This document shows positions 1 through 64,000 of a stretch of 64,000 bases of DNA, one piece after another. A program made the translations under genes and the position numbers. Within the stretch, counting starts at the first letter, position 1. Every line of letters begins with the position of its first letter. Below the pieces are notes generated by a model. The model worked only from the letters and a program-made list of their open reading frames with translations, had not been told where the DNA came from and made no database searches. Source of the stretch: Longimicrobiales bacterium (GTDB taxonomy: Bacteria; Gemmatimonadota; Gemmatimonadetes; Longimicrobiales; Gaopeijiaceae); assembly GCA_963664435.2 (NCBI GenBank), contig CAXXKM010000001.1, forward strand, positions 1,120,001 through 1,184,000. The letters are read 5' to 3'.

Positions 1-468
1 GGGCTGCAGGTGCTCTTCAACCAGGACAACGGCACCGGGCGGGTGGTGAACATCTCCGCGCAGGGGTTCACGGGGGTCGGCGCCTCGCTCGCGCAGTGGC
101 TGACGCGGGTGCCGGTCGAGGTCTCGGGCCACGTCAGCCTGAGGCTTCCGGGCAACCCTGGAGGCGGCGGTTCGGACTACGCTTCGTTCGTCTGCCACGG
201 CGCGCCCGGCATCAACCTGAGCGCGCTCTCATGGGACTACGGGTCGCACACCTGGCACACCCACCGCGACACCTTCGACAAGCTCGTCTTCGACGACCTC
301 AGGAACAACGCGGTGCTGGCCGCCTCGTTGGTCTACCTGGCTTCGGAGGATGATCAGCGCGTGAGCCGCGAACGGCGCGAGCTGATCATGGGGCTCGGCG
401 GAACCGGCGGGCGCTGGCCGGTATGCACGCCGGCGGTGCGGAGCTCGAGGGACAGCCAGAGGATGTAG
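1..468 (+). CDS. M28-family metallopeptidase, C-terminal part (runs off window start)
   Basis: NQDNG, GGSDYASF and WHTHRDTFDK motifs; clearly paralogous to the C-terminus of 29941-31626. Confidence 0.8.
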   Translation, partial: GLQVLFNQDNGTGRVVNISAQGFTGVGASLAQWLTRVPVEVSGHVSLRLPGNPGGGGSDYASFVCHGAPGINLSALSWDYGSHTWHTHRDTFDKLVFDDLRNNAVLAASLVYLASEDDQRVSRERRELIMGLGGTGGRWPVCTPAVRSSRDSQRM

Positions 469-551
469 ATGGCCGGGGGCGCAGACGGCCGGGCCTGGGC
501 TTTCGCCCGCAGGCGGCCAGCCGTCAGCGGGCCGTCAGCCTGCGCAAGCCC

Positions 552-1796
552 TCAGCCGTCCAGGGGCCGATAACCGTCCGCGGGCGGTTTGTCCCCTCCC
601 CCGACCCATCGGTCCACCAGCACCGACGTGGTGATCTGGCCCCACAGGTTGGTGACCGTGCGGAACATGTCCGGGACGCGGTCGATGCCGAGCAGGATGC
701 CCAGCCCGGCGAGCGGCACCCCCGCCACGTCGAGCGCGGGCGCCATGGTGAAGATGCTCGCCGACGGCACCGGCGCGATGGTGAGCGCGACCAGGAAGAC
801 CGCCAGCACTGCCCCGCCGGCCGCGGCGAGCGGGAACGGCACCTCGAACAGGTGGGCCAGGAACACCACCGCGGCCCCCTGGAAGAGCGCGCTGCCGGGC
901 CGGTAGAGCGACGCGCCCAGCGGCAGCACCAGGTCGGCGACGTTCTCCGACACCCCCAGCTTCCCGCTCGCCTCCTGGAGGGACGCCGGGAGGGCGGCCA
1001 CCGTACTGGTGCTCGCGAAGGCGATGGAGGTGGCGCCGAACACCCCGGTCACGAAGCGCCCCGGACTGATGCCGCCCACCCAGCGCAGCAACACCAGGAA
1101 CACCCCGCCGGTGAACAGGACGAGCCCCGTGAGCACGGCCGCGACGAACACCGCCAGGCTCTGCACCAGGTCCCACCCGAGCTGCGCGGTCACCGGGGCG
1201 GCCAGCCCGAATACCCCCACCGGCGCGCACCAGAGCACCCACCAGACCAGCTTGACCAGCGTCGCCGAGACCGCCTCGGCGAAGGCCATCAGCTGCGCCT
1301 TGTGCTTCCCGCCGAGCGCGGCTGCGGCCGCCCCGAAGAGCGCGGTGAACACGATCAGCGGGAGCAGGCTCCCCGCCGAGGCCGCCGCGAAGGGGTTGGG
1401 CGGCACCAGGGTCACCAGGAAGTCGACGATGCCGGGGATCTCGGGGGCGGCCTGCTCGCCGGCGACAGGCATGGCCACCTCCGGCGCAAAGCGCAGGAAG
1501 AATCCCATCGTCGCCATCCCGAGCACGATCGCCGGCGGGGTGGTGATCCAGTAGAAGCCGAGGGTGGTGCCGCCCAGCCGCCCCAGCTTCCGCAGATCGC
1601 CGAGGCGGGCCACCCCGATGAAGATCACCGCCATCACCAGCGGGATCACCACCATGCGGATGGCGTTCATGAAGACGGTGCCGATCGGCGCGGAGGCGAG
1701 CGCGACCGCCATGAGCGCGTCCGAACCGGTGGCCGCGGCGAGCAGCCCGACCGCGAAGCCCAGCACGAGCCCCACAGCGATGAGGATGTGCAGCAT
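552..1796 (-). CDS. Dicarboxylate/amino acid:cation symporter (GltP/DAACS family)
   Basis: Hydrophobic; AFASTSTVAALP, LPLGASL and DRVPDMFRTVTN motifs; start placed at MLHILIAVG. Confidence 0.9.
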   Translation of the reverse strand: MLHILIAVGLVLGFAVGLLAAATGSDALMAVALASAPIGTVFMNAIRMVVIPLVMAVIFIGVARLGDLRKLGRLGGTTLGFYWITTPPAIVLGMATMGFFLRFAPEVAMPVAGEQAAPEIPGIVDFLVTLVPPNPFAAASAGSLLPLIVFTALFGAAAAALGGKHKAQLMAFAEAVSATLVKLVWWVLWCAPVGVFGLAAPVTAQLGWDLVQSLAVFVAAVLTGLVLFTGGVFLVLLRWVGGISPGRFVTGVFGATSIAFASTSTVAALPASLQEASGKLGVSENVADLVLPLGASLYRPGSALFQGAAVVFLAHLFEVPFPLAAAGGAVLAVFLVALTIAPVPSASIFTMAPALDVAGVPLAGLGILLGIDRVPDMFRTVTNLWGQITTSVLVDRWVGGGDKPPADGYRPLDG

Positions 1797-2002
1797 GGGA
1801 TTCCTCCGGGCTGGAGCTCGGGGCCGGCGGCTGGAATGCGCCGGCGGGGCTGCACCGATGCTACGCCGCCGCCTTCCCGCCCGGCAACCCTGTGCCCCAG
1901 CCAGGTGCCGCGTCATCCACTGCGGGCCCGCACGGCGCTGCCTCCCGTTTTCCCGCGCCGTAGCCGGTTTATCTTCCTCCACCCCCAACCCGGAGCCCGT
2001 CC

Positions 2003-2413
2003 GTGAACGACCCGTATTTCCTCGCGATCGCCGTCCTGGGCGGCCTTCTCGCCCTCGCCGCCCTCGTCCTCGCCATCGTGCTGCGGCGCTACACCCGACT
2101 GCGTCTGGAGCTGCCGGGCATGCTGCGGGAGGCCCGCCAGGACGCGGTGACGCGCAGCACGGCGGTCACGCGCGGCCAGGCGTTCGAGCACCTGGCGCCC
2201 TTCCTGGACGACTTCGGCTACCATCCCCGGGACGCCCGCTTTCTGGGGAGCCCCATCGATCTTGTCGTATTCGACGGCCTCGGCGAGACGGATGTGCGCG
2301 AGATCGTCTTTGTGGAGGTCAAGACAGGCCGGTCCCGCCTGAGCGCCCGTGAGCGGGCGGTGCGGCAAGCCGTGCTCGAACGGCGGGTGACGTGGCGGGA
2401 GCTGCGGGCCTGA
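2003..2413 (+). CDS. Membrane-anchored Holliday-junction-resolvase-like PD-(D/E)xK endonuclease (Endonuc_Holl-like)
   Basis: N-terminal TM helix; GQAFEHLAPF, RFLGSPIDLVVFDG, FVEVKTG. Confidence 0.75.
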   Translation: MNDPYFLAIAVLGGLLALAALVLAIVLRRYTRLRLELPGMLREARQDAVTRSTAVTRGQAFEHLAPFLDDFGYHPRDARFLGSPIDLVVFDGLGETDVREIVFVEVKTGRSRLSARERAVRQAVLERRVTWRELRA

Positions 2414-2576
2414 CCGCGTCGGCGCCGACGGAACAGCCCGTGCGTCAGGGTCTGGCACTCGGGCCTGTATCCCTGCTTCAGGGTGAAGCGCGATCCGCGC
2501 GATCCGCGCAGCCGGAACCGGCTCCAGGGATCGGGCTGGAGTGTGTCCGAGGGGCTGTCGGGGCTAAAATGGTCGC

Positions 2577-4355
2577 ATGACATACGAAATCGTGTTCGTG
2601 CTGCTGGTTGCGGGGGCGGCCCTGGTGCTCTTCGCAATGGACCGCATCCGGCTCGACCAGCTCTCCATGTCGGTTCCCGTGGTGCTGCTGCTGGGCGGCA
2701 TCATCGGTCCGCGCGAGGCGCTCTCCGGCCTCTCCAGCGAGGCGACGGTCACCGTGGCGGCGATGCTGGTGCTGGGGCTCGGGCTGCGCAAGACGGGCCT
2801 GGTGGCGGCGATCGGCATCTGGGCGCGCACGGCGCCGCTCGGCGGCAAGACCCTGCGCATGCTCATCCTCTGCCTGCTGGTGGCCTTTCTGTCGCCGTTC
2901 CTGAACAACACGGCGGTGGTGATCGTGTTCATCCCCGTGTTCGCGGCGCTTGCCGACCAGGCCGACGAGCCGGTCTCGCTGTACCTGATGCCGCTCTCGT
3001 TCGTGGCCATCATGGGCGGGACGGTAACCCTGATCGGGACCGCCACGAACCTGGTCGTGCACGGGGAGGCGGTCGCGCGCGGGTACGACGAGGTGACCAT
3101 GTTCTCCATCGCCCCGGTGGGGCTGATCTGCCTGGCGGTGGGCATGCTCTACCTCTTCACCATCGGCCGCCGCTTCATCCCTCGCCGGAAGCGCCCCCCG
3201 GACCTGTCCAGCCGCTACGGCGTGCGCCGGTTCACGACAGAGCTGAGGGTGGTGCAGGGCTCGCCCGCAGCCGGAAGATCGCTCGCCGATTTGCGCTGGG
3301 GAGAGCGTTTCGACGTCATGGTCGTGGGGATCGAGCGGGATGGACGAACCATCTCCCTCCCCGCCGGCGAGCGCGTCCTGGAGGCCGGGGACCGGCTCTA
3401 CGCGCAGGGCGCGGCGGACAACCTGCTGCGTCTCGCGCAGGCGCAGAAACTAGACACCCCCGAGGGCAAGGCGCCCCGGGAAGCGAGCGAGAAGGTCGTC
3501 GGGGGACGCATGGTGGAGGTCATCATGGGGCCTGGTTCGGCGCTGGTGGGGCGGACGCTCAAGGACCTCTCCTTCGCCCAGCGCTACGACGTAACCGTGC
3601 TCGGAGTCCAGAGCCACGGCGCTGCCGTCACCGACCGGATCGCGCAGATGGAGTTCTCCGTGGGCGACATCCTGCTGGTGCGCGGGGAGGCGAGCGCTCT
3701 GGACCGGCTGGCCGACGAGCCGGGCTTCATCCCGATGGCTGAGGTGGACCACCCGGTGGGCAGCAGGCCGCGCGCCGCCTTCGCGGCCGCCATCATGGCC
3801 GGGGTGGTGCTGGTCGCGAGCGTCGGCCTATTCCCCATCTCCACCGCGGCGATGGCGGGGGTGGCGTTCATGGTGTTCACCGGGTGCGTGCGCGTAAACG
3901 AGATCTACGCGGAACTCGACTGGCTGGTGGTGTTCGTGATGGCCGGGCTCATCCCGCTGGGACTGGCGATGGAGTCGACAGGCGCGGCCGGCTGGATCGC
4001 CTCGGGGGTGGTGGGCGCGACCTCCGGGCTCGGCGAGACGGGGATGATCGGGGCGTTCTACCTGCTGACTGCCGTCATGACCGCGGTGGTGGCCAACACC
4101 GCCACGGCCGTGATGCTCACCCCGGTGGCCATCCTCGTGGCCCAGGACGCCGGACTGAACCCCTACGCCCTGCTGGTGACGGTCATGTTCGGGGCGTCGG
4201 CCTCCTTCGTGACCCCGTTCGGCTACAAGACCAACGTGATGATCTACTCGCCGGGCGGATACCGCTTCATGGACTTCGTGAAGGTGGGCGGGCCGCTCAA
4301 CCTGCTCCTGGCCATCGTGGCCTCGATCTGCATCCCGTTTTTCTGGCCCAGTTGA
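2577..4355 (+). CDS. SLC13/CitMHS-type permease with two TrkA-C domains
   Basis: FLNNTAVV, GGTVTLIGTATN, TPFGYKTN motifs; central soluble TrkA-C repeats. Confidence 0.88.
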   Translation: MTYEIVFVLLVAGAALVLFAMDRIRLDQLSMSVPVVLLLGGIIGPREALSGLSSEATVTVAAMLVLGLGLRKTGLVAAIGIWARTAPLGGKTLRMLILCLLVAFLSPFLNNTAVVIVFIPVFAALADQADEPVSLYLMPLSFVAIMGGTVTLIGTATNLVVHGEAVARGYDEVTMFSIAPVGLICLAVGMLYLFTIGRRFIPRRKRPPDLSSRYGVRRFTTELRVVQGSPAAGRSLADLRWGERFDVMVVGIERDGRTISLPAGERVLEAGDRLYAQGAADNLLRLAQAQKLDTPEGKAPREASEKVVGGRMVEVIMGPGSALVGRTLKDLSFAQRYDVTVLGVQSHGAAVTDRIAQMEFSVGDILLVRGEASALDRLADEPGFIPMAEVDHPVGSRPRAAFAAAIMAGVVLVASVGLFPISTAAMAGVAFMVFTGCVRVNEIYAELDWLVVFVMAGLIPLGLAMESTGAAGWIASGVVGATSGLGETGMIGAFYLLTAVMTAVVANTATAVMLTPVAILVAQDAGLNPYALLVTVMFGASASFVTPFGYKTNVMIYSPGGYRFMDFVKVGGPLNLLLAIVASICIPFFWPS

Positions 4356-4561
4356 GTCGGGGCGGGATCACCGGCGCGGCACCCCGCACCCACCCGCAGG
4401 CAATCCAGATCGCCCATTCCGCGGCCGGCTGCGTGTAGCGATCCGGGCAACCTCCTCGCCACGGAGAGAATCACATCGCACAGAAGGCGTAAGGCGCTCG
4501 GTTCGGTTCCGGGCCTCGTGCGCGCATTGTTTTCGAGCACGAGCAAGACGAGGCGCTTCCA

Positions 4562-5446
4562 TTGACATCGGATCGCGCGGGCGTCGATATCCGGCGCAGG
4601 GACAGCCGCCGGGTGATCGTGGTCTCCATGGCCACGTCGATCGCGATCCATGCGTTCGTGTTTTCCCTGGGCATCGGCTCATCCGCCGCAACCAGCCCAC
4701 GTGCAGGGGCTACCCCCGACTTCGCGGGCTCCCGCACGTCACGAGGCGCCCCGTCGGGCATCCGGATCACCAGAATCGTCGGTCGCGAACCGGCCGTGCA
4801 GTCCGAATCGGAGACGGCCATACAGCTTGAATTGCCCGAAACTGCGACCGGGGCTGTGGCCGAGCTGATCGAACCCGAGTCGGAGGACATGCAAGCATCG
4901 GCGCCGGATGATCCGCCGCCCGCACCCGACCCCGCGCCGGAAGATCTGTCGCCCACACACCAACCCGGGGTGCCTGGAGTCGCCGGGAACAGACCAGCCG
5001 CTCGGCTGAGGCCACGCTTCACCAATCCGGCGCTCTGGCGGCGAATCCAGAATGTCGCTGATCCGGCGGTCAACAGCGGCGTACGCGTGCGCGACCGCGT
5101 CGACGACGGCGCATCGCGATACATGCCGTCCGACGCCTGGGCGTTCAATACGTGGACGAGACGCGACGCGACCGGACGGCTCTGGGGCGCCGCCCCGGGC
5201 GTGATCTACCTCAGCGGGTTCAGCATAAGCACCTGTGGTGGACGCTTCGACGCCTCGAACTGCGGGTTCGGCGTACCTGGCTGGCGGCGAAGAGAATACC
5301 AGCGCTTCCTTCAAGCCGTAACGGAGATCGAGGAACAACAACGATGGGGGCGTATCATGGAACGCGGCCGGGCAATCACTGAACGGCGGGGCGCGGAACG
5401 CCATCCGAAAACCGACTCTATCCCCGAAATGCTCGATGGGGATTGA
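4562..5446 (+). CDS. Hypothetical membrane-anchored protein with Pro/Glu-rich linker (start uncertain)
   Basis: 294-aa ORF; SIAIHAFVF TM segment, low-complexity linker, Cys-containing C-terminal domain. Confidence 0.5.
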   Translation: MTSDRAGVDIRRRDSRRVIVVSMATSIAIHAFVFSLGIGSSAATSPRAGATPDFAGSRTSRGAPSGIRITRIVGREPAVQSESETAIQLELPETATGAVAELIEPESEDMQASAPDDPPPAPDPAPEDLSPTHQPGVPGVAGNRPAARLRPRFTNPALWRRIQNVADPAVNSGVRVRDRVDDGASRYMPSDAWAFNTWTRRDATGRLWGAAPGVIYLSGFSISTCGGRFDASNCGFGVPGWRRREYQRFLQAVTEIEEQQRWGRIMERGRAITERRGAERHPKTDSIPEMLDGD

Positions 5447-5627
5447 AACGGGGTGCCCGGACTTCCACTTCGACTCGATTCCGTAGATCTGCGGGCCGGC
5501 GCCGTCCGCCACCTCCTCCTTGGCACGTTCGGAGCTGGCGGCCGAGCGATCGAGGCGTTGCGCGTGGAGCTGAACGAGGCGTTGGCGCAGGTGGAAGCGC
5601 CGGAACAGGGCCGGGGAACGAGGCTGG

Positions 5628-6878
5628 CTACGGCCCCAGCGCCCCGATCGGAATCACGCTCACGCCATCCTCCCGCGTGTAGCCGTAGCCGCCGCTCACG
5701 ATCACGCCGAGCGCCATCGGCTCTCCCATGCTCACCGGGTCCACCCGTTCCGCCAGTCGCAGCAGGTTGGTGGCGCCGGCGTCCGCCCGGCCCTCGCCAA
5801 GCTTGACCTCGAAGGCCGCCCAACGACCGTCGTTGGCCTGAACGATCGCGTCCACCTCCAGGCCTCCCTTCTCGCGGTAATGAAACACCTCGGCGTCGGC
5901 GGCCTGGGCATAGACCCTCAGATCCCGTACAACCATCGACTCGAAGAGAAACCCGAGGAAGTCGAGGTCGCGGAGCAGCCGCGCGGGCGTTGCGCGGACG
6001 GCGGCCACGGCGAGAGACGGATCTGCAAGGTGCCGGATCGGCTTGCTCCTCAGCACCGATCTCGATCTCAGATGCGTGGGCCATGCCGGCTGGTTCTCCA
6101 CGATCATGATGCGCTCCAGCGCCCGAAGATAGTCGGCCGCCGTGTGCTCCCTTATGGCGGATACGCCTTCGCCGGTGCCCGATGCGAGGGTCGCGGTCGC
6201 CACGTGCGTCGCGACGTTCCGCGCCAGGGACCGCAGGAGCATGCCCACCCGCACAGGGTCTCGCTTTCTGCCGTCGCCATTGGCGATGTCCAGGCGCCGG
6301 ATCTCGTCGAGGTGATCCCTGTTGGCGCGGAGCGCCGTTTGCGTGCTGCGCCCAAGGTTGACGGGCCACCCACCCACGCAGATCAGCTCCGCCAGGTCAT
6401 CGAGGAGGATCACCGATCTGCCTGCCCTGGCGGGCGTCCCCTCCAGGAGAGCGGCCAGCGAGACTTCGCCGGACGAATGACCCAGCTCGAACAGTGAGAG
6501 CGGGCGCATGCGGAGACGCGTCAGCCGTCCGGCGCCGGTATGTCGGGTGGCGTCGTCGGCCGGCACCGCCGACCCGGTAAGGATGAACTGACCCGGCTGG
6601 CGCCGATCGTCCACCGCCCTGCGCATGTGATTCCAGATCGCCGGCTCCAGCTGCCATTCGTCGATCAACCGCGGAACATTGCCGACCAGCACGCGGGCTG
6701 GTTCGAGGCTGGCCAGGCGTCGCGCCACATCGTCCACGTCGAGCCGCACTTCGCTGACGGCGATCTGCTGTGCCGTGGTGGTCTTGCCGCAAGCCCTCGG
6801 GCCCTCGATCACGACTGCGCCGGTGGCCTGCAGGCGCTCGGCCAGTTCGCGGTCGACGATTCTGGGCTGGTAGGTCAT
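5628..6878 (-). CDS. AAA+ ATPase with DUF4143 domain (AAA_14 + PD-(D/E)xK-like C-terminus)
   Basis: Walker A GPRACGKT, LIDEWQ, FILTGS, GGWP, EVDAIV...FEVK. Confidence 0.9.
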   Translation of the reverse strand: MTYQPRIVDRELAERLQATGAVVIEGPRACGKTTTAQQIAVSEVRLDVDDVARRLASLEPARVLVGNVPRLIDEWQLEPAIWNHMRRAVDDRRQPGQFILTGSAVPADDATRHTGAGRLTRLRMRPLSLFELGHSSGEVSLAALLEGTPARAGRSVILLDDLAELICVGGWPVNLGRSTQTALRANRDHLDEIRRLDIANGDGRKRDPVRVGMLLRSLARNVATHVATATLASGTGEGVSAIREHTAADYLRALERIMIVENQPAWPTHLRSRSVLRSKPIRHLADPSLAVAAVRATPARLLRDLDFLGFLFESMVVRDLRVYAQAADAEVFHYREKGGLEVDAIVQANDGRWAAFEVKLGEGRADAGATNLLRLAERVDPVSMGEPMALGVIVSGGYGYTREDGVSVIPIGALGP

Positions 6879-6952
6879 GTGGATACCGTCATGGGTCTGG
6901 TGGGGCGCAGCCGCAGGAGGATGGTAACCATCGGCAGGGCTTGGGGAAAGAG

Positions 6953-7090
6953 ATCAGCGTCAGATTCGGCAGCATATCAGCGTCAGATCTGGCACATTAT
7001 GAATGACAGAACCGGCGCTCCTTTACCGACAGCAATAATACATTTTCAGCGTCAGATTTAGCATTGTATCGGCGTCAGGAACGGCGCAGG
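6953..7090. repeat. Six phased 23-bp tandem repeats (core TCAGCGTCAGA) upstream of the DUF4143 ATPase
   Basis: Core starts at 6954, 6977, 7046, 7069; degenerate in-phase copies at 7000 and 7023. Confidence 0.8.
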
Positions 7091-7148
7091 CCGGGCACCG
7101 AGTTTCAGCTGAAACTCACTTGGGCTCTTCGATCCCGGGGCCGTCCGG

Positions 7149-7736
7149 TCAGGAACGCTCTCTCGGCGCCAGGCTGAAGGGCTCGCGCGCGAACACCCGG
7201 CGCACCATCGGCTCGAAAAACTCCAGGGGCAGCGACTCGTAGTCCGGATCGAACGCGCACTGGTCCCAGCGGTGACAGAAGTCCACGGCGTCCTGATACC
7301 AGGGATGGTCGCGGTACTTGTCGCGCGCGTTGCGGTCGCCGCCGACGTGGTGGGCGTAGTAGTAGTACTGGAACAGGCCGTGGTGTTTGACCATCCAGTA
7401 CGTTCGCTCGGTCACGTAGGGGCGCAGCAGCAGCGCGGACAGCTCGCCGTGGCTGTGCGGGGCCAGCAGGTCGTCGATATCGTGCAGGAGCGCCGCCACC
7501 ACCATCTCCTCTTCCGCGCCGTCCCGATGGGCGCGGGTCGCGGTCTGCAGCGAATGCTCCAGCCGGTCGACCTGGTAGCCGGAGAGCGAACCCGACAGCT
7601 CGCGGAGATGCGCCAGCACGCGGTCGGCGGTGCCGGCGGCGAATTCTTCCTCGAGATGATCGAGCAGTTCGTAGTCTTCGCGGGTGCCGTCCGCCATGGC
7701 GGTGAAGCTCACCACGGGGCCGCCGGGCTTTGCCAT
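7149..7736 (-). CDS. HD-domain protein, PhnZ/TmpB-like putative di-iron oxygenase or phosphohydrolase
   Basis: LEHSLQTA, ALLHDID, H-x-H, VKHH, WDQCAFD motifs. Confidence 0.75.
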   Translation of the reverse strand: MAKPGGPVVSFTAMADGTREDYELLDHLEEEFAAGTADRVLAHLRELSGSLSGYQVDRLEHSLQTATRAHRDGAEEEMVVAALLHDIDDLLAPHSHGELSALLLRPYVTERTYWMVKHHGLFQYYYYAHHVGGDRNARDKYRDHPWYQDAVDFCHRWDQCAFDPDYESLPLEFFEPMVRRVFAREPFSLAPRERS

Positions 7737-8053
7737 ATCGTTCCTGCTCGTGACGTCGTCCATGCCTGTCGCGCTCGCAAATGAGGGCTCCTCGCCCCGC
7801 CGCGGATTCGGGCGCCGGGCCGGACGCTCCGGGCGGGATCGGTGCTTGACTCGCGCAGCATCGGCGCACTCTGATACTCGGGAGTGTCCGCGTGCGCTTC
7901 GGCCCGACTTCACCGCTCGGGGGGTGATCGAGGCCACTTCCCGATAAGCTGGTTGTGGTTCAACCGCAAGGGGCGGAGCGGACTGCCGGCAGGCCCGGAG
8001 CCACCGCAACAGCGCATGCCCCGGGCCGGCTACGACGGATGGAGGAAGTCGAC

Positions 8054-9169
8054 ATGCATGACTCGATCAGCAGCCTCACGCAGAACGGCGATGCCCTGTC
8101 CGCAGTCTGGGCCGGTGGCGAACGGACCGATCTTCCCTACCTCTGGCTGCGCGACAATTGCGGGTGCGGCGAGTGCCGCGTCGTGCAGACGACCGAGAAG
8201 CGATTTCACCTCTTCCGGGTCGAGAAGGACCTGAAACCGCTGCAAGCCACCATCGAACGCGCCGGATCCCGCGACGAAGCGATCTCTCTCGACTGGCCTG
8301 ACGGGCACCGCACCCGCTACCGGTCGAGCGACCTCCGCGACCTCCTGGGCAGGCCCAGCCTTGACCTGCGCTACTGGGACGGCCGCTTCCAGCCGCGGAG
8401 GTTCGACTATCAGCGGTTTCTGGCGAGCGACCGTGCAGCCGCCGAGCTGATCGAGGAGTTCCTGCGGACCGGGGTGTGCGTGCTGGTCGACGCCCCCACC
8501 GAACCGGACTCGTCGGAGCAGCTCGCGACCCGCCTGGGCCCGGTCCGCGAGGTGCTGTTCGAGCGCATCCACAACGTCGTGCTCGACCCGAAGGGATACA
8601 ACATCGCGCACACCGGGCTGGCGGTCGCGCCGCACAACGACTTCACCAGCTACACCTGGCCGCCGAGCGTGCAGGCGCTGCACATGCTGGTGAACGAGTG
8701 CGAAGGCGGCGAGTCCATCGTCGTGGACGGCTTCGGCCTGCTGAACAAGCTACGCAGCGGTCAGCCCGACATGTTCGACGTGCTGTGCCAGGTGCCGGTG
8801 CCGTTCCGCATCTTCAGCGAGCAATACGAGGTCTACGCCGCCAACCCCATGGTCGAACTGGACAGCGCCGGCGAGGTCAGGCTGATGCGCTTCAACACCG
8901 CGCAGATGCAGGCCGTCCCGCTTTCGGAGCCTCGGCTGAGGGACTTCTACGCCGCCTATCACGAGCTGTCCAGCCGCGTCAATGACGCCAGCGCGCAGGT
9001 GACCTTCCGGTTGGAAGGCGGGCAGGTTCTGCTGTGCGCCGGGCATCGCGTGCTGCATGGTCGTACCGTATTGCGTTCGAAGGGGCAGCGGCACCTGCAG
9101 GACGCCTACTTCGAGCACGACAACGTGCGCACCCACCTCAGGTGGCTGCGCCTCAGCGGCCGGATCTGA
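8054..9169 (+). CDS. Gamma-butyrobetaine hydroxylase-like Fe(II)/2-oxoglutarate dioxygenase (TauD family)
   Basis: WLRDNCxCxxC Zn-binding N-domain, HND iron motif, RVLHGR, RHLQDAY; RBS GGAGG at 8041. Confidence 0.85.
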   Translation: MHDSISSLTQNGDALSAVWAGGERTDLPYLWLRDNCGCGECRVVQTTEKRFHLFRVEKDLKPLQATIERAGSRDEAISLDWPDGHRTRYRSSDLRDLLGRPSLDLRYWDGRFQPRRFDYQRFLASDRAAAELIEEFLRTGVCVLVDAPTEPDSSEQLATRLGPVREVLFERIHNVVLDPKGYNIAHTGLAVAPHNDFTSYTWPPSVQALHMLVNECEGGESIVVDGFGLLNKLRSGQPDMFDVLCQVPVPFRIFSEQYEVYAANPMVELDSAGEVRLMRFNTAQMQAVPLSEPRLRDFYAAYHELSSRVNDASAQVTFRLEGGQVLLCAGHRVLHGRTVLRSKGQRHLQDAYFEHDNVRTHLRWLRLSGRI

Positions 9170-9233
9170 ACCGCAAACCCGCGCCATCGGCCAGGCAGCC
9201 TGCCGGCGGCGGTCAACCAGCCGCAAGGGACGA

Positions 9234-10121
9234 ATGGCAGCTCCCTCAAAGACGCGGATCCAAGCCGCACTTCTCGACCTTGTCCTCGGCGCCTCGGTGG
9301 AGATCCTGCCGGGTCGGCTGCCGCAGCCGGAAGTCCTCGCCGGCCGCCTCCCGCGCGGGACCTCCGTCTATGTGCCGTTCCCGCCGAAGGGCCGGTGGCC
9401 GGAGACCATCGCCGCCTGCGAACAGGTGCTGGCGGCGGGCATGCAGCCGGTGCCGCACGTGGCGGCGCGCTCGGTGCGAAGCCCGGACGAGCTCGACGAG
9501 TGGTTGTGCGCGCTGGTGGAGGCAGGAGTGGACTCCCTGATGCTGGTGGCCGGAGACCGCGCCACGCCCGCCGGCCCGTACCGCGATACGCCGGCCCTGC
9601 TCGACTCGGGGTTGCTCGCCGAGCACGGTCTTCGGCGGTTCGGGGTCACCTCGTATCCGGAGGGGCACCCCCTGGTCGGCTCGGCTGATCTGGATGAGGC
9701 GCTCCGGCGCAAGACAGAGTATGCCCGGGCGACGGGTTCGGAGCTCTGGATCGTGACCCAGTTCGTGTTCTCGCCCTCCCCCGCGCTCGCCTGGCTGAAG
9801 CGGATGAGGGAGGCCGGCTGTATGCTCCCGGTTCGCATCGGATTGCCGGGTCCGGTCGCCCTGCGCACTCTGATCGGATACGCGGTCCGCTCCGGCGTCG
9901 TGGCGTCCGCACGGGCGTTGAGACGCAAGCCCGGCATCGCGCGGCTGGCAGGAAGATGGTCGCCGACCCCCATCGCACAGGCGCTGGCCCGGCACTTGGC
10001 CGACCACGAGAACGGGTCTGCCGTCGACCTTCATCTGTTTACATTCGGCGGCCTCACGGACGCCGCCGAATGGCTGTCGGAGCCCCACGACACGATGGTT
10101 TGTTCGCCAGAATCAAGCTGA
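9234..10121 (+). CDS. Methylenetetrahydrofolate reductase-like flavoprotein
   Basis: PVPHVAAR, LVAGD, YPEGHP, IVTQFVF, HLFTFGG. Confidence 0.8.
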   Translation: MAAPSKTRIQAALLDLVLGASVEILPGRLPQPEVLAGRLPRGTSVYVPFPPKGRWPETIAACEQVLAAGMQPVPHVAARSVRSPDELDEWLCALVEAGVDSLMLVAGDRATPAGPYRDTPALLDSGLLAEHGLRRFGVTSYPEGHPLVGSADLDEALRRKTEYARATGSELWIVTQFVFSPSPALAWLKRMREAGCMLPVRIGLPGPVALRTLIGYAVRSGVVASARALRRKPGIARLAGRWSPTPIAQALARHLADHENGSAVDLHLFTFGGLTDAAEWLSEPHDTMVCSPESS

Positions 10122-10258
10122 TCCGGCAAACAAAAGAGGGCCGATTCAGGAGGTTATGCGATGCGGCGTCGATCAAACGCGCATGACCGGTAGGCCGGTA
10201 GCGGCATGAATGGCGCAGGTAGTTGCCGCCCCGCTGCCGCGACCATCATCTTTCCTCG

Positions 10259-11728
10259 ATGAAAGCGAGTGTCCCCCTGATCGGCGTGGCCCTGTCTGGC
10301 GCACTCGCGGGCTGCGCCCCCGCCAGCGATGCTCCCACCGCCGACGGCGGGATGGCCGCCCGCGTCGACGCCATTTTCGCCGACTATGCAAGCGCTTCAG
10401 GCCCCGGCTGCTCCCTGGGCGTGATCCGGGACGGCCGCCTGGTCCACGCCACGGGCTACGGCGCCGCCAACCTCGACCACGGCATCCCCAACGGGCCCGC
10501 GACCATCTTCCGCATCGGCTCGGTCTCCAAGCAGTTCACGGCCGGCGCGATCGCTCTGCTGGCCGTCCGGGGCGAGCTGGAGCTGGATGCTCCCGTGCAG
10601 CGCTACATCTCCGAGTTTCCGGACTACCCCGAGCCTCCCACCGTCCGACATCTGATTCATCATACCTCGGGGGTGCGCGACTACATCGTGCTCATGTCCC
10701 TGGCGGGCAACCGCAGCGAGGACTTCTACACCAACCAGGAGGTTCTCGACGCGATCACGCGGCAGCGCGAGCTCAACTTCACGCCGGGCGCGGAGTACCT
10801 GTACAGCAACGCGGGCTATTTCCTGCTGGGCGAGATCGTGGCCCGGGTCTCGGGGCAGAGCCTGCGCGAGTTCGCCGAAACCGAGTTCTTCGGCCCGCTG
10901 GGCATGACCCCCACGCACTTCCACGACGACCACAACGAGATCGTCCCCAACCGGGCCATCGGCTACGCCCCCAGCGACGATGGCTTCCGCATCAACGTGA
11001 CCACGCTCGACATGGTCGGGGACGGCGGCATCTTCACGTCGGTGGAGGAGTGGGTCGCGTGGGACCGAAACCTCACCGAGGGCACGGTCGGCGGGCCCGA
11101 ATGGGTGGCGCTCATCCACGAGCGCGGCGTGCTCAACTCGGGCGACACCATCCCCTACGCCTTCGGCATCTCCCACGGCGAGCACCGCGGGCTGGCAACG
11201 GTTGGGCACGGGGGCTCGTGGGTCGGGTACCGGGCGGCGATGTCGCGCTATCCCGAGGCCGGCCATTCGTTCGTGGCGCTCTGCAACCGTTCGGCCATCG
11301 ACCCCGGGACCCTCATCGCGAGCACGGCGGAGATCTACCTGGAAGACCGGATGGAGCCGCCGGAGGACGCCGCGGAGGGGGAAACAACCGACGAGGCTGC
11401 GGAACAGGCACCGGAGGAGGCCGCCGCAGACGACGCCTCGCAGGATGAACCCGACCTCGACATCCCGAACCGCGCGCGCTACGCCGGATCGTTCTACAGC
11501 CCCGAGCTGGACACCACCTATCGCATTGCAGTGGAAGGCGATGCCGGACTCACGTTGCACGTGGGCCGCCTGGACCCGGCCGCGCTGATGACCGTTTCGG
11601 ACGGCATGCTCACGAGCGAGCGAGGGTGGACGCTCCGGTTCTCGCAGCTGGCCGACGGTCGCCACCAGGCGATGATGGTCGATGCCGGGCGGGTCAAGAA
11701 CCTGCGGTTCGCACGGGCCGAGGGGTAG
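10259..11728 (+). CDS. Serine hydrolase (beta-lactamase/AmpC-like) lipoprotein
   Basis: Lipobox LAGC; SVSK, YSN and HGG motifs. Confidence 0.88.
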   Translation: MKASVPLIGVALSGALAGCAPASDAPTADGGMAARVDAIFADYASASGPGCSLGVIRDGRLVHATGYGAANLDHGIPNGPATIFRIGSVSKQFTAGAIALLAVRGELELDAPVQRYISEFPDYPEPPTVRHLIHHTSGVRDYIVLMSLAGNRSEDFYTNQEVLDAITRQRELNFTPGAEYLYSNAGYFLLGEIVARVSGQSLREFAETEFFGPLGMTPTHFHDDHNEIVPNRAIGYAPSDDGFRINVTTLDMVGDGGIFTSVEEWVAWDRNLTEGTVGGPEWVALIHERGVLNSGDTIPYAFGISHGEHRGLATVGHGGSWVGYRAAMSRYPEAGHSFVALCNRSAIDPGTLIASTAEIYLEDRMEPPEDAAEGETTDEAAEQAPEEAAADDASQDEPDLDIPNRARYAGSFYSPELDTTYRIAVEGDAGLTLHVGRLDPAALMTVSDGMLTSERGWTLRFSQLADGRHQAMMVDAGRVKNLRFARAEG

Positions 11729-11740
11729 GGGCATCCGGCA

Positions 11741-12880
11741 ATGATTGAATGGCTTGGCATCGGCCATCTCTTCGAGCTCTCCCGGCCGGAAGCGGTTGCG
11801 GGCTTTCTCACCCCGCTGGTGATCTTCGCCGCGTTCTTCGTAGTGCAGCTCGTGCTGCCGGGACGGCGGGTGCCCGGCTACGTCGTCAACCCGGAGACCG
11901 GCAGACCCCGCAACTATCGGCTGAACGGCATTCTGGTGTTCGCCATCGCGCACATCGTGTGGGCGCTCGAGCTCACCGGGATGCCGCTCGACTGGTTCTA
12001 CCGGTCCTCGGTCTACGCGGTGGCCGGTGGAACGGTCCTGTGCCTCATCTTTGCGCTCCTGGCGGTGTTCGGAGGGTCGCACGACAAGGTGGACAAGCCG
12101 CTCGCCGCGCTGTGGGAGGGACGTGCCCGGGAGCTGGCGTTCTTCAACGAGCGCATCGACGTGAAGATGTACCTGTACGTCGTGGGCGGGACGATGTTGA
12201 CGCTCAACGCGATGTCCGGGGCTGCATACCACTATGGGTTATTCGGCGAAGATGCCAACCCGGGCGTCTTCCTGTACGCGGGGTTCCTGACGTTCTACGT
12301 CCTGGACTACTTCATCTTCGAGCGGGTCCAGCTGTACACCTATGACGTGATCCACGAGCGCATGGGCTTCAAGATGTTCTGGGGCGGCCTCATGGTGTAC
12401 GGATGGCTCTACATCCTGCCGCTGTGGGGCATGGCGGTGTACCCGGACCCCGGCTTGACGCCGCCGGGGAGGTACGTCTGGCTCATTGGGTCGGCCGCGC
12501 TCTTCCTGGTCGGGTGGGGCATCGCGCGCGGCGCCAACATGCAGAAGTACACCTTCAAGCGATGGCCGGAGCGCAGGTTCCTCGGGCTCATCGAGCCGGA
12601 GTACATCGAGGCCGGAGACCGCAAGATCCTGTGCAGCGGCCTTTGGGGCGTCGCCCGCCACTTCAACTACCTGGGCGAGGGGTTCTTCTCGCTGGCCATC
12701 GCCCTGGTGTTCGGCTACTTCGCCAACCCATGGGCCTGGACCTACTTCGTCTTCATCGTCGGGCTCTTCATCGCCCGTCAACGCGACGACGACAGGCTCT
12801 GCGCCGAGAAATACGGCGCCGGGAAGTGGGCGGAGTACCAGGCGCGGGTGAAGTACCGGATCATTCCCCGGATCTACTGA
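11741..12880 (+). CDS. ERG4/ERG24/DHCR7-family sterol reductase-like membrane protein
   Basis: YRLNG, DVIHERMGF, ANMQK, SGLWGVARHFNYLGE, RDDDRLCAEKYG, WAEYQARVKYRIIPRIY. Confidence 0.85.
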   Translation: MIEWLGIGHLFELSRPEAVAGFLTPLVIFAAFFVVQLVLPGRRVPGYVVNPETGRPRNYRLNGILVFAIAHIVWALELTGMPLDWFYRSSVYAVAGGTVLCLIFALLAVFGGSHDKVDKPLAALWEGRARELAFFNERIDVKMYLYVVGGTMLTLNAMSGAAYHYGLFGEDANPGVFLYAGFLTFYVLDYFIFERVQLYTYDVIHERMGFKMFWGGLMVYGWLYILPLWGMAVYPDPGLTPPGRYVWLIGSAALFLVGWGIARGANMQKYTFKRWPERRFLGLIEPEYIEAGDRKILCSGLWGVARHFNYLGEGFFSLAIALVFGYFANPWAWTYFVFIVGLFIARQRDDDRLCAEKYGAGKWAEYQARVKYRIIPRIY

Positions 12881-12900
12881 GCGCGCCGGACGTGGAAACG

Positions 12901-15237
12901 ATGCGCGCGCGATGCGCGACGGGAATGCTGCTCTCGCTGTCGCTCCTCGCCCTCACTGCACCCCTGCCCGCATCCGCCCAGACGGATCAGCTCAGCGGCC
13001 GGATCCGGTCGGATGACGGACGTCCTGTCGAAGGCGCGCTGGCGGAGGTTCATCCGGTATCGGACTCGACTCTGACGGCGTATACGCTGGCGAACGAGCT
13101 CGGCTTCTTCACCTTCCGCGATCTGGAGCCGGCCACGTACGTGCTCAGAGTGACCCGAATCGGCTTTCAGGAATTCCAGGAGCAGGTGAGTGTCGAGGGG
13201 GGCGTGACCGAGGTCGAGGTCGTGATGACGACGCAGGCGATCGTGTTTGCGGGCATCACGGTCGAGGCCGAGCGCAGCCGCGCCAAGACCCGCTTCGAGG
13301 AGTCGGCCGGCATCACCGTCCAGGAGATTGAGGCCGCCGCCCTCAAATCGCTCCCCATCATCGCCGAATCGGACCCGCTCCGGGCCATCGAGGTGCTTCC
13401 GGGGGTGACCACGACGTCGGATTTCTCCGCGGCCTTCAACGTGCGCGGCGGATCCGCCGATCAGAACCTCATCCTCCTCGACGAGGTGCCGATCTTCAAT
13501 CCATTCCACCTGGGAGGGATCTTCTCCGTCTTCAATGCCGACATGGTGGACCGGGTCGAACTGCAGTCCGGGGGCTTTGCGGCCGAGTACGGGGGCCGGG
13601 TGTCGTCGGTGTTGACCATCGAAAGCGATCCCGGCGACGGAGAATTCGGGGTCGACGCGGGCGTGAGCATTCTGGCATCCCGCGTGGCGGTGAACGGAGC
13701 GCTTCCCCGGGGCGCCACCGAGAAACTGGGGTTCCAGACCACGCGCTGGCGCATGTCCGCGCGGCGTTCCTATCTGGACGTGCTCTTCAAGCCGTGGATC
13801 GACTTTCCGTACCACCTCTCGGACCTGCAGGGGGTCTTCGAGGCCTGGACCGGGAGCAGCAGCCGGCTTCGTTTCGTCGGGTACAGCGGCCGCGATGTCG
13901 TGGACCTCTCGGGCTCCGAAGACACCCCGCTCCCGATCAGCTGGTCGTGGGGGAACGACGCGTTCGGGGGTTCGTGGACGCAGTCCATGAGCGGGGGCGC
14001 TTCGATGGCGGTCCGCGCCTCGCTGTCGCGCTTCAAGTCCGATCTGGCGTTCCCGGAGGCCGATGTCGAGTTCCGGACCGGGGTCGAACAGGCTTCCGCC
14101 GGTGCCGATCTCGAGCTCTTGCCCTCGTGGGCCACGCGCTGGAAGTCGGGCGTAAGCGCGAGACGGGTCTCGTACGACAACGGGCTGTTGGGGGGCGGCT
14201 CGACCTTCCTCGACCAGGAGGGCAGCGGCGTCGAAATCGCGGCATACAGCCAGGTACACTGGGACCCCAGTCCGAGCTGGCTGGTGGAAGGCGGGGTGCG
14301 TGCGGACTACTGGCGGCCGAACGCGGGGGAGACGGCAGCGACACTCTCGCCCCGCTTCGCCGTGAGGCGCTTCCTGCGGGACAGGAATTCGGCAGTGCGC
14401 CTGTCCGCAGGCCGGTACAGCCAGTTCATCCACTCCACCCGGGACGAGGAGTTTCCCTTCGGGATCGACACCTGGGTGCTGGCGGGCGCGGAGGCTCCGC
14501 GCATCATCTCGGACCAGGTGCAGGTGGGGGCTGAGAGCTTTTTCGGCGACGACGATGCCTGGTTCGCGTCGCTCGAGGGCTACTATCGCACCTTCGACGG
14601 GGTGGCCGCGGTCAACGCGGTCGACGATCCGAACGACGACTCGGATGCACTGGTCGCGGGTGACGGCGATGCGTACGGCGTGGACCTCTACATCAAGCGG
14701 GACCGCGGTGCCACCACCGGCTGGATCTCCGTCTCGTTCCTGAAGACCCTGCGGTCCTTCCCGGACACCCGCTCCGGCATGGACCCGCTGCCGCTCATCA
14801 CCTATCCGCCGGTCTTCGACCGCCGCTTCGAGGTCGACCTCGCCCTGCGCCGGCCCCTCGACTGGTGGGAGCTCGAGATCGGCGTCAGAGCCAATTTCGG
14901 AACCGGCCTGCCGTACACCCGGCCGCTCGGCATATACCACGTCTACCGCACGCAACTGGTCGGAGGCGTCGCGAGCCTCGAGGACGACGACGCGGTGCTG
15001 CTCGGACCCCGCAACGGCGCGCGCTTTCCCGCCCGGCACCGGCTGGATCTGTCGTTCCGCAAGACCATCACGAAGGGGTGGGGCACGATGACCCCGTATC
15101 TGAGCGTGATCAACGTCTACAACCGAAAGAACGCGTTCTTCTACGTCTACAACTACGGCGCCACGCCCCCGACCCGGGAGGGTGTGTCGATGATCCCCCT
15201 GCTTCCCACGCTGGGCCTCGAGGCCTCGTTCCGATGA
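12901..15237 (+). CDS. TonB-dependent receptor with N-terminal carboxypeptidase-regulatory-like domain
   Basis: Signal peptide; LPGV, NVRGGSADQNLILLD, GGFAAEYGGRVSSV plug motifs; beta-barrel C-terminus. Confidence 0.88.
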   Translation: MRARCATGMLLSLSLLALTAPLPASAQTDQLSGRIRSDDGRPVEGALAEVHPVSDSTLTAYTLANELGFFTFRDLEPATYVLRVTRIGFQEFQEQVSVEGGVTEVEVVMTTQAIVFAGITVEAERSRAKTRFEESAGITVQEIEAAALKSLPIIAESDPLRAIEVLPGVTTTSDFSAAFNVRGGSADQNLILLDEVPIFNPFHLGGIFSVFNADMVDRVELQSGGFAAEYGGRVSSVLTIESDPGDGEFGVDAGVSILASRVAVNGALPRGATEKLGFQTTRWRMSARRSYLDVLFKPWIDFPYHLSDLQGVFEAWTGSSSRLRFVGYSGRDVVDLSGSEDTPLPISWSWGNDAFGGSWTQSMSGGASMAVRASLSRFKSDLAFPEADVEFRTGVEQASAGADLELLPSWATRWKSGVSARRVSYDNGLLGGGSTFLDQEGSGVEIAAYSQVHWDPSPSWLVEGGVRADYWRPNAGETAATLSPRFAVRRFLRDRNSAVRLSAGRYSQFIHSTRDEEFPFGIDTWVLAGAEAPRIISDQVQVGAESFFGDDDAWFASLEGYYRTFDGVAAVNAVDDPNDDSDALVAGDGDAYGVDLYIKRDRGATTGWISVSFLKTLRSFPDTRSGMDPLPLITYPPVFDRRFEVDLALRRPLDWWELEIGVRANFGTGLPYTRPLGIYHVYRTQLVGGVASLEDDDAVLLGPRNGARFPARHRLDLSFRKTITKGWGTMTPYLSVINVYNRKNAFFYVYNYGATPPTREGVSMIPLLPTLGLEASFR

Positions 15238-16334
15238 TGGGCGACGGAACAGCGGGCCACAGCCGGGCGGGGAAAACGGCTTGCCGCCGCCGTGAAGGCC
15301 CAGGCGCCGGTCGCTTGGGGATTCCGTCGCCACTCGGGCCATCGCGGCGGCCCCGCGGGTCGGATCTGTGTGCGGCCCTGAGCGCTGTGACGGTCGCCAC
15401 CGTCCTGCTCGGCGGTTGCGAGCTCACCGAGGTAACGCTCGCGGAGTCGGAAGACGTGGTCGTCGCCGAGACGCGGCTGATCCTGAATTACGACGGCGAG
15501 GATGCTGCACCGTGGCTGAATGTGTACGCCTACCTGCACCGGACGCTCAGCGCCGCGCGCGCGGACGAGGTGGAGGGCGCGACCGTGCGCCTGTCGGGGG
15601 CGTCGGGGGCGGTCGTTCATCTTGCACCGGCGGCGAGCGGCGACGACTGCCTCAGTTCCGACCCGGAGAACCCCAACGAGGATGTCGGTTCCTGCTACCG
15701 GGCGACCGCCTCCCCATCACCCTTCGCCCCGAGGGAGGTCGTCGACCTCGAGGTGATTCTGGCCGACGGCAGCACCCTCACGGCATCCAGCCGGATCCCC
15801 GGCGCCTTCGAGTTCGTGGGACTCACGCAGGAAAACGGGCACTGCCGCCTTGAGCCGGACACCAACTACCGGTTCAGCTGGACGGAGGCGGCGGGCACCT
15901 GGTCGTATCTCTCCGATACCTGGATCAGGGGATTGCCGGAGGCTCTGGCCGGGGAGGATATCGAGGTGCCGGACTCGCTGTACCTGACCGGGTTCGGAAT
16001 CGGCCAGGAGGACACGGACGTCCTCTTCCCCGGGGAATACGGCCTTTTCGACATAGCCGACGAAGCCAACGCCGATCTGCTGCGCATTCTCGACGACGGC
16101 CTGCCCGGCGGCACCTGGGGGAAGGTCGCTTTCGCCGCGACCGACCGAAACTGGGTGAACTGGGTCCGGGGCGGAAACTTCAACCCCTCGGGCATCATCC
16201 GGATTCCCTCCGTCTTCGGAGACGGCACCGGTTTCTTCGGCACGGCCACGCAGCGTGTGCTCCACGTCCGCGCGGGCCCGGACGGCGACGGAATGCCGCC
16301 GCTGTGCGGACCTGCCGCTCCTCCGGACGCCTAG
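15234..16334 (+). CDS. DUF4249-like lipoprotein partner of the TonB receptor (true start may lie further downstream)
   Basis: ATGA overlap with receptor stop; lipobox LGGC; C-terminal PSVFGDGTGFFG. Confidence 0.6.
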   Translation: MMGDGTAGHSRAGKTACRRREGPGAGRLGIPSPLGPSRRPRGSDLCAALSAVTVATVLLGGCELTEVTLAESEDVVVAETRLILNYDGEDAAPWLNVYAYLHRTLSAARADEVEGATVRLSGASGAVVHLAPAASGDDCLSSDPENPNEDVGSCYRATASPSPFAPREVVDLEVILADGSTLTASSRIPGAFEFVGLTQENGHCRLEPDTNYRFSWTEAAGTWSYLSDTWIRGLPEALAGEDIEVPDSLYLTGFGIGQEDTDVLFPGEYGLFDIADEANADLLRILDDGLPGGTWGKVAFAATDRNWVNWVRGGNFNPSGIIRIPSVFGDGTGFFGTATQRVLHVRAGPDGDGMPPLCGPAAPPDA

Positions 16335-16438
16335 GCAAGGGCCGGGCCGAGTACGCGCGCGCACCAGAGCCTCGGGTCAATCGACTGCGCGGGACCCCTC
16401 TTTTGCCTGCCATTTTTCGGCTTTTGTGGCGGACTAAC

Positions 16439-18592
16439 TCATCTCGCCAGCGGATCCGGCCGCAGCTGGAACTGGAGAACCTTGCTGGGCGTGCCCTTGC
16501 CGCCTTCCATGTGGAACGGCGCGCGCGTGCTCACGGTCGCCCACAGCCCCCTGCCCTTCCAGCCGCCATCCGGGTCGTCGATGCGGCCGTCCAGCCACTT
16601 GGTGTAGAAGCCGAGCGGATACGGGACGCGCAGGACGATCCAATCCCCATCCACCAGGGCCAGCAGCCCTTCGGAGGCGTTGCCGGTGTTGATGGGCACG
16701 TTCTCGCCGAGCCCGAAGACGTTGAACTGATCGACCCAGGTGTAGTAGCTCGCCTCGGCGCTGCCGGGCGCGCTCACGCCCCGGATCTGCGGCAGCGGCT
16801 CGCGATGGAAGGTCCAGCCCTCGGGGCAGTGCTGGCCCGTTGCCTCGGGGCCGTTGAGCGGGCCCGTGCACTTCGTGCGGTCGAAGCTGGCCATGTGCCC
16901 GCTGGCGAGCGCGACCCACATCACACCGTTCCGGTCAATGTCCCCACCGCGCGGCGAGAACCCTTCGATGGGCGCGCCCGACGCGTCGAGGGGCAGCTCG
17001 TACAGCTCGGCGAGCGCCGTCGCCGGGGGGTTCGCGCCCGGATCCAGCCGGACCACCGCCCCCGGATAGCCGAGCGTCGTCGCCCATACCGAACCATCGG
17101 GGGCGGGCGCCACCGAGTAGAAGCCGGCGACGACCCGCTTGTCCATCGTGGGGTCGACCGGCTCGCTGGGCTCGACATAGTCGTCGCGCCGGCCGTTGCC
17201 GTTGGTATCGAGGATGAGCGCGGTCCAGCCCTGGGAAGCCTCCTCGTCGCCGGTCTCCTCGAACATCCTCGTGTTCAGCCAGCCCACGACCTGCCCGCCG
17301 CCGCTCGTCCAGAGCGTGTTGTCCTCGTCCTCCGCGAACATGAGGTGGTGCGTGCTGAAACAGGTGCGGATGTGCGTGAGCTCCTGCGTCTCCGGATCCC
17401 ACAACTGCAGGTGGCGCCGGGCGCTGTTCGTCGGGAAGACCCGGGCCGACGGGTGGTCCGATCCCTCGCGGCAGAAGTCCGGATTCGCCGGCGGAGCCAC
17501 CGTGGAGGTGAGCCAGAGCCGCCCCCGCTCGTCCAGCATCGGGTTGTGGACGTTGTTCCTGCTGGTCCAGATGGCCTCGTCCCCCCAATAGGGCGACGGC
17601 TCGGGCATTCCCGGACCCGATGCGGGCTGCGTGCTCGGATCGCGGACGGTCAGCGGAATCTGGCTCGACGCGTTGCCCACCGGATCAAGCACCGGTACGT
17701 AGTCCGCGCTGGCCTCCAGCGCCCCGTAGATGGGCCCGTATGCGTTGACCGTGGGATCGCGACGGTCGGTGGAAACCTCGTCGTGCAGGTAGGCCTTCGG
17801 ATCCGCCCAGTCCCACAGCGTGACGACGACATTGCGCTCGATGCCCTCGGGCCGCGGAGGCGCCTCCGCCGGCACCTCGCCCGCCGCGATGCGGTCGGTC
17901 CAGTCCGCGAACATCTCGAGCATCCGCTGCCGGCCCATGCGGTCGAAGCCGCCGCTCATCCCGCCACCGGCCTGCCCCGACTTGATGCGCCGGTCCCACG
18001 CGTCCACGGACGACGCGAACTCGCCCAGTTCCGCCGGAATGTTGCGGGTGCCGAGGCCGCCCATCTGATGGCATGCCGTGCAGTTGCCCGATTTCAGGAG
18101 CCGCATGAGCTGCGCCTGGTGCTCGAGGTTCGGCGAGATCCCGTTGCCCGCATCGCCAGTCCCCGGAAACTCGTGATCCTCCGGCACCTGGAGCAGCGAC
18201 AGCCAGTAGCCCGCCGGATAGTACTCCGCCGCTGCCCGGGCGTCGGGAGCCGGCACCGCCGTCAGGTCCAGATCGGTGCCGGGCGAAGCGCTAAGCTTGT
18301 CGGAATCGACCAGGCCGTAGCCGCGCACCCATACGTCGTAGCTCGCTCCGGGGAGGTCAGGGAGCAGATATCGGCCGTCGTCGTCGGTGACGACGATCCG
18401 GGCGAAGCGCGTGGGAAGATCCGTCGTTTCCGCGATCACCCAGACGCCGGCCTCGGGTCCGTTTGCTCCGGTCACGACACCGCCGATGTCGTCTGTGAGG
18501 ACGTCGGATGACTCGCGGGCGGGCTCACATGCGGTTAGTGCGGCCAAGACCGCGAGGGCGCCGACGCGCTGGGGTATCGTCCAATTCCGCAT
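16439..18592 (-). CDS. Lipoprotein with carboxypeptidase-regulatory-like domain, a single CxxCH motif and a propeller-like C-terminus
   Basis: Lipobox LTAC; VWVIAET...WVRGYGLVDS; CTACH. Confidence 0.75.
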   Translation of the reverse strand: MRNWTIPQRVGALAVLAALTACEPARESSDVLTDDIGGVVTGANGPEAGVWVIAETTDLPTRFARIVVTDDDGRYLLPDLPGASYDVWVRGYGLVDSDKLSASPGTDLDLTAVPAPDARAAAEYYPAGYWLSLLQVPEDHEFPGTGDAGNGISPNLEHQAQLMRLLKSGNCTACHQMGGLGTRNIPAELGEFASSVDAWDRRIKSGQAGGGMSGGFDRMGRQRMLEMFADWTDRIAAGEVPAEAPPRPEGIERNVVVTLWDWADPKAYLHDEVSTDRRDPTVNAYGPIYGALEASADYVPVLDPVGNASSQIPLTVRDPSTQPASGPGMPEPSPYWGDEAIWTSRNNVHNPMLDERGRLWLTSTVAPPANPDFCREGSDHPSARVFPTNSARRHLQLWDPETQELTHIRTCFSTHHLMFAEDEDNTLWTSGGGQVVGWLNTRMFEETGDEEASQGWTALILDTNGNGRRDDYVEPSEPVDPTMDKRVVAGFYSVAPAPDGSVWATTLGYPGAVVRLDPGANPPATALAELYELPLDASGAPIEGFSPRGGDIDRNGVMWVALASGHMASFDRTKCTGPLNGPEATGQHCPEGWTFHREPLPQIRGVSAPGSAEASYYTWVDQFNVFGLGENVPINTGNASEGLLALVDGDWIVLRVPYPLGFYTKWLDGRIDDPDGGWKGRGLWATVSTRAPFHMEGGKGTPSKVLQFQLRPDPLAR

Positions 18593-18697
18593 TTCACTCC
18601 TCCCGCTCAGGCTCCCGAAGACAGGTAACTCGGGTACTCTGACTGATAGGCTGGAGCGTGCTGACGGGCCAGCGACGAGGATTCGGGCTTTGTACCC

Positions 18698-19201
18698 TTA
18701 GTCGCCGCCTCCCGCGCGACGTGGGGTCTTCCCCGACGGACCAGCTCGATAGGAACCACTGGGCTCCGGCCTGTCGGTCAGGATTCCCGACACCGATCCC
18801 TCCGACTGCCGCTGCACGTAACTGAGCGCTGCCCGAGCCAGCAACCCGGAACGCGACTGTCGTTCTCGAACGGCCGCCTGATCCACGATGGCCAACACGC
18901 GTTCCGGCAACGTGATGTTGATGCGCCTGCTCTTGCTGGAGAGTCTTGAGATATCCACGGTGACGATGGCCCACACGCCACCCCGGTAATCGTCGTTTGC
19001 CTGGTGTTCTTCGAGCGACAAACGGGGCGGCACGGGCTCGCCGTCCATCAGCAGCCCTTCGATATGGCATGCGATCGCTTCGCGGGCGGATTCGATCGCC
19101 TCGTCAAGCGTGTCACCGGCCGAGAAACAGCCGGGAAGATCCGGCACCGTGACGCCGTACCCGCTGCATGCGTCCTTGTGAATCACGATCGGAAAGCGCA
19201 T
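18698..19201 (-). CDS. hicB: HicB antitoxin with C-terminal RHH domain
   Basis: YGVTVPDLPGCFSAGDTLDEAI, RINITLP...SRSGLL. Confidence 0.9.
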   Translation of the reverse strand: MRFPIVIHKDACSGYGVTVPDLPGCFSAGDTLDEAIESAREAIACHIEGLLMDGEPVPPRLSLEEHQANDDYRGGVWAIVTVDISRLSSKSRRINITLPERVLAIVDQAAVRERQSRSGLLARAALSYVQRQSEGSVSGILTDRPEPSGSYRAGPSGKTPRRAGGGD

Positions 19202-19395
19202 CAGCGGCCCTCCCTTTTCCAGTTGGCCTGGCTATAGATGCTGCGGAGCGTCCCCACGGGGACATCCTTGCTGGGGTGCTTCACCGTTACTCGGCCGGGC
19301 TTGTCAGGATGAATGAATTGGTGGTGGCTTCCACGGGTGTTTCGAAGCATCCAGCCATCCGCCACCAATTTTCGGATGATTTCCCGGCTCGACAT
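19201..19395 (-). CDS. hicA: HicA mRNA interferase toxin
   Basis: GSHHQFIHPDKPGRVTVKHP; overlaps the hicB start by 1 nt. Confidence 0.9.
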   Translation of the reverse strand: MSSREIIRKLVADGWMLRNTRGSHHQFIHPDKPGRVTVKHPSKDVPVGTLRSIYSQANWKREGR

Positions 19396-19397
19396 GG

Positions 19398-19412
19398 TGT
19401 GTATTATACACA
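19398..19412 (-). promoter_or_regulatory. Palindromic hicAB operator overlapping a TATAAT -10 box (leaderless promoter)
   Basis: Minus strand TGTGTATAATACACA is palindromic; TATAAT lies 7 nt upstream of the hicA ATG. Confidence 0.75.
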
Positions 19413-19505
19413 TCACCGCTGGCCGTCTCAAGGAAGTGACGAGAGCCGGAATGACCAGGTGGTGGTAGATTTCCCAGGGTCCAACTGATTAAGGAGAAGC
19501 TGGTC

Positions 19506-19793
19506 ATGGCCATGGCTAACCCGCCACACCCGGGTGGCATCGTCAAGCGGCAGTGTCTCGAACCCCTGGGGCTGACCGTGACCCGCGCCGCGAAGGGTCT
19601 GGGCGTTACCCGGCAGGCGCTTTCGGAACTGGTGAACGAACGAACGGGGGTTTCGGTGGAGATGGCCATAAGATTGTCGAAGGCCTTCGGCTCTACGCCG
19701 GAAACCTGGCTGGGAATGCAGACGGCCTACGATCTCTGGCAGTCCCGCGACCGCGGCCGGGAAATCGCCGTAGAACGTTTCGTTGCGGCGTGA
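19506..19793 (+). CDS. higA: HigA-family addiction-module antitoxin (Xre HTH), no adjacent HigB
   Basis: PPHPGG, LGVTRQALSELVN, MAIRLSKAFGSTPETWLGMQ; RBS AAGGAG. Confidence 0.88.
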   Translation: MAMANPPHPGGIVKRQCLEPLGLTVTRAAKGLGVTRQALSELVNERTGVSVEMAIRLSKAFGSTPETWLGMQTAYDLWQSRDRGREIAVERFVAA

Positions 19794-20197
19794 AACCCAA
19801 ACTCCTCTCAGGCGGGAACCCCCAGATTCCCAAGGGCGATGGCAATGCACCCGTGCAGGCCTACCTTGCGGCCATGCCCGGCTGGAAACGCGACGTCGGC
19901 CGCTACCTCGACACGCTGATCGAGCGCAACGTGCCAGGTGTCCGCAAGGCCGTCCGATGGAACACGCCCTTCTACGGCATCGAAGGCCAAGGCTGGTTCC
20001 TCGCCTACCACTGCTTCACGAAGTACGTCAAGGTGACCTTCCTCAACGGCGCCTCGCTGCGTCCCGTTCCGCCGGTCATTTCAAGGCATGAGGACGTGCG
20101 CTACTTCCACATCCACGAGGAAGACGAGCCCGACGAGGAGCTCCTGGTGAACTGGGTCAAGCAGGCGTCCGCGCTGCCCGGGGACGACGTCTTCTAG
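19790..20197 (+). CDS. DUF1801 (YdhG-like) protein
   Basis: LLSGGNPQIPKGDG, KAVRWNTPFYG, YVKVTF; GTGA overlap with higA stop. Confidence 0.75.
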   Translation: MKPKLLSGGNPQIPKGDGNAPVQAYLAAMPGWKRDVGRYLDTLIERNVPGVRKAVRWNTPFYGIEGQGWFLAYHCFTKYVKVTFLNGASLRPVPPVISRHEDVRYFHIHEEDEPDEELLVNWVKQASALPGDDVF

Positions 20198-21333
20198 TCG
20201 CGTCCGGGCGCGACATTCGCGAAGAGTCCGTTCGGCGCGCCTGAGTTCGCGGTCACGATGTCCGGGAACCCGTCGCCGTTCAGATCGCCCACCCCCAGCC
20301 CGTAGGTCGCGCAGTCCGCGCACCCGAAACGGAGTTCGTCGAACGCCGGGGGCTCGCCGCCCCGGTTGAAGTAGACGGCGTTCGGAGCGCCCACGTTCGC
20401 AACGACGATGTCCGGGTCCCCGTCGAGGTCCAGGTCCGCGAGCTGGACCGCGTAACTCTGGTCGTCGTCCCGTCCGAAAGGCAGGCTGCGCTCGAACCCG
20501 CCCGACCCGTCGCCGAAGTACACCGCGTTCGCCTCGCCGATGTTCGCCGTCACGATGTCCTGGACGCCGTCGCCGTCCACGTCGCCCACCGCCGCTCCGC
20601 GCGTCTCGTCGCTCCCGGTGCCGTACCCGCTCACCCGATCGAAGCTGCCGCCATCGTTCCAGTGGATGGTGTTCGCTCCACCGTCCCGGTTGGCGAGCAC
20701 GAGGTCCGAGTCCCCGTCCCCGTCGAGGTCCGCGGCAACGACATCGATGGTCGAGTCGTCCCCGGCCCCGAACGGTGCCCCCTCGCCGAAGGCCCCCGAG
20801 CCGTCTCCATGGAAGATGAAGTTCTGGCGGCCCCGGTTGACCACCAGGATGTCCATGTGTCCATCGCTGTCCAGATCGGCCAGCGTCAGGCTTCGCGTCG
20901 AGCTTGGCGTGCCGAACGTGGCTCCGGCTTCGAAATGGCCCTTCCCGTCGTTCATGAAGAGGAGGCTCCGCGTGCGGTCGTTTCCCACCGCGACATCCAG
21001 GTCTCCGTCGCCATCGAAATCGGCGAGCGGAACGGCATAGCTGCCGGCCTCCTCCTCACCCAGCCGCCGCGCCAGGGTGAAGGCGGCTCCCCCGTCGTTG
21101 AAGTAGACCCGATTCTGCTCGGCCCAGTGGCGGCCGTTGGCGACGACGACGTCCAGCGTGCCGTCACCGTTCACGTCGCCGAGGCTCACCGAGGCCGTCA
21201 GTTCGCTGCCGCCGCCGAGCGACCTGAGGGGGCGGAAGGTGCGCTCCTGGCCGGCGAGGGAGGCCACGGCAACCGGATGTGCGAGGAGGGTCAGCAGCAG
21301 GCCGGCGACCTGCAATCTGGTCCGATTCCTCAT
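20194..21333 (-). CDS. Secreted FG-GAP/VCBS repeat beta-propeller protein
   Basis: Signal peptide plus about seven DxDGDGxxD repeats. Confidence 0.88.
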   Translation of the reverse strand: MRNRTRLQVAGLLLTLLAHPVAVASLAGQERTFRPLRSLGGGSELTASVSLGDVNGDGTLDVVVANGRHWAEQNRVYFNDGGAAFTLARRLGEEEAGSYAVPLADFDGDGDLDVAVGNDRTRSLLFMNDGKGHFEAGATFGTPSSTRSLTLADLDSDGHMDILVVNRGRQNFIFHGDGSGAFGEGAPFGAGDDSTIDVVAADLDGDGDSDLVLANRDGGANTIHWNDGGSFDRVSGYGTGSDETRGAAVGDVDGDGVQDIVTANIGEANAVYFGDGSGGFERSLPFGRDDDQSYAVQLADLDLDGDPDIVVANVGAPNAVYFNRGGEPPAFDELRFGCADCATYGLGVGDLNGDGFPDIVTANSGAPNGLFANVAPGRD

Positions 21334-21546
21334 GTGTCCTCTCCTGCCAAGGCGGTTCGACGCTTGGAACTCCAGTGCCCGAATTGATAGAGCAGGGCAC
21401 GATGCAAGGCCAGTGACCGCGAAGTCCCACTCCGCCATTCTCCCGCCCGCCCATGGAACCCATCGTCCTTCCGAGATCACCGAAGGACGCGGAGGCCTGA
21501 CCCGAGACCGACTCGTCGTCCTTCCCGGCCACGAAAACCGCGGACC

Positions 21547-22530
21547 ATGGCCCGGACGCGAAACCGGCGCAGGAAACGGAAGCACGATGCTTCCTACAAG
21601 AAGATCTTCGCCCACAGGCGCACCATCGGGGACCTCCTCCGCGGATTCGCCGGCAAGCTCGCCCGGCACCTCGACTTCTCGACGCTGGAACGGCTCCCGG
21701 CCAGCTTCGTCACCGAGCACCTGGGCCAGCGACACGCCGACATGTTGTGGAAGATCCAGACCGCCAATGGAGGTTGGCTCTACCTGCTCATCTGGCTGGA
21801 GTTTCAGTCCACGATCGACTATGACATGGCCCTGCGGATGCTCGACTACACGGTTCGCGTGCTGCAGGGTCTCGGCAGCGACGAACGGGGCCCCGGTGGC
21901 AAGTATCCGCCCCTCCTGCCTGTCGTCATCTACAACGGCGAGGGGCGCTGGACAGCTGCGGCAGACACCGGTGAACTGTTCGCCTCGATGCCTGACGAGC
22001 TGCTTGGGTACCGCCCCCGACATCAGTATCTTCTGCTGGACCTCAGGGCGCTTGATCCCACTGTGTTGCCACCGGAGAATGTCGTCTCGCTGATCGCGAT
22101 GCTCGAGCAGGCTCGGTCACAGGGACAGCTTGAGAAGTTGGGGGCTTCGCTGGCGGACTGGCTTCTGCGAGTCGGAGAGACGAGGCTGCTCGACAGTTTC
22201 GTGGCATGGATCACACAGGTGCTGGCGCGAACCGACGCGGCGGGCAGGACGCTCGAATTGCGGACCAGGAGCGAGGAGGAAAGAACGATGTCGACGTTGG
22301 CCGAGCGGGTCAGGAAGTGGGGCGACGAGCTCAATCAGCAGTGGCTGGAGAAGGGGGAGCGGCAGATGGTCTCCCGGCTGGCTGCCCGCAGATTCGGTCC
22401 TGGCATCGCCGAGCAGCTCTCCCCGTTGCTCGATAAGCTGTCGGACCCGGATAGCATCGCCGCGGTCGCCACCATGGTGTTTGAATGCGAGAACGGCGCG
22501 GACTTCATCGCGCGGGCACGTGAGGTGTAG
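21547..22530 (+). CDS. Rpn/YhgA-like PD-(D/E)xK nuclease (Transposase_31 family)
   Basis: HDASYKKIF, ADMLWKI, LEFQS, PVVIYNG motifs. Confidence 0.88.
   Translation: MARTRNRRRKRKHDASYKKIFAHRRTIGDLLRGFAGKLARHLDFSTLERLPASFVTEHLGQRHADMLWKIQTANGGWLYLLIWLEFQSTIDYDMALRMLDYTVRVLQGLGSDERGPGGKYPPLLPVVIYNGEGRWTAAADTGELFASMPDELLGYRPRHQYLLLDLRALDPTVLPPENVVSLIAMLEQARSQGQLEKLGASLADWLLRVGETRLLDSFVAWITQVLARTDAAGRTLELRTRSEEERTMSTLAERVRKWGDELNQQWLEKGERQMVSRLAARRFGPGIAEQLSPLLDKLSDPDSIAAVATMVFECENGADFIARAREV
22288..22530 (+). CDS. Putative intragenic small Rpn inhibitor (RpnS-like), 80 aa
   Basis: GAGGAGG at 22273-22279 then in-frame ATG at 22288 (MSTLAERVRKW...). Confidence 0.65.
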   Translation: MSTLAERVRKWGDELNQQWLEKGERQMVSRLAARRFGPGIAEQLSPLLDKLSDPDSIAAVATMVFECENGADFIARAREV

Positions 22531-22556
22531 GGTTCGGCACCAGTCGCTCCCGCCCC

Positions 22557-23831
22557 TCAGTACCCCAACACCCCCGGCAGCCACAACACCACCCCCGGCA
22601 CCACCGCGACCACGACCGTAAGCCCCAACATCAGCGCCAGATACGGCCATAGCGGCCGCGCCACCTCCGCCGGCTCGACGCCTCCAACCGAGCAGGCCAC
22701 CAGCAGACTCACGCCCACGGGCGGCAGGAACACGGAGATCCCCTGGGTCGCCACGATGACGGCGCCGTAGTGGACCGGGTCGATCCCCAGCTGCGTCGCC
22801 AGGGGCAGCAGGATCGGCGTCAGCAGAACCACCGCGGGCACACCCTCGAGGATCGCGCCCAGCGGGAGGAAGACGAGAATCGTGAGGATCATGAAGCCGG
22901 CCTGCCCACCTCCCATCCCCGCGACCGATGCCGCCAGCGCCTGCGGCACCTGGGTGACGGCAAGCACCCAGCCCAGCAGGCGCGCGGCGCCCACCACGAA
23001 CAGCACCATCCCGGACACCATCGCGGTCTGGACGACCTTGGCCCACAGGTCGCGGGCCGAGAGGGACCGGTACACCAGCCCGGCCAACAGCAGCGCGTAG
23101 GCGACGGCAACCGCGGCGGCCTCCGTGGGCGTGAAGAGCCCGAAGCGGATGCCGCCCAGGATGACCACGATCATGAAGAGGGGGAGCAGGGCGTCGATCG
23201 CCGCGCGCCGCACTTCCGCGAAGGATGCGCGCTCCCCGGCCGGCCATCCCTGCCTCCGCGCCTGCCATCCGATCTGAATCATCAGGCCCACGGCGATGAG
23301 GAGCGCGGGTACGATCGAGGCGACGAACAGGGCGCCGATGGAGACGTTGCCGATGACGCCGTAGACGACCATCACGATGGCCGGCGGAATGAGGATTCCC
23401 ATCCCGCACGCGGCAGAGACGATGGCGGTGGCGCGCGCGCGGCCGTACCCGTTCGCGGTCAGCTGGGGCACCATGATGCCACCGATGGCGGCCGCGTCCG
23501 CGGACGTGGAGCCCGACACCCCCGAGAAGAATATCTCGGCCATGATCACCACCTGCCCGAGTCCTCCGGGGAGGTTTCCGACGAGCGCCCGCGCCAACGT
23601 CACCAGGCGGCGGCTGATCCCCCCGACGTCCATCAGGAAGCCGGCCAGGATGAAAAGGGGCACGGCGAGCATGGGGAAGGAGTCCATCCCCGCGACGATC
23701 TGCTGCGGGATGATGACGAGCGGGAGGTCCGCCACCACGATGGCGACAACGGCCGCGATCGCGAGCGCAAAGCCGATGGGCACGGCGGCCAGCACCAGCA
23801 GGCCGAAGATGCCAAGGAGGAACGCGCCCAT
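22557..23831 (-). CDS. dctM: TRAP transporter large permease DctM
   Basis: SFPMLAVPLFILAG, SGSTSADAAAIG, LIPPAI, FTPTEAA. Confidence 0.92.
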   Translation of the reverse strand: MGAFLLGIFGLLVLAAVPIGFALAIAAVVAIVVADLPLVIIPQQIVAGMDSFPMLAVPLFILAGFLMDVGGISRRLVTLARALVGNLPGGLGQVVIMAEIFFSGVSGSTSADAAAIGGIMVPQLTANGYGRARATAIVSAACGMGILIPPAIVMVVYGVIGNVSIGALFVASIVPALLIAVGLMIQIGWQARRQGWPAGERASFAEVRRAAIDALLPLFMIVVILGGIRFGLFTPTEAAAVAVAYALLLAGLVYRSLSARDLWAKVVQTAMVSGMVLFVVGAARLLGWVLAVTQVPQALAASVAGMGGGQAGFMILTILVFLPLGAILEGVPAVVLLTPILLPLATQLGIDPVHYGAVIVATQGISVFLPPVGVSLLVACSVGGVEPAEVARPLWPYLALMLGLTVVVAVVPGVVLWLPGVLGY

Positions 23832-24304
23832 CAGCCGGAGTCCTCCCTGACCCATCCCGCCACCATGTGCACCACCATCAGCACCCCGGACACCGGCGCG
23901 GCCGCGTAGACCAACGCGACGGGCAGGTTCAGCGCCGGAGACCGCTCTCCCATGGTGAGGTCCATGAGGGCGATCCCGGTGCCGATGAGCAGGAGCGAGA
24001 ACAGCAGCACAGCCGCCCGCGCGAACGTCTCCACGACCCGCTTCGCGCGCGGAGCCAACGCCTTCGTGACCTGATCGAACCCGAAATGCGCCCGATGCTC
24101 CACCGCCAGCGACGCCCCCAGCAGCGACACCCAGATGAAGCAGAAGCGCGAGACCTCCTCGCTCCACGGATTCGGGTACGCGAAGAGGTAGCGCATGAGG
24201 ACCTGGAGGAGAACCACGGCAGCGACCGTGATCACGAGCCCGCCGGCGGCAAAGGTCTCGAATCGAACCAGAGCCCTGTTGAGGGCGCGGAGACGTCGCG
24301 TCAT
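23831..24304 (-). CDS. dctQ: TRAP transporter small permease DctQ
   Basis: QVLMRY, WSEEVSR, four TM helices; translationally coupled to dctM. Confidence 0.9.
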   Translation of the reverse strand: MTRRLRALNRALVRFETFAAGGLVITVAAVVLLQVLMRYLFAYPNPWSEEVSRFCFIWVSLLGASLAVEHRAHFGFDQVTKALAPRAKRVVETFARAAVLLFSLLLIGTGIALMDLTMGERSPALNLPVALVYAAAPVSGVLMVVHMVAGWVREDSG

Positions 24305-24403
24305 GCGCTCATCGCCCAGGCTCGCGGAATCGGCACTCCGCCTCGGTCCGCGTCATCTGCTTGCTACCTCGGGTCCGTCCTCTTTCTCTCCGCTTACATC
24401 CTG

Positions 24404-24430
24404 TTTTACGCATTTTACGCATTTTACGCA
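24404..24430. repeat. Three tandem 9-bp repeats TTTTACGCA
   Basis: Directly visible AT-rich tandem in the dctP-dctQ insertion. Confidence 0.8.
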
Positions 24431-24538
24431 TTCCGACCGGTTACCTGGGCTGAACGCTCGAAGCCATCGCGTCATTCGCTCGCGGTTTCGGCCCCCGTCA
24501 GCTTGTGGAAACAGAGGCAGGCCCCTGGGCTGGGGGGG

Positions 24539-24745
24539 TCACTCAAACAGTTCGGCGTGAGTACCGGCTCGGGCAAAATAGATGGACCCGCCTGGCCCGT
24601 CTGTGTCGTCGACACGATAGATCAGCAGGAAATCACCGCCGACGTGACATTCCCGGTAGCGGGCCCATGACCCTTTGAGCGCGTGATCTCTTGAGGAATT
24701 GGCGGGCGTAGTCAACCCGCCGCGGCAGCCGAGCCCTCTTACTCG
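24539..24745 (-). pseudogene. yafQ: YafQ-like toxin with internal deletion and frameshift
   Basis: Minus strand reads SKRARLPRRVDYARQFLK, then in another frame DHALKGSWARYRECHVGGDFLLIYR...ARAGTHAELFE*. Confidence 0.8.
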
Positions 24746-25020
24746 CGGGAGGCTTCTTCAAGCTCCGCAAACATCTCGTCGGCACTCATGAGTCGCGCAG
24801 CCCGCGTCTTCACCATCTCGTCGACCTCGGCCATGGCCTGCCGGGTTTGCGCGTTCGGTACCTTGAGTTCGAGCGGGAAGGCCTGATCTACGGCAATTCG
24901 GTGGAAGAGCAGCCGTACAGCCTGCGACGCGGTCATCCCCATCGCCGCCAGCGCCGTCGTCGCCTTCCGCTTCATTTCGGTGTCCATCCGAACGTGTAGC
25001 ATCGAACTGTGTGCCTTCAT
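24739..25020 (-). CDS. dinJ: RelB/DinJ-family antitoxin
   Basis: LHVRMD...GMTASQAVRL...FPLELKVPNAQT; RBS AGGAGG; near-palindrome TCTCA-TT-TGAGA at 25035-25046. Confidence 0.85.
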   Translation of the reverse strand: MKAHSSMLHVRMDTEMKRKATTALAAMGMTASQAVRLLFHRIAVDQAFPLELKVPNAQTRQAMAEVDEMVKTRAARLMSADEMFAELEEASRE

Positions 25021-25096
25021 CTCGGCCTCCTGTATCTCATTTGAGACAAAATGCCTTTCCATGGCGACCGACGTCAACCCGAGGCCGCGCTCAGGT

Positions 25097-26266
25097 CTAG
25101 GAACCCGCACCCCCCGCCTCCTCCACCAGCCGTGCGATCAGTGCCTCGCCGTCCGGGAGCCTGGCCCCCAATTCGTCCCAAATGCGCGGCCGCACCGCCG
25201 GCGCAAACGGCGCCAGGTCCGGGCGCGAAATCTCCACGCCTGCCGCGCGCATCTGCTCGATGGCCTCCGCCTCCATCCGGCGGGCCTCTTCGCTCTGGTA
25301 GGCAAGCGCGTCAGCCGCCGAGCGGTCGACCGTCTCCCTGATGTCCGGGGGCAGCCCCGCGTAGAACTGCTCGTTCACCAGGAGCGTGATCGGGTTGTAG
25401 GTGATGGACGTGAAGCTGTAGAAGCGGGCCACCTCGTAGAGCCGGCTGCTCACGAATCCGATCGCGTTCGCCTCTCCGCCGTCGATCACGCCCTGCTGGA
25501 GCGCGGAGTAGACCTCGCCGTAGTTCATCGGGGTCGCCTGGACGCCGAGCGCCGAATAGGCCGCCAGGTACGTCGCGTTCTGAAGGACCCGGAGCTTCAG
25601 TCCGGCGAGATCCCCGGGCGCCTCTACGGGCCGGCGCCGGTTGTACACGTGGCGGAATCCGTAGTCGAGGAAGCCCAGCGACCGGACGCCGGTGCGCTCC
25701 AGCAGGAGCTCGCGCCACCAGTCACCGACAGCCCCGTTCATCACTCTGAGCCCGTGATCCCGGTTCTCGAAGAGGAGCGGGAGGTCGAACATCTGCCCCT
25801 CGGGCACCCAGCCCGAGAGCACCGGCGTGCCCGTGATGGCCATGTGCACCGCGCCGACCTGGATCTGCTCGAAGGCCACGCGCTCGCCCCCGAGCTGCCC
25901 CGATGGATAGATGACGACCCGGAAGCGGCCGCCGGTGCGCTCGAGCATGAGGTCCCGGAAGCGCTCCGCCAGGAGATGGAACTCCGAGTTGGTCGAGAGC
26001 ACGTGGGAGAAGCGGACCTCCCAGGCGGGTGCCTCGCCCCGGGGCGTGCCGTCGGAGTCTGCGGACTCGGGGCCGCGGCAGGACGCCAGCAGAAGCGCTG
26101 CCCCCAGCGCCAGCAGTCTTCCACACGCTGCAACGCCGAAGCCACGCCGAACGCCCGCAGATCCGAGGCCACGCCGAACGCCCGCAGATCCGAGGCCACG
26201 CCGAAACCGCGCTGACCGTGCCGCCACGCCGAAACCGCGCCGGACCTGCGCAGCCCGCACGTTCAC
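25097..26266 (-). CDS. dctP: TRAP substrate-binding lipoprotein DctP (start uncertain)
   Basis: YPSGQLGGE, GFRHV, DLAGLKLRV, EVYSALQQGVIDG; lipobox LASC. Confidence 0.9.
   Translation of the reverse strand: MNVRAAQVRRGFGVAARSARFRRGLGSAGVRRGLGSAGVRRGFGVAACGRLLALGAALLLASCRGPESADSDGTPRGEAPAWEVRFSHVLSTNSEFHLLAERFRDLMLERTGGRFRVVIYPSGQLGGERVAFEQIQVGAVHMAITGTPVLSGWVPEGQMFDLPLLFENRDHGLRVMNGAVGDWWRELLLERTGVRSLGFLDYGFRHVYNRRRPVEAPGDLAGLKLRVLQNATYLAAYSALGVQATPMNYGEVYSALQQGVIDGGEANAIGFVSSRLYEVARFYSFTSITYNPITLLVNEQFYAGLPPDIRETVDRSAADALAYQSEEARRMEAEAIEQMRAAGVEISRPDLAPFAPAVRPRIWDELGARLPDGEALIARLVEEAGGAGS
26141..26240. repeat. 27-bp tandem repeat in the dctP 5' region
   Basis: GCCACGCCGAACGCCCGCAGATCCGAG twice plus two partial copies. 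Confidence 0.8.
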
Positions 26267-26333
26267 GAACGAGCCCCGGGTTGGGATGTCATCCTCGCCC
26301 CCACTTCCGGCGCGGCGCACTTCCCCCCCACCT

Positions 26334-26819
26334 TCACTCCCGGGGAAGTCGCACACCTTCTACGATGTGCCGCTGAATCGCCTCGGCCCAATGGGCCATG
26401 TAGTCGTCGAAGGCCTCGCCGAACGCTCGCACGACATCGTCCGCTTCGGATGACAGCGAGGTCATGCGATACCTCACGGACGCCCGGCTTTGGCTTTCGC
26501 CAGCGGGGGTCACGCGGACGTCGACCAGGGCAGTGTGGTGATCCGGAATCACGTACACGAACGACGCGACGCCCGTGGCGGGCTCATATCGCGTCTGGAC
26601 CCAGGTCGCAGTGCCGACGCCCTCCTTGAGGGTCTGGAACACCAAGCCCTCTGCCGCACGGCCCTCGGTCGGATGGACGTAGCGCGGGTCCCAACCTGCC
26701 ACCCACCGCCGCTCGCCTTCCGCGCTGAACAGCGGAAACGCCTCCGCAAACGGCAGGGCCATCGCCACGACGCCCGTCCTCTCTACGTGAACGCGCTCTC
26801 CCGCGTCGTCATTCGCCAT
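26334..26819 (-). CDS. Hypothetical SRPBCC/START-like protein
   Basis: AFPLFSAEGERRWVAGWDP; C-terminal helix ...MAHWAEAI. Confidence 0.6.
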   Translation of the reverse strand: MANDDAGERVHVERTGVVAMALPFAEAFPLFSAEGERRWVAGWDPRYVHPTEGRAAEGLVFQTLKEGVGTATWVQTRYEPATGVASFVYVIPDHHTALVDVRVTPAGESQSRASVRYRMTSLSSEADDVVRAFGEAFDDYMAHWAEAIQRHIVEGVRLPRE

Positions 26820-26905
26820 GTTCGCTCCCGGTCCTCGATGTGCCGGCGAAATCGCGGGGCGGCGAAAAGGCCGGCCACCAGCGCAAGAATTCCCACCGTG
26901 CCCCC

Positions 26906-27670
26906 CTACGCACCCCAGATCGTCTGGCCGGCGTCGATGAACAGGCTGGCGCCGGTCACGAGGCGCGCCTCGTCGTTGGACGCGAGGTACACCACCGCCC
27001 CCACCAGGTCGTCCGGGTTGCCGATCAGCCCGAGCGGGATGCGCGCAAGGCGGCGCTCGCGGAACTCCTCCTGCGCGATGTCGGCCCGGTTGAGGTCGGT
27101 CTCGATGAGGCCCGGCGCGATGGCGTTCACCCGGATCCCGTGCGGCGCGAGCTCGAGCGCCATCTGCTTCGTGAGCATCCCGATCCCGGCCTTCGACACG
27201 CAGTAGTGGGCGAGGTTCGGGGCGGCCACCGCCTGCCCGGCGGACGACACGTTGACGATCGCGCCCGGCGTTCCATCCTCGACCATGCGGCGCGCCGCCG
27301 CCTGCCCGACCAGGAAGTACCCCTTCAGGTTGACGTCCAGGATGGCGTCCCACTCCTCCTCTTCGATCTCGAGGAGGGGCGTGCGCATCAGGATGCCGGC
27401 GTTGTTGACCAGGATGTCGATGCCGCCCAGGCAGTCGTGCGCCTCGGCAACGAAGCGTTCGACATCCGACGCCGAGTCCGTGGAGCCCTGCACGGCCACC
27501 GCGCGCCGCCCCATCTCCTCGATCTCGCGGACGGCGCTCTCGGCATCCTCACGACTCCGCCGATAGTTGACCGCTACATCCGCGCCCTCGTGCGCCAGCC
27601 CCAGCGCGATCGCCCGGCCGATGCTCCGCGAGCCGCCGGTGACCAGAGCACGCTTGCCCTCAAGACGCAA
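26906..27670 (-). CDS. Short-chain dehydrogenase/reductase
   Basis: TGGSRSIG, NNAG, YCVSK, VNAIAPG. Confidence 0.92.
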   Translation of the reverse strand: MRLEGKRALVTGGSRSIGRAIALGLAHEGADVAVNYRRSREDAESAVREIEEMGRRAVAVQGSTDSASDVERFVAEAHDCLGGIDILVNNAGILMRTPLLEIEEEEWDAILDVNLKGYFLVGQAAARRMVEDGTPGAIVNVSSAGQAVAAPNLAHYCVSKAGIGMLTKQMALELAPHGIRVNAIAPGLIETDLNRADIAQEEFRERRLARIPLGLIGNPDDLVGAVVYLASNDEARLVTGASLFIDAGQTIWGA

Positions 27671-27672
27671 TG

Positions 27673-31626
<3,954 letters not shown>

Positions 31627-31678
31627 GCATCGCACACGCCCGCCTCGGCGCGCGACGAGCCCGGAGAAGGGCCTACGC

Positions 31679-31800
31679 GGCCCGGATCAGTTCTCGAGCC
31701 ATTTCCTCCGGCCCGGATCAGTCCCGAGCCATTTCCTCCGGCCCGGATCAGTCCCGAGCCGCTTCCCCCGGCCGGGTCAGTCGCGAGCCATGTCCTCCGG
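31679..31800. repeat. Approximately 30-bp tandem repeat (4 copies) derived from the 3' end of the VOC gene
   Basis: GCCCGGATCAGTCCCGAGCCATTTCCTCCG units; the last copy encodes PEDMARD* on the minus strand. Confidence 0.8.
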
Positions 31801-32595
31801 CTTGGAGTGAACCGCGAAGGCGGCACCCTGCGCATCCATGCACACAGCGATGAACTCGCCTCCCGGCACCTCCATGGGCCCGTTGAGCACCTTCCCGCCC
31901 AGCTCGGTGGCCTTCTTCGCCGCCGCGAAGGCATCCGGCACCCGGACGTAGCTCAGCCACGCGGATACGGGCATCTCGGGAGGCCGGTTGTAGAGGCCGC
32001 CCAGAGGATGCGCGCCCCCATGGAACATCTGGTAGATGCCCGCCTCCCCCATGTCCATCCGGTCCGCTTCCTGCCAGCCGAACAACTCCGAATAGAAGGC
32101 CCAGGCGGCCTCCCAGTCGGTGGTCGCCAGTTCGCGCCAGGAGAACTCGCCGAGCTGGGCCGGCTCGTCGTGCCCGGGCGTCACGTCCGAGGGCTGATAC
32201 GCGATGAAGACCGCGTCCAGCGGATCCTTGAGCACGGCCATGCGCCCGACCTGGTCGACATCGACCATCTCGAGAACGCTTCCGCCCAGGCTCTCGGCCT
32301 TCGCGGCGCACGCATCAGCGTCCGGCGTCGACACGTAGAGCAGCCAGTGCGGCGGCACGCCCGCGCTCGCGAGATGCTCGGGGAGCTCCATCATCCCGCC
32401 GATGGGCACGCCCTCATTCATCCACAAATGGTACGGCGTCTCGCTTTCACTCCACTCGCCCATGCCCCAGCCGATCACCTCGCCGTAGAAGGCGGCTGCG
32501 GCTTCGGGGTCGCTGGTGAGCAGTTCGTGCCAGCAGAATCGACCGGTGGGTGTCGTCGTGCTTTCGGAAGGCGCGGTCGCGGTGGTGTCGGACAT
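31777..32595 (-). CDS. Two-domain VOC/glyoxalase-family protein
   Basis: WHELLTSDPEAAAAFY and WRELATTDWEAAWAFY duplicated domains. Confidence 0.88.
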   Translation of the reverse strand: MSDTTATAPSESTTTPTGRFCWHELLTSDPEAAAAFYGEVIGWGMGEWSESETPYHLWMNEGVPIGGMMELPEHLASAGVPPHWLLYVSTPDADACAAKAESLGGSVLEMVDVDQVGRMAVLKDPLDAVFIAYQPSDVTPGHDEPAQLGEFSWRELATTDWEAAWAFYSELFGWQEADRMDMGEAGIYQMFHGGAHPLGGLYNRPPEMPVSAWLSYVRVPDAFAAAKKATELGGKVLNGPMEVPGGEFIAVCMDAQGAAFAVHSKPEDMARD

Positions 32596-32610
32596 GACTT
32601 GGATTCCTCT

Positions 32611-32658
32611 CGGGATGTCGGGGATGGATGTCGGGATGTCGGGGATGGATGTCGGGAT
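32611..32658. repeat. 21-bp tandem repeat in the divergent intergenic region
   Basis: CGGGATGTCGGGGATGGATGT twice plus a partial copy. Confidence 0.75.
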
Positions 32659-32846
32659 CGGGAAAGTGGTTTTCGCGCGGCTCGATCGTTGACTCGATTG
32701 CCGGGCTCAACAATCTTGCCTCGATCCTCGATCCATTCAACGCCCGCGCGATTCGCGGCGCACACGACATCAGCCGCGAGAGGAGACGGCGCGGGCCGCG
32801 ACCCGGCGCGGCGCCACCGCGGCTCAACAGGAAAGGCGACGACTCC

Positions 32847-33320
32847 ATGACACCCATCCGCGTGGGCGCCGATGCGCCCGATTTCACCGCGTTCGCGCCT
32901 CCCGGCAGCGCGAACTTCACGCTCTCCGAGCACCGTGGTCGGCCGACCGTACTCATGTTCGTGCCGCTGGCCTTCACCAGCACATGCACGGCCGAATTCT
33001 GCCACATCGCCGAGAACTGGGGCCAGTGGGGCGAGCTTGGCGCCGACGTTGTCGGCATCAGCGTGGACTCCCCCTTCGTCAACCAGAAGTGGGGCGAGGA
33101 GATGGGCGCACCGTTCCCCATCCTCTCGGACTTCAACAAGGAAGCAGTGAGCGCATACGGGGTTCTGCAGGACGAACTCATCGGGTTGCGCGGCGTGGCC
33201 CGGCGCTCGGTGTTCGTGGTGGACGGAGATGGGCGCGTCACCTACGCCTGGGTGGCGGAGAACCCGGGCGTCCTGCCCCCGTTCGACGAGATCGTGGAGG
33301 CCGTGCAGGCGGTCGCGTGA
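32847..33320 (+). CDS. Peroxiredoxin (AhpC/TSA, AhpE-like)
   Basis: APDF, PLAFTSTCTAEFC, GISVDS, LSDFN, RSVFVVD. Confidence 0.88.
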   Translation: MTPIRVGADAPDFTAFAPPGSANFTLSEHRGRPTVLMFVPLAFTSTCTAEFCHIAENWGQWGELGADVVGISVDSPFVNQKWGEEMGAPFPILSDFNKEAVSAYGVLQDELIGLRGVARRSVFVVDGDGRVTYAWVAENPGVLPPFDEIVEAVQAVA

Positions 33321-33504
33321 CGGCCGCGGACGGGTCGGGAGCCGATGCTCCCGGCGGCTGCCGCCATGCGATTCGTATCGTGGCCTCGATCGGACCCGGC
33401 GTCCTTTCAGCGGTACCGCGTCGCCAGTTGTCCAAGATGACGAGGGTCCCTGCGGCTCACGGCAGGGGTTTGTCCGCAACACAAGCAATTTCCAGGAGAG
33501 GAAG

Positions 33505-34458
33505 ATGACGCTCACACGACGCGACTGGCTCAGGCTCACGGCTGGCGGCGGCGCCGCACTCGCTCTCACCCCCGACCTGCTGGCGTCGCTTGCGCGTCAG
33601 GAGGTCCTGGCCCGGGCCATTCCGGCAACCGGGGAGATGCTGCCGGTGGTGGGCCTCGGCAGTTCCGCCACCTTCTCACGCGTGGCGCGCAGCGAGGACG
33701 TGAGCGCCATCAGCGCCGTGCTGCAGACCTTCGTCGACAACGGCGGCACGGTGTTCGACACCGCTCCCGGCTACGGGGCTTCAGAGCAGGTGGCCGGCGA
33801 CGTCGCCAACGACCTCGGCATCCAGGAGCGGATCTTCTGGGCCACCAAGGTCAACGTCGCGGGACGCGGGGGCGGCTCGGCCGACCCGGCGGCGGCGCGC
33901 GCGCAGATCGAGCGCTCCTTCGACCGCTTCCAGCTGCCGGTCATCGACCTGATCCAGGTCCACAACCTGGGCGACCCGCCCACCCAGATCGGCATCCTCA
34001 AGGAAGAGAAGGCGGCGGGCCGGGTGCGCTACATCGGCATCACCAGCACCAGCGAGCGGCGCTATCCGGACCTCGCGGCGGTCATGCGCAACGAGCCCAT
34101 CGACTTCATCGGGGTGGACTACGCGGTCGACAACCGCGCTTCGGCCGACATGATCCTGCCGCTCGCGCAGGAGCTGGACATCGGCGTGCTCGTGTACGCC
34201 CCCTTCGGCCGCACCCGCCTCTGGAACCGCGTCAGCGGACGCGACGTGCCGGAGTGGGCCGGCGAGTTCGACGCCCACAGCTGGGCGCAGTTCTTCCTCA
34301 AGTTCGTGGTGGCGCACCCGGCGGTGACCGTGGTCACCCCCGCCACCAGCCGCCCCGAGCACATGATCGACAACCTGGGCGGCGGCATGGGCCGGCTCCC
34401 GGACGAGAGCCAGCTCGAGCGCATGGTCCAGCTCGTGGAGGATCTGCCGCCGGCCTGA
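33505..34458 (+). CDS. Tat-exported aldo/keto reductase
   Basis: TRRDWL Tat motif; DTAPGYG, WATKV, IDLIQVHN. Confidence 0.88.
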   Translation: MTLTRRDWLRLTAGGGAALALTPDLLASLARQEVLARAIPATGEMLPVVGLGSSATFSRVARSEDVSAISAVLQTFVDNGGTVFDTAPGYGASEQVAGDVANDLGIQERIFWATKVNVAGRGGGSADPAAARAQIERSFDRFQLPVIDLIQVHNLGDPPTQIGILKEEKAAGRVRYIGITSTSERRYPDLAAVMRNEPIDFIGVDYAVDNRASADMILPLAQELDIGVLVYAPFGRTRLWNRVSGRDVPEWAGEFDAHSWAQFFLKFVVAHPAVTVVTPATSRPEHMIDNLGGGMGRLPDESQLERMVQLVEDLPPA

Positions 34459-34932
34459 CGGGGGTAGGAGTCGCAGGCGGGGGAGCGCACAATTCCCTGC
34501 GAAATCCTCGTGCAGCGACCGCAGCCCGGCGTTCCTCGCGCCGGCTGCGGTCGCTGGTGCGCCCTCTGCCAGGTAGGACGCCAGTAGGTGACTGGTTGAC
34601 CTCGGTTCCAACGCTCTTTCTCAGTGCCACAAACTCAAAGAGCCGCGGGGTGGCCGTAGCGTGCTGCCGGTCCAGTGCCGGGGATGCCGTCGCGCCCGAG
34701 CTGGACGACCTCGGAGAACCGCTCTCCGCCTTGCATGCGGACCACCCTGGCGAGGCCGCCCCAGCAGTGGATGTCCCCGCCGGCGGCGAGGCCGTTTTAG
34801 CCATGGATTCGCCCGGCCATCCTGCCGATCGTCATGTTCAACGGGATTTCACCCGGAATTGCGGCGGCCGAACGTGGCTGACTCGATCATGGTGGTCTCC
34901 CACCCAAGCTGCGGGAAAACGGGATCCATCAT

Positions 34933-35031
34933 ATGAGTCGACGCGGAAAGCTACTGCAGAGGTATCAGGTACGGCAGGTCCGTGGCGTTATTCTGAAATA
35001 CAATCTTGGGGACAACCTGGATGATGCATAA
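34933..35031 (+). pseudogene. HicA-like toxin remnant with internal deletion (32 aa)
   Basis: MSRRGKLLQR fused directly to YQVRQVRGVILKYNLG; overlaps hicB start; lacks the GSH core. Confidence 0.65.
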
Positions 35032-35236
35032 GTACGAGATCATTCTGTATTGGAGCCGGACCGACGGCGCGTTTGTGGCCGAGGTCCCCGAGTTGCCTGG
35101 CTGCATGGCCCACGGAGGCACACAGCAAGTCGCTCTCCGGAACATCACGAGCGCGATGGATCTCTGGATCGATACCGCAAGGGAACACGGAGATCCGATA
35201 CCGGAACCCAGGGAAAAGCGTCTAATGCCGGCGTAA
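35021..35236 (+). CDS. hicB: Short HicB-family antitoxin
   Basis: KYEIILYWS..DGAFVAEVPELPGCMAHG...WIDTA...PIPEP. Confidence 0.88.
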   Translation: MMHKYEIILYWSRTDGAFVAEVPELPGCMAHGGTQQVALRNITSAMDLWIDTAREHGDPIPEPREKRLMPA

Positions 35237-35263
35237 GCAAGCGTCCGGCGACCGGCAATTACG

Positions 35264-37432
35264 CTACCCCTCCGGCCTCACGATCTCGTACTGCGGCGGC
35301 GGCTCCGCCCCCAGCAGGTGGCGCACGAAGTAGTCCCACCGGCGGCGGATGAAGTAGGGCTCGTTGAGGCCGTGAGCGCGGTCCGGAGCCCAGATCAGGT
35401 CGAAGTCGCGGTTGGCCTTGATGAGCTCGTCGATCACCTGGACCGTCATCGCGGGGTGGACGTTGTCGTCCATGTCGCCGTGCATCAGCAGCAGCTTCCC
35501 CTCCAGGTTCGCGGCGTAGGTCTTGTTCGCTGAAGCCTCGAAGTTGTCGGTGCCGGTCGAGTCCTCTTCCATGACGCCCTGGTACTTCTCTGCCCAGTAG
35601 ATGTTGTAGCTGCGGTTGTCGTGGTTGCCGGCCCCTGACACCGCCACCTTGAAGAAGTCGGGATAACGCAGGATGGCATCCGTGGAGGCGAACCCGCCGC
35701 CCGAGTGCCCGTAGATGCCCACCCGGTCCAGGTCGATGAAGGGGTGGCGCGCCGCGAGCTGCCGGATCACGGCGATGTGATCGGGGATGCCGTTGTCGAT
35801 GAAGTTGCCGTAGTAGTTGTCGTGGAAGGCCTTGGAGCGGTGCGGCGTCCCCATGTGGTCGATCTGCACCACCACGAAGCCGAGCTGCGCCAGCGCGAAG
35901 TTCTCGCCGCCGCCCTTGAACTCCCAGTCCCCGACGCTGCCCCGCTGGGGCTCGGGGTAGATGTGCGAGATGATCGGGTACTTCGCGTTCTCGTCCAGGT
36001 CGGGTGGGAGATGGAGGATGCCGTACAGGTCGGTGATTCCGTCGCGCGCCTTGGCCGTGAAGACCTCACCCGGGATGAAGCCGATCTCCTCGATGGCGGA
36101 GATGTCCGCCCGCTCAAGTTCGCGCACGACGCGGCCGTCGGCTACGGTCCGCAGGACGGTGACAGGCTCCCCTTCAACGCGCGAGTACGTGTCCACGAAA
36201 TAGGCGCCGCCGGGCGAGAACTCGACGATGTGGTTGGCGTCCTCCGGGGTGAGCAGCGTCAGCCCCGAGCCGTCGAAGCCGACCCGGTACAGGTGCGCGT
36301 AGTACGGGTTTCGCCCCGGCTCGCGGCCGCGCGCGGTGAAGTAGATGCGCTGCCGCGCCTCGTCGACGAAGACGGCCTGGCCGACCGTCCATGGGCCGGA
36401 GGTGATGCGGTTCCTGAGGTTGCCCTGCCCGTCGAAGCGGTAGAGGTGGGCCCAGCCGTCGCGCTCCGACCACCAGATCACGTCGTCGCCGCTCTCCGAG
36501 ACGTACCAGGACGGAGTGCCCCCGCTCGATCCCCCGCCCCGGTGACCGAGCGACACGAAGGTGCGTGTGGAGTCGCCCAGGATGACCCGTGAAGCCCCGG
36601 TCGCCGGGTCGATCTCGGCCAGGAACACGCGCTGTGAGCCGCGGGTGAAGTAGTTGACGTGCAGACGGGCGCCGTCGGCGCTCCAGGCCGAGTCCGGGGC
36701 CGAGCCGGCGAATGAGAGCTGATGGGGCGTGGGCGCCACATCGACCCGGCGATTGGCGGCGGCGCGCAGGGCGGGGACGTTCCCGTCGGCCATCTCGCCC
36801 TCCTCAAGCTCCACGATATGCACGGTGGGCAGCGGGATCACCGAGTCGCCGGGCAGCGCGTACGGCTGGGAGAAGTGCCGCGGCCGCTGCGAAGTGTACG
36901 AAACGTAGTGCATGTGCTCGACGTTGCGTTCATCCCGGCGCGCCACCGCGATGTAGCGCGAGTCCGGCGACCAGGCCAGCGTGGGGGTACGCGGCCCCGG
37001 CCCCTCCCGCTGCTGGTTGGGGCGTGGCTCGTTGTAGCCGTAGGCGTAGTGCTTCTCGCCGTCCGTGGTGAGCTGGATCGAGTCGCCGCCCCCCGCCGGG
37101 CGCACGTAAAGATCATACTCGTGCGAGAAGGCTTCCCAGCGCCCGTCGGGGGACTCCACGAAGGGCAGCCGCGAAGGGAGCGTGTCCGCCACGACGCACG
37201 AGTAGCCCGCGATGTCGCAGGTGAAGCGCCGGCTGTTGGCCGTGAACTCGATTTCGCTCTCGCCCGCGCCGAAGCTGAAGGTGCTGAAGGGCAGCTGGTC
37301 CGGGACGTAGGCGGTGTCGTTCGCGAGCGACATCGCCCCGGCCAGGCGGTAGTGGTCGAAGAGCGGTTCGCGGCTGGCCGCGGCCGGGTTCACCATCACG
37401 AACTCGTAGCCCGACCCCGTGTTGTTGCGGTA
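35264..37432 (-). pseudogene. DPP-IV/S9 peptidase, 3' part of a gene interrupted by the integrative element
   Basis: GHSGGG, HGDMDDNVH, DRAHG catalytic motifs; no signal peptide; in-frame stop at 37454-37456 just inside the element. Confidence 0.9.
37424..37432 (+). repeat. att core, left copy (GTTGCGGTA)
   Basis: Identical to 46298-46306; encodes Y-R-N of the host peptidase on the minus strand. Confidence 0.9.
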
Positions 37433-38042
37433 GCGGATCCCCAGAGGCCAGAATCACGGCAGAAGATCGTCTAACTACTTACAGGACTGCACGATCTGCG
37501 TTTTTGCCGTTGGGCCGCATCCGCTCCCGTCGTCCAGAAACAGCGGGGAAATCGCCTCAAATCGCGGGAATCTCGTTCGACACACGGCCCTTCCCATCGC
37601 GGCCTCTTCAGAGCCGCAAGCAAGGTAACCACAGGTCACCAATCGGATCGACTCGGGTCATCCCCTCGGCCATTGCACCCGCACACGCTACCAAGGCCAC
37701 CCGTGGCCGGTGCTGTTATCGTACAAGGATCCCGTACGATGCGAGCGAGACCTGCCCGAGAGCGGTGGCCCAGCATGTACTGTCCCGGCGGAGTGGCGGC
37801 GGGTGTGAATCCCGGCATGACCGCTTCCCACGCATGCGCCAAGACGGGTCCGAGCACCGCAAGCTCCGGGTGGTTGGGCTTCTACGCCTGTCAATTACGC
37901 GCGTGGAATGGCGAAACTGGCGCGCCCGAACGCGAGGACTTACGGTTCAGGAGGCGAAAGCAACACCCACAGGCACACGTTCCGAGAAGGAACAGCGCCG
38001 ATCCCGTCCAACGATCTTTACACGACTTGGAAGAGTCACGGC

Positions 38043-38555
38043 ATGAAGAGGAAACACGTTCTGGTGGTGTTTGCGATCTGGTTCGTGGGCGCGCTCATCG
38101 CCATCACGCCCTACCCCGCGCCTGTCCCGCAGGAGCAGGAGTGCTACGAGGTCGGAGAGATCGAGTGCGTCAACACATCGGCGGGCTGGGTCGCGACGTG
38201 GCCCGCCAGCCAAGAGTTTCGGGACCATATGATCGAGACCATCGACCTGCTTGAACTGTCGGGCGACTTGAACTGGCAGCAGCAGGAATTCTGCGTCCCG
38301 ATCCTCAACAACGTGAAGGGTGAGTTCCGGTCCCAAGTGCTCACCGGCCTGGGCATCTACGAGTTCAACATGTCGCACTACCACGAGGGGGTCCAACTCC
38401 AAGGACGCCACGCGCCCGGACACGGCCACCCGCACTACATGTTCAACCGCGGGCGTTGGGGCCTGATGGGGACCCTCATGATGCACGAAGTCGCGCACCA
38501 CCGGGGCCTCACCCATTCCAGCGCGAACACCGCTGAAACGTGCCTCGACCTGTAA
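38043..38555 (+). CDS. Small secreted zinc-metalloprotease-like protein (HExxHxxGxxH)
   Basis: N-terminal hydrophobic signal; HEVAHHRGLTH near the C-terminus; four Cys. Confidence 0.7.
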   Translation: MKRKHVLVVFAIWFVGALIAITPYPAPVPQEQECYEVGEIECVNTSAGWVATWPASQEFRDHMIETIDLLELSGDLNWQQQEFCVPILNNVKGEFRSQVLTGLGIYEFNMSHYHEGVQLQGRHAPGHGHPHYMFNRGRWGLMGTLMMHEVAHHRGLTHSSANTAETCLDL

Positions 38556-38571
38556 GGATGGAGGAGAGACG

Positions 38572-39099
38572 ATGAGACACGCACTACTCGCAACGACACT
38601 GATGCTCGCTCTCGCGGCCTGCACGGACCAAGCCGGCATGATGGACGCCGAGTTTTCCCAGGAGGATGTCTCCGGGGCCGCGCTCGATCGCGCGCCCCAA
38701 GCGGCCACCATGAAGGAGGACGAGCGTCACCCGCTGATGCTCGCGATCCTCGACAAGCTGCTCGCCGAGCACCCGGACGCCGCCGGCGGGCGCGTCAACC
38801 TAGACGGCATGTTCGGGGGCGCGTACGTGGGCGAGACCGTCACCCGTGCCGGCCAGAGCTTCGAGCGGGTTTCCGCTGGCACGAAGGTGGAGAAGGGCAC
38901 CTACACGATCACGTTCCAGGACCTCAAGATGACGGCGACCAACGAGGCCGTGATGGGCGTCGGGCTGCTCCACGCGGACGAGAACGGGAGCGTGTTGGAC
39001 CACGTGTACGAGGTTCTACTCGTGCGCGACGACGACGACATATGGACGGCCGACCTCACGTACAAGGGACACTTCGACGGGGTACTCGAGGGAAGCTGA
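38572..39099 (+). CDS. Hypothetical lipoprotein
   Basis: RBS GGAGGAG; lipobox LAAC; 16 bp after the HExxH gene. Confidence 0.75.
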   Translation: MRHALLATTLMLALAACTDQAGMMDAEFSQEDVSGAALDRAPQAATMKEDERHPLMLAILDKLLAEHPDAAGGRVNLDGMFGGAYVGETVTRAGQSFERVSAGTKVEKGTYTITFQDLKMTATNEAVMGVGLLHADENGSVLDHVYEVLLVRDDDDIWTADLTYKGHFDGVLEGS

Positions 39100-39543
39100 C
39101 CCGCATTTCCCGCACCAGAGCAATCTGTGACCGCGACCGACAGGCAACGCGAGCGCGGAGGACTGGTGCCCGTGTGTGCTACATCGCGTCGCACGATCTG
39201 AACCGTTGCGGCCGGTAGCCGCTCTCAACAGCAGGCCATCGGTCCTCTGCTCTTTGGGCGGGAACACAGCACCTATGCAGAAGGCGCCGTAGAACAGCGT
39301 CCCCGTTCTCCCTTGAACTGAATCTCCAGCGCGTCCTCCAGCCCCCGACCGGACGGTTACGAGCGGCGGCCCGTCCCCAGCGCCTCGACACGGGCCAGGC
39401 GGTCGCAGGAATAGGAAGCGAGGAGCGACGCCAGTCGTTCAAGCTAATCGCCGAGCGGGCCGACCGGGTAGCAAGAACCGGTCGCTGAAGGACCACACCC
39501 GATTCTCCAAGGTCTTCGGGGCCATGACGGATTTCCGGCTGGC

Positions 39544-39821
39544 TTACAAAGCGCCCGCCTGAGGGGCGCGGGCGGCCCGCCGAGACATTGCGGGGGTGTT
39601 TTCCGCCCCGTTGGCGACGGCCGGTGTCGAAGCCCCGGAGTTCAGGGCCCGGGCAATCTGGTTAAGGTTCACGCCGATCCGGCGGAGTTCGACGCGCTCC
39701 CATGCACCGAGATGCGTGCCGCCGCGGCCCGCTCGGCGATCTCGGCGGCTTCCGCGGTCGTTGCGCGCACGCCGATCATGCGCGTCTTGCGCTCGGCTTC
39801 GGGCTTCTGGGGACGGGCCAA
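39544..39821 (-). pseudogene. Second, internally deleted and frameshifted mobC
   Basis: AAGGAGG + TTG start; ARPQKPEAERKTRMIGVR...AERAAAA in one frame, ELRRIGVNLNQIARALN in another. Confidence 0.75.
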
Positions 39822-39866
39822 GTCGGACGGCCTCCTTGGGTGGCTCGCGGAATGTTGTTGCGGGCT

Positions 39867-39920
39867 CCGGGGGATTACCCCCGGCCAGAGGTTTTCGAGA
39901 AACGAAAAACACATCTTTTC
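39867..39920. promoter_or_regulatory. Possible relic oriT upstream of the mobC remnant
   Basis: Hairpins CCGGGGG-ATTA-CCCCCGG and GTTTTCG-AGAAA-CGAAAAAC directly 5' of the mobC remnant. Confidence 0.4.
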
Positions 39921-40010
39921 GGCTTTCCGGCATCGGAACCCAGAGTCTTGCGGTGTGCCACCCGTCCCCATAGCGTCAAGGACCTCACCCAAACGAAGAG
40001 GAGGCATAGC

Positions 40011-40523
40011 ATGAAGACGCGTGTATCGATCCCGTGGCTGGTTGCGGTGGTCGCGCTTGCGGCATGTGACGGGTCCACGCGACCGGATGGGCAGCAGCCT
40101 GATAGTGTGGAACCACCAGGGTGGCCGCTGAAGGTTGGCGACAGGGTGGGCGAGGTGACGCGCTCGAGGTTAAAGCGCGAGTTCGGCACCATCGTCCTGC
40201 ATCACCAGTTCGTGAAGAGACCTGCCGAATACACACATCCGAATCAGGAGCGTTACGGGTTCGCCGAGTTCGAGATCATGTACGAGGAGACCGGCGGACT
40301 GACTGAGGGCGAGGACAACGCGCTGTATGCGTGTGAGGATCCACCGGCACCTTCCGCCAACGGGACCATCTCGATCGACCAAGAAGACGGCGATTCCGAC
40401 GAGATCGAGCCTTGGAAGACGGTGGACGGCGCTTACAAGTTCTCGTTTGCGGCGAGCGTTCGGTGCGACCCCGACAAGCGCTACAGAATGCTGTATGTGT
40501 ACCGGGGGCACGTCCGTCCGTGA
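40011..40523 (+). CDS. Hypothetical lipoprotein
   Basis: RBS GAGGAGG; lipobox LAAC; two further Cys. Confidence 0.72.
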   Translation: MKTRVSIPWLVAVVALAACDGSTRPDGQQPDSVEPPGWPLKVGDRVGEVTRSRLKREFGTIVLHHQFVKRPAEYTHPNQERYGFAEFEIMYEETGGLTEGEDNALYACEDPPAPSANGTISIDQEDGDSDEIEPWKTVDGAYKFSFAASVRCDPDKRYRMLYVYRGHVRP

Positions 40524-40987
40524 GGATGGTCGTCGGATGCCTGTGTGCATTCGTCCTGTCCGCGTTCGCGCCGGTGTCTCAAAGCGAAGAGATCGAAAAG
40601 GAATTCGAGAAGAAATGGAGGTGGAACGGCACCGGTCGGTTGTGGACGGACACCGAGCTCGGCTTCTGGAGCCAGCGCCTCCGATTCCTCGATTGGGACG
40701 CGACCACCGAGTGCCAAAACCACCGCAACGCGATGGTGAGCCTCTACAACGGCGGTCACGATTTGGGATGGGCCAGCCCCAGGGGCAACCGCGGTGGCAC
40801 GCACTTCTGGCGTGGCCAAGAGGATTGGATCATCATCTCGCCAAAGGGCTTCGGCGGTCGCCAGAACGACGATGTGGTCAGATCCATGGTACACGAAGCG
40901 GCACACCATTTTGCCGGGCCACAGGCTGGACATAGCCAAGACTGGCAGGAAATCGTCGATTGTGTCCTGTCTTATTCGGGAGCGTGA
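40520..40987 (+). CDS. Small secreted HExxH (SprT/minigluzincin-like) protein
   Basis: GTGA overlap with the lipoprotein stop; signal-like N-terminus; HEAAHHFAGPQAGHSQDW. Confidence 0.68.
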   Translation: MRMVVGCLCAFVLSAFAPVSQSEEIEKEFEKKWRWNGTGRLWTDTELGFWSQRLRFLDWDATTECQNHRNAMVSLYNGGHDLGWASPRGNRGGTHFWRGQEDWIIISPKGFGGRQNDDVVRSMVHEAAHHFAGPQAGHSQDWQEIVDCVLSYSGA

Positions 40988-41519
40988 CTTCTAGTTGCCT
41001 TCGGGTTGATCGCGTTGACGGCGTGCGGTTCGTGACAACGCCTCCTCACTCGGTCGTCCCGCGGCCCAAGACCTTCGCTCTTGGATTCGGTAGAAACCCG
41101 GACAGGACAGACGGCGTAATGGTTCCTTGGCCGGTTCCTCCCAAATCCGATCTTCCGTCCTGAGGTGTTGCGGACTTGAAGCGCGCTCGCCAGTGCCCCG
41201 GAGTTCCGACTTGCAACCGTACTGGAGTGCGAGAACGACACGGGGGGTCGATGTGCATTTTGGCATTCCAGCGATGCGCACGGACGTTCGCGCCTATCCG
41301 CATGCGCAACAGCGTCCTTGCGGCCTCGCCGCCCCGTTCGCCTGTGGCGTAAGGGGCGCTCGGGCCGTGACGCTAGTCTCCATGTCAAGTGGACGCCAGT
41401 TTTTCTCGAAGCGACCTGCCTCGCAGCGCCCCTCGCGACGCTTCCGCTTCGGTGCTCATTCTGGCCCGGCTCGATCATCTGTGAACGCTCCCCGCCGGGC
41501 TGGGCGTTGGGAATGGCCG

Positions 41520-42100
41520 GGCAGGAGTATTCGCCCGGACGATGCGCCGTCCAAGTGCGGTCCTGCTGCACTAGAGGGCATTGGCGAGGATGAGGAGTCT
41601 CCGCATCATGGCCGTCAGGGCGACCTTCGGCGGCTTCCCTCGGGCCACGAGCGCTTCCTACTTCCGCTTGACGTCGGGAATATGGCGGACGACAACTATC
41701 GCGGGCATGTAGAGGAGCCTGCGCACCCGGTGCCTGCCGCCCTGGATGAAGCCGCGTCTCTTCCAGTATCCAGACACTTGGGTTGACCGGGGCCAGCCCG
41801 GCGAGGCTGGCGGCTCGGGCACCGGTGAGTGCCCAGGTACGGCAAGTGGACGATCAGTCCCTCGGCGGTGGCGTCCGAGATCGAGCCGCCCGCCGGATCT
41901 CGGCGTCTATGAACTTCATCCGGGCGCTCGATCTGCCTCAGCCTCTTTCGACGGCAGCTGCCATGGTGGCCAGCATCCGGGCGTCCACCGCGTCGGTCTT
42001 GGCGCGTCGGTCATGAGAGCGGGCGAAGGACCGGACTCGGAAGGGGTCGATCACGTAGAGGGGGAGTCCGGAGTCCCAAACGGCGGAGGACGGGCATGTT
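41520..42100 (-). pseudogene. Degraded IS110-family transposase
   Basis: Fragments GLPLYVIDPFRVRSFARSHDRRAKTDAVDARMLA, ASLAGLAPV, SG..FIQGGRHRVRRLLYMPA, RGKPPKVALTAMMRRLLILANAL with stops and frameshifts. Confidence 0.85.
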
Positions 42101-42537
42101 CGCCGTGCTGTGCGCGGCCGCGCTGTGCGTCGTGCGACGTGACGCGCGCGCGCCCGGGCTCGAACTTCTATGGGTCCGAGGAAGGCAACGGGCCGAGGCG
42201 GTTGGTAAACGCGGGCGGCCTGCGGGACGGGTCCCGTGCTGGAGTTCCACGTGCCCGACCGGAAGCTGGCAGGTCTCCACAGCGTCCGCGTCGTCGAGAT
42301 AGCCGGTCAGGACCACTGGCTCCTCGAAGCGGACGACCACCGGGCCACCGTCGCGCGCTGACGGCGGGAGCGTCGTAGGTCGGCCAACGCGCCGCCTTGG
42401 AGAGTTCGCCCCGTTGCTGAAACACTTTGGCACGGTCGCCCGTACGGGGATGCCTGGTAGCGCGAACAGGCTCGCCAGATGCCGAAGGTGGAGGCGTTTT
42501 CGACAAGCCGCTGGCGGCGGATTCCCGAAGCTCCCGT

Positions 42538-42570
42538 ACGTTACCGGACATCCTCGAACGTTACCGGACA
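42538..42570. repeat. 13-bp direct repeat ACGTTACCGGACA, 20-bp period
   Basis: Copies at 42538-42550 and 42558-42570. Confidence 0.7.
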
Positions 42571-42904
42571 AGAGGAGGTTTCCGAAGGGTTGACTGCCTC
42601 AAGGACGGTTGTTCAACGTCTCGGCTATGGAGACGCTGACACAGCCGCTCGACAGGGAAGCGGGCGGTACGATCGCCCATCGTGACGGCCGCCAAGGTGC
42701 GCGCGGGTCCTTCGACTTGACCGGACACCGGACCGAATCGATTGCGCTCGCATGCCGCTGCGGAGAGGCGTTCGCCCACGCCCGGCGTGCGCGGCTCATG
42801 GACCGCGCAAGCCGAGGCGCCGGGCAGCGCATGAGCGCGTCGAGGAGGTCGATGCCGACCTGTTCCCGGGCGCGGCCCACGGGGGCGTTGGTCGCTGTTA
42901 AGGC

Positions 42905-43040
42905 GTCCAGCCAGCCTACCCATTGTCATACAATGGGGCTGGCGAGGGGCTGGCTCCCGCCCCCCCTTCGAACCCCCCGCTGTTCGCGCTCCCGAGGAGG
43001 TCGCGGATGGGGGCGCCGCCCCCTTTCCCCCGTGTCGGTG
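42905..43040 (+). promoter_or_regulatory. Putative oriT
   Basis: Hairpin CCCATTGT-CAT-ACAATGGG followed by GCTGGC, immediately upstream of mobC as in ColE1-type mob regions. Confidence 0.6.
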
Positions 43041-43047
43041 CGGCGTG

Positions 43048-43386
43048 ATGCCTGAGCGCCGCACCGCCGTCGTCACCGCCCGCGTGTCGGCGGCCGAGTC
43101 CGCCGACTGGCGGGCCAAGGCGGAGGCCGCAGGCATACCGCTGTCCGCGCTGATCCGGCGGGCCATGGCCCGTACACGGACCTGGACCGCACGCGCGGCC
43201 GAGGTCGAGCGCGAGCGCACCCGGCAGGTGTCGCGCGTCGGGAACAACCTCAACCAGATCGCCAAGTGGGCCAACACCCACAAGGGGGCGGCCGAGGCCG
43301 TCGAGGTCCTCGCCCGGCTTGTGGCCATCGAGCGCGCGCTCGGCGCGCTGGCTCGCTTCGAGAGTCCGGACTCCGATGCACGTTAA
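43048..43386 (+). CDS. mobC: MobC/MbeC relaxosome accessory protein
   Basis: RHH N-terminus; SRVGNNLNQIAKWAN; overlaps the relaxase start. Confidence 0.92.
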   Translation: MPERRTAVVTARVSAAESADWRAKAEAAGIPLSALIRRAMARTRTWTARAAEVERERTRQVSRVGNNLNQIAKWANTHKGAAEAVEVLARLVAIERALGALARFESPDSDAR

Positions 43387-44947
43387 GTTCTTGGCGCACG
43401 GGACCGGCTCGGCCGGCAAGGCGGCAGGCTACCTCCTCGGGGAGCGGGACGCCGCCGGGAAGCTGCGCGAGGGCGTCGAGGTGTTGCGCGGGAACCCGGA
43501 CATGGTGGCCGCGGTCGCCGACTCGCTCGACTTCGAGCACAGGTACACCTCCGGCGTGATCGCCTGGGCACCGGACGACCACCCCACCGACGAGCAGATC
43601 GAAGCTGTGCTCGACGAGTTCGAGAAGACGGCTTGGGCGGGGCTGGAGCCCGACCGGTACGCCTGGGCGGCCGTGCTACACCGTGAGGAGGGCGGAGGCG
43701 CGCACGTCCATGTCCTCGCCGCTCGGTGCGACTTGGAGACCGGGCGGAGCCTCAATATTGCGCCACCGGGTTGGCAGCGGACGTTCGATCCGCTCCGCGA
43801 CGCCTTCAACCACGAGCACGGCTGGAGCCGTCCAGACGACCCGGAGCGGGCCAGAGTGCAGCACCCCGGCCACCGCGCCTACATCGAGGCGACCCGGCTG
43901 CGGGCCGGACTACGGCTCGAATCCTCCCCCCGCGACCTGATCCGGGACTACCTGCTCCAGCGTGTCGAGCACGGCGCGGTCAAAGACCGCCACGATGTTG
44001 TCGCCGCGCTCCGGGAGGCGGGCCTTGAAGTGCCGCGCCAGGGCATGGACTACATCACCGCGCTGGACCCCGAAACCGGGGACCGGTGGCGGCTGAAAGG
44101 AGAACTGTACGGAGTTGATTTCCAACGCGAACGATTTGACCGAACGGCTGCGGAGGAGGCTGGAACACGAGCGCAGGGAGATCGAGGAGTTGACCGCGAG
44201 CGAGCTCGAAAGGCTCGGCGAGCACTCGCGGCGCGTCGCGAGGAGCGCGGTGCGTACCATCGAGCGCGATACGGAGGAGGCGACCGGCAAGATGCGCGAG
44301 TTGCTGGTCAAGGCGTGGCAACGGCCGCTGATCGTCGGCCTGAGTCTTTGGATCGGTTTCTTCGGCGGAAGCTGGGCGACGATGCGCTGGTTGGCGGGCA
44401 GCATTCAGGACCGGATCGTGACCCGAGCCGAACTGAACCGGGACATCGAAGACGCCCGGCGGACGCTGGCCCAGCTGGAGGAGGACACCTGGGGGCTCGT
44501 GTTCCACGAGATCAAGGGCGAGAGGTTCGTGGTGGTGCCGGACGGGGTGCTGGACGATCCGCCCTGGTGGGTGGAACCGGGGCACCTTCCGGCGTTGAAG
44601 CTGTCGAACGAGTGAAGGAGATCTATGACCGCGTTAGAGGAGCAGTTGACGAGGGCCTTGCGGAGGCTGTGCGCGCAGTACGAAACGGAACAGCAGCGGC
44701 ACTCCGAGCAGGTCGCAGCCTTGCAAGGGCACGTCGAGCGGCAAGGCGGAGAGATCGAAGCCTTGCGGCAGCACGTCGAGCGGCAGAGCGCGGAGTACGA
44801 AGCCTTGCAGATGCAAATCGAGCGGCTCGACGCGCTGGCGACACGCTTGGCCGAGTATTTCGGGACATCCGCCGTCGCGAGACGGCGCGGCCTCCGTATC
44901 TGATGCGCCGCCCGGGACCGGACCGCGATCAAGGTCCGAGCCGCTGA
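43376..44947 (+). CDS. mobA: MOBP relaxase, ColE1 MbeA-like with a 3H motif
   Basis: MHVKF..G.G....YLLG, VLRGNP, YTSGVIAW, LHREEGGGAHVH; C-terminal ...DRDQGPSR tail. Confidence 0.92.
   Translation: MHVKFLAHGTGSAGKAAGYLLGERDAAGKLREGVEVLRGNPDMVAAVADSLDFEHRYTSGVIAWAPDDHPTDEQIEAVLDEFEKTAWAGLEPDRYAWAAVLHREEGGGAHVHVLAARCDLETGRSLNIAPPGWQRTFDPLRDAFNHEHGWSRPDDPERARVQHPGHRAYIEATRLRAGLRLESSPRDLIRDYLLQRVEHGAVKDRHDVVAALREAGLEVPRQGMDYITALDPETGDRWRLKGELYGVDFQRERFDRTAAEEAGTRAQGDRGVDRERARKARRALAARREERGAYHRARYGGGDRQDARVAGQGVATAADRRPESLDRFLRRKLGDDALVGGQHSGPDRDPSRTEPGHRRRPADAGPAGGGHLGARVPRDQGREVRGGAGRGAGRSALVGGTGAPSGVEAVERVKEIYDRVRGAVDEGLAEAVRAVRNGTAAALRAGRSLARARRAARRRDRSLAAARRAAERGVRSLADANRAARRAGDTLGRVFRDIRRRETARPPYLMRRPGPDRDQGPSR
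44115..44615 (+). CDS. mobB: MbeB/MobB-like protein nested in the relaxase in an alternative frame
   Basis: Coiled coil, TM segment, then LEEDTWGLVF...ERFVVVP as in MbeB. Confidence 0.75.
   Translation: MISNANDLTERLRRRLEHERREIEELTASELERLGEHSRRVARSAVRTIERDTEEATGKMRELLVKAWQRPLIVGLSLWIGFFGGSWATMRWLAGSIQDRIVTRAELNRDIEDARRTLAQLEEDTWGLVFHEIKGERFVVVPDGVLDDPPWWVEPGHLPALKLSNE
44625..44903 (+). CDS. mobD: MbeD/MobD-like coiled-coil protein nested in the relaxase
   Basis: RBS AAGGAG; MTALEEQLTRALRRL..QY resembles the MbeD N-terminus. Confidence 0.78.
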   Translation: MTALEEQLTRALRRLCAQYETEQQRHSEQVAALQGHVERQGGEIEALRQHVERQSAEYEALQMQIERLDALATRLAEYFGTSAVARRRGLRI

Positions 44948-45039
44948 TGGCTCAGGGCAGGGCTGGATCTGGCGCGGGCAACACCGCTCAGCGAAGTTTC
45001 GTTCGCGCAGATCGTGCGGTCCATCACGAGAGGAATCGA

Positions 45040-46203
45040 ATGATGGCACGCACGAAGCGGGACCGGCGCAGCTACAGCGCCGGCGAGTGGGGCCGGAACC
45101 GGGTGAGGGTGTTTGCCGATCCCAAGACCGGTCTCTACCAGATTGAGTGGCGAGAGAACGGGCGCAGGCTCACCCGATCCCTGAAGCACCGGGACTGGTC
45201 GAGAGCCAAGCGGCAGGCCGACGAGGCCGCCGCAGGCCTCGCGACATACGAGCCCAACGGCAAGGCCGAGGCCGAACCCGAGCCGCTCACTCTGGAGAAG
45301 CTGTTTGACATTTATGGTGAGGAGGTGACGCCGACCAAGGGCGAGCACACCCAACGACACGACAAGATCGCGATGCGGATGTTCCTGCGGTTCTTCGGGA
45401 AGGACCGCGACCCGGCGACACTGTCACAGAGGGACTGGGACCGCTTCATCCGGGCGCGGCGCGCGGGCAAGGTCGGACCGAGCGGCAAACCCGTATCCGA
45501 CCGGACGGTCGAGTGCGACCTGCGGTTCCTGATCGCGGTGCTCAACTGGGCGGCGAAGTCCAGGGACGAGCAGGGGAGACTCCTGCTCGACTCGAATCCG
45601 CTGAGGGGCCTGAAGACGCCCAAGGAGAAGAACCCCACCCGCGTCGTCCTTTCGGAGGAGGAGTACCAGGCGATGCTCGGGATATCCCGGCAGGTCGATT
45701 GGCGGTTCCGCGTCGCGTTCGTGCTCGCCCACGAGACCGGACACCGAATCGGAGCCATCCGCAACCTTCGTTGGAGGGACATCGATTTCGAGGGTCGCGA
45801 GGTGCGGTGGCGCGCTGAACACGAGAAGACCGGCTACGAGCACGTCACGCCGATGACGGACGAGGCGGTAGCAGTGTTGGAGGAGGCGCGCGAAACGAAC
45901 CCCGGGAACGGGAAGACGCCGGTCTTGCCCGCGCTGCGGGACCCCTCGGCGAGCATCAGCTCTAGGCTGGCGGGTGCATGGTGGCACAAGGCCGAGCGCC
46001 TTGCGGGGCTGGAACCCCGGCGAGGGAGAGGCTGGCATTCGCTCAGGCGGAAGTTCGCTTCGGATCTCATGGACTTGCCGCTCAAGGTGCTGTGCGAACT
46101 GGGCGGCTGGAAGGAGGCCCAGACGGTGCTCCGCTGTTATCAGCAGGCCGACGCTGGACAGCTCAGGAAGGCTTTGGAGAGTCGGCCGAGAGTTCGCGCC
46201 TGA
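45040..46203 (+). CDS. int: Tyrosine recombinase/integrase
   Basis: Catalytic set R (TGHRIG), K (HEKTG), HxxR (WHSLRR), W (LGGW), Y (RCYQQ); N-terminal arm-binding-like domain. Confidence 0.93.
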   Translation: MMARTKRDRRSYSAGEWGRNRVRVFADPKTGLYQIEWRENGRRLTRSLKHRDWSRAKRQADEAAAGLATYEPNGKAEAEPEPLTLEKLFDIYGEEVTPTKGEHTQRHDKIAMRMFLRFFGKDRDPATLSQRDWDRFIRARRAGKVGPSGKPVSDRTVECDLRFLIAVLNWAAKSRDEQGRLLLDSNPLRGLKTPKEKNPTRVVLSEEEYQAMLGISRQVDWRFRVAFVLAHETGHRIGAIRNLRWRDIDFEGREVRWRAEHEKTGYEHVTPMTDEAVAVLEEARETNPGNGKTPVLPALRDPSASISSRLAGAWWHKAERLAGLEPRRGRGWHSLRRKFASDLMDLPLKVLCELGGWKEAQTVLRCYQQADAGQLRKALESRPRVRA

Positions 46204-46297
46204 CCCAACTCGATTGGCGGGAATCAAACAGCGGGAATACGGTGTGTGAGTCCCGTAAGGTCAACGGTCACAGCAAGTTGTGAACTCTATGACTTCC

Positions 46298-46306
46298 GTT
46301 GCGGTA
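46298..46306 (+). repeat. att core, right copy (GTTGCGGTA)
   Basis: Identical to 37424-37432. Confidence 0.9.
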
Positions 46307-46513
46307 CCAGAAGCGGTCGGTGTCCCCCGTTTCCAGCCAGTTCGGCACTACTTCGGCCCCCGCGATCATCCGCTCGGTGTTCCAGGTCAGAAAGCGCTCG
46401 GCGCGGGAGTAGTCCACCTCCTGGGCGGCGGCCGCCCCACCCCCGGCGAAGGCTGCGAACAGGGTCGCCAGAGCGAACGGACGAGCGACGGAAGCATGGA
46501 CCGGATAACGCAT
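46298..46513 (-). pseudogene. DPP-IV/S9 peptidase, 5' part (72 codons including signal peptide)
   Basis: GGAGG RBS + ATG at 46513; MRYPVHAS...AAAAQEVDYSRAERFL...PNWL...DRFWYRN ends at the att core. Confidence 0.88.
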
Positions 46514-46654
46514 GGGGCCTCCAGATGCATTGGGGATGCGGGGTATCGGGATGATTGCGGAATCCGCACGGGGCGGGGATAATCCGTGGTGCCAATGTGC
46601 GGAGGTGCCGGAACGCGCGGCAAACCGTCCCCGACCCCAGCATCGAGAGCCCAC

Positions 46655-48061
46655 ATGAGCGAGATCAGCTTTACCGCACAGGTCGACCGTCACTTCCACA
46701 AGGCGGCCGCCCACACGAGCCACCCCCCGGGCCTCCTCGAGCAGATCCGGGTCTGCAACAGCGTTTATGCGTTCGCCTTCCCCATCCGCAAGGACGACGG
46801 CACCATCGAGGTGATCCACGCCTGGAGGGCGGAGCACAGCATGCACAAGACCCCCACCAAGGGGGGGATTCGCTACGCCTCGCACGCCAACCAGGACGAA
46901 GTGGTGGCGCTCGCAACCCTCATGACCTACAAGTGCGCCCTGGTCGAAGTCCCCTACGGCGGCGCCAAGGGCGCGGTCTGCATCGACCGGCGCCAGTACT
47001 CGGACGCCGAACTCGAGCGCATCACCCGGCGCTACACCTTCGAGCTGGTCGCCAAGAACTTCATCGGCCCGGGCATCGACGTGCCCGCCCCGGACTACGG
47101 GACCGGGGCCCGCGAGATGGCCTGGATCGTCGACACCTACGAGCAGATCGCCACGTCCAAGCTCAACGCCGCAGGGTGCGTGACCGGCAAGCCGATCGCG
47201 CAGGGCGGCATCCGCGGGCGCACCACCGCCACCGGGCTCGGCGTCTTCTTCGGAATCCGCGAAACCTGCCTCGACGCGGGATTCATGAAGGATCTGGGCC
47301 TGCAGCGGGGCGTCGGCGGCAAGCGCATCGTCATCCAGGGGCTCGGCAACGTGGGCTACCACGCCGCCTGCTTCCTGCACGACGCGGGCGCCGTCATCAC
47401 GGGCATCGCCGAATACAACGGCGGCATCTGGTCCGAGTCCGGCATCGATCCGCGGGCGGCCCGGGAGCACTTCCGAGAACACGGCTCGCTCCCCGGCCTG
47501 CCGGGAACGTCCGGCGTGGAAAACGGCATGGATCTGCTGGAGGCCGAGTGCGACATCCTCGTTCCCGCGGCCATCGAGAACGTGATCACCGACGAGAACG
47601 CGGGGCGAATCCGCGCCTCGATCGTCGCGGAGGCCGCCAATGGTCCCACCACCGCCGCCGCGGCGGAAATGCTCCTCGAGCGAGGCGTGCTGATCCTCCC
47701 CGACATGTATCTGAACGCCGGAGGGGTCACCGTCTCGTACTTCGAGTGGCTGAAAAACCTCTCCCACGTGCGCATGGGCCGGATGGAGAAGCGATTCGAG
47801 GAGGCGAGCAACCGCCGGCTGCTGGCCGCGATGGAGGCGGTGACGGGGTATCAGCTCTCCGAGGCGGTGCTGGGCACGGCGGCCAAGGGCGCGAGCGAGG
47901 AGGATCTGGTCCGCTCGGGCCTGGAGGACACCATGGTCAACGCCCACAATTCCAGCTGCGAGGTGGCGCGCCGCCACGGCGTCGACCTGCGTACCGCGGC
48001 CTACATCATGGCCATCGACAAGATCGCGCTGATCTACGCGGAGCGAGGGATCTTCCCGTAG
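46655..48061 (+). CDS. gdhA: Glutamate dehydrogenase (Glu/Leu/Phe/Val family)
   Basis: PTKGGIRY, GGAKG, DVPAPD, QGLGNVG, NAGGVTVSYFEW. Confidence 0.93.
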   Translation: MSEISFTAQVDRHFHKAAAHTSHPPGLLEQIRVCNSVYAFAFPIRKDDGTIEVIHAWRAEHSMHKTPTKGGIRYASHANQDEVVALATLMTYKCALVEVPYGGAKGAVCIDRRQYSDAELERITRRYTFELVAKNFIGPGIDVPAPDYGTGAREMAWIVDTYEQIATSKLNAAGCVTGKPIAQGGIRGRTTATGLGVFFGIRETCLDAGFMKDLGLQRGVGGKRIVIQGLGNVGYHAACFLHDAGAVITGIAEYNGGIWSESGIDPRAAREHFREHGSLPGLPGTSGVENGMDLLEAECDILVPAAIENVITDENAGRIRASIVAEAANGPTTAAAAEMLLERGVLILPDMYLNAGGVTVSYFEWLKNLSHVRMGRMEKRFEEASNRRLLAAMEAVTGYQLSEAVLGTAAKGASEEDLVRSGLEDTMVNAHNSSCEVARRHGVDLRTAAYIMAIDKIALIYAERGIFP

Positions 48062-48072
48062 GAAGGACCCCC

Positions 48073-49776
48073 CTACTTGAACACGCGCTCGAACTCGTCG
48101 CGCTGCGAGTTGGTGCCGACGAAGAGCACGTGCTCACCCCTGCGGATGACGCGCCCCGGCCGCGGATGGGGGTTGACCACCCCGTTGCTCTCGACGGCGA
48201 TCACGGCGAGCCCGGTGCGCGCCAGGATCCCGCTCTCGCGCAACTGCTTGCCGTCCAGCGAGCGCGGCACCTCCGCGTTGAAGAGGTCGAGTCCCTCTCC
48301 GAAGATCATGGGTTCCCTGCCGCGCAGGGCGCCCAGGACCGACTGGATCTTGATCTGCGAGTCGCTCACGGCGAAATCGGCGCCGGCGCGATGGATGGCC
48401 TCGACGTTGGAGGGGTGGCTGACCCGGCTGACGATGATCGTATCCGGATTGAGCTTCCGGCAGTAGACCGCGAGGAAGATGTTAACAGCGTCTTCGTGCG
48501 TGGTGAGCACGACGGAAGCCGCCTCCGTGATCCCGAGCCGCGTCATGACCCGGCTGTCCGCCGCGTCCCCGATCACTACGTCGTTCGCGACCTCCTCGAT
48601 GCTCTCCCGCAGGGTCGGGTCGCGCTCCACGACCCGAACCGACGCCCCCCGGCCCTGCAGCGCACGGGCCACCTCGCATCCGACCCGGCCGCCGCCGATC
48701 ACCAGCACGCGCCCACCGCAGGTAATGCCATCGCCCAGATACCCGTTGAGCGCCTCCACCTCGGCCGCGGTTCCCACCGCCAGTCCGATGCAGTCCTCCC
48801 TCAGGAGCGTATCGGGCAGCCCCGGTTCCAGGTGGCCCCTCTTGGCGAGGGCGGCCACGGTCACGCCCGTTTGCGCCCGCACCTGCGCGTCCTCCAGGGT
48901 CATCCCGGCAAGACGGGTATTGCGGATGGGAAACTCGGCGATCGCGATCTGCCTGTAGCGGCCGACGGTCAGCGCGCGCGCCGAACCGACCGACACCCTG
49001 TTGGCCAGCTGCTTGCCGAGCCTCCGGGCGGTCAGCACGACCTGGTTGGCCCCGGCCAGCTCCAGCACCGCCTCCCCCTCGGGGTTCACCGCGGTGGCCA
49101 CGATGGGAATCCGCTCCGATACCTCGCGCGCCGTGAGCACGATGTTGGTGTTGACCTCGTCCGCGGCGTTCGCCAGCAGAAGTCTCGCGCGCCCGAAGGC
49201 GCAGTTCTCGTAGGTGGCCCGCACGCCGAGGTTCCCGCGCACCACCGGCAACTTGTCGGCGTGCAGGGAAGCGGCCTGCAGCGGATCGGACTCGATCACC
49301 ACGCTCTCGATTCCGGAGAGCGCCAGCCGTTCGATGAGCTCCTCGGCCACATCGTCGCAGGTGCTGATGATGACGTGTCCCTCGAGCTCCGCGGGGACGC
49401 GCGTGCGCACCCGGGTCTTGAACTGGGCTTCCACCCAGGGCGCGTAGAAGCGGACGAAGGCCACCGGCAGGTAGATGAGCAGCATGCTGACCCCGGCCAC
49501 CAGCACCACCATGCTGAATATGCGCCCGAGGTCCGACTGGAACACGATGTCGCCGAACCCCAGCGTACTCATGGTTGTGAGGGTCCAGTAGATGCCCGTG
49601 AACCAGTCGTGCTCCTGGCCCTCGCGCGCCATCAGCAGCTGGAAGATCGCCGATGACACGGCAATGAAGGTGACCAGCACAACCGCGAAGCCCAGCAGGT
49701 TCAGAGGCCTCAACTCGGCGTTGCCGCGATGGCTGCCGCCGACCAGGTCGGCGATTGCGCCGATGGTTCCCTTCAT
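48073..49776 (-). CDS. Potassium channel protein with tandem TrkA-N/TrkA-C (RCK) domains
   Basis: Pore signature TMSTLGFGD; GGGRVG Rossmann motif. Confidence 0.88.
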   Translation of the reverse strand: MKGTIGAIADLVGGSHRGNAELRPLNLLGFAVVLVTFIAVSSAIFQLLMAREGQEHDWFTGIYWTLTTMSTLGFGDIVFQSDLGRIFSMVVLVAGVSMLLIYLPVAFVRFYAPWVEAQFKTRVRTRVPAELEGHVIISTCDDVAEELIERLALSGIESVVIESDPLQAASLHADKLPVVRGNLGVRATYENCAFGRARLLLANAADEVNTNIVLTAREVSERIPIVATAVNPEGEAVLELAGANQVVLTARRLGKQLANRVSVGSARALTVGRYRQIAIAEFPIRNTRLAGMTLEDAQVRAQTGVTVAALAKRGHLEPGLPDTLLREDCIGLAVGTAAEVEALNGYLGDGITCGGRVLVIGGGRVGCEVARALQGRGASVRVVERDPTLRESIEEVANDVVIGDAADSRVMTRLGITEAASVVLTTHEDAVNIFLAVYCRKLNPDTIIVSRVSHPSNVEAIHRAGADFAVSDSQIKIQSVLGALRGREPMIFGEGLDLFNAEVPRSLDGKQLRESGILARTGLAVIAVESNGVVNPHPRPGRVIRRGEHVLFVGTNSQRDEFERVFK

Positions 49777-49988
49777 CCGGGGAAATCCCTCATGGCGTGA
49801 TGTTCTTCAACCCTGCGCGTCCCTCGAATGTAATGACTCGAATGGCCGGCGCGGAAATGCCGGGCGAGCGGCCGGCGTCCGGGTCCGCCCTTCCGCCGGA
49901 GCGGCGCCGTCTTCCCGTGCCATTGCGCGAGCACGGCTCCGCAGGCTACGAGTTGCCCACGGCCATCTCCATACGCAAGGGGGGAGCG

Positions 49989-50666
49989 ATGTTGCTCCGC
50001 TTGACGCTCGACCCGCTACGCCGCAGAGCCCGACGCCTCGCCACGCCGGCGGGTGCATTCATTCTCGGCGCCGTCGCACTCGCCTCACAGGCGGCGGGGC
50101 AGGACGAGCCGGGTCCAGGCGAAGCCATACCCTATTTCATCGACAACGGGGCCGGGATCCCCGGGTACCAGCCGTCGGACGACGACCTGGCCCGCGCGGC
50201 GTTCGAGGCCTGGGCGCGGGAAAGCGGCGGGCGGCTGCGGTTCGCGGAAACCGCCGCCGAGGACGCGCTCATCCACGTGGTCTGGATTGACCCCGGGAGC
50301 GGCGTGTACGGGGAGATGCGCACCGTCCTGATCGACGGCCGCCCCGTGGCCCTTCTCTACGTGACGCCGAGCGTCGACCTCCAGGGACCCGCCATCGCCC
50401 GCCTGGCCGCGGGCGACCCATTGCTGCGGGACGCGATCGTCTACCTGACGTGCGTCCACGAACTGGGCCACGCCATCGGGCTGCCGCACACCGCCGACTT
50501 CGAGGACATCATGTACTCGTTCGCCTACGGCGGCGACATCGTGCGCTACTTCATGCGCTACCGGGAACGGCTCGCCGACCGGTCCGACATCGCGAACCAC
50601 TCCGGGCTCTCGGCGGGCGACCGGGCGGTCCTCCACGGCCTGTACCCGCCCCGCCAGCGCCGGTAG
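49989..50666 (+). CDS. Secreted matrixin (M10)-like metallopeptidase
   Basis: HELGHAIGLPH plus Met-turn DIMYS. Confidence 0.82.
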   Translation: MLLRLTLDPLRRRARRLATPAGAFILGAVALASQAAGQDEPGPGEAIPYFIDNGAGIPGYQPSDDDLARAAFEAWARESGGRLRFAETAAEDALIHVVWIDPGSGVYGEMRTVLIDGRPVALLYVTPSVDLQGPAIARLAAGDPLLRDAIVYLTCVHELGHAIGLPHTADFEDIMYSFAYGGDIVRYFMRYRERLADRSDIANHSGLSAGDRAVLHGLYPPRQRR

Positions 50667-50733
50667 ACGCGACCGGGCGCGGCGCCTTCCGCTTCAGCCG
50701 GCTTCCGGAGCTGCCCGACCGCGCGGGCCGCGC

Positions 50734-51897
50734 TCAGCGTCCGTCCGCGGGCTCCAGTCTCAGGACCGGGGTCGGCTCCGCGTCGCGATGGTCGATGGCG
50801 AGGTAGATCAGGCCGTCCGGGCCCTGGCGCACGTCGCGGACCCGCCCCATCCCGTACACCAGCGTCTCCTCCCGCTGCACCATCTCCCCGTCCATGACCA
50901 GGCGCGCCAGCTGCTCGAGCGCCATGCCGCCGGCGAAGATGTCCCCCTTCCAGCGCGGGAAGGCGTCACCCGTATAGAGCATCAGGCCGGAGGCGCCGAT
51001 GGACGGCACCCAGACGTGGCTGGGGTCGGCCATGCTCTCGTCCATGGTGCCCTTGTGGATGGCGAGCCCGCTGCGGTAGTTCACGCCATACCCCACCACC
51101 GGCCAGCCGTAGTTCTCGCCGGCGGCAACCAGGTTGAGCTCGTCGCCGCCCTGGGGCCCGTGTTCGGTCTGCCACACCGCCCCCGTCTCCATGTCGATCG
51201 CGAGCCCCTGCGCGTTGCGATGCCCCCAGGCCCAGATCTCGGGCCGGATGCCGGAGCTGTTCACGAACGGGTTGTCCGCGGGAACGCTCCCGTCCTCGTT
51301 GATGCGATTGGTGGTGCCGTGGTGATTGGACGGGTCCTGGGCGGGGTGCGCCTCCAGATCCCCGGATGGGGGCGCCTGGCGGTCGCCGACGGTGACGAAC
51401 AGGGTCCCGTCCGGATGGAAGGCCAGCCGGGCCCCGTAGTGGCCCCTCCCCTGGGACCTGGCCAGGAAGATCTCTTCCTCGGGGGTGAAGGTGTCGTTCT
51501 CGAAGGTGCCGCGCAGCACCGACGTGGTGGAGCCTCCCTCGACCGGCTTGGCGTAGCTGATGAAGAGCACGTTGTTGCTGGCGAAGTCGGGATGCGGCAG
51601 CACGTCGAAGAGCCCGCCCTGCCCCTGGGCGAAGACCTCGGGCACGCCGGGCACCGGGTCGGGCAGCAGGTTGCCGTCGCGGACGATGCGCAGCCTCCCC
51701 GGCCGCTCCGTGATCAGCATGTCACCATTGGGAAGCCAGGCCATCGACCATGGGCGGATCAGGCCGTCCGCCACGGTCGCGACGCGGTAGTCGTGTTCGA
51801 GCGAGCGGATGACGCCCGACTGCGCCGAGACGGGGGTCGGAGCGAGAGCCGACAGCAGAAGGCCGGCGGCGGCGAGTGCGAAGAAGGAGCGGGCCAT
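50734..51897 (-). CDS. PQQ-dependent glucose/sorbosone dehydrogenase
   Basis: GQGGLFDV, GHRNAQG, EHGPQGGDELN, NYGWP, RVRDV. Confidence 0.9.
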   Translation of the reverse strand: MARSFFALAAAGLLLSALAPTPVSAQSGVIRSLEHDYRVATVADGLIRPWSMAWLPNGDMLITERPGRLRIVRDGNLLPDPVPGVPEVFAQGQGGLFDVLPHPDFASNNVLFISYAKPVEGGSTTSVLRGTFENDTFTPEEEIFLARSQGRGHYGARLAFHPDGTLFVTVGDRQAPPSGDLEAHPAQDPSNHHGTTNRINEDGSVPADNPFVNSSGIRPEIWAWGHRNAQGLAIDMETGAVWQTEHGPQGGDELNLVAAGENYGWPVVGYGVNYRSGLAIHKGTMDESMADPSHVWVPSIGASGLMLYTGDAFPRWKGDIFAGGMALEQLARLVMDGEMVQREETLVYGMGRVRDVRQGPDGLIYLAIDHRDAEPTPVLRLEPADGR

Positions 51898-52033
51898 CTG
51901 AGTTCTCCTGTGAGGGTCCGAGTCTCTTGAATGTTATCGCCGGGAACGAGGGCGGGCGAGTGGGCGGGCGATCATCGGGTACCCGGCTGGTTTCCCGGTC
52001 CCGGACCCCGCGGCGGCGGTGCCCGGCAGCCCA

Positions 52034-53320
52034 TCAGTTGAAGCCCTGGATCCCCCGGAAACGGTTGTTCACGACATTGTTGAAGATCGAGCCGAACTGA
52101 AACGAGAATCCCAGGCGCAGGTTGTAGTCGTACGACGTCGCCCGCAGCCGCAGCGCGAGCAGGGCTTCCTCGTCGGTCACGCCCTCCCCCGACAGGTAGA
52201 TCTGGTCCTCGACCCGCCGGATGCTGCCGCGCGCATTGATGCTGAAGCCCCGCAGCACGCGGTAGTCGATGTCCCCGCGCAGCGAGATGTTGTAGAGGCC
52301 GGTGTCGTGGAGGAACTGGGAGCCCTGCAGGGTCAGGCCCGCGTCTCCCCAGTCCTGCCGCTGCGAGAAGTCGACCTCGAAGGAGTGTTCCGCGCGCGTC
52401 TCCTGGTCCTCGCCGTAGGTGGTCGTCTCGAAGTACTCCCGATACGCCGCGCCGATGCGGTAGGACGCGGTCAGAGACCGCCGGGTGGCTTCCTCGTAGG
52501 GAAAGAAGCTGTACTCGATGACCGGGCTCACCTCGACCCGGACGCGCTGGTTGAAGCGCGTCGTGCGCGCCGACTGCAGCTGCATCCCGGTCGACCAGTG
52601 GTTGGCGAGCGAGTAGACGGCGGTCTGGTTGAAGTTCCAGTCGATCCGGGTGTCCGAGAAATCGCCGTCGTCGAGCTCAACGAGCAGCCGGTTGTAGCTG
52701 GTCCGGATGTTGGTGCGCACCTTCCAGGTCGGGGTCACCCGGGACACCGAGAAGCTGCCGGAGCTCTGAGTCCTCTTGCGGGTCGACTCGCCGTCGAACT
52801 CGCCGCTGCCGTTGATGCGGAACACCCACAGGTCCCACCGGTCCTCTACCTCGGAGCGCGCGACCACGCGCTCGCCCGTCACGTCCCGCGGAGTGACGCT
52901 TACCAGGCTCACGATGTCGCGAAATCCGGCGCTGGCGGCGAAGCTCGCCAGACCAACGCCCAGTGCGTGGGCGAACCCGTCGAGCTGTTCGCGCTCGGTG
53001 TCGGTGGGGAGCGACTGGTACCGTACCGCGGACTGGTATCCTTCGCTGGCGCCGTAACCGATGTAATCGAAGCGGAACTCCCTGCCTCCGCTGCCGGTGC
53101 CCAGGCTGGTGATGATCACGTGGACATCGGCGGCCTCGGGCAGGCGCACCCAGTTCACCCAGTCGATCTCGGTGCGGTAGTAGTCGAGGTTGCACCTCGG
53201 GCCGGAGCAGTCGAAGAAGACGTTGGGCCGGTCCACGGGCGCGGCCTCGTCCTGGGCGAGCGCGCGCGCCGGTGCCGGGAGCGCCGCCAGCAGGAGAAGC
53301 GGAGCCAGAGCCGGAAGCAC
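52034..53320 (-). CDS. Hypothetical outer-membrane beta-barrel protein (start approximate)
   Basis: Signal peptide; alternating beta-strand pattern; FGSIFNNVVNNRF C-terminus. Confidence 0.6.
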   Translation of the reverse strand: MLPALAPLLLLAALPAPARALAQDEAAPVDRPNVFFDCSGPRCNLDYYRTEIDWVNWVRLPEAADVHVIITSLGTGSGGREFRFDYIGYGASEGYQSAVRYQSLPTDTEREQLDGFAHALGVGLASFAASAGFRDIVSLVSVTPRDVTGERVVARSEVEDRWDLWVFRINGSGEFDGESTRKRTQSSGSFSVSRVTPTWKVRTNIRTSYNRLLVELDDGDFSDTRIDWNFNQTAVYSLANHWSTGMQLQSARTTRFNQRVRVEVSPVIEYSFFPYEEATRRSLTASYRIGAAYREYFETTTYGEDQETRAEHSFEVDFSQRQDWGDAGLTLQGSQFLHDTGLYNISLRGDIDYRVLRGFSINARGSIRRVEDQIYLSGEGVTDEEALLALRLRATSYDYNLRLGFSFQFGSIFNNVVNNRFRGIQGFN

Positions 53321-53637
53321 GGCCCGCAGTCGGTGGGTCGAGCCTCGCGTGGGGACGGGAGGCGGAACTCGGAGAAGCGGAGTGGGCAACGCTATGAGGA
53401 TGGCTGCTGAAGGACGCTTGGGTCGGGGCCGTTGGTTCCCGGAGCCTGACCGGCTCCAAGGGCAGGGACCTCGGAAGATGCAATAGTGTTGACCCCGGCG
53501 ACAGGTGCCCGGCGGGGAACGGGACCCCACTGGCATTTCAAGCGTCCCCGCGTGCATGATGCGGTTATCCGTGTTCCCGGGATGCGTTGCCGGTACCCGT
53601 GACGCGTCGCCCGTTCCCGTTTTCGGAGGATCTCGCC

Positions 53638-55326
53638 ATGCGCCTGAAGCGACCCAGGTACGGCCTCCGCGGCCTGTGCGCCGCGGCCCCTGTTCTCGCC
53701 GCGGCGGCGGTCGCATCGTGCGCGCCCGCCAGGGATGCTCCCGGCGCCGGGGAGGCCGCCTCCGCGACCGGCGCCAACCGGATGGTCGAGCTCCTGTCGA
53801 GCGGCCAGCCGGTCTTCGGCATCTTCTCCGGCGAACACACGCCGGGCCAGGGGGCGCGCATGGCGCGCAACCGGGAGGCCGACTTCATCTTCTACTCGCT
53901 TGAGTCCGGGCCCTTCGACATCCCCGCCATGGAGGCGTATATGGAGGGGATGCGCGAGGGGGCGGGCGACTACGCGCCTCAGCCGGTGGCGCTGCGCATC
54001 CCGCCGATCCGCGATGGAGCCGACTCGGCGCGGGCGCGGGCGCGGGCCGGGCTGAACGCCGGCGCCCACTCCATCGTGTATCCCCACGTCGAGAGCGCCG
54101 AGGAGGCGGAGCTGGCGGTGGGGGCGCTCGGCGACGCGGCCTGGCCGGGCAACCGGGACGGGAACCTGGTGAACATCCTGCTCATCGAGGACCAGGTCGG
54201 GATCGAGCGCGCGGCCGGGATCGTGCGCACACCCGGGGTGAGCGTGGTGATCCCCGGCCCGGGCGACCTGCGGCGCGCCTACGAGGGAGACATGGAGGCG
54301 GTGGAAGCCGCCATCCAGACCGTCCTGGCGGAGTGCCTGGCGGCGGACGTGCCGTGCGGCATAACGGCCGGGCCCGACGATATCGGTGAGCGCCTCGACC
54401 AGGGCTTCAGGGTCATCATCGTGACCTCGCCGGAGGCGCTCACGGTCGGGCGCGCCCACGCCGGACGGGCGGAAGCCGAGGTCGCGCGCGCGACCAGCAC
54501 GATCGGGCTCTGGGAGCGCAACCTGGCCGCCTTCGGGGTGTTCGTTCCGCCGGAGTTCGCGGGCGGTGGGGGATCGGGGGGCGGGGGCGGGCCGAGTGCG
54601 AGTGCCGGCGCGGAGCCGGGCGCGGGCGCGGAGCCGGGCGGCGGCGCGCGCGGACAGAGGGGGCCGCCGCGCTACACCGTCGAAGGTGGGCGGGAGCTGG
54701 CGCGCAATCCTCTCCTCGACTTCGTCTTCCTCAACCTGGAGCGGAACTACGATCCGGCCGCCGTGGAGGCGATCGCCACCGGGCTGCGCTCTGCCGACGC
54801 CGTCGGGCGCAAGACCCTGCTGGTGCGCATCCCGTCCATAGAGCAGGACGGAGAGGAAGCGACGCGGGCCCGCGTGCAGGAGGCGCTTGCACTCGGCGCC
54901 GACGGGGTCGTGCTGCCGCATGTGCGCAGTGTGGCGGAGGCGCGCGCCGCGGTCGGCTTCTTCGAGGTCGCGGGCGCGGACGTGTGGTCGCCCGCCAACC
55001 CGGACGGCACGGTGATCGCCATGCTCATGGTCGAGGACCCGGATGCGGTCGCGGAAGCGGCGGCCATCGCCGACGTACCCGGCTACAGCGTGCTGGCCTG
55101 CGGCATCGGCAGCCTCACCGGCGCTCTCGGCGGGGACCGCGAGGCGGCCGAGCAGGGCAACCAGGCCGTGCTCGCGGAGGCCACCCGGGCCGGGCTGGCC
55201 GACATGATCACCGCGAACGCCGGCGACATCGAGCAGCGGGTCGAGGAAGGATTCCTGGGGCTGCTCATGCAGGTGGGCGGCGCCGAGGAGGCCATCCGGC
55301 TGGGGAGGCAGGCGGCGGGACGGTGA
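53638..55326 (+). CDS. Lipoprotein with two HpcH/HpaI aldolase-like domains
   Basis: Lipobox VASC; twice RIP...L..GA..(I/V)V.PHV...(I/V)ED...; Gly-rich insert. Confidence 0.75.
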   Translation: MRLKRPRYGLRGLCAAAPVLAAAAVASCAPARDAPGAGEAASATGANRMVELLSSGQPVFGIFSGEHTPGQGARMARNREADFIFYSLESGPFDIPAMEAYMEGMREGAGDYAPQPVALRIPPIRDGADSARARARAGLNAGAHSIVYPHVESAEEAELAVGALGDAAWPGNRDGNLVNILLIEDQVGIERAAGIVRTPGVSVVIPGPGDLRRAYEGDMEAVEAAIQTVLAECLAADVPCGITAGPDDIGERLDQGFRVIIVTSPEALTVGRAHAGRAEAEVARATSTIGLWERNLAAFGVFVPPEFAGGGGSGGGGGPSASAGAEPGAGAEPGGGARGQRGPPRYTVEGGRELARNPLLDFVFLNLERNYDPAAVEAIATGLRSADAVGRKTLLVRIPSIEQDGEEATRARVQEALALGADGVVLPHVRSVAEARAAVGFFEVAGADVWSPANPDGTVIAMLMVEDPDAVAEAAAIADVPGYSVLACGIGSLTGALGGDREAAEQGNQAVLAEATRAGLADMITANAGDIEQRVEEGFLGLLMQVGGAEEAIRLGRQAAGR

Positions 55327-55340
55327 CCTGATCCTCGTAC

Positions 55341-56462
55341 TCAGACCGCCGAATCGCCCGGGGACGCCGACAGCAGGAAGCGCTCCACCGCGACGCTGGT
55401 CGCCTCCCAGGACAGCGATTCCGCGTATCGACGCGCTCCCGCGCCCAGCTGATCGCGCAGCTGCCGGTCCGTAACCAGTCGTCTGATCGCCCCCGCCAGC
55501 GCATCGACATCGCCGTGGGGCACGAGCAGCCCGGTCTTTCCGGCCAGCACGGCCTCACGCAGCCCGGGAGAGTCGCTCGCCACCGATGGAGTGCCGCAGG
55601 CGCCGGCCTCGAGCACCGTGATCCCCCAGCCTTCCTTGGGAGACGTGAGCCCGTGCACCCACGACGTGCGCATCAGGTCGACCTTCGTCCTGTCATCCAC
55701 GAATCCCAGAAAAATGACCCGCTCCTCCACGCCCATCTCCTTCACCAGCTGCTCCAGCTCCGGGCGGCCATCGCCCGCGCCCGCCACCTTGAAGTCGATG
55801 TAGAGCCCCTCCCGCGCGAGCTTCGCCACCGCTCGCACGAGCAGGTCGACACCCTTGTAGCGCTTGAGGCGCCCCAGGTAGAGGAGGGAGGGCCTTGGCG
55901 TGCTGCGGCCGCCCGGATGCGGCGTGTAGTGGACGGTGTCCACCCCTACCGGAATGACCTCCATGGGGGCCCGCAGCCCGCGTCCGGTCAGGTCGTCGCG
56001 CGTGCTCCGCGAGACCGCGATGGTGGGCCGGCGCCGATACACCAGCGGGAGCGGCCGTTCCATGAGCCAGGTCGCCGCCGCGAGCGGGAAGGAGGCCTCA
56101 CGGAAGGCGGTCAGCCCGAAGAGGTGGTGCACGACCGGAACGACCGGCGCCGACGTCCACCACGGAGAGAAGAGGGGCACCTTGTTGAGGTTGTCCACCA
56201 CCACGTCCCAGCGTTCGCCCCGCAGGTTGCGCAGGTAGTACCAGGGCGCGGCGATGGAGAACGTGTAGCGGCCGCCGGTTCTGTGAACCTCGATGTCGTC
56301 GAGGCGCACGCGGGGCTCGCACCCCTCGAAACCCGAGGCCAGCAGCGTGACCTGGTAGCCGCGGCGCGCGAGCCGGCCGAAGACCTGGTGGACGTGTTCC
56401 TCGGCGCCACCGGCCTGCGGGTTTTCCCGGTCCTGCCAGTTCAGGACGAGGATTCGCCGCAC
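55341..56462 (-). CDS. Glycosyltransferase family 4
   Basis: GGAEEHV, YLGRLKRYKG, EGWGITVLEA. Confidence 0.92.
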   Translation of the reverse strand: MRRILVLNWQDRENPQAGGAEEHVHQVFGRLARRGYQVTLLASGFEGCEPRVRLDDIEVHRTGGRYTFSIAAPWYYLRNLRGERWDVVVDNLNKVPLFSPWWTSAPVVPVVHHLFGLTAFREASFPLAAATWLMERPLPLVYRRRPTIAVSRSTRDDLTGRGLRAPMEVIPVGVDTVHYTPHPGGRSTPRPSLLYLGRLKRYKGVDLLVRAVAKLAREGLYIDFKVAGAGDGRPELEQLVKEMGVEERVIFLGFVDDRTKVDLMRTSWVHGLTSPKEGWGITVLEAGACGTPSVASDSPGLREAVLAGKTGLLVPHGDVDALAGAIRRLVTDRQLRDQLGAGARRYAESLSWEATSVAVERFLLSASPGDSAV

Positions 56463-56466
56463 GGGC

Positions 56467-57357
56467 TCACGCCGGCCGCGCGTGGGCGACCAGGTGGTCG
56501 ACGTGGTGGTCTTCCATGCAGTTGGCGGCCGTGGTCTCCAGCTGAACCGTCACGTGCCGGATGGCGAACTCCTCGTAGGCGATGGTGCGGATGCGTCCGA
56601 GCAGGTCCTGCATCTCCCCCCGCCGCTCCGGTTCCACCATCACGTGGGCGGTCAGGGCGTCGTACCCCGGGGTCAGGGTCCAGACGTGCACGTCGTGGAT
56701 CAGGGTCACCCCCGGCAGTTCCTCGATCCGGCTGCAGAGCCGGTAGACGTCGATGTGCTCCGGCGTGCCCTCGAGCAGCACGTGGACGACGTGGGCCAGG
56801 AGCCGCCAGGTGTTGACGAGCGCCAGGATGGCGATGGCCGCTGCGAAGGTCAGGTCAGCGGCCTGCCAGTCCAGTATCTGGATGGCCAGGGCCCCGAGGA
56901 CAGTGGCTGCCGGACCCATGACGCTCAGGAAGGTGTGCTCGTGCATGTGCGCGACGCCCGCATGCTCTTTCGCCGGTTGTTTCAGGACGAGCATGACGAT
57001 GACATGCACTGCCAGCCCGATCACCGCGATGCCCAGCATGAGCCCCCCGTCGACGTCGGATCCCTCGCCGAAACGGCCCCAGGCCTCGAGCAGAATCCAC
57101 GCCGCGATCGCCCACAGCACCAGTGCATTGGCCAGAGAGGCCAGAATCTCGGCCCGCTGGTAGCCGAACGTGCGCTGCACGGTCCCGGCGGGTGCGTCCG
57201 ATCCCGTGGTGAGCAGGGCCAGCCCCATGGCTACGCCCACGGTCAGGCCGTAGCCGGCGTCGGCCAGGAGCGCCAGGCTGCCGGACACGATCCCGCCGGC
57301 CACCTTGGCGATGGTCACGACGACGACGAGGGTGAGCGAGATGCGCAGGCTGGTCAT
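56467..57357 (-). CDS. Cation diffusion facilitator, divergent transport site
   Basis: SLALLADAG, TFGYQRAE, HDVHVW; TM2/TM5 metal ligands altered. Confidence 0.85.
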   Translation of the reverse strand: MTSLRISLTLVVVVTIAKVAGGIVSGSLALLADAGYGLTVGVAMGLALLTTGSDAPAGTVQRTFGYQRAEILASLANALVLWAIAAWILLEAWGRFGEGSDVDGGLMLGIAVIGLAVHVIVMLVLKQPAKEHAGVAHMHEHTFLSVMGPAATVLGALAIQILDWQAADLTFAAAIAILALVNTWRLLAHVVHVLLEGTPEHIDVYRLCSRIEELPGVTLIHDVHVWTLTPGYDALTAHVMVEPERRGEMQDLLGRIRTIAYEEFAIRHVTVQLETTAANCMEDHHVDHLVAHARPA

Positions 57358-57413
57358 GGGCTTCGGTCCGGTTTGTGAAGGGAAATGGGGTGGCGGGGGG
57401 CGCCGGCGGGCCC

Positions 57414-59471
57414 TCAGCTGGCTCTCGGCGTCGCCCGGTACTTGTCGAACCAGGCCACGATGTTGGCGATCTTGGCCATCAGCTGGCTGGGTCGGCGGCT
57501 CATGTCGTGGGAGGCGCCGGGCAGTCGGATCACCGCCGTGTCGATCTCGCGCATCTTCAGGGCATGGAAGAGCTGGTACGACTCCGACAGCGGCGTGCGC
57601 AGGTCCTCCTCGCCGGTGATGATCAGCGTCGGGGTGTCGATTTCGCCGGCCAGCGAAAGCGGAGAGAATTCCCAGTAGGGGTCGGGGTTCTCCCAGGGCA
57701 GGCCGTCATAGCGGCTGAAGTAGTAGCCGTACCAGTTGTCCGCCGTGAGCGTCTTGCTGATCCAGTTGATGACCGGCTTCTGCGCCACCGCGGCGCGGAA
57801 ACGATCCGTCTTGCCGACGATCCAGGCGGTCATGATCCCGCCCGCGCTGCCCCCGGTGACGAAGAGGTTGTTCTCGTCGATGTATCCCCGTTCGACCACC
57901 GCGTCGACGCCGGAGATCAGGTCGTCGTAGTCCTGGCCCGGATAGTTGTGGTAGAGCAGGTCCCCGAACTCCCCTCCGTAGCTGGTGCTGCCCCTGGGGT
58001 TGGGGTAGAGGACGACGTACCCCGCGGCGGCGAGCAGCTGCATCTCGGCGGAGAACCGGTCGCCGTAGTTGGAGACGGGCCCGCCGTGGATCTCCAGGAT
58101 CAGCGGATAGCGCCGGCTCGGGTCGAAGTCCGGCGGCCTGACGATCCAGCCCTGGATCGGTCGGCCGTCGAAGGATGATTCCCACCAGATCTCCTCCACC
58201 TCCCCGAGCGTTCGGTTGGCGAGCAGATCGTCGTTGAGCGCGGTGATGCGCCGCGGCCCGTCGTCGTCCCGCAGTCGCACCGCCAGCTCGCCCGGCATGT
58301 CCGGGCGGGTCTGGTTGAGCGCGATGCCGCCGTCGTTCGCGACCGAGAAGGAACCGCCCCCGTAGGGCCGGCCGTAGGATGTGCCGCCGAGGTCCTCCGC
58401 CAGCACCTCGACCTCGCCGTCCAGCGTGGCGAACGCGACCCGGGAGTTGCCCTCGTCGTCGTACTGGAAGAAGAGGCCGCTCCCGTCGGAGGCCCACACC
58501 GGGTTGGCGACGCTCCGGTCCAGGCCGGCGGTGACGATGCGCCGGCCGCTGCCGTCGAGGTTCATGACCTGCAGCCGGCTCACCTGGTAGGTGCGCGTCC
58601 GGTCCTCGTAGCCTACGAACGCGACCTGCCGCCCGTCCGGTGAGACCGCCGGACTCTGGTCGGGGCCGGGACGGTCGGTCAGCGCGCGGATCTCTCCGCC
58701 CGCCGCGGGCGCGATGTACAGTTCGGAGTTCCGGTAGTCGAGCACCCAGTCCGGGTTGCGGTTGGACGAGAACACCAGGCTCCTGCCGTCGGGCGTCCAG
58801 GCGGGCGCGCTGGAGTGCTGGAAGTCGCCCGTGGTCACCTGGACGGCCGTTCCACCCTCCGCCGGGATGACGAAGATGTGGTTGTATCCGAAGTCCAGGT
58901 AGCCGACCCCGTCCTGCCGGTTCTTGAAGCGGTCCTCCATGATGGGCGGGGCGGCCCAGTCGGCCCCCTCGGGGGGGCGCGGCGGCGCCACCAGGCTCGG
59001 CGCCGGATACGGCACCAGCATGTTGAAGGCGATCCGGCGGCCGTCGGGCGACCAGCGGATGCCCCTCGGGGACTCCGTCAACTGGGAAAGGGTGGCGGTC
59101 TCGCCCGTGTCCATCCAGCGCAGGTGGATCTGCCCCTCCGCCGTATAGGCGAGCCTGGTGCCGTCCGGGGACCAGCGCGGCGACCCACCCTCGCCGAGGC
59201 GTCTGTGTTCGGACCCGTCCACGTCGACGATCCACAGCTCGGAACGGCGCCGGTCGCGCATGACGTCCATCGAGTTGCGCACGTAGACGACCCGGCTGCC
59301 ATCCGGGGAGATCTGCGGGTCGGCCGCGAACTCGAGCGCAAAGACGTCCATGGGCTCGAAGTGGTTCTGGGCGTGGGCCGGACGCGCACCGACCTGGGTG
59401 GCCAGAAGGGCTGCGGCGAGGGTGGCTCCGATCGCCGGCGGGGCTGTCACGAAACGGCTCTTGGCATGCAT
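57414..59471 (-). CDS. S9 acylaminoacyl-peptidase with PD40 repeats
   Basis: HGGP, NPRGS, GGSAGG, GEEDLRTP, ASHD. Confidence 0.92.
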   Translation of the reverse strand: MHAKSRFVTAPPAIGATLAAALLATQVGARPAHAQNHFEPMDVFALEFAADPQISPDGSRVVYVRNSMDVMRDRRRSELWIVDVDGSEHRRLGEGGSPRWSPDGTRLAYTAEGQIHLRWMDTGETATLSQLTESPRGIRWSPDGRRIAFNMLVPYPAPSLVAPPRPPEGADWAAPPIMEDRFKNRQDGVGYLDFGYNHIFVIPAEGGTAVQVTTGDFQHSSAPAWTPDGRSLVFSSNRNPDWVLDYRNSELYIAPAAGGEIRALTDRPGPDQSPAVSPDGRQVAFVGYEDRTRTYQVSRLQVMNLDGSGRRIVTAGLDRSVANPVWASDGSGLFFQYDDEGNSRVAFATLDGEVEVLAEDLGGTSYGRPYGGGSFSVANDGGIALNQTRPDMPGELAVRLRDDDGPRRITALNDDLLANRTLGEVEEIWWESSFDGRPIQGWIVRPPDFDPSRRYPLILEIHGGPVSNYGDRFSAEMQLLAAAGYVVLYPNPRGSTSYGGEFGDLLYHNYPGQDYDDLISGVDAVVERGYIDENNLFVTGGSAGGIMTAWIVGKTDRFRAAVAQKPVINWISKTLTADNWYGYYFSRYDGLPWENPDPYWEFSPLSLAGEIDTPTLIITGEEDLRTPLSESYQLFHALKMREIDTAVIRLPGASHDMSRRPSQLMAKIANIVAWFDKYRATPRAS

Positions 59472-59686
59472 CGGCTTGCTCGCGGAGTTCGGTGGCGTGA
59501 AGAAGTCCTGCGCAAAGTCCACCGGATCGGCGCTGACGGCAACCGGTGCCGTCGTCCCTCGAGGCCGTCCTGCCGTTCGTCTCCCGGACAACCTGCCTCC
59601 GTCGCCGGGCCACGCCGCCCGGTTCGTCCCGCGGGTACCGGCCGCTTAGTCTTCATCCACGATGCCACCCAAGGGGAGATCGACCC

Positions 59687-62305
59687 ATGAACAGCTCCGC
59701 TTCGCCGCGCGGCCTCCTCCGCGTTCCGCTCCTCGCCCCCGCGCTTCTCCTGGTCCCTGGCCTCACGGCGGCCGCGCTGCTCTCCGGGCCGGTCCCGGCT
59801 GCGGCCGCCCAGCAGGGCTACGAGTACCCGGATCCGTTTCCCGGGGGCTACCCGTCGCTCGCCGGCGCCGGCGGCGCGGGGCGGATGTACATGGAGAGCT
59901 ACTTTCCCCCGCCGGTGACGGCTTCCCCCAGCTATCCGGCGTGGTCGCCCGACGGCGAGGAACTGGCCTTTGCGTACCAGGGCAGGATCTGGATCGTCCC
60001 GGTCGAGGGCGGGACCGCCCGCCAGTTGAGCACCGGCGCCGGCTACCATTCCCAGCCCAGCTGGTCGCCCGACGGGCGCCAGGTCGCCTACGCGGCCGAC
60101 ATCGACCGCAACTTCGACATCTTCGTGGTGGACGTCGCCACGGGCGCGTCGCGGCAGCTGACCGATCACCCGTTCCTGGACCTTCGGCCGCGCTGGTCGC
60201 CCGACGGCTCGCGCATCCTCTTCACCACCGAGCGCGACGGCACCTTCGACCTGTGGGTGTACGACCTGGCACGCGCGGTCGCAGAGCCGGTCATCGCCGA
60301 TCCCGACGTGAACGACATGGCCGGCGACTGGGTCGGCTCGAGCGGCGACATCGTCTTCGTGTCCCGGCGGGGCGAAGCGGCGCTGGGTTCGGGCTCGCTG
60401 TGGCGCTGGCGCGCCGAGACCGGGCAGTCCGAGCTGCTCATCCGCATCGAGACCAACTACCAGGCGGCGCCGGTCGTCGCCTCCCACGGCGGCATCGTCG
60501 CCTACATCACCGACGCGTCGGGCAACAACGACCTCTACAGCGTCCCCGCCGAGAAGTCGCCGCGCGGCATCCAGCCGGTGCGCCTCACGCATACGCGCAC
60601 GAACGAGTACTTTCCGTCATGGTCGCCGGATGGCGAGCGCATCGCGTTCGCGCGCAACGGCGGCACCGACGACCAGCCGCGCACCATCGACAACGGGATG
60701 GGCTTCGCGCTGTACACGGTCGGACGCGGCGGCGGCGCGCCGAAGCGGGTGCGCATCGACGACTACGCGTGGTCGCAACCGACCGGCAGGCTGCGGGTGC
60801 GCGTCACCGATTCCAGCGGCGAACTGCTGCCGTCGCGCATCTACCTGACGGGCGCCGACGGGCGCGCCTACTTCCCCAAAGGCAGCTATCCGCGCGTCGT
60901 CAGCGTAACCGAGGACTACTACTTCCACAGCGACGGCAGCTTCACCGCGACCCTTCCCGTCGGCGAGGCCCGCCTGGAGGCATGGCGCGGCTTCGAATAC
61001 GAGCCCGTCTACCGCTCCGCGGACGTGCGGGCCGGCGAGCACACCACCATCGAGGTCCAGCTCGACCGCTGGATCGACATGGCGGCGGACGGCTGGTACT
61101 CGGGCGACAACCACATCCATCCCAACTACGGCGGCCACTACTTCATCACCCCCGAGGACCTGCGCAACAAGGCCCATTCCGAAGACCTGAACGTGGCCAA
61201 CGGCATGATCGCCAACTACTGGGGCAACAGCCGGGTCGAGGATCTGGAGCACTTCCTCGGGCACCCTCATCCGCACACGGGCCCGCGGACCATCGTCTAT
61301 TACAACGAGGAATACAGGCCCAGCTACTTCGCCCACCTGTCGCTGCTGAACCTGACCGAACTCATCACGCCCTTCTACATCGGCTCGGTCGGCACCGCCC
61401 ACCACGCCCTCTATCCCGACAACGCCCACGTGCTCCGGCGCGTCCACGAGCAGGGCGGCATCGGTGGCTACGTGCATCCTTTCGGGCTCCGGCACCGCGA
61501 TCCCGACGCCGCTGGAGCCGGCTCCGCGCGCGAACTGCCCGTGGATGCCATTCTCGGTCTGGCGGACTTCGTGGACGTGGCCTGCATCTGGAGCGACGAG
61601 CTGGGAACGGCCGAGGTGTGGTACCGCCTCCTCAATACGGGGTCGCGGATCCCGGGAACGGCCGGCACGGACGTCATGTCGGACATCTGGCGGCACCCCG
61701 CCGTCGGCACCACGCGCACCTATGTCCACACCGGCGAGGACCACCTCGACTACGACGCCTGGGCCGACGCGATGGCGGCGGGACGCGCCTTCGTCACCAG
61801 CGGCCCCATCCTCACGCTCGATGTATCAGGCAAGGGAATGGGCGAGGAGCTGCAACTGTCCGGCGGAGAGGTGGTTACGGTCTCGGCAACAGCCCGATCG
61901 CTGTTCCCCATGCACCGGATGGAGATCATCCGCAACGGCGAAATCGTGCACACCGTCGAAGCCGCGGCGGATGGGAGGTCCCTCGGCGTGGAGCTCGAGA
62001 TGCCGGTGGAAGGATCAGGCTGGGTCGCCGCGCGCGCCCTGGGTCCGCCGCAGCACGGCGCCATGGACAGCTACCTGTTCGCGCACACCAACCCGGTCTT
62101 CCTCATCGCCGACGGCGAGCCCATCCGCTCCCCGGAGGACGCCGCCTTCTTCGTGCGCTGGATCGACCAGGTGCTGGACGAGCTTCGGGCCATGGACCGC
62201 TGGGACGACCCCGCGCACAAGGACGAGGTTCTCGCCACTTTCGAGGAGGGACGTCGCCTCTATCAGGCCCAGATCGACGACCCCGACGGGGCCGCGCCCG
62301 GGTAG
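59687..62305 (+). CDS. TolB/PD40 propeller fused to a CehA/McbA-like PHP metallohydrolase
   Basis: Several WSPDG repeats; WYSGDNHIH, YRLLNTG, AGTD, FVTSGP, AHTNPV. Confidence 0.8.
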   Translation: MNSSASPRGLLRVPLLAPALLLVPGLTAAALLSGPVPAAAAQQGYEYPDPFPGGYPSLAGAGGAGRMYMESYFPPPVTASPSYPAWSPDGEELAFAYQGRIWIVPVEGGTARQLSTGAGYHSQPSWSPDGRQVAYAADIDRNFDIFVVDVATGASRQLTDHPFLDLRPRWSPDGSRILFTTERDGTFDLWVYDLARAVAEPVIADPDVNDMAGDWVGSSGDIVFVSRRGEAALGSGSLWRWRAETGQSELLIRIETNYQAAPVVASHGGIVAYITDASGNNDLYSVPAEKSPRGIQPVRLTHTRTNEYFPSWSPDGERIAFARNGGTDDQPRTIDNGMGFALYTVGRGGGAPKRVRIDDYAWSQPTGRLRVRVTDSSGELLPSRIYLTGADGRAYFPKGSYPRVVSVTEDYYFHSDGSFTATLPVGEARLEAWRGFEYEPVYRSADVRAGEHTTIEVQLDRWIDMAADGWYSGDNHIHPNYGGHYFITPEDLRNKAHSEDLNVANGMIANYWGNSRVEDLEHFLGHPHPHTGPRTIVYYNEEYRPSYFAHLSLLNLTELITPFYIGSVGTAHHALYPDNAHVLRRVHEQGGIGGYVHPFGLRHRDPDAAGAGSARELPVDAILGLADFVDVACIWSDELGTAEVWYRLLNTGSRIPGTAGTDVMSDIWRHPAVGTTRTYVHTGEDHLDYDAWADAMAAGRAFVTSGPILTLDVSGKGMGEELQLSGGEVVTVSATARSLFPMHRMEIIRNGEIVHTVEAAADGRSLGVELEMPVEGSGWVAARALGPPQHGAMDSYLFAHTNPVFLIADGEPIRSPEDAAFFVRWIDQVLDELRAMDRWDDPAHKDEVLATFEEGRRLYQAQIDDPDGAAPG

Positions 62306-62405
62306 ACGCCTCGACTCATCCGCCGTCGCATGGGGTCCCCGCGCCCTCCGGTTCGAGGTAGTTGAGCCCGGACTCGTCCTCCGCCGATCCCTGCCCGGCC
62401 CGAAT

Positions 62406-63377
62406 CTAGGACGCGGCCGTCGCCATCAGGTGGTCCACGTGATGGTCTTCGCTGCAGTCCGCGGCCGAAGTCTCGAGCTGAATCGTGATATGCTCGATTC
62501 CGAAGTCCTCGTATGCGATGTGCCGGATGCGGTCCAGCATCGCGTCGTGGTCCTCGTCGTGTTCGGGATCCACCAGCACGTGCGCGGTGAGTGCTTCGTA
62601 TCCGGGCGTCAGCGTCCAAACGTGGATATCGTGGATGACGGTGACACCGGCCAGTTCCTCGATCCTGCTGCACAGGCTATAGACGTCGACGTGTTCGGGA
62701 ACGCCTTCCAGCAGCACGTGGATCACCTTGGCGAGCAGGCGCCAGGTGCTGAGCAGAATCAGGATGGCCACCACGGCGCCGGAGATCGGGTCGGCGACAT
62801 CCCAGTCGTAGGCCCACACCAGGATCGCGGACACGACGACCGCGACCGAGCCCAGCAGATCGGCGATCACGTGCCTGTAGGCCGCCTCGACGTTGACGCT
62901 GTGTCTGGCGGAGGCGTGCAGCATCCAGGCGACCAGCGCGTTGATGCCGAACCCGATGGCCCCGATGATCAGCATCAGCCCGCCCTCGACATCGTGATCG
63001 TGATCGCCGGCGATGCCGCCCGTGATGCGGTCGTAGGCCTCGATCAGCACCAGCGTCGAGACCACCCACAGGGTGAGGGCGTTCACCAGCGCCGCCAGTA
63101 TTTCCGCTCGATGGTAGCCGAAGGTGCGGTGCGCGGTGGCTGCGCGGGCGGCGAAGTGAACGGCGAACAGGGCGAGCCCGATCGACGCCGCGTCGGTGAA
63201 CATGTGTCCGGCGTGCGCCAGCAGCGAAAGGCTTCCAGCGAGGACGCCGCCGACGATGTCGACGAGCATGTACCCCAGCTTCATGACCATGGCGATCGTG
63301 AGGGCGCGGATGCTCGCGCCGCGCAGTTCGTCCATGGGTTCGTGGCTGTGGGCGTGGTCGCGCGAGTTGGCGGTCAT
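62406..63377 (-). CDS. Cation diffusion facilitator (CzcD/ZitB-like)
   Basis: HAGHMFTD and YRHVIAD metal site; His-rich N-terminus. Confidence 0.9.
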   Translation of the reverse strand: MTANSRDHAHSHEPMDELRGASIRALTIAMVMKLGYMLVDIVGGVLAGSLSLLAHAGHMFTDAASIGLALFAVHFAARAATAHRTFGYHRAEILAALVNALTLWVVSTLVLIEAYDRITGGIAGDHDHDVEGGLMLIIGAIGFGINALVAWMLHASARHSVNVEAAYRHVIADLLGSVAVVVSAILVWAYDWDVADPISGAVVAILILLSTWRLLAKVIHVLLEGVPEHVDVYSLCSRIEELAGVTVIHDIHVWTLTPGYEALTAHVLVDPEHDEDHDAMLDRIRHIAYEDFGIEHITIQLETSAADCSEDHHVDHLMATAAS

Positions 63378-63474
63378 CGGGCCCTCCCGGGATGGCGGTG
63401 CGCTTTCCCTGCGGATTGGCAGGCATACTGGGGACCGCGTCGGCGAAAGTCCACGACGCGCCCGGTTCGAGCCC

Positions 63475-64000
63475 TCAGTGCCGGTGATCCTCACGCCCCT
63501 GGTGAAGGACCACATGCAGGAGGGTGCCCGCCACAAAGGCTTCCAGGAGCCTGCCGTCGACAACGGTCAGTTCCGTCATCAGGCCCGCGCCCACCAGGTA
63601 CCCCGCCAGCGTCGCACAGATGATCGCGGCGATCCCCGCGAACGCCATCGCCGCGCCGTGACGCGGCGCCACCAGCCACCAGATCAGCAATCCCAGCGCC
63701 ACCCGGTGCACCACCACCGCCATAACGAAGGCCGGGGACGCGCCCGCGGTGAGCGCGCTCCCTTCCACCAGCGCGTGCACGGAGAGGCCCAGCACGGCGA
63801 ACAGGATCGTGACGTCGTCCGTATGGCGCGCCAGGGTGTGCGACAGTCGCTCGACCACCGCGACCAGCCCGGCCCCGAGCGCGACCACCACGACGGGCAC
63901 CAGGCTCCGGTCGGCCCAGGCGTGCGGCAATACCTGGATCGCCACGAGCAGCGGCAACGCAACGATGACCGCCGCATCGAGCAGCCGGACGGTGCGCGCC
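63475..64000 (-). CDS. ZIP-like/permease membrane protein, 3' part (runs off window end)
   Basis: GLSVHALVEG, VVVHRV, AGTLLHVV. Confidence 0.55.
   Translation of the reverse strand, partial: ARTVRLLDAAVIVALPLLVAIQVLPHAWADRSLVPVVVVALGAGLVAVVERLSHTLARHTDDVTILFAVLGLSVHALVEGSALTAGASPAFVMAVVVHRVALGLLIWWLVAPRHGAAMAFAGIAAIICATLAGYLVGAGLMTELTVVDGRLLEAFVAGTLLHVVLHQGREDHRH

Follow-up and report, generated by a model that had tools for sequence, protein, structure and literature searches.

Why does an 8.9-kb mobile element sit inside the gene of a secreted peptidase in a sponge-dwelling bacterium, and does it behave there as a spreading parasite or as a switch for the gene that it interrupts? We analysed a stretch of 64,000 nucleotides from a Longimicrobiales genome (the window), in which an S9/DPP-IV peptidase of 791 aa is restored once 8,874 bp are taken out, the joined halves giving 2,376 bp with a single terminal stop. 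The following features define the locus:

37433..46306, plus strand: integrative mobilizable element, the 8,874-bp excisable unit
46307..46513, minus strand: 5' part of the peptidase gene, from ATG 46513 to ...DRFW
35264..37423, minus strand: 3' part of the peptidase gene, with DPPIV_N and Peptidase_S9 domains
46298..46306, plus strand: 9-bp direct repeat GTTGCGGTA at the integrase-proximal junction, with TGCGGTA at 46300-46306
37424..37432, plus strand: 9-bp direct repeat GTTGCGGTA at the distal junction, with TGCGGTA at 37426-37432

The 5' part opens with an N-terminus that, judged by eye, resembles a signal peptide, with GGAGG at 46518-46522; the joined product combines a DPPIV_N propeller with an S9 domain and has the triad motifs S646, D724 and H756. 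In the integrated state, the 5' part stops after 81 aa and TGA at 37454-37456 closes the 3' frame, while a promoter scan of the distal end of the element returned no sigma-70-like site. Because the element brings no replacement gene end, the secreted peptidase is probably off during integration; further DPP-IV paralogues are present in the same genome. Among 14 orthologous loci of the same genus, 13 have an empty site and one is interrupted at the identical base; nine of the 14 align along residues 1-791 at 91.0-92.7% identity, one more is 86.2% identical with an in-frame insert, and three are cut by contig ends. An earlier note on this DNA had read the insertion as splitting an S9 gene without supplying an N-terminus, and had asked for a comparison of orthologous loci; the split and the missing N-terminus both hold, given the in-frame TGA and the colinearity of the restored product with full-length orthologues of the same genus.

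The 9-bp repeat GTTGCGGTA occurs in the window only at the two junctions, on either side of which we found neither a longer repeat nor inverted arms; with 44 copies genome-wide, it is weak evidence taken alone. The overlap at which crossover really takes place is TGCGGTA, 7 bp long, because two secondary sites have only these seven letters in common. The boundaries proposed earlier are thus retained as 9-bp repeats at both positions, the overlap itself being refined to 7 bp. The 7-mer occurs at 392 sites in a genome.

Could such junctions have arisen in assembly, by joining a repeat of a co-resident organism into the gene? An identical copy of the element lies in another genome, and the contig depth of the cargo was 3- to 8-fold that of the flanks in three runs, both of which would suit such a join. 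However, the two flanks are one gene, in order, and short-read contigs from the runs of three studies carry flank and element letters with no mismatches, extending beyond the distal repeat by 19 letters in runs X1 and X4 (under the 31-letter rule) and by 46 in X7. In addition, the proximal junction recurs in a separate metagenome contig, whose flank is 99.3% identical to ours. We consider an artefact hardly credible.

The stretch from 37433 to 46306 constitutes an integrative mobilizable element (IME) with an apparently three-domain tyrosine integrase and ColE1-type mob genes:

37453..37572, plus strand: conserved distal-end motifs ATCACGGC (37453), GGACTGCACGATCTGC (37484) and GCGGGAAT (37564), candidate arm or regulatory sites
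38043..39099, plus strand: cargo pair 1, a 170-aa HExxH protein and a 175-aa lipoprotein-like protein
39669..40007, minus strand: degenerate second mobC/nikA-like segment
40011..40987, plus strand: cargo pair 2, a 170-aa lipoprotein-like protein and a 155-aa HExxH protein
41350..42080, minus strand: broken remnant of a transposase, one that recurs in the genome
43045..43386, plus strand: MobC/NikA relaxosome accessory gene
43376..44947, plus strand: relaxase (PF03432), MbeA-like along its length, below the NCBIfam cut-off
44115..44615, plus strand: ORF overlapping the relaxase gene in another frame, conserved in siblings, MbeB-like by position only
44625..44903, plus strand: MbeD/MobD-like coiled-coil ORF overlapping the relaxase gene, its match just under cut-off
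45007..45022, minus strand: inverted second copy of the 16-bp distal-end motif with 1 mismatch, just upstream of the integrase start
45040..46203, plus strand: tyrosine integrase of 387 aa (PF00589), with N-terminal arm-binding-like, core-binding and catalytic domains
46217..46238, plus strand: GCGGGAAT repeated in tandem near the integrase-proximal end, as candidate arm-type sites

All 22 sequences aligned share the integrase residues R236, K263, H333, R336, W357 and Y367, in agreement with the earlier statement that its catalytic residues are intact. Residues 1-77 gave no Pfam match, and the AB-type NCBIfam and Pfam arm-binding models all scored below cut-off; in the predicted structure, residues ~11-69 form a beta-sheet and a helix (pLDDT 60-77), and the best fold matches of this model of modest confidence are lambda Int and Tn1549 Int. 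No candidate for an excisionase (RDF) emerged from Pfam, NCBIfam or sibling conservation among 13 non-cargo ORFs, a search by which small RDFs are easily missed. The relaxase scored 100.6 against a cut-off of 500 for the MbeA-type NCBIfam, and the ORF that overlaps it at 44115..44615 matched no family. Relaxase and MobC are accompanied by no complete conjugation module, and we found no mating-pore or coupling-protein match within the element, nor was an oriT located; four large sibling elements gave short and weak matches to VirB4-like and coupling-protein-like ATPases, and a search for helper genes with PF03135 (VirB4) gave none. The cargo matched no family above cut-off, the HExxH protein of pair 2 having a weak SprT-like match below it; homologues of pair 1 (34% and 31%) form a pair in a sibling element. 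The transposase remnant, which we take to be IS110-like from its motif, matched no family.

The element belongs to a set of at least 20 end-paired siblings that make up 7.7% of the genome, each with its own 7-bp overlap. Pairing required at least 6 shared letters, and the offsets then proved to be fixed within 2 bp; in 20 of 20 paired elements, the two junctions carry the same 7-mer, and on this ground we reject insertion without homology of the Tn916 type. Among the genes that siblings interrupt are MscS-, Rce1-, MmeI-, permease- and IS1595-genes; repeats, a tRNA and other siblings are interrupted too. Across the family, 67 aligned integrases use 40 different overlaps, which drift with integrase divergence (the tree is a FastTree phylogeny built without a support test), a natural series for how site-specific integrases change their targets.

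Within this series, the subclade of our integrase prefers one target. Its insertions in 314 family genomes number eight, namely seven proximal ends in six genomes (four in S9 genes, three elsewhere) and a distal end in an S9 gene of genome G011; five of the eight lie at WYR|N codons and three at other sites, and the WYR|N insertions occur in two genera and in two S9 paralogues. This integrase subclade thus prefers the WYR|N codons as its target, and the earlier note's prediction that homologous integrases sit there in S9 genes holds. In each of the four interrupted S9 genes that were fully mapped, the halves join into an open frame, an outcome that a switch would predict as well; the elements at S9 sites vary in size (8.9, 10.5 and 29.0 kb) and cargo. 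A search of 40 kb in G198 gave no distal end whose overlap matched. Most S9 sites are empty: exact empty-site matches number 37, in 36 of the 314 genomes, against five occupied sites.

The element has also moved recently. Genome G166, from another genus, carries an 8,883-bp copy that is 100% identical, with 0 mismatches, in the gene of a paralogue just 61% identical to this peptidase at the protein level, and its own orthologue is empty. An identical copy in another genus implies that the transfer is very recent, which lends strong support to the earlier reading of a recent insertion and amounts to a precisely mapped case of gene transfer, identical at every base, among uncultured sponge symbionts of two genera. 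A metagenome scan yielded 27 matches, of which 24 were chance matches without element context and three were real. In the metagenome contig with the 99.3% identical flank, the element end is 94.6% identical (93 bp), and a near-identical flank beside a diverged element end indicates turnover at the site. In one pair of related hosts, element and flank are about equally diverged (95.6% and 95.9%), as would fit an insertion that the two share and have kept; their 42 mature codons differ by four synonymous and three non-synonymous changes.

Our data suggest a model, which we regard as probably correct, of a lambda-type IME that prefers as its target the WYR|N codons conserved in DPP-IV/S9 genes. 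The integrase would bind the arm-like repeats at both element ends and cut either side of the 7-bp overlap, releasing a circle and exactly restoring the peptidase gene. The relaxase may then deliver the circle to a conjugation machine encoded by a larger sibling. Once in the recipient, the circle would integrate where TGCGGTA has tolerable surroundings, most often within an S9 gene and sometimes elsewhere. The secreted peptidase would be off while the element is in, a loss that the host presumably tolerates.

The same locus could be read as regulated gene integrity, in which host or element excises the IME on a cue and so switches on the secreted peptidase, as with comK, sporulation and heterocyst elements. 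Excision would restore the gene exactly, there being neither a replacement sequence nor a sigma-70-like promoter at the distal end; one gene family is targeted repeatedly; and disruption without replacement is usually understandable as regulated gene integrity, according to part of a study of phage satellites (PMC10111431). The halves are intact, with dN/dS against intact genes of 0.08-0.12, which is not raised over the 0.07-0.14 among intact genes; this does not separate the readings, because a recent insertion also predicts intact halves. Against a switch, three of the sites used by this integrase lie outside S9 genes, the siblings interrupt unrelated genes, and the predominance of empty S9 sites is not that of a lineage-fixed, immobilised element. 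Our element is still intact and mobile and was newly transferred; by contrast, elements repurposed as switches have, in the description of one review, lost transfer (PMC8987985). The assembly itself contains neither the empty site nor the circle junction; contigs of four sequencing runs, which are insensitive to rare forms, contain no excised form, and no circle junction is among the 15 joints shown of 31 in these contigs. In runs X1, X3 and X4, contigs continue unbroken past the places at which a path to the empty site would fork off. Joints of 36477/36478 to 46303/46304, with sides of 22-23 letters and unknown letters between, were considered as excision and are read instead as intact homologues of other organisms. 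The excision-controlled switch proposed earlier thus gains no positive support from an element that is mobile and patchy and uses three unrelated sites, and we consider it improbable; if excision were cued, the locus would control a secreted enzyme of an animal symbiont as a switch. Similarly doubtful is the broader idea that the element family forms a bank of reversible knock-outs in sponge-symbiotic Gemmatimonadota, each integrase subclade holding a different host gene off via its own 7-bp overlap until excision, with the TGCGGTA subclade as the secreted DPP-IV switch.

Selection might instead favour the insertion itself, through a benefit from losing the secreted peptidase or from gaining secreted HExxH and lipoprotein cargo. 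In genome G061, both mapped WYRNNTG-type S9 genes are interrupted, and the cargo looks secreted and zinc-peptidase-like; yet cargo varies between elements at the same site, and purifying selection acts on the peptidase gene throughout the genus, with no deletions or frameshifts in 13 intact orthologues, although the 5' part and the upstream gene had no match in the 90% complete assembly of G011. We judge this explanation very unlikely. Taken together, the evidence favours a parasite that is spreading and has a preferred target over a built-in gene switch.

The element shares features with several known systems. The overlap of lambda integrase is 7 bp, and both this length and the use of secondary sites recur here. 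Coupling sequences in Tn916 and Tn1549 are non-matching, in contrast to the identical 7-mers at both ends of the 20 paired elements. The ColE1 mob layout is mbeC-mbeA with overlapping mbeB and mbeD; our element has in common MobC, an MbeA-like relaxase and two overlapping ORFs, whereas its mob genes are chromosomal and form one run with the integrase gene. Skin and nifD are the names of the sporulation and heterocyst excisable elements. Like these and the comK prophage, as treated in part of a review (PMC8987985), our element splits a gene that excision would exactly restore; in contrast to them, it shows no cue, excised form or vertical fixation and is still moving between genera. The apparent three-domain layout resembles that of lambda Int and Tn1549 Int in a published classification (PMC8138268). 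NBU1, Tn4555 and the Burkholderia IncP island, tyrosine-integrase/MobP IMEs covered in one part of a review, likewise have an integrase, a relaxase and an accessory factor, direct repeats at their ends, nesting and no mating-pore genes (PMC5704250); our genome differs from the NBU1/Tn4555 type in having more than 20 paralogues and no RDF found. The same part of that review describes site-specific tyrosine IMEs as bringing the end of the target gene, without disruption, and reports disruption for serine-integrase IMEs (PMC5704250), whereas the present tyrosine IME disrupts its target mid-gene. In the literature searched, with TIGER target tables outside its coverage, we found no DPP-IV/S9 mid-gene target without repair. 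A parallel in targeting is the HE-PICI integrase clade: as here, it repeatedly hits protein genes and brings no replacement sequence, its site-groups track integrase phylogeny, and some events are off-target (PMC10111431); HE-PICI are phage satellites in helper late genes, whereas our element is conjugatively mobilizable and occupies a peptidase gene of its host.

Removing in silico the DNA between two direct copies of the 9-mer GTTGCGGTA (37424-37432 and 46298-46306) leaves an open frame of 2,376 bp, encoding 791 aa with a single terminal stop. We consider it quite probable that the interruption reflects a selfish mobilizable element, which would recognize its site by identity of a 7-bp overlap (TGCGGTA) plus loose core contacts, favor a conserved peptidase motif for integration, silence the secreted peptidase while resident and restore it on departure. 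In a profile search the restored product contained DPPIV_N and Peptidase_S9 domains, with Ser, Asp and His motifs at residues 646, 724 and 756; its signal peptide was assigned by eye. With the element present, the 5' part of the gene ends after 81 aa and a TGA at 37454-37456 closes the 3' frame, confirming the claim of an earlier note that no replacement N-terminus is supplied; a scan of the distal element end found no sigma-70-like promoter. Comparison of the flanks of GTTGCGGTA in the window revealed no repeat longer than 9 bp at the junctions. The 9-mer occurs only twice in the 64-kb window and 44 times genome-wide, and it is therefore comparison with orthologues that proves the insertion. 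This comparison, which the earlier note had proposed, found the site empty in 13 of the 14 same-genus orthologues fetched and interrupted in one (genome G011), at the identical base and by the same element end; together with the open frame, it bears out the reading of a split S9/DPP-IV gene yielding 791 aa on joining. S9 orthologues differ in the length of a Gly/Ala-rich loop around residue 285, which is 13 aa shorter in the protein of the window than in most and 44 aa longer in that of G001 (L014).

The main features of the element and its surroundings are as follows.
27673-34458 and 46586-51897: neighboring ORFs, among them aldo/keto reductase and Glu dehydrogenase (Pfam)
38043-39099 and 40011-40987: two cargo pairs, each an HExxH protein with a lipoprotein-like protein
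45040-46203: tyrosine integrase, 387 aa, within the excisable unit of 8,874 bp

The six catalytic positions of the integrase are invariant in all 22 aligned sequences, so the full catalytic set claimed earlier is indeed retained. In structure models of modest confidence (mean pLDDT 64), its N-terminus forms a sheet and helix resembling an arm-binding domain, and the top fold matches are the lambda and Tn1549 integrases. Its 5' neighbors are mobC and a gene for an MbeA-like relaxase, with two overlapping ORFs of which one is MbeD-like. Motifs are conserved at both element ends, and the 16-bp distal motif is repeated, inverted, immediately ahead of the integrase start; no excisionase was identified in the element. 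The cargo, which also includes a broken transposase, had no family match above the cut-off in profile searches, and the nearest Atlas clusters of the pairs are unnamed (0.92); we presume that such secreted HExxH and lipoprotein-like pairs resemble enzyme-inhibitor or toxin-immunity pairs. The genes flanking the peptidase locus look ordinary, the remaining ORFs being, by motif labels that we take as provisional, catalase-peroxidase-like, M28-like peptidase, glyoxalase-like, peroxiredoxin-like, TrkA-type channel and PQQ sugar dehydrogenase-like.

A family-wide search located seven proximal (integrase-side) ends of the TGCGGTA subclade in 6 of 314 genomes. Four lie within S9 genes at the WYR-N codons (one each in this genome and G166, two in G252, a second label for G061), and three lie outside.
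G005 (L033, G005:C1:1638790): secondary site, stop codon of a PF00144 serine hydrolase gene
G011: secondary site, gluconate 2-dehydrogenase subunit 3 gene
G198: proximal end at a site without an assigned gene
The G005 insertion is harmless to the hydrolase because the first base of the element remakes the TAG stop. The overlap must be 7 bp, since TGCGGTA is all that the two mapped secondary sites have in common. As G011 has an additional distal end inside its S9 gene, five of eight subclade insertions are in S9 genes, as had been predicted for homologous integrases, with three elsewhere, whereas the TGCGGTA sites of this genome number 392; S9 WYR-N is a preferred but non-exclusive target. In a metagenome scan, 27 matches included three genuine element ends, all in S9 genes (contigs L064, L067 and L075). 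Empty sites numbered at least 37 in 36 of 314 genomes, a lower bound given the exact pattern used. The elements that occupy the S9 site are 8.9, 10.5 and 29.0 kb long and differ in cargo, and all four interrupted genes mapped in full join into open frames. One further contig, L046 (MPNE01000080.1), has a distal end that matches that of this element over 28 bp at 100%, but with overlap CTGCCAT and a different inner motif, and is apparently a recombinant end.

The insertion is of very recent date. G166, from another genus, holds the complete element with no mismatch in 8,883 bp, interrupting an S9 paralogue that shares 61% identity with this protein while its orthologue is empty, and subclade integrase genes are 92-100% identical versus 69-88% for host S9 genes. 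A second sibling element lies ~290 bp upstream of that paralogue (L131, G166:C2:295200-296500). Counter to recency, element and flank have diverged equally in one related host pair (95.6% and 95.9%), consistent with a more prolonged joint residence. In another contig, the flank shares 99.3% identity with this genome but the element end only 94.6% (93 bp), and thus more than one variant has occupied the site. The earlier note had left the choice between recent insertion and a switch in which excision on a signal turns the peptidase on. Exact restoration and intact halves, with dN/dS of 0.08-0.12 as among intact genes, leave such a cued switch a small probability; however, recent insertion predicts both observations too, and lineage fixation, one hallmark of known switches, is not seen. 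Recent insertion is strongly supported by the G166 identity, and the switch is improbable.

Assembled contigs from four runs of three studies were aligned over 34000-48500. In runs X1, X3 and X4, the depth of cargo contigs exceeds that of neighboring flank contigs 3- to 8-fold, a ratio not equivalent to copy number. Flank contigs stop at 37451 (X1, X4) and start at 46289 (X1, X3); because the G166 flanks first differ from this locus at 37421 and 46319, these ends are the branch points predicted with the G166 insertion co-present and words of 31 letters, presumably the length used in these assemblies. None of these flank contigs breaks at 37432 or 46298, where an empty-site path would branch; since they reach less than 31 letters beyond the repeat, and contigs lose rare forms, this constrains only a common excised form. 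No circle joint occurs among the 15 of 31 joints listed. The S9 allele in X7 is a different one, with 37 differences in 432 bp; it extends 46 letters into the element and agrees with G005, whose own S9 site is empty, at 16 of 18 listed letters.

The host genome (4.51 Mb, 96% complete; window at C1:1,120,001-1,184,000) contains 35 integrase matches, 32 at ≥69% identity and some partial, and 28 proximal-end motifs, two of them spurious. Twenty pair with a distal end on the same contig, by an identical 7-mer at fixed offsets, and span 349,626 bp (7.7% of the genome). Among the sites that siblings hit are MscS, Rce1-like, MmeI, xanthine/uracil permease, IS1595, LCAT-like and AHSA1 genes, palindromic repeats, one tRNA and integrase genes of other siblings; the repeats, such as CCTGACGTAACGTCAGG and CTGCCAAAATGGCAG (11-20 genomic copies), account for 8 of 20 paired sites and are used by several subclades. 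Among 67 integrases (three genomes plus one from the G005 locus set; of 68 collected, a single short row was left out) there are 40 overlaps, those of G061 and G011 being taken from the proximal offset alone and eight hand-shifted by one base. Overlaps are shared by 26 of 30 pairs at ≥95% identity versus 12 of 2,059 below 80%, the pairs being non-independent. Four large siblings have weak VirB4-like and coupling-protein-like matches and are likely helpers for mobilization.
C1:704724-736263, C3:540413-583637 and C3:1152301-1202465: large siblings of 31-50 kb whose ORFs include VirB4-like and coupling-protein-like ones; candidate ICEs belonging to this integrase family
Close to the C1 end (C1:1570095-1572801), three proximal ends that lack a partner match by eye the 7-mers of three distal ends near the C2 end (C2:1086106-1099849), which suggests three nested elements across a gap between adjoining contigs. 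At the start of C3 (C3:727-865), a proximal end abuts a distal end, a tandem or circle-like junction of siblings. One strict distal-end pattern occurs in 18 of 67 other host-family genomes and in none of the 133 genomes from two sister families, counting unpublished G037 and G056, both zero.

Named integrase homologues come from Ca. Palauibacter and Gemmatimonadota, and the named runs containing the stretch are sponge metagenomes. The host group is described in PMC10469786, in the available text of which 'peptidase' is absent and 'mobile' appears once. Among the papers listed by our literature searches, none deals with S9/DPP targets, nor with this integrase family in sponge Gemmatimonadota. 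PMC8138268 classifies arm-binding integrases, PMC8987985 links excision switches to immobilized elements and PMC10111431 defines regulated gene integrity. According to PMC5704250, site-specific tyrosine IMEs leave their targets undisrupted, so that the mid-gene disruption described here is a variant; the repeated targeting by the TGCGGTA subclade is comparable to that of the HE-PICI integrase clade described in PMC10111431.
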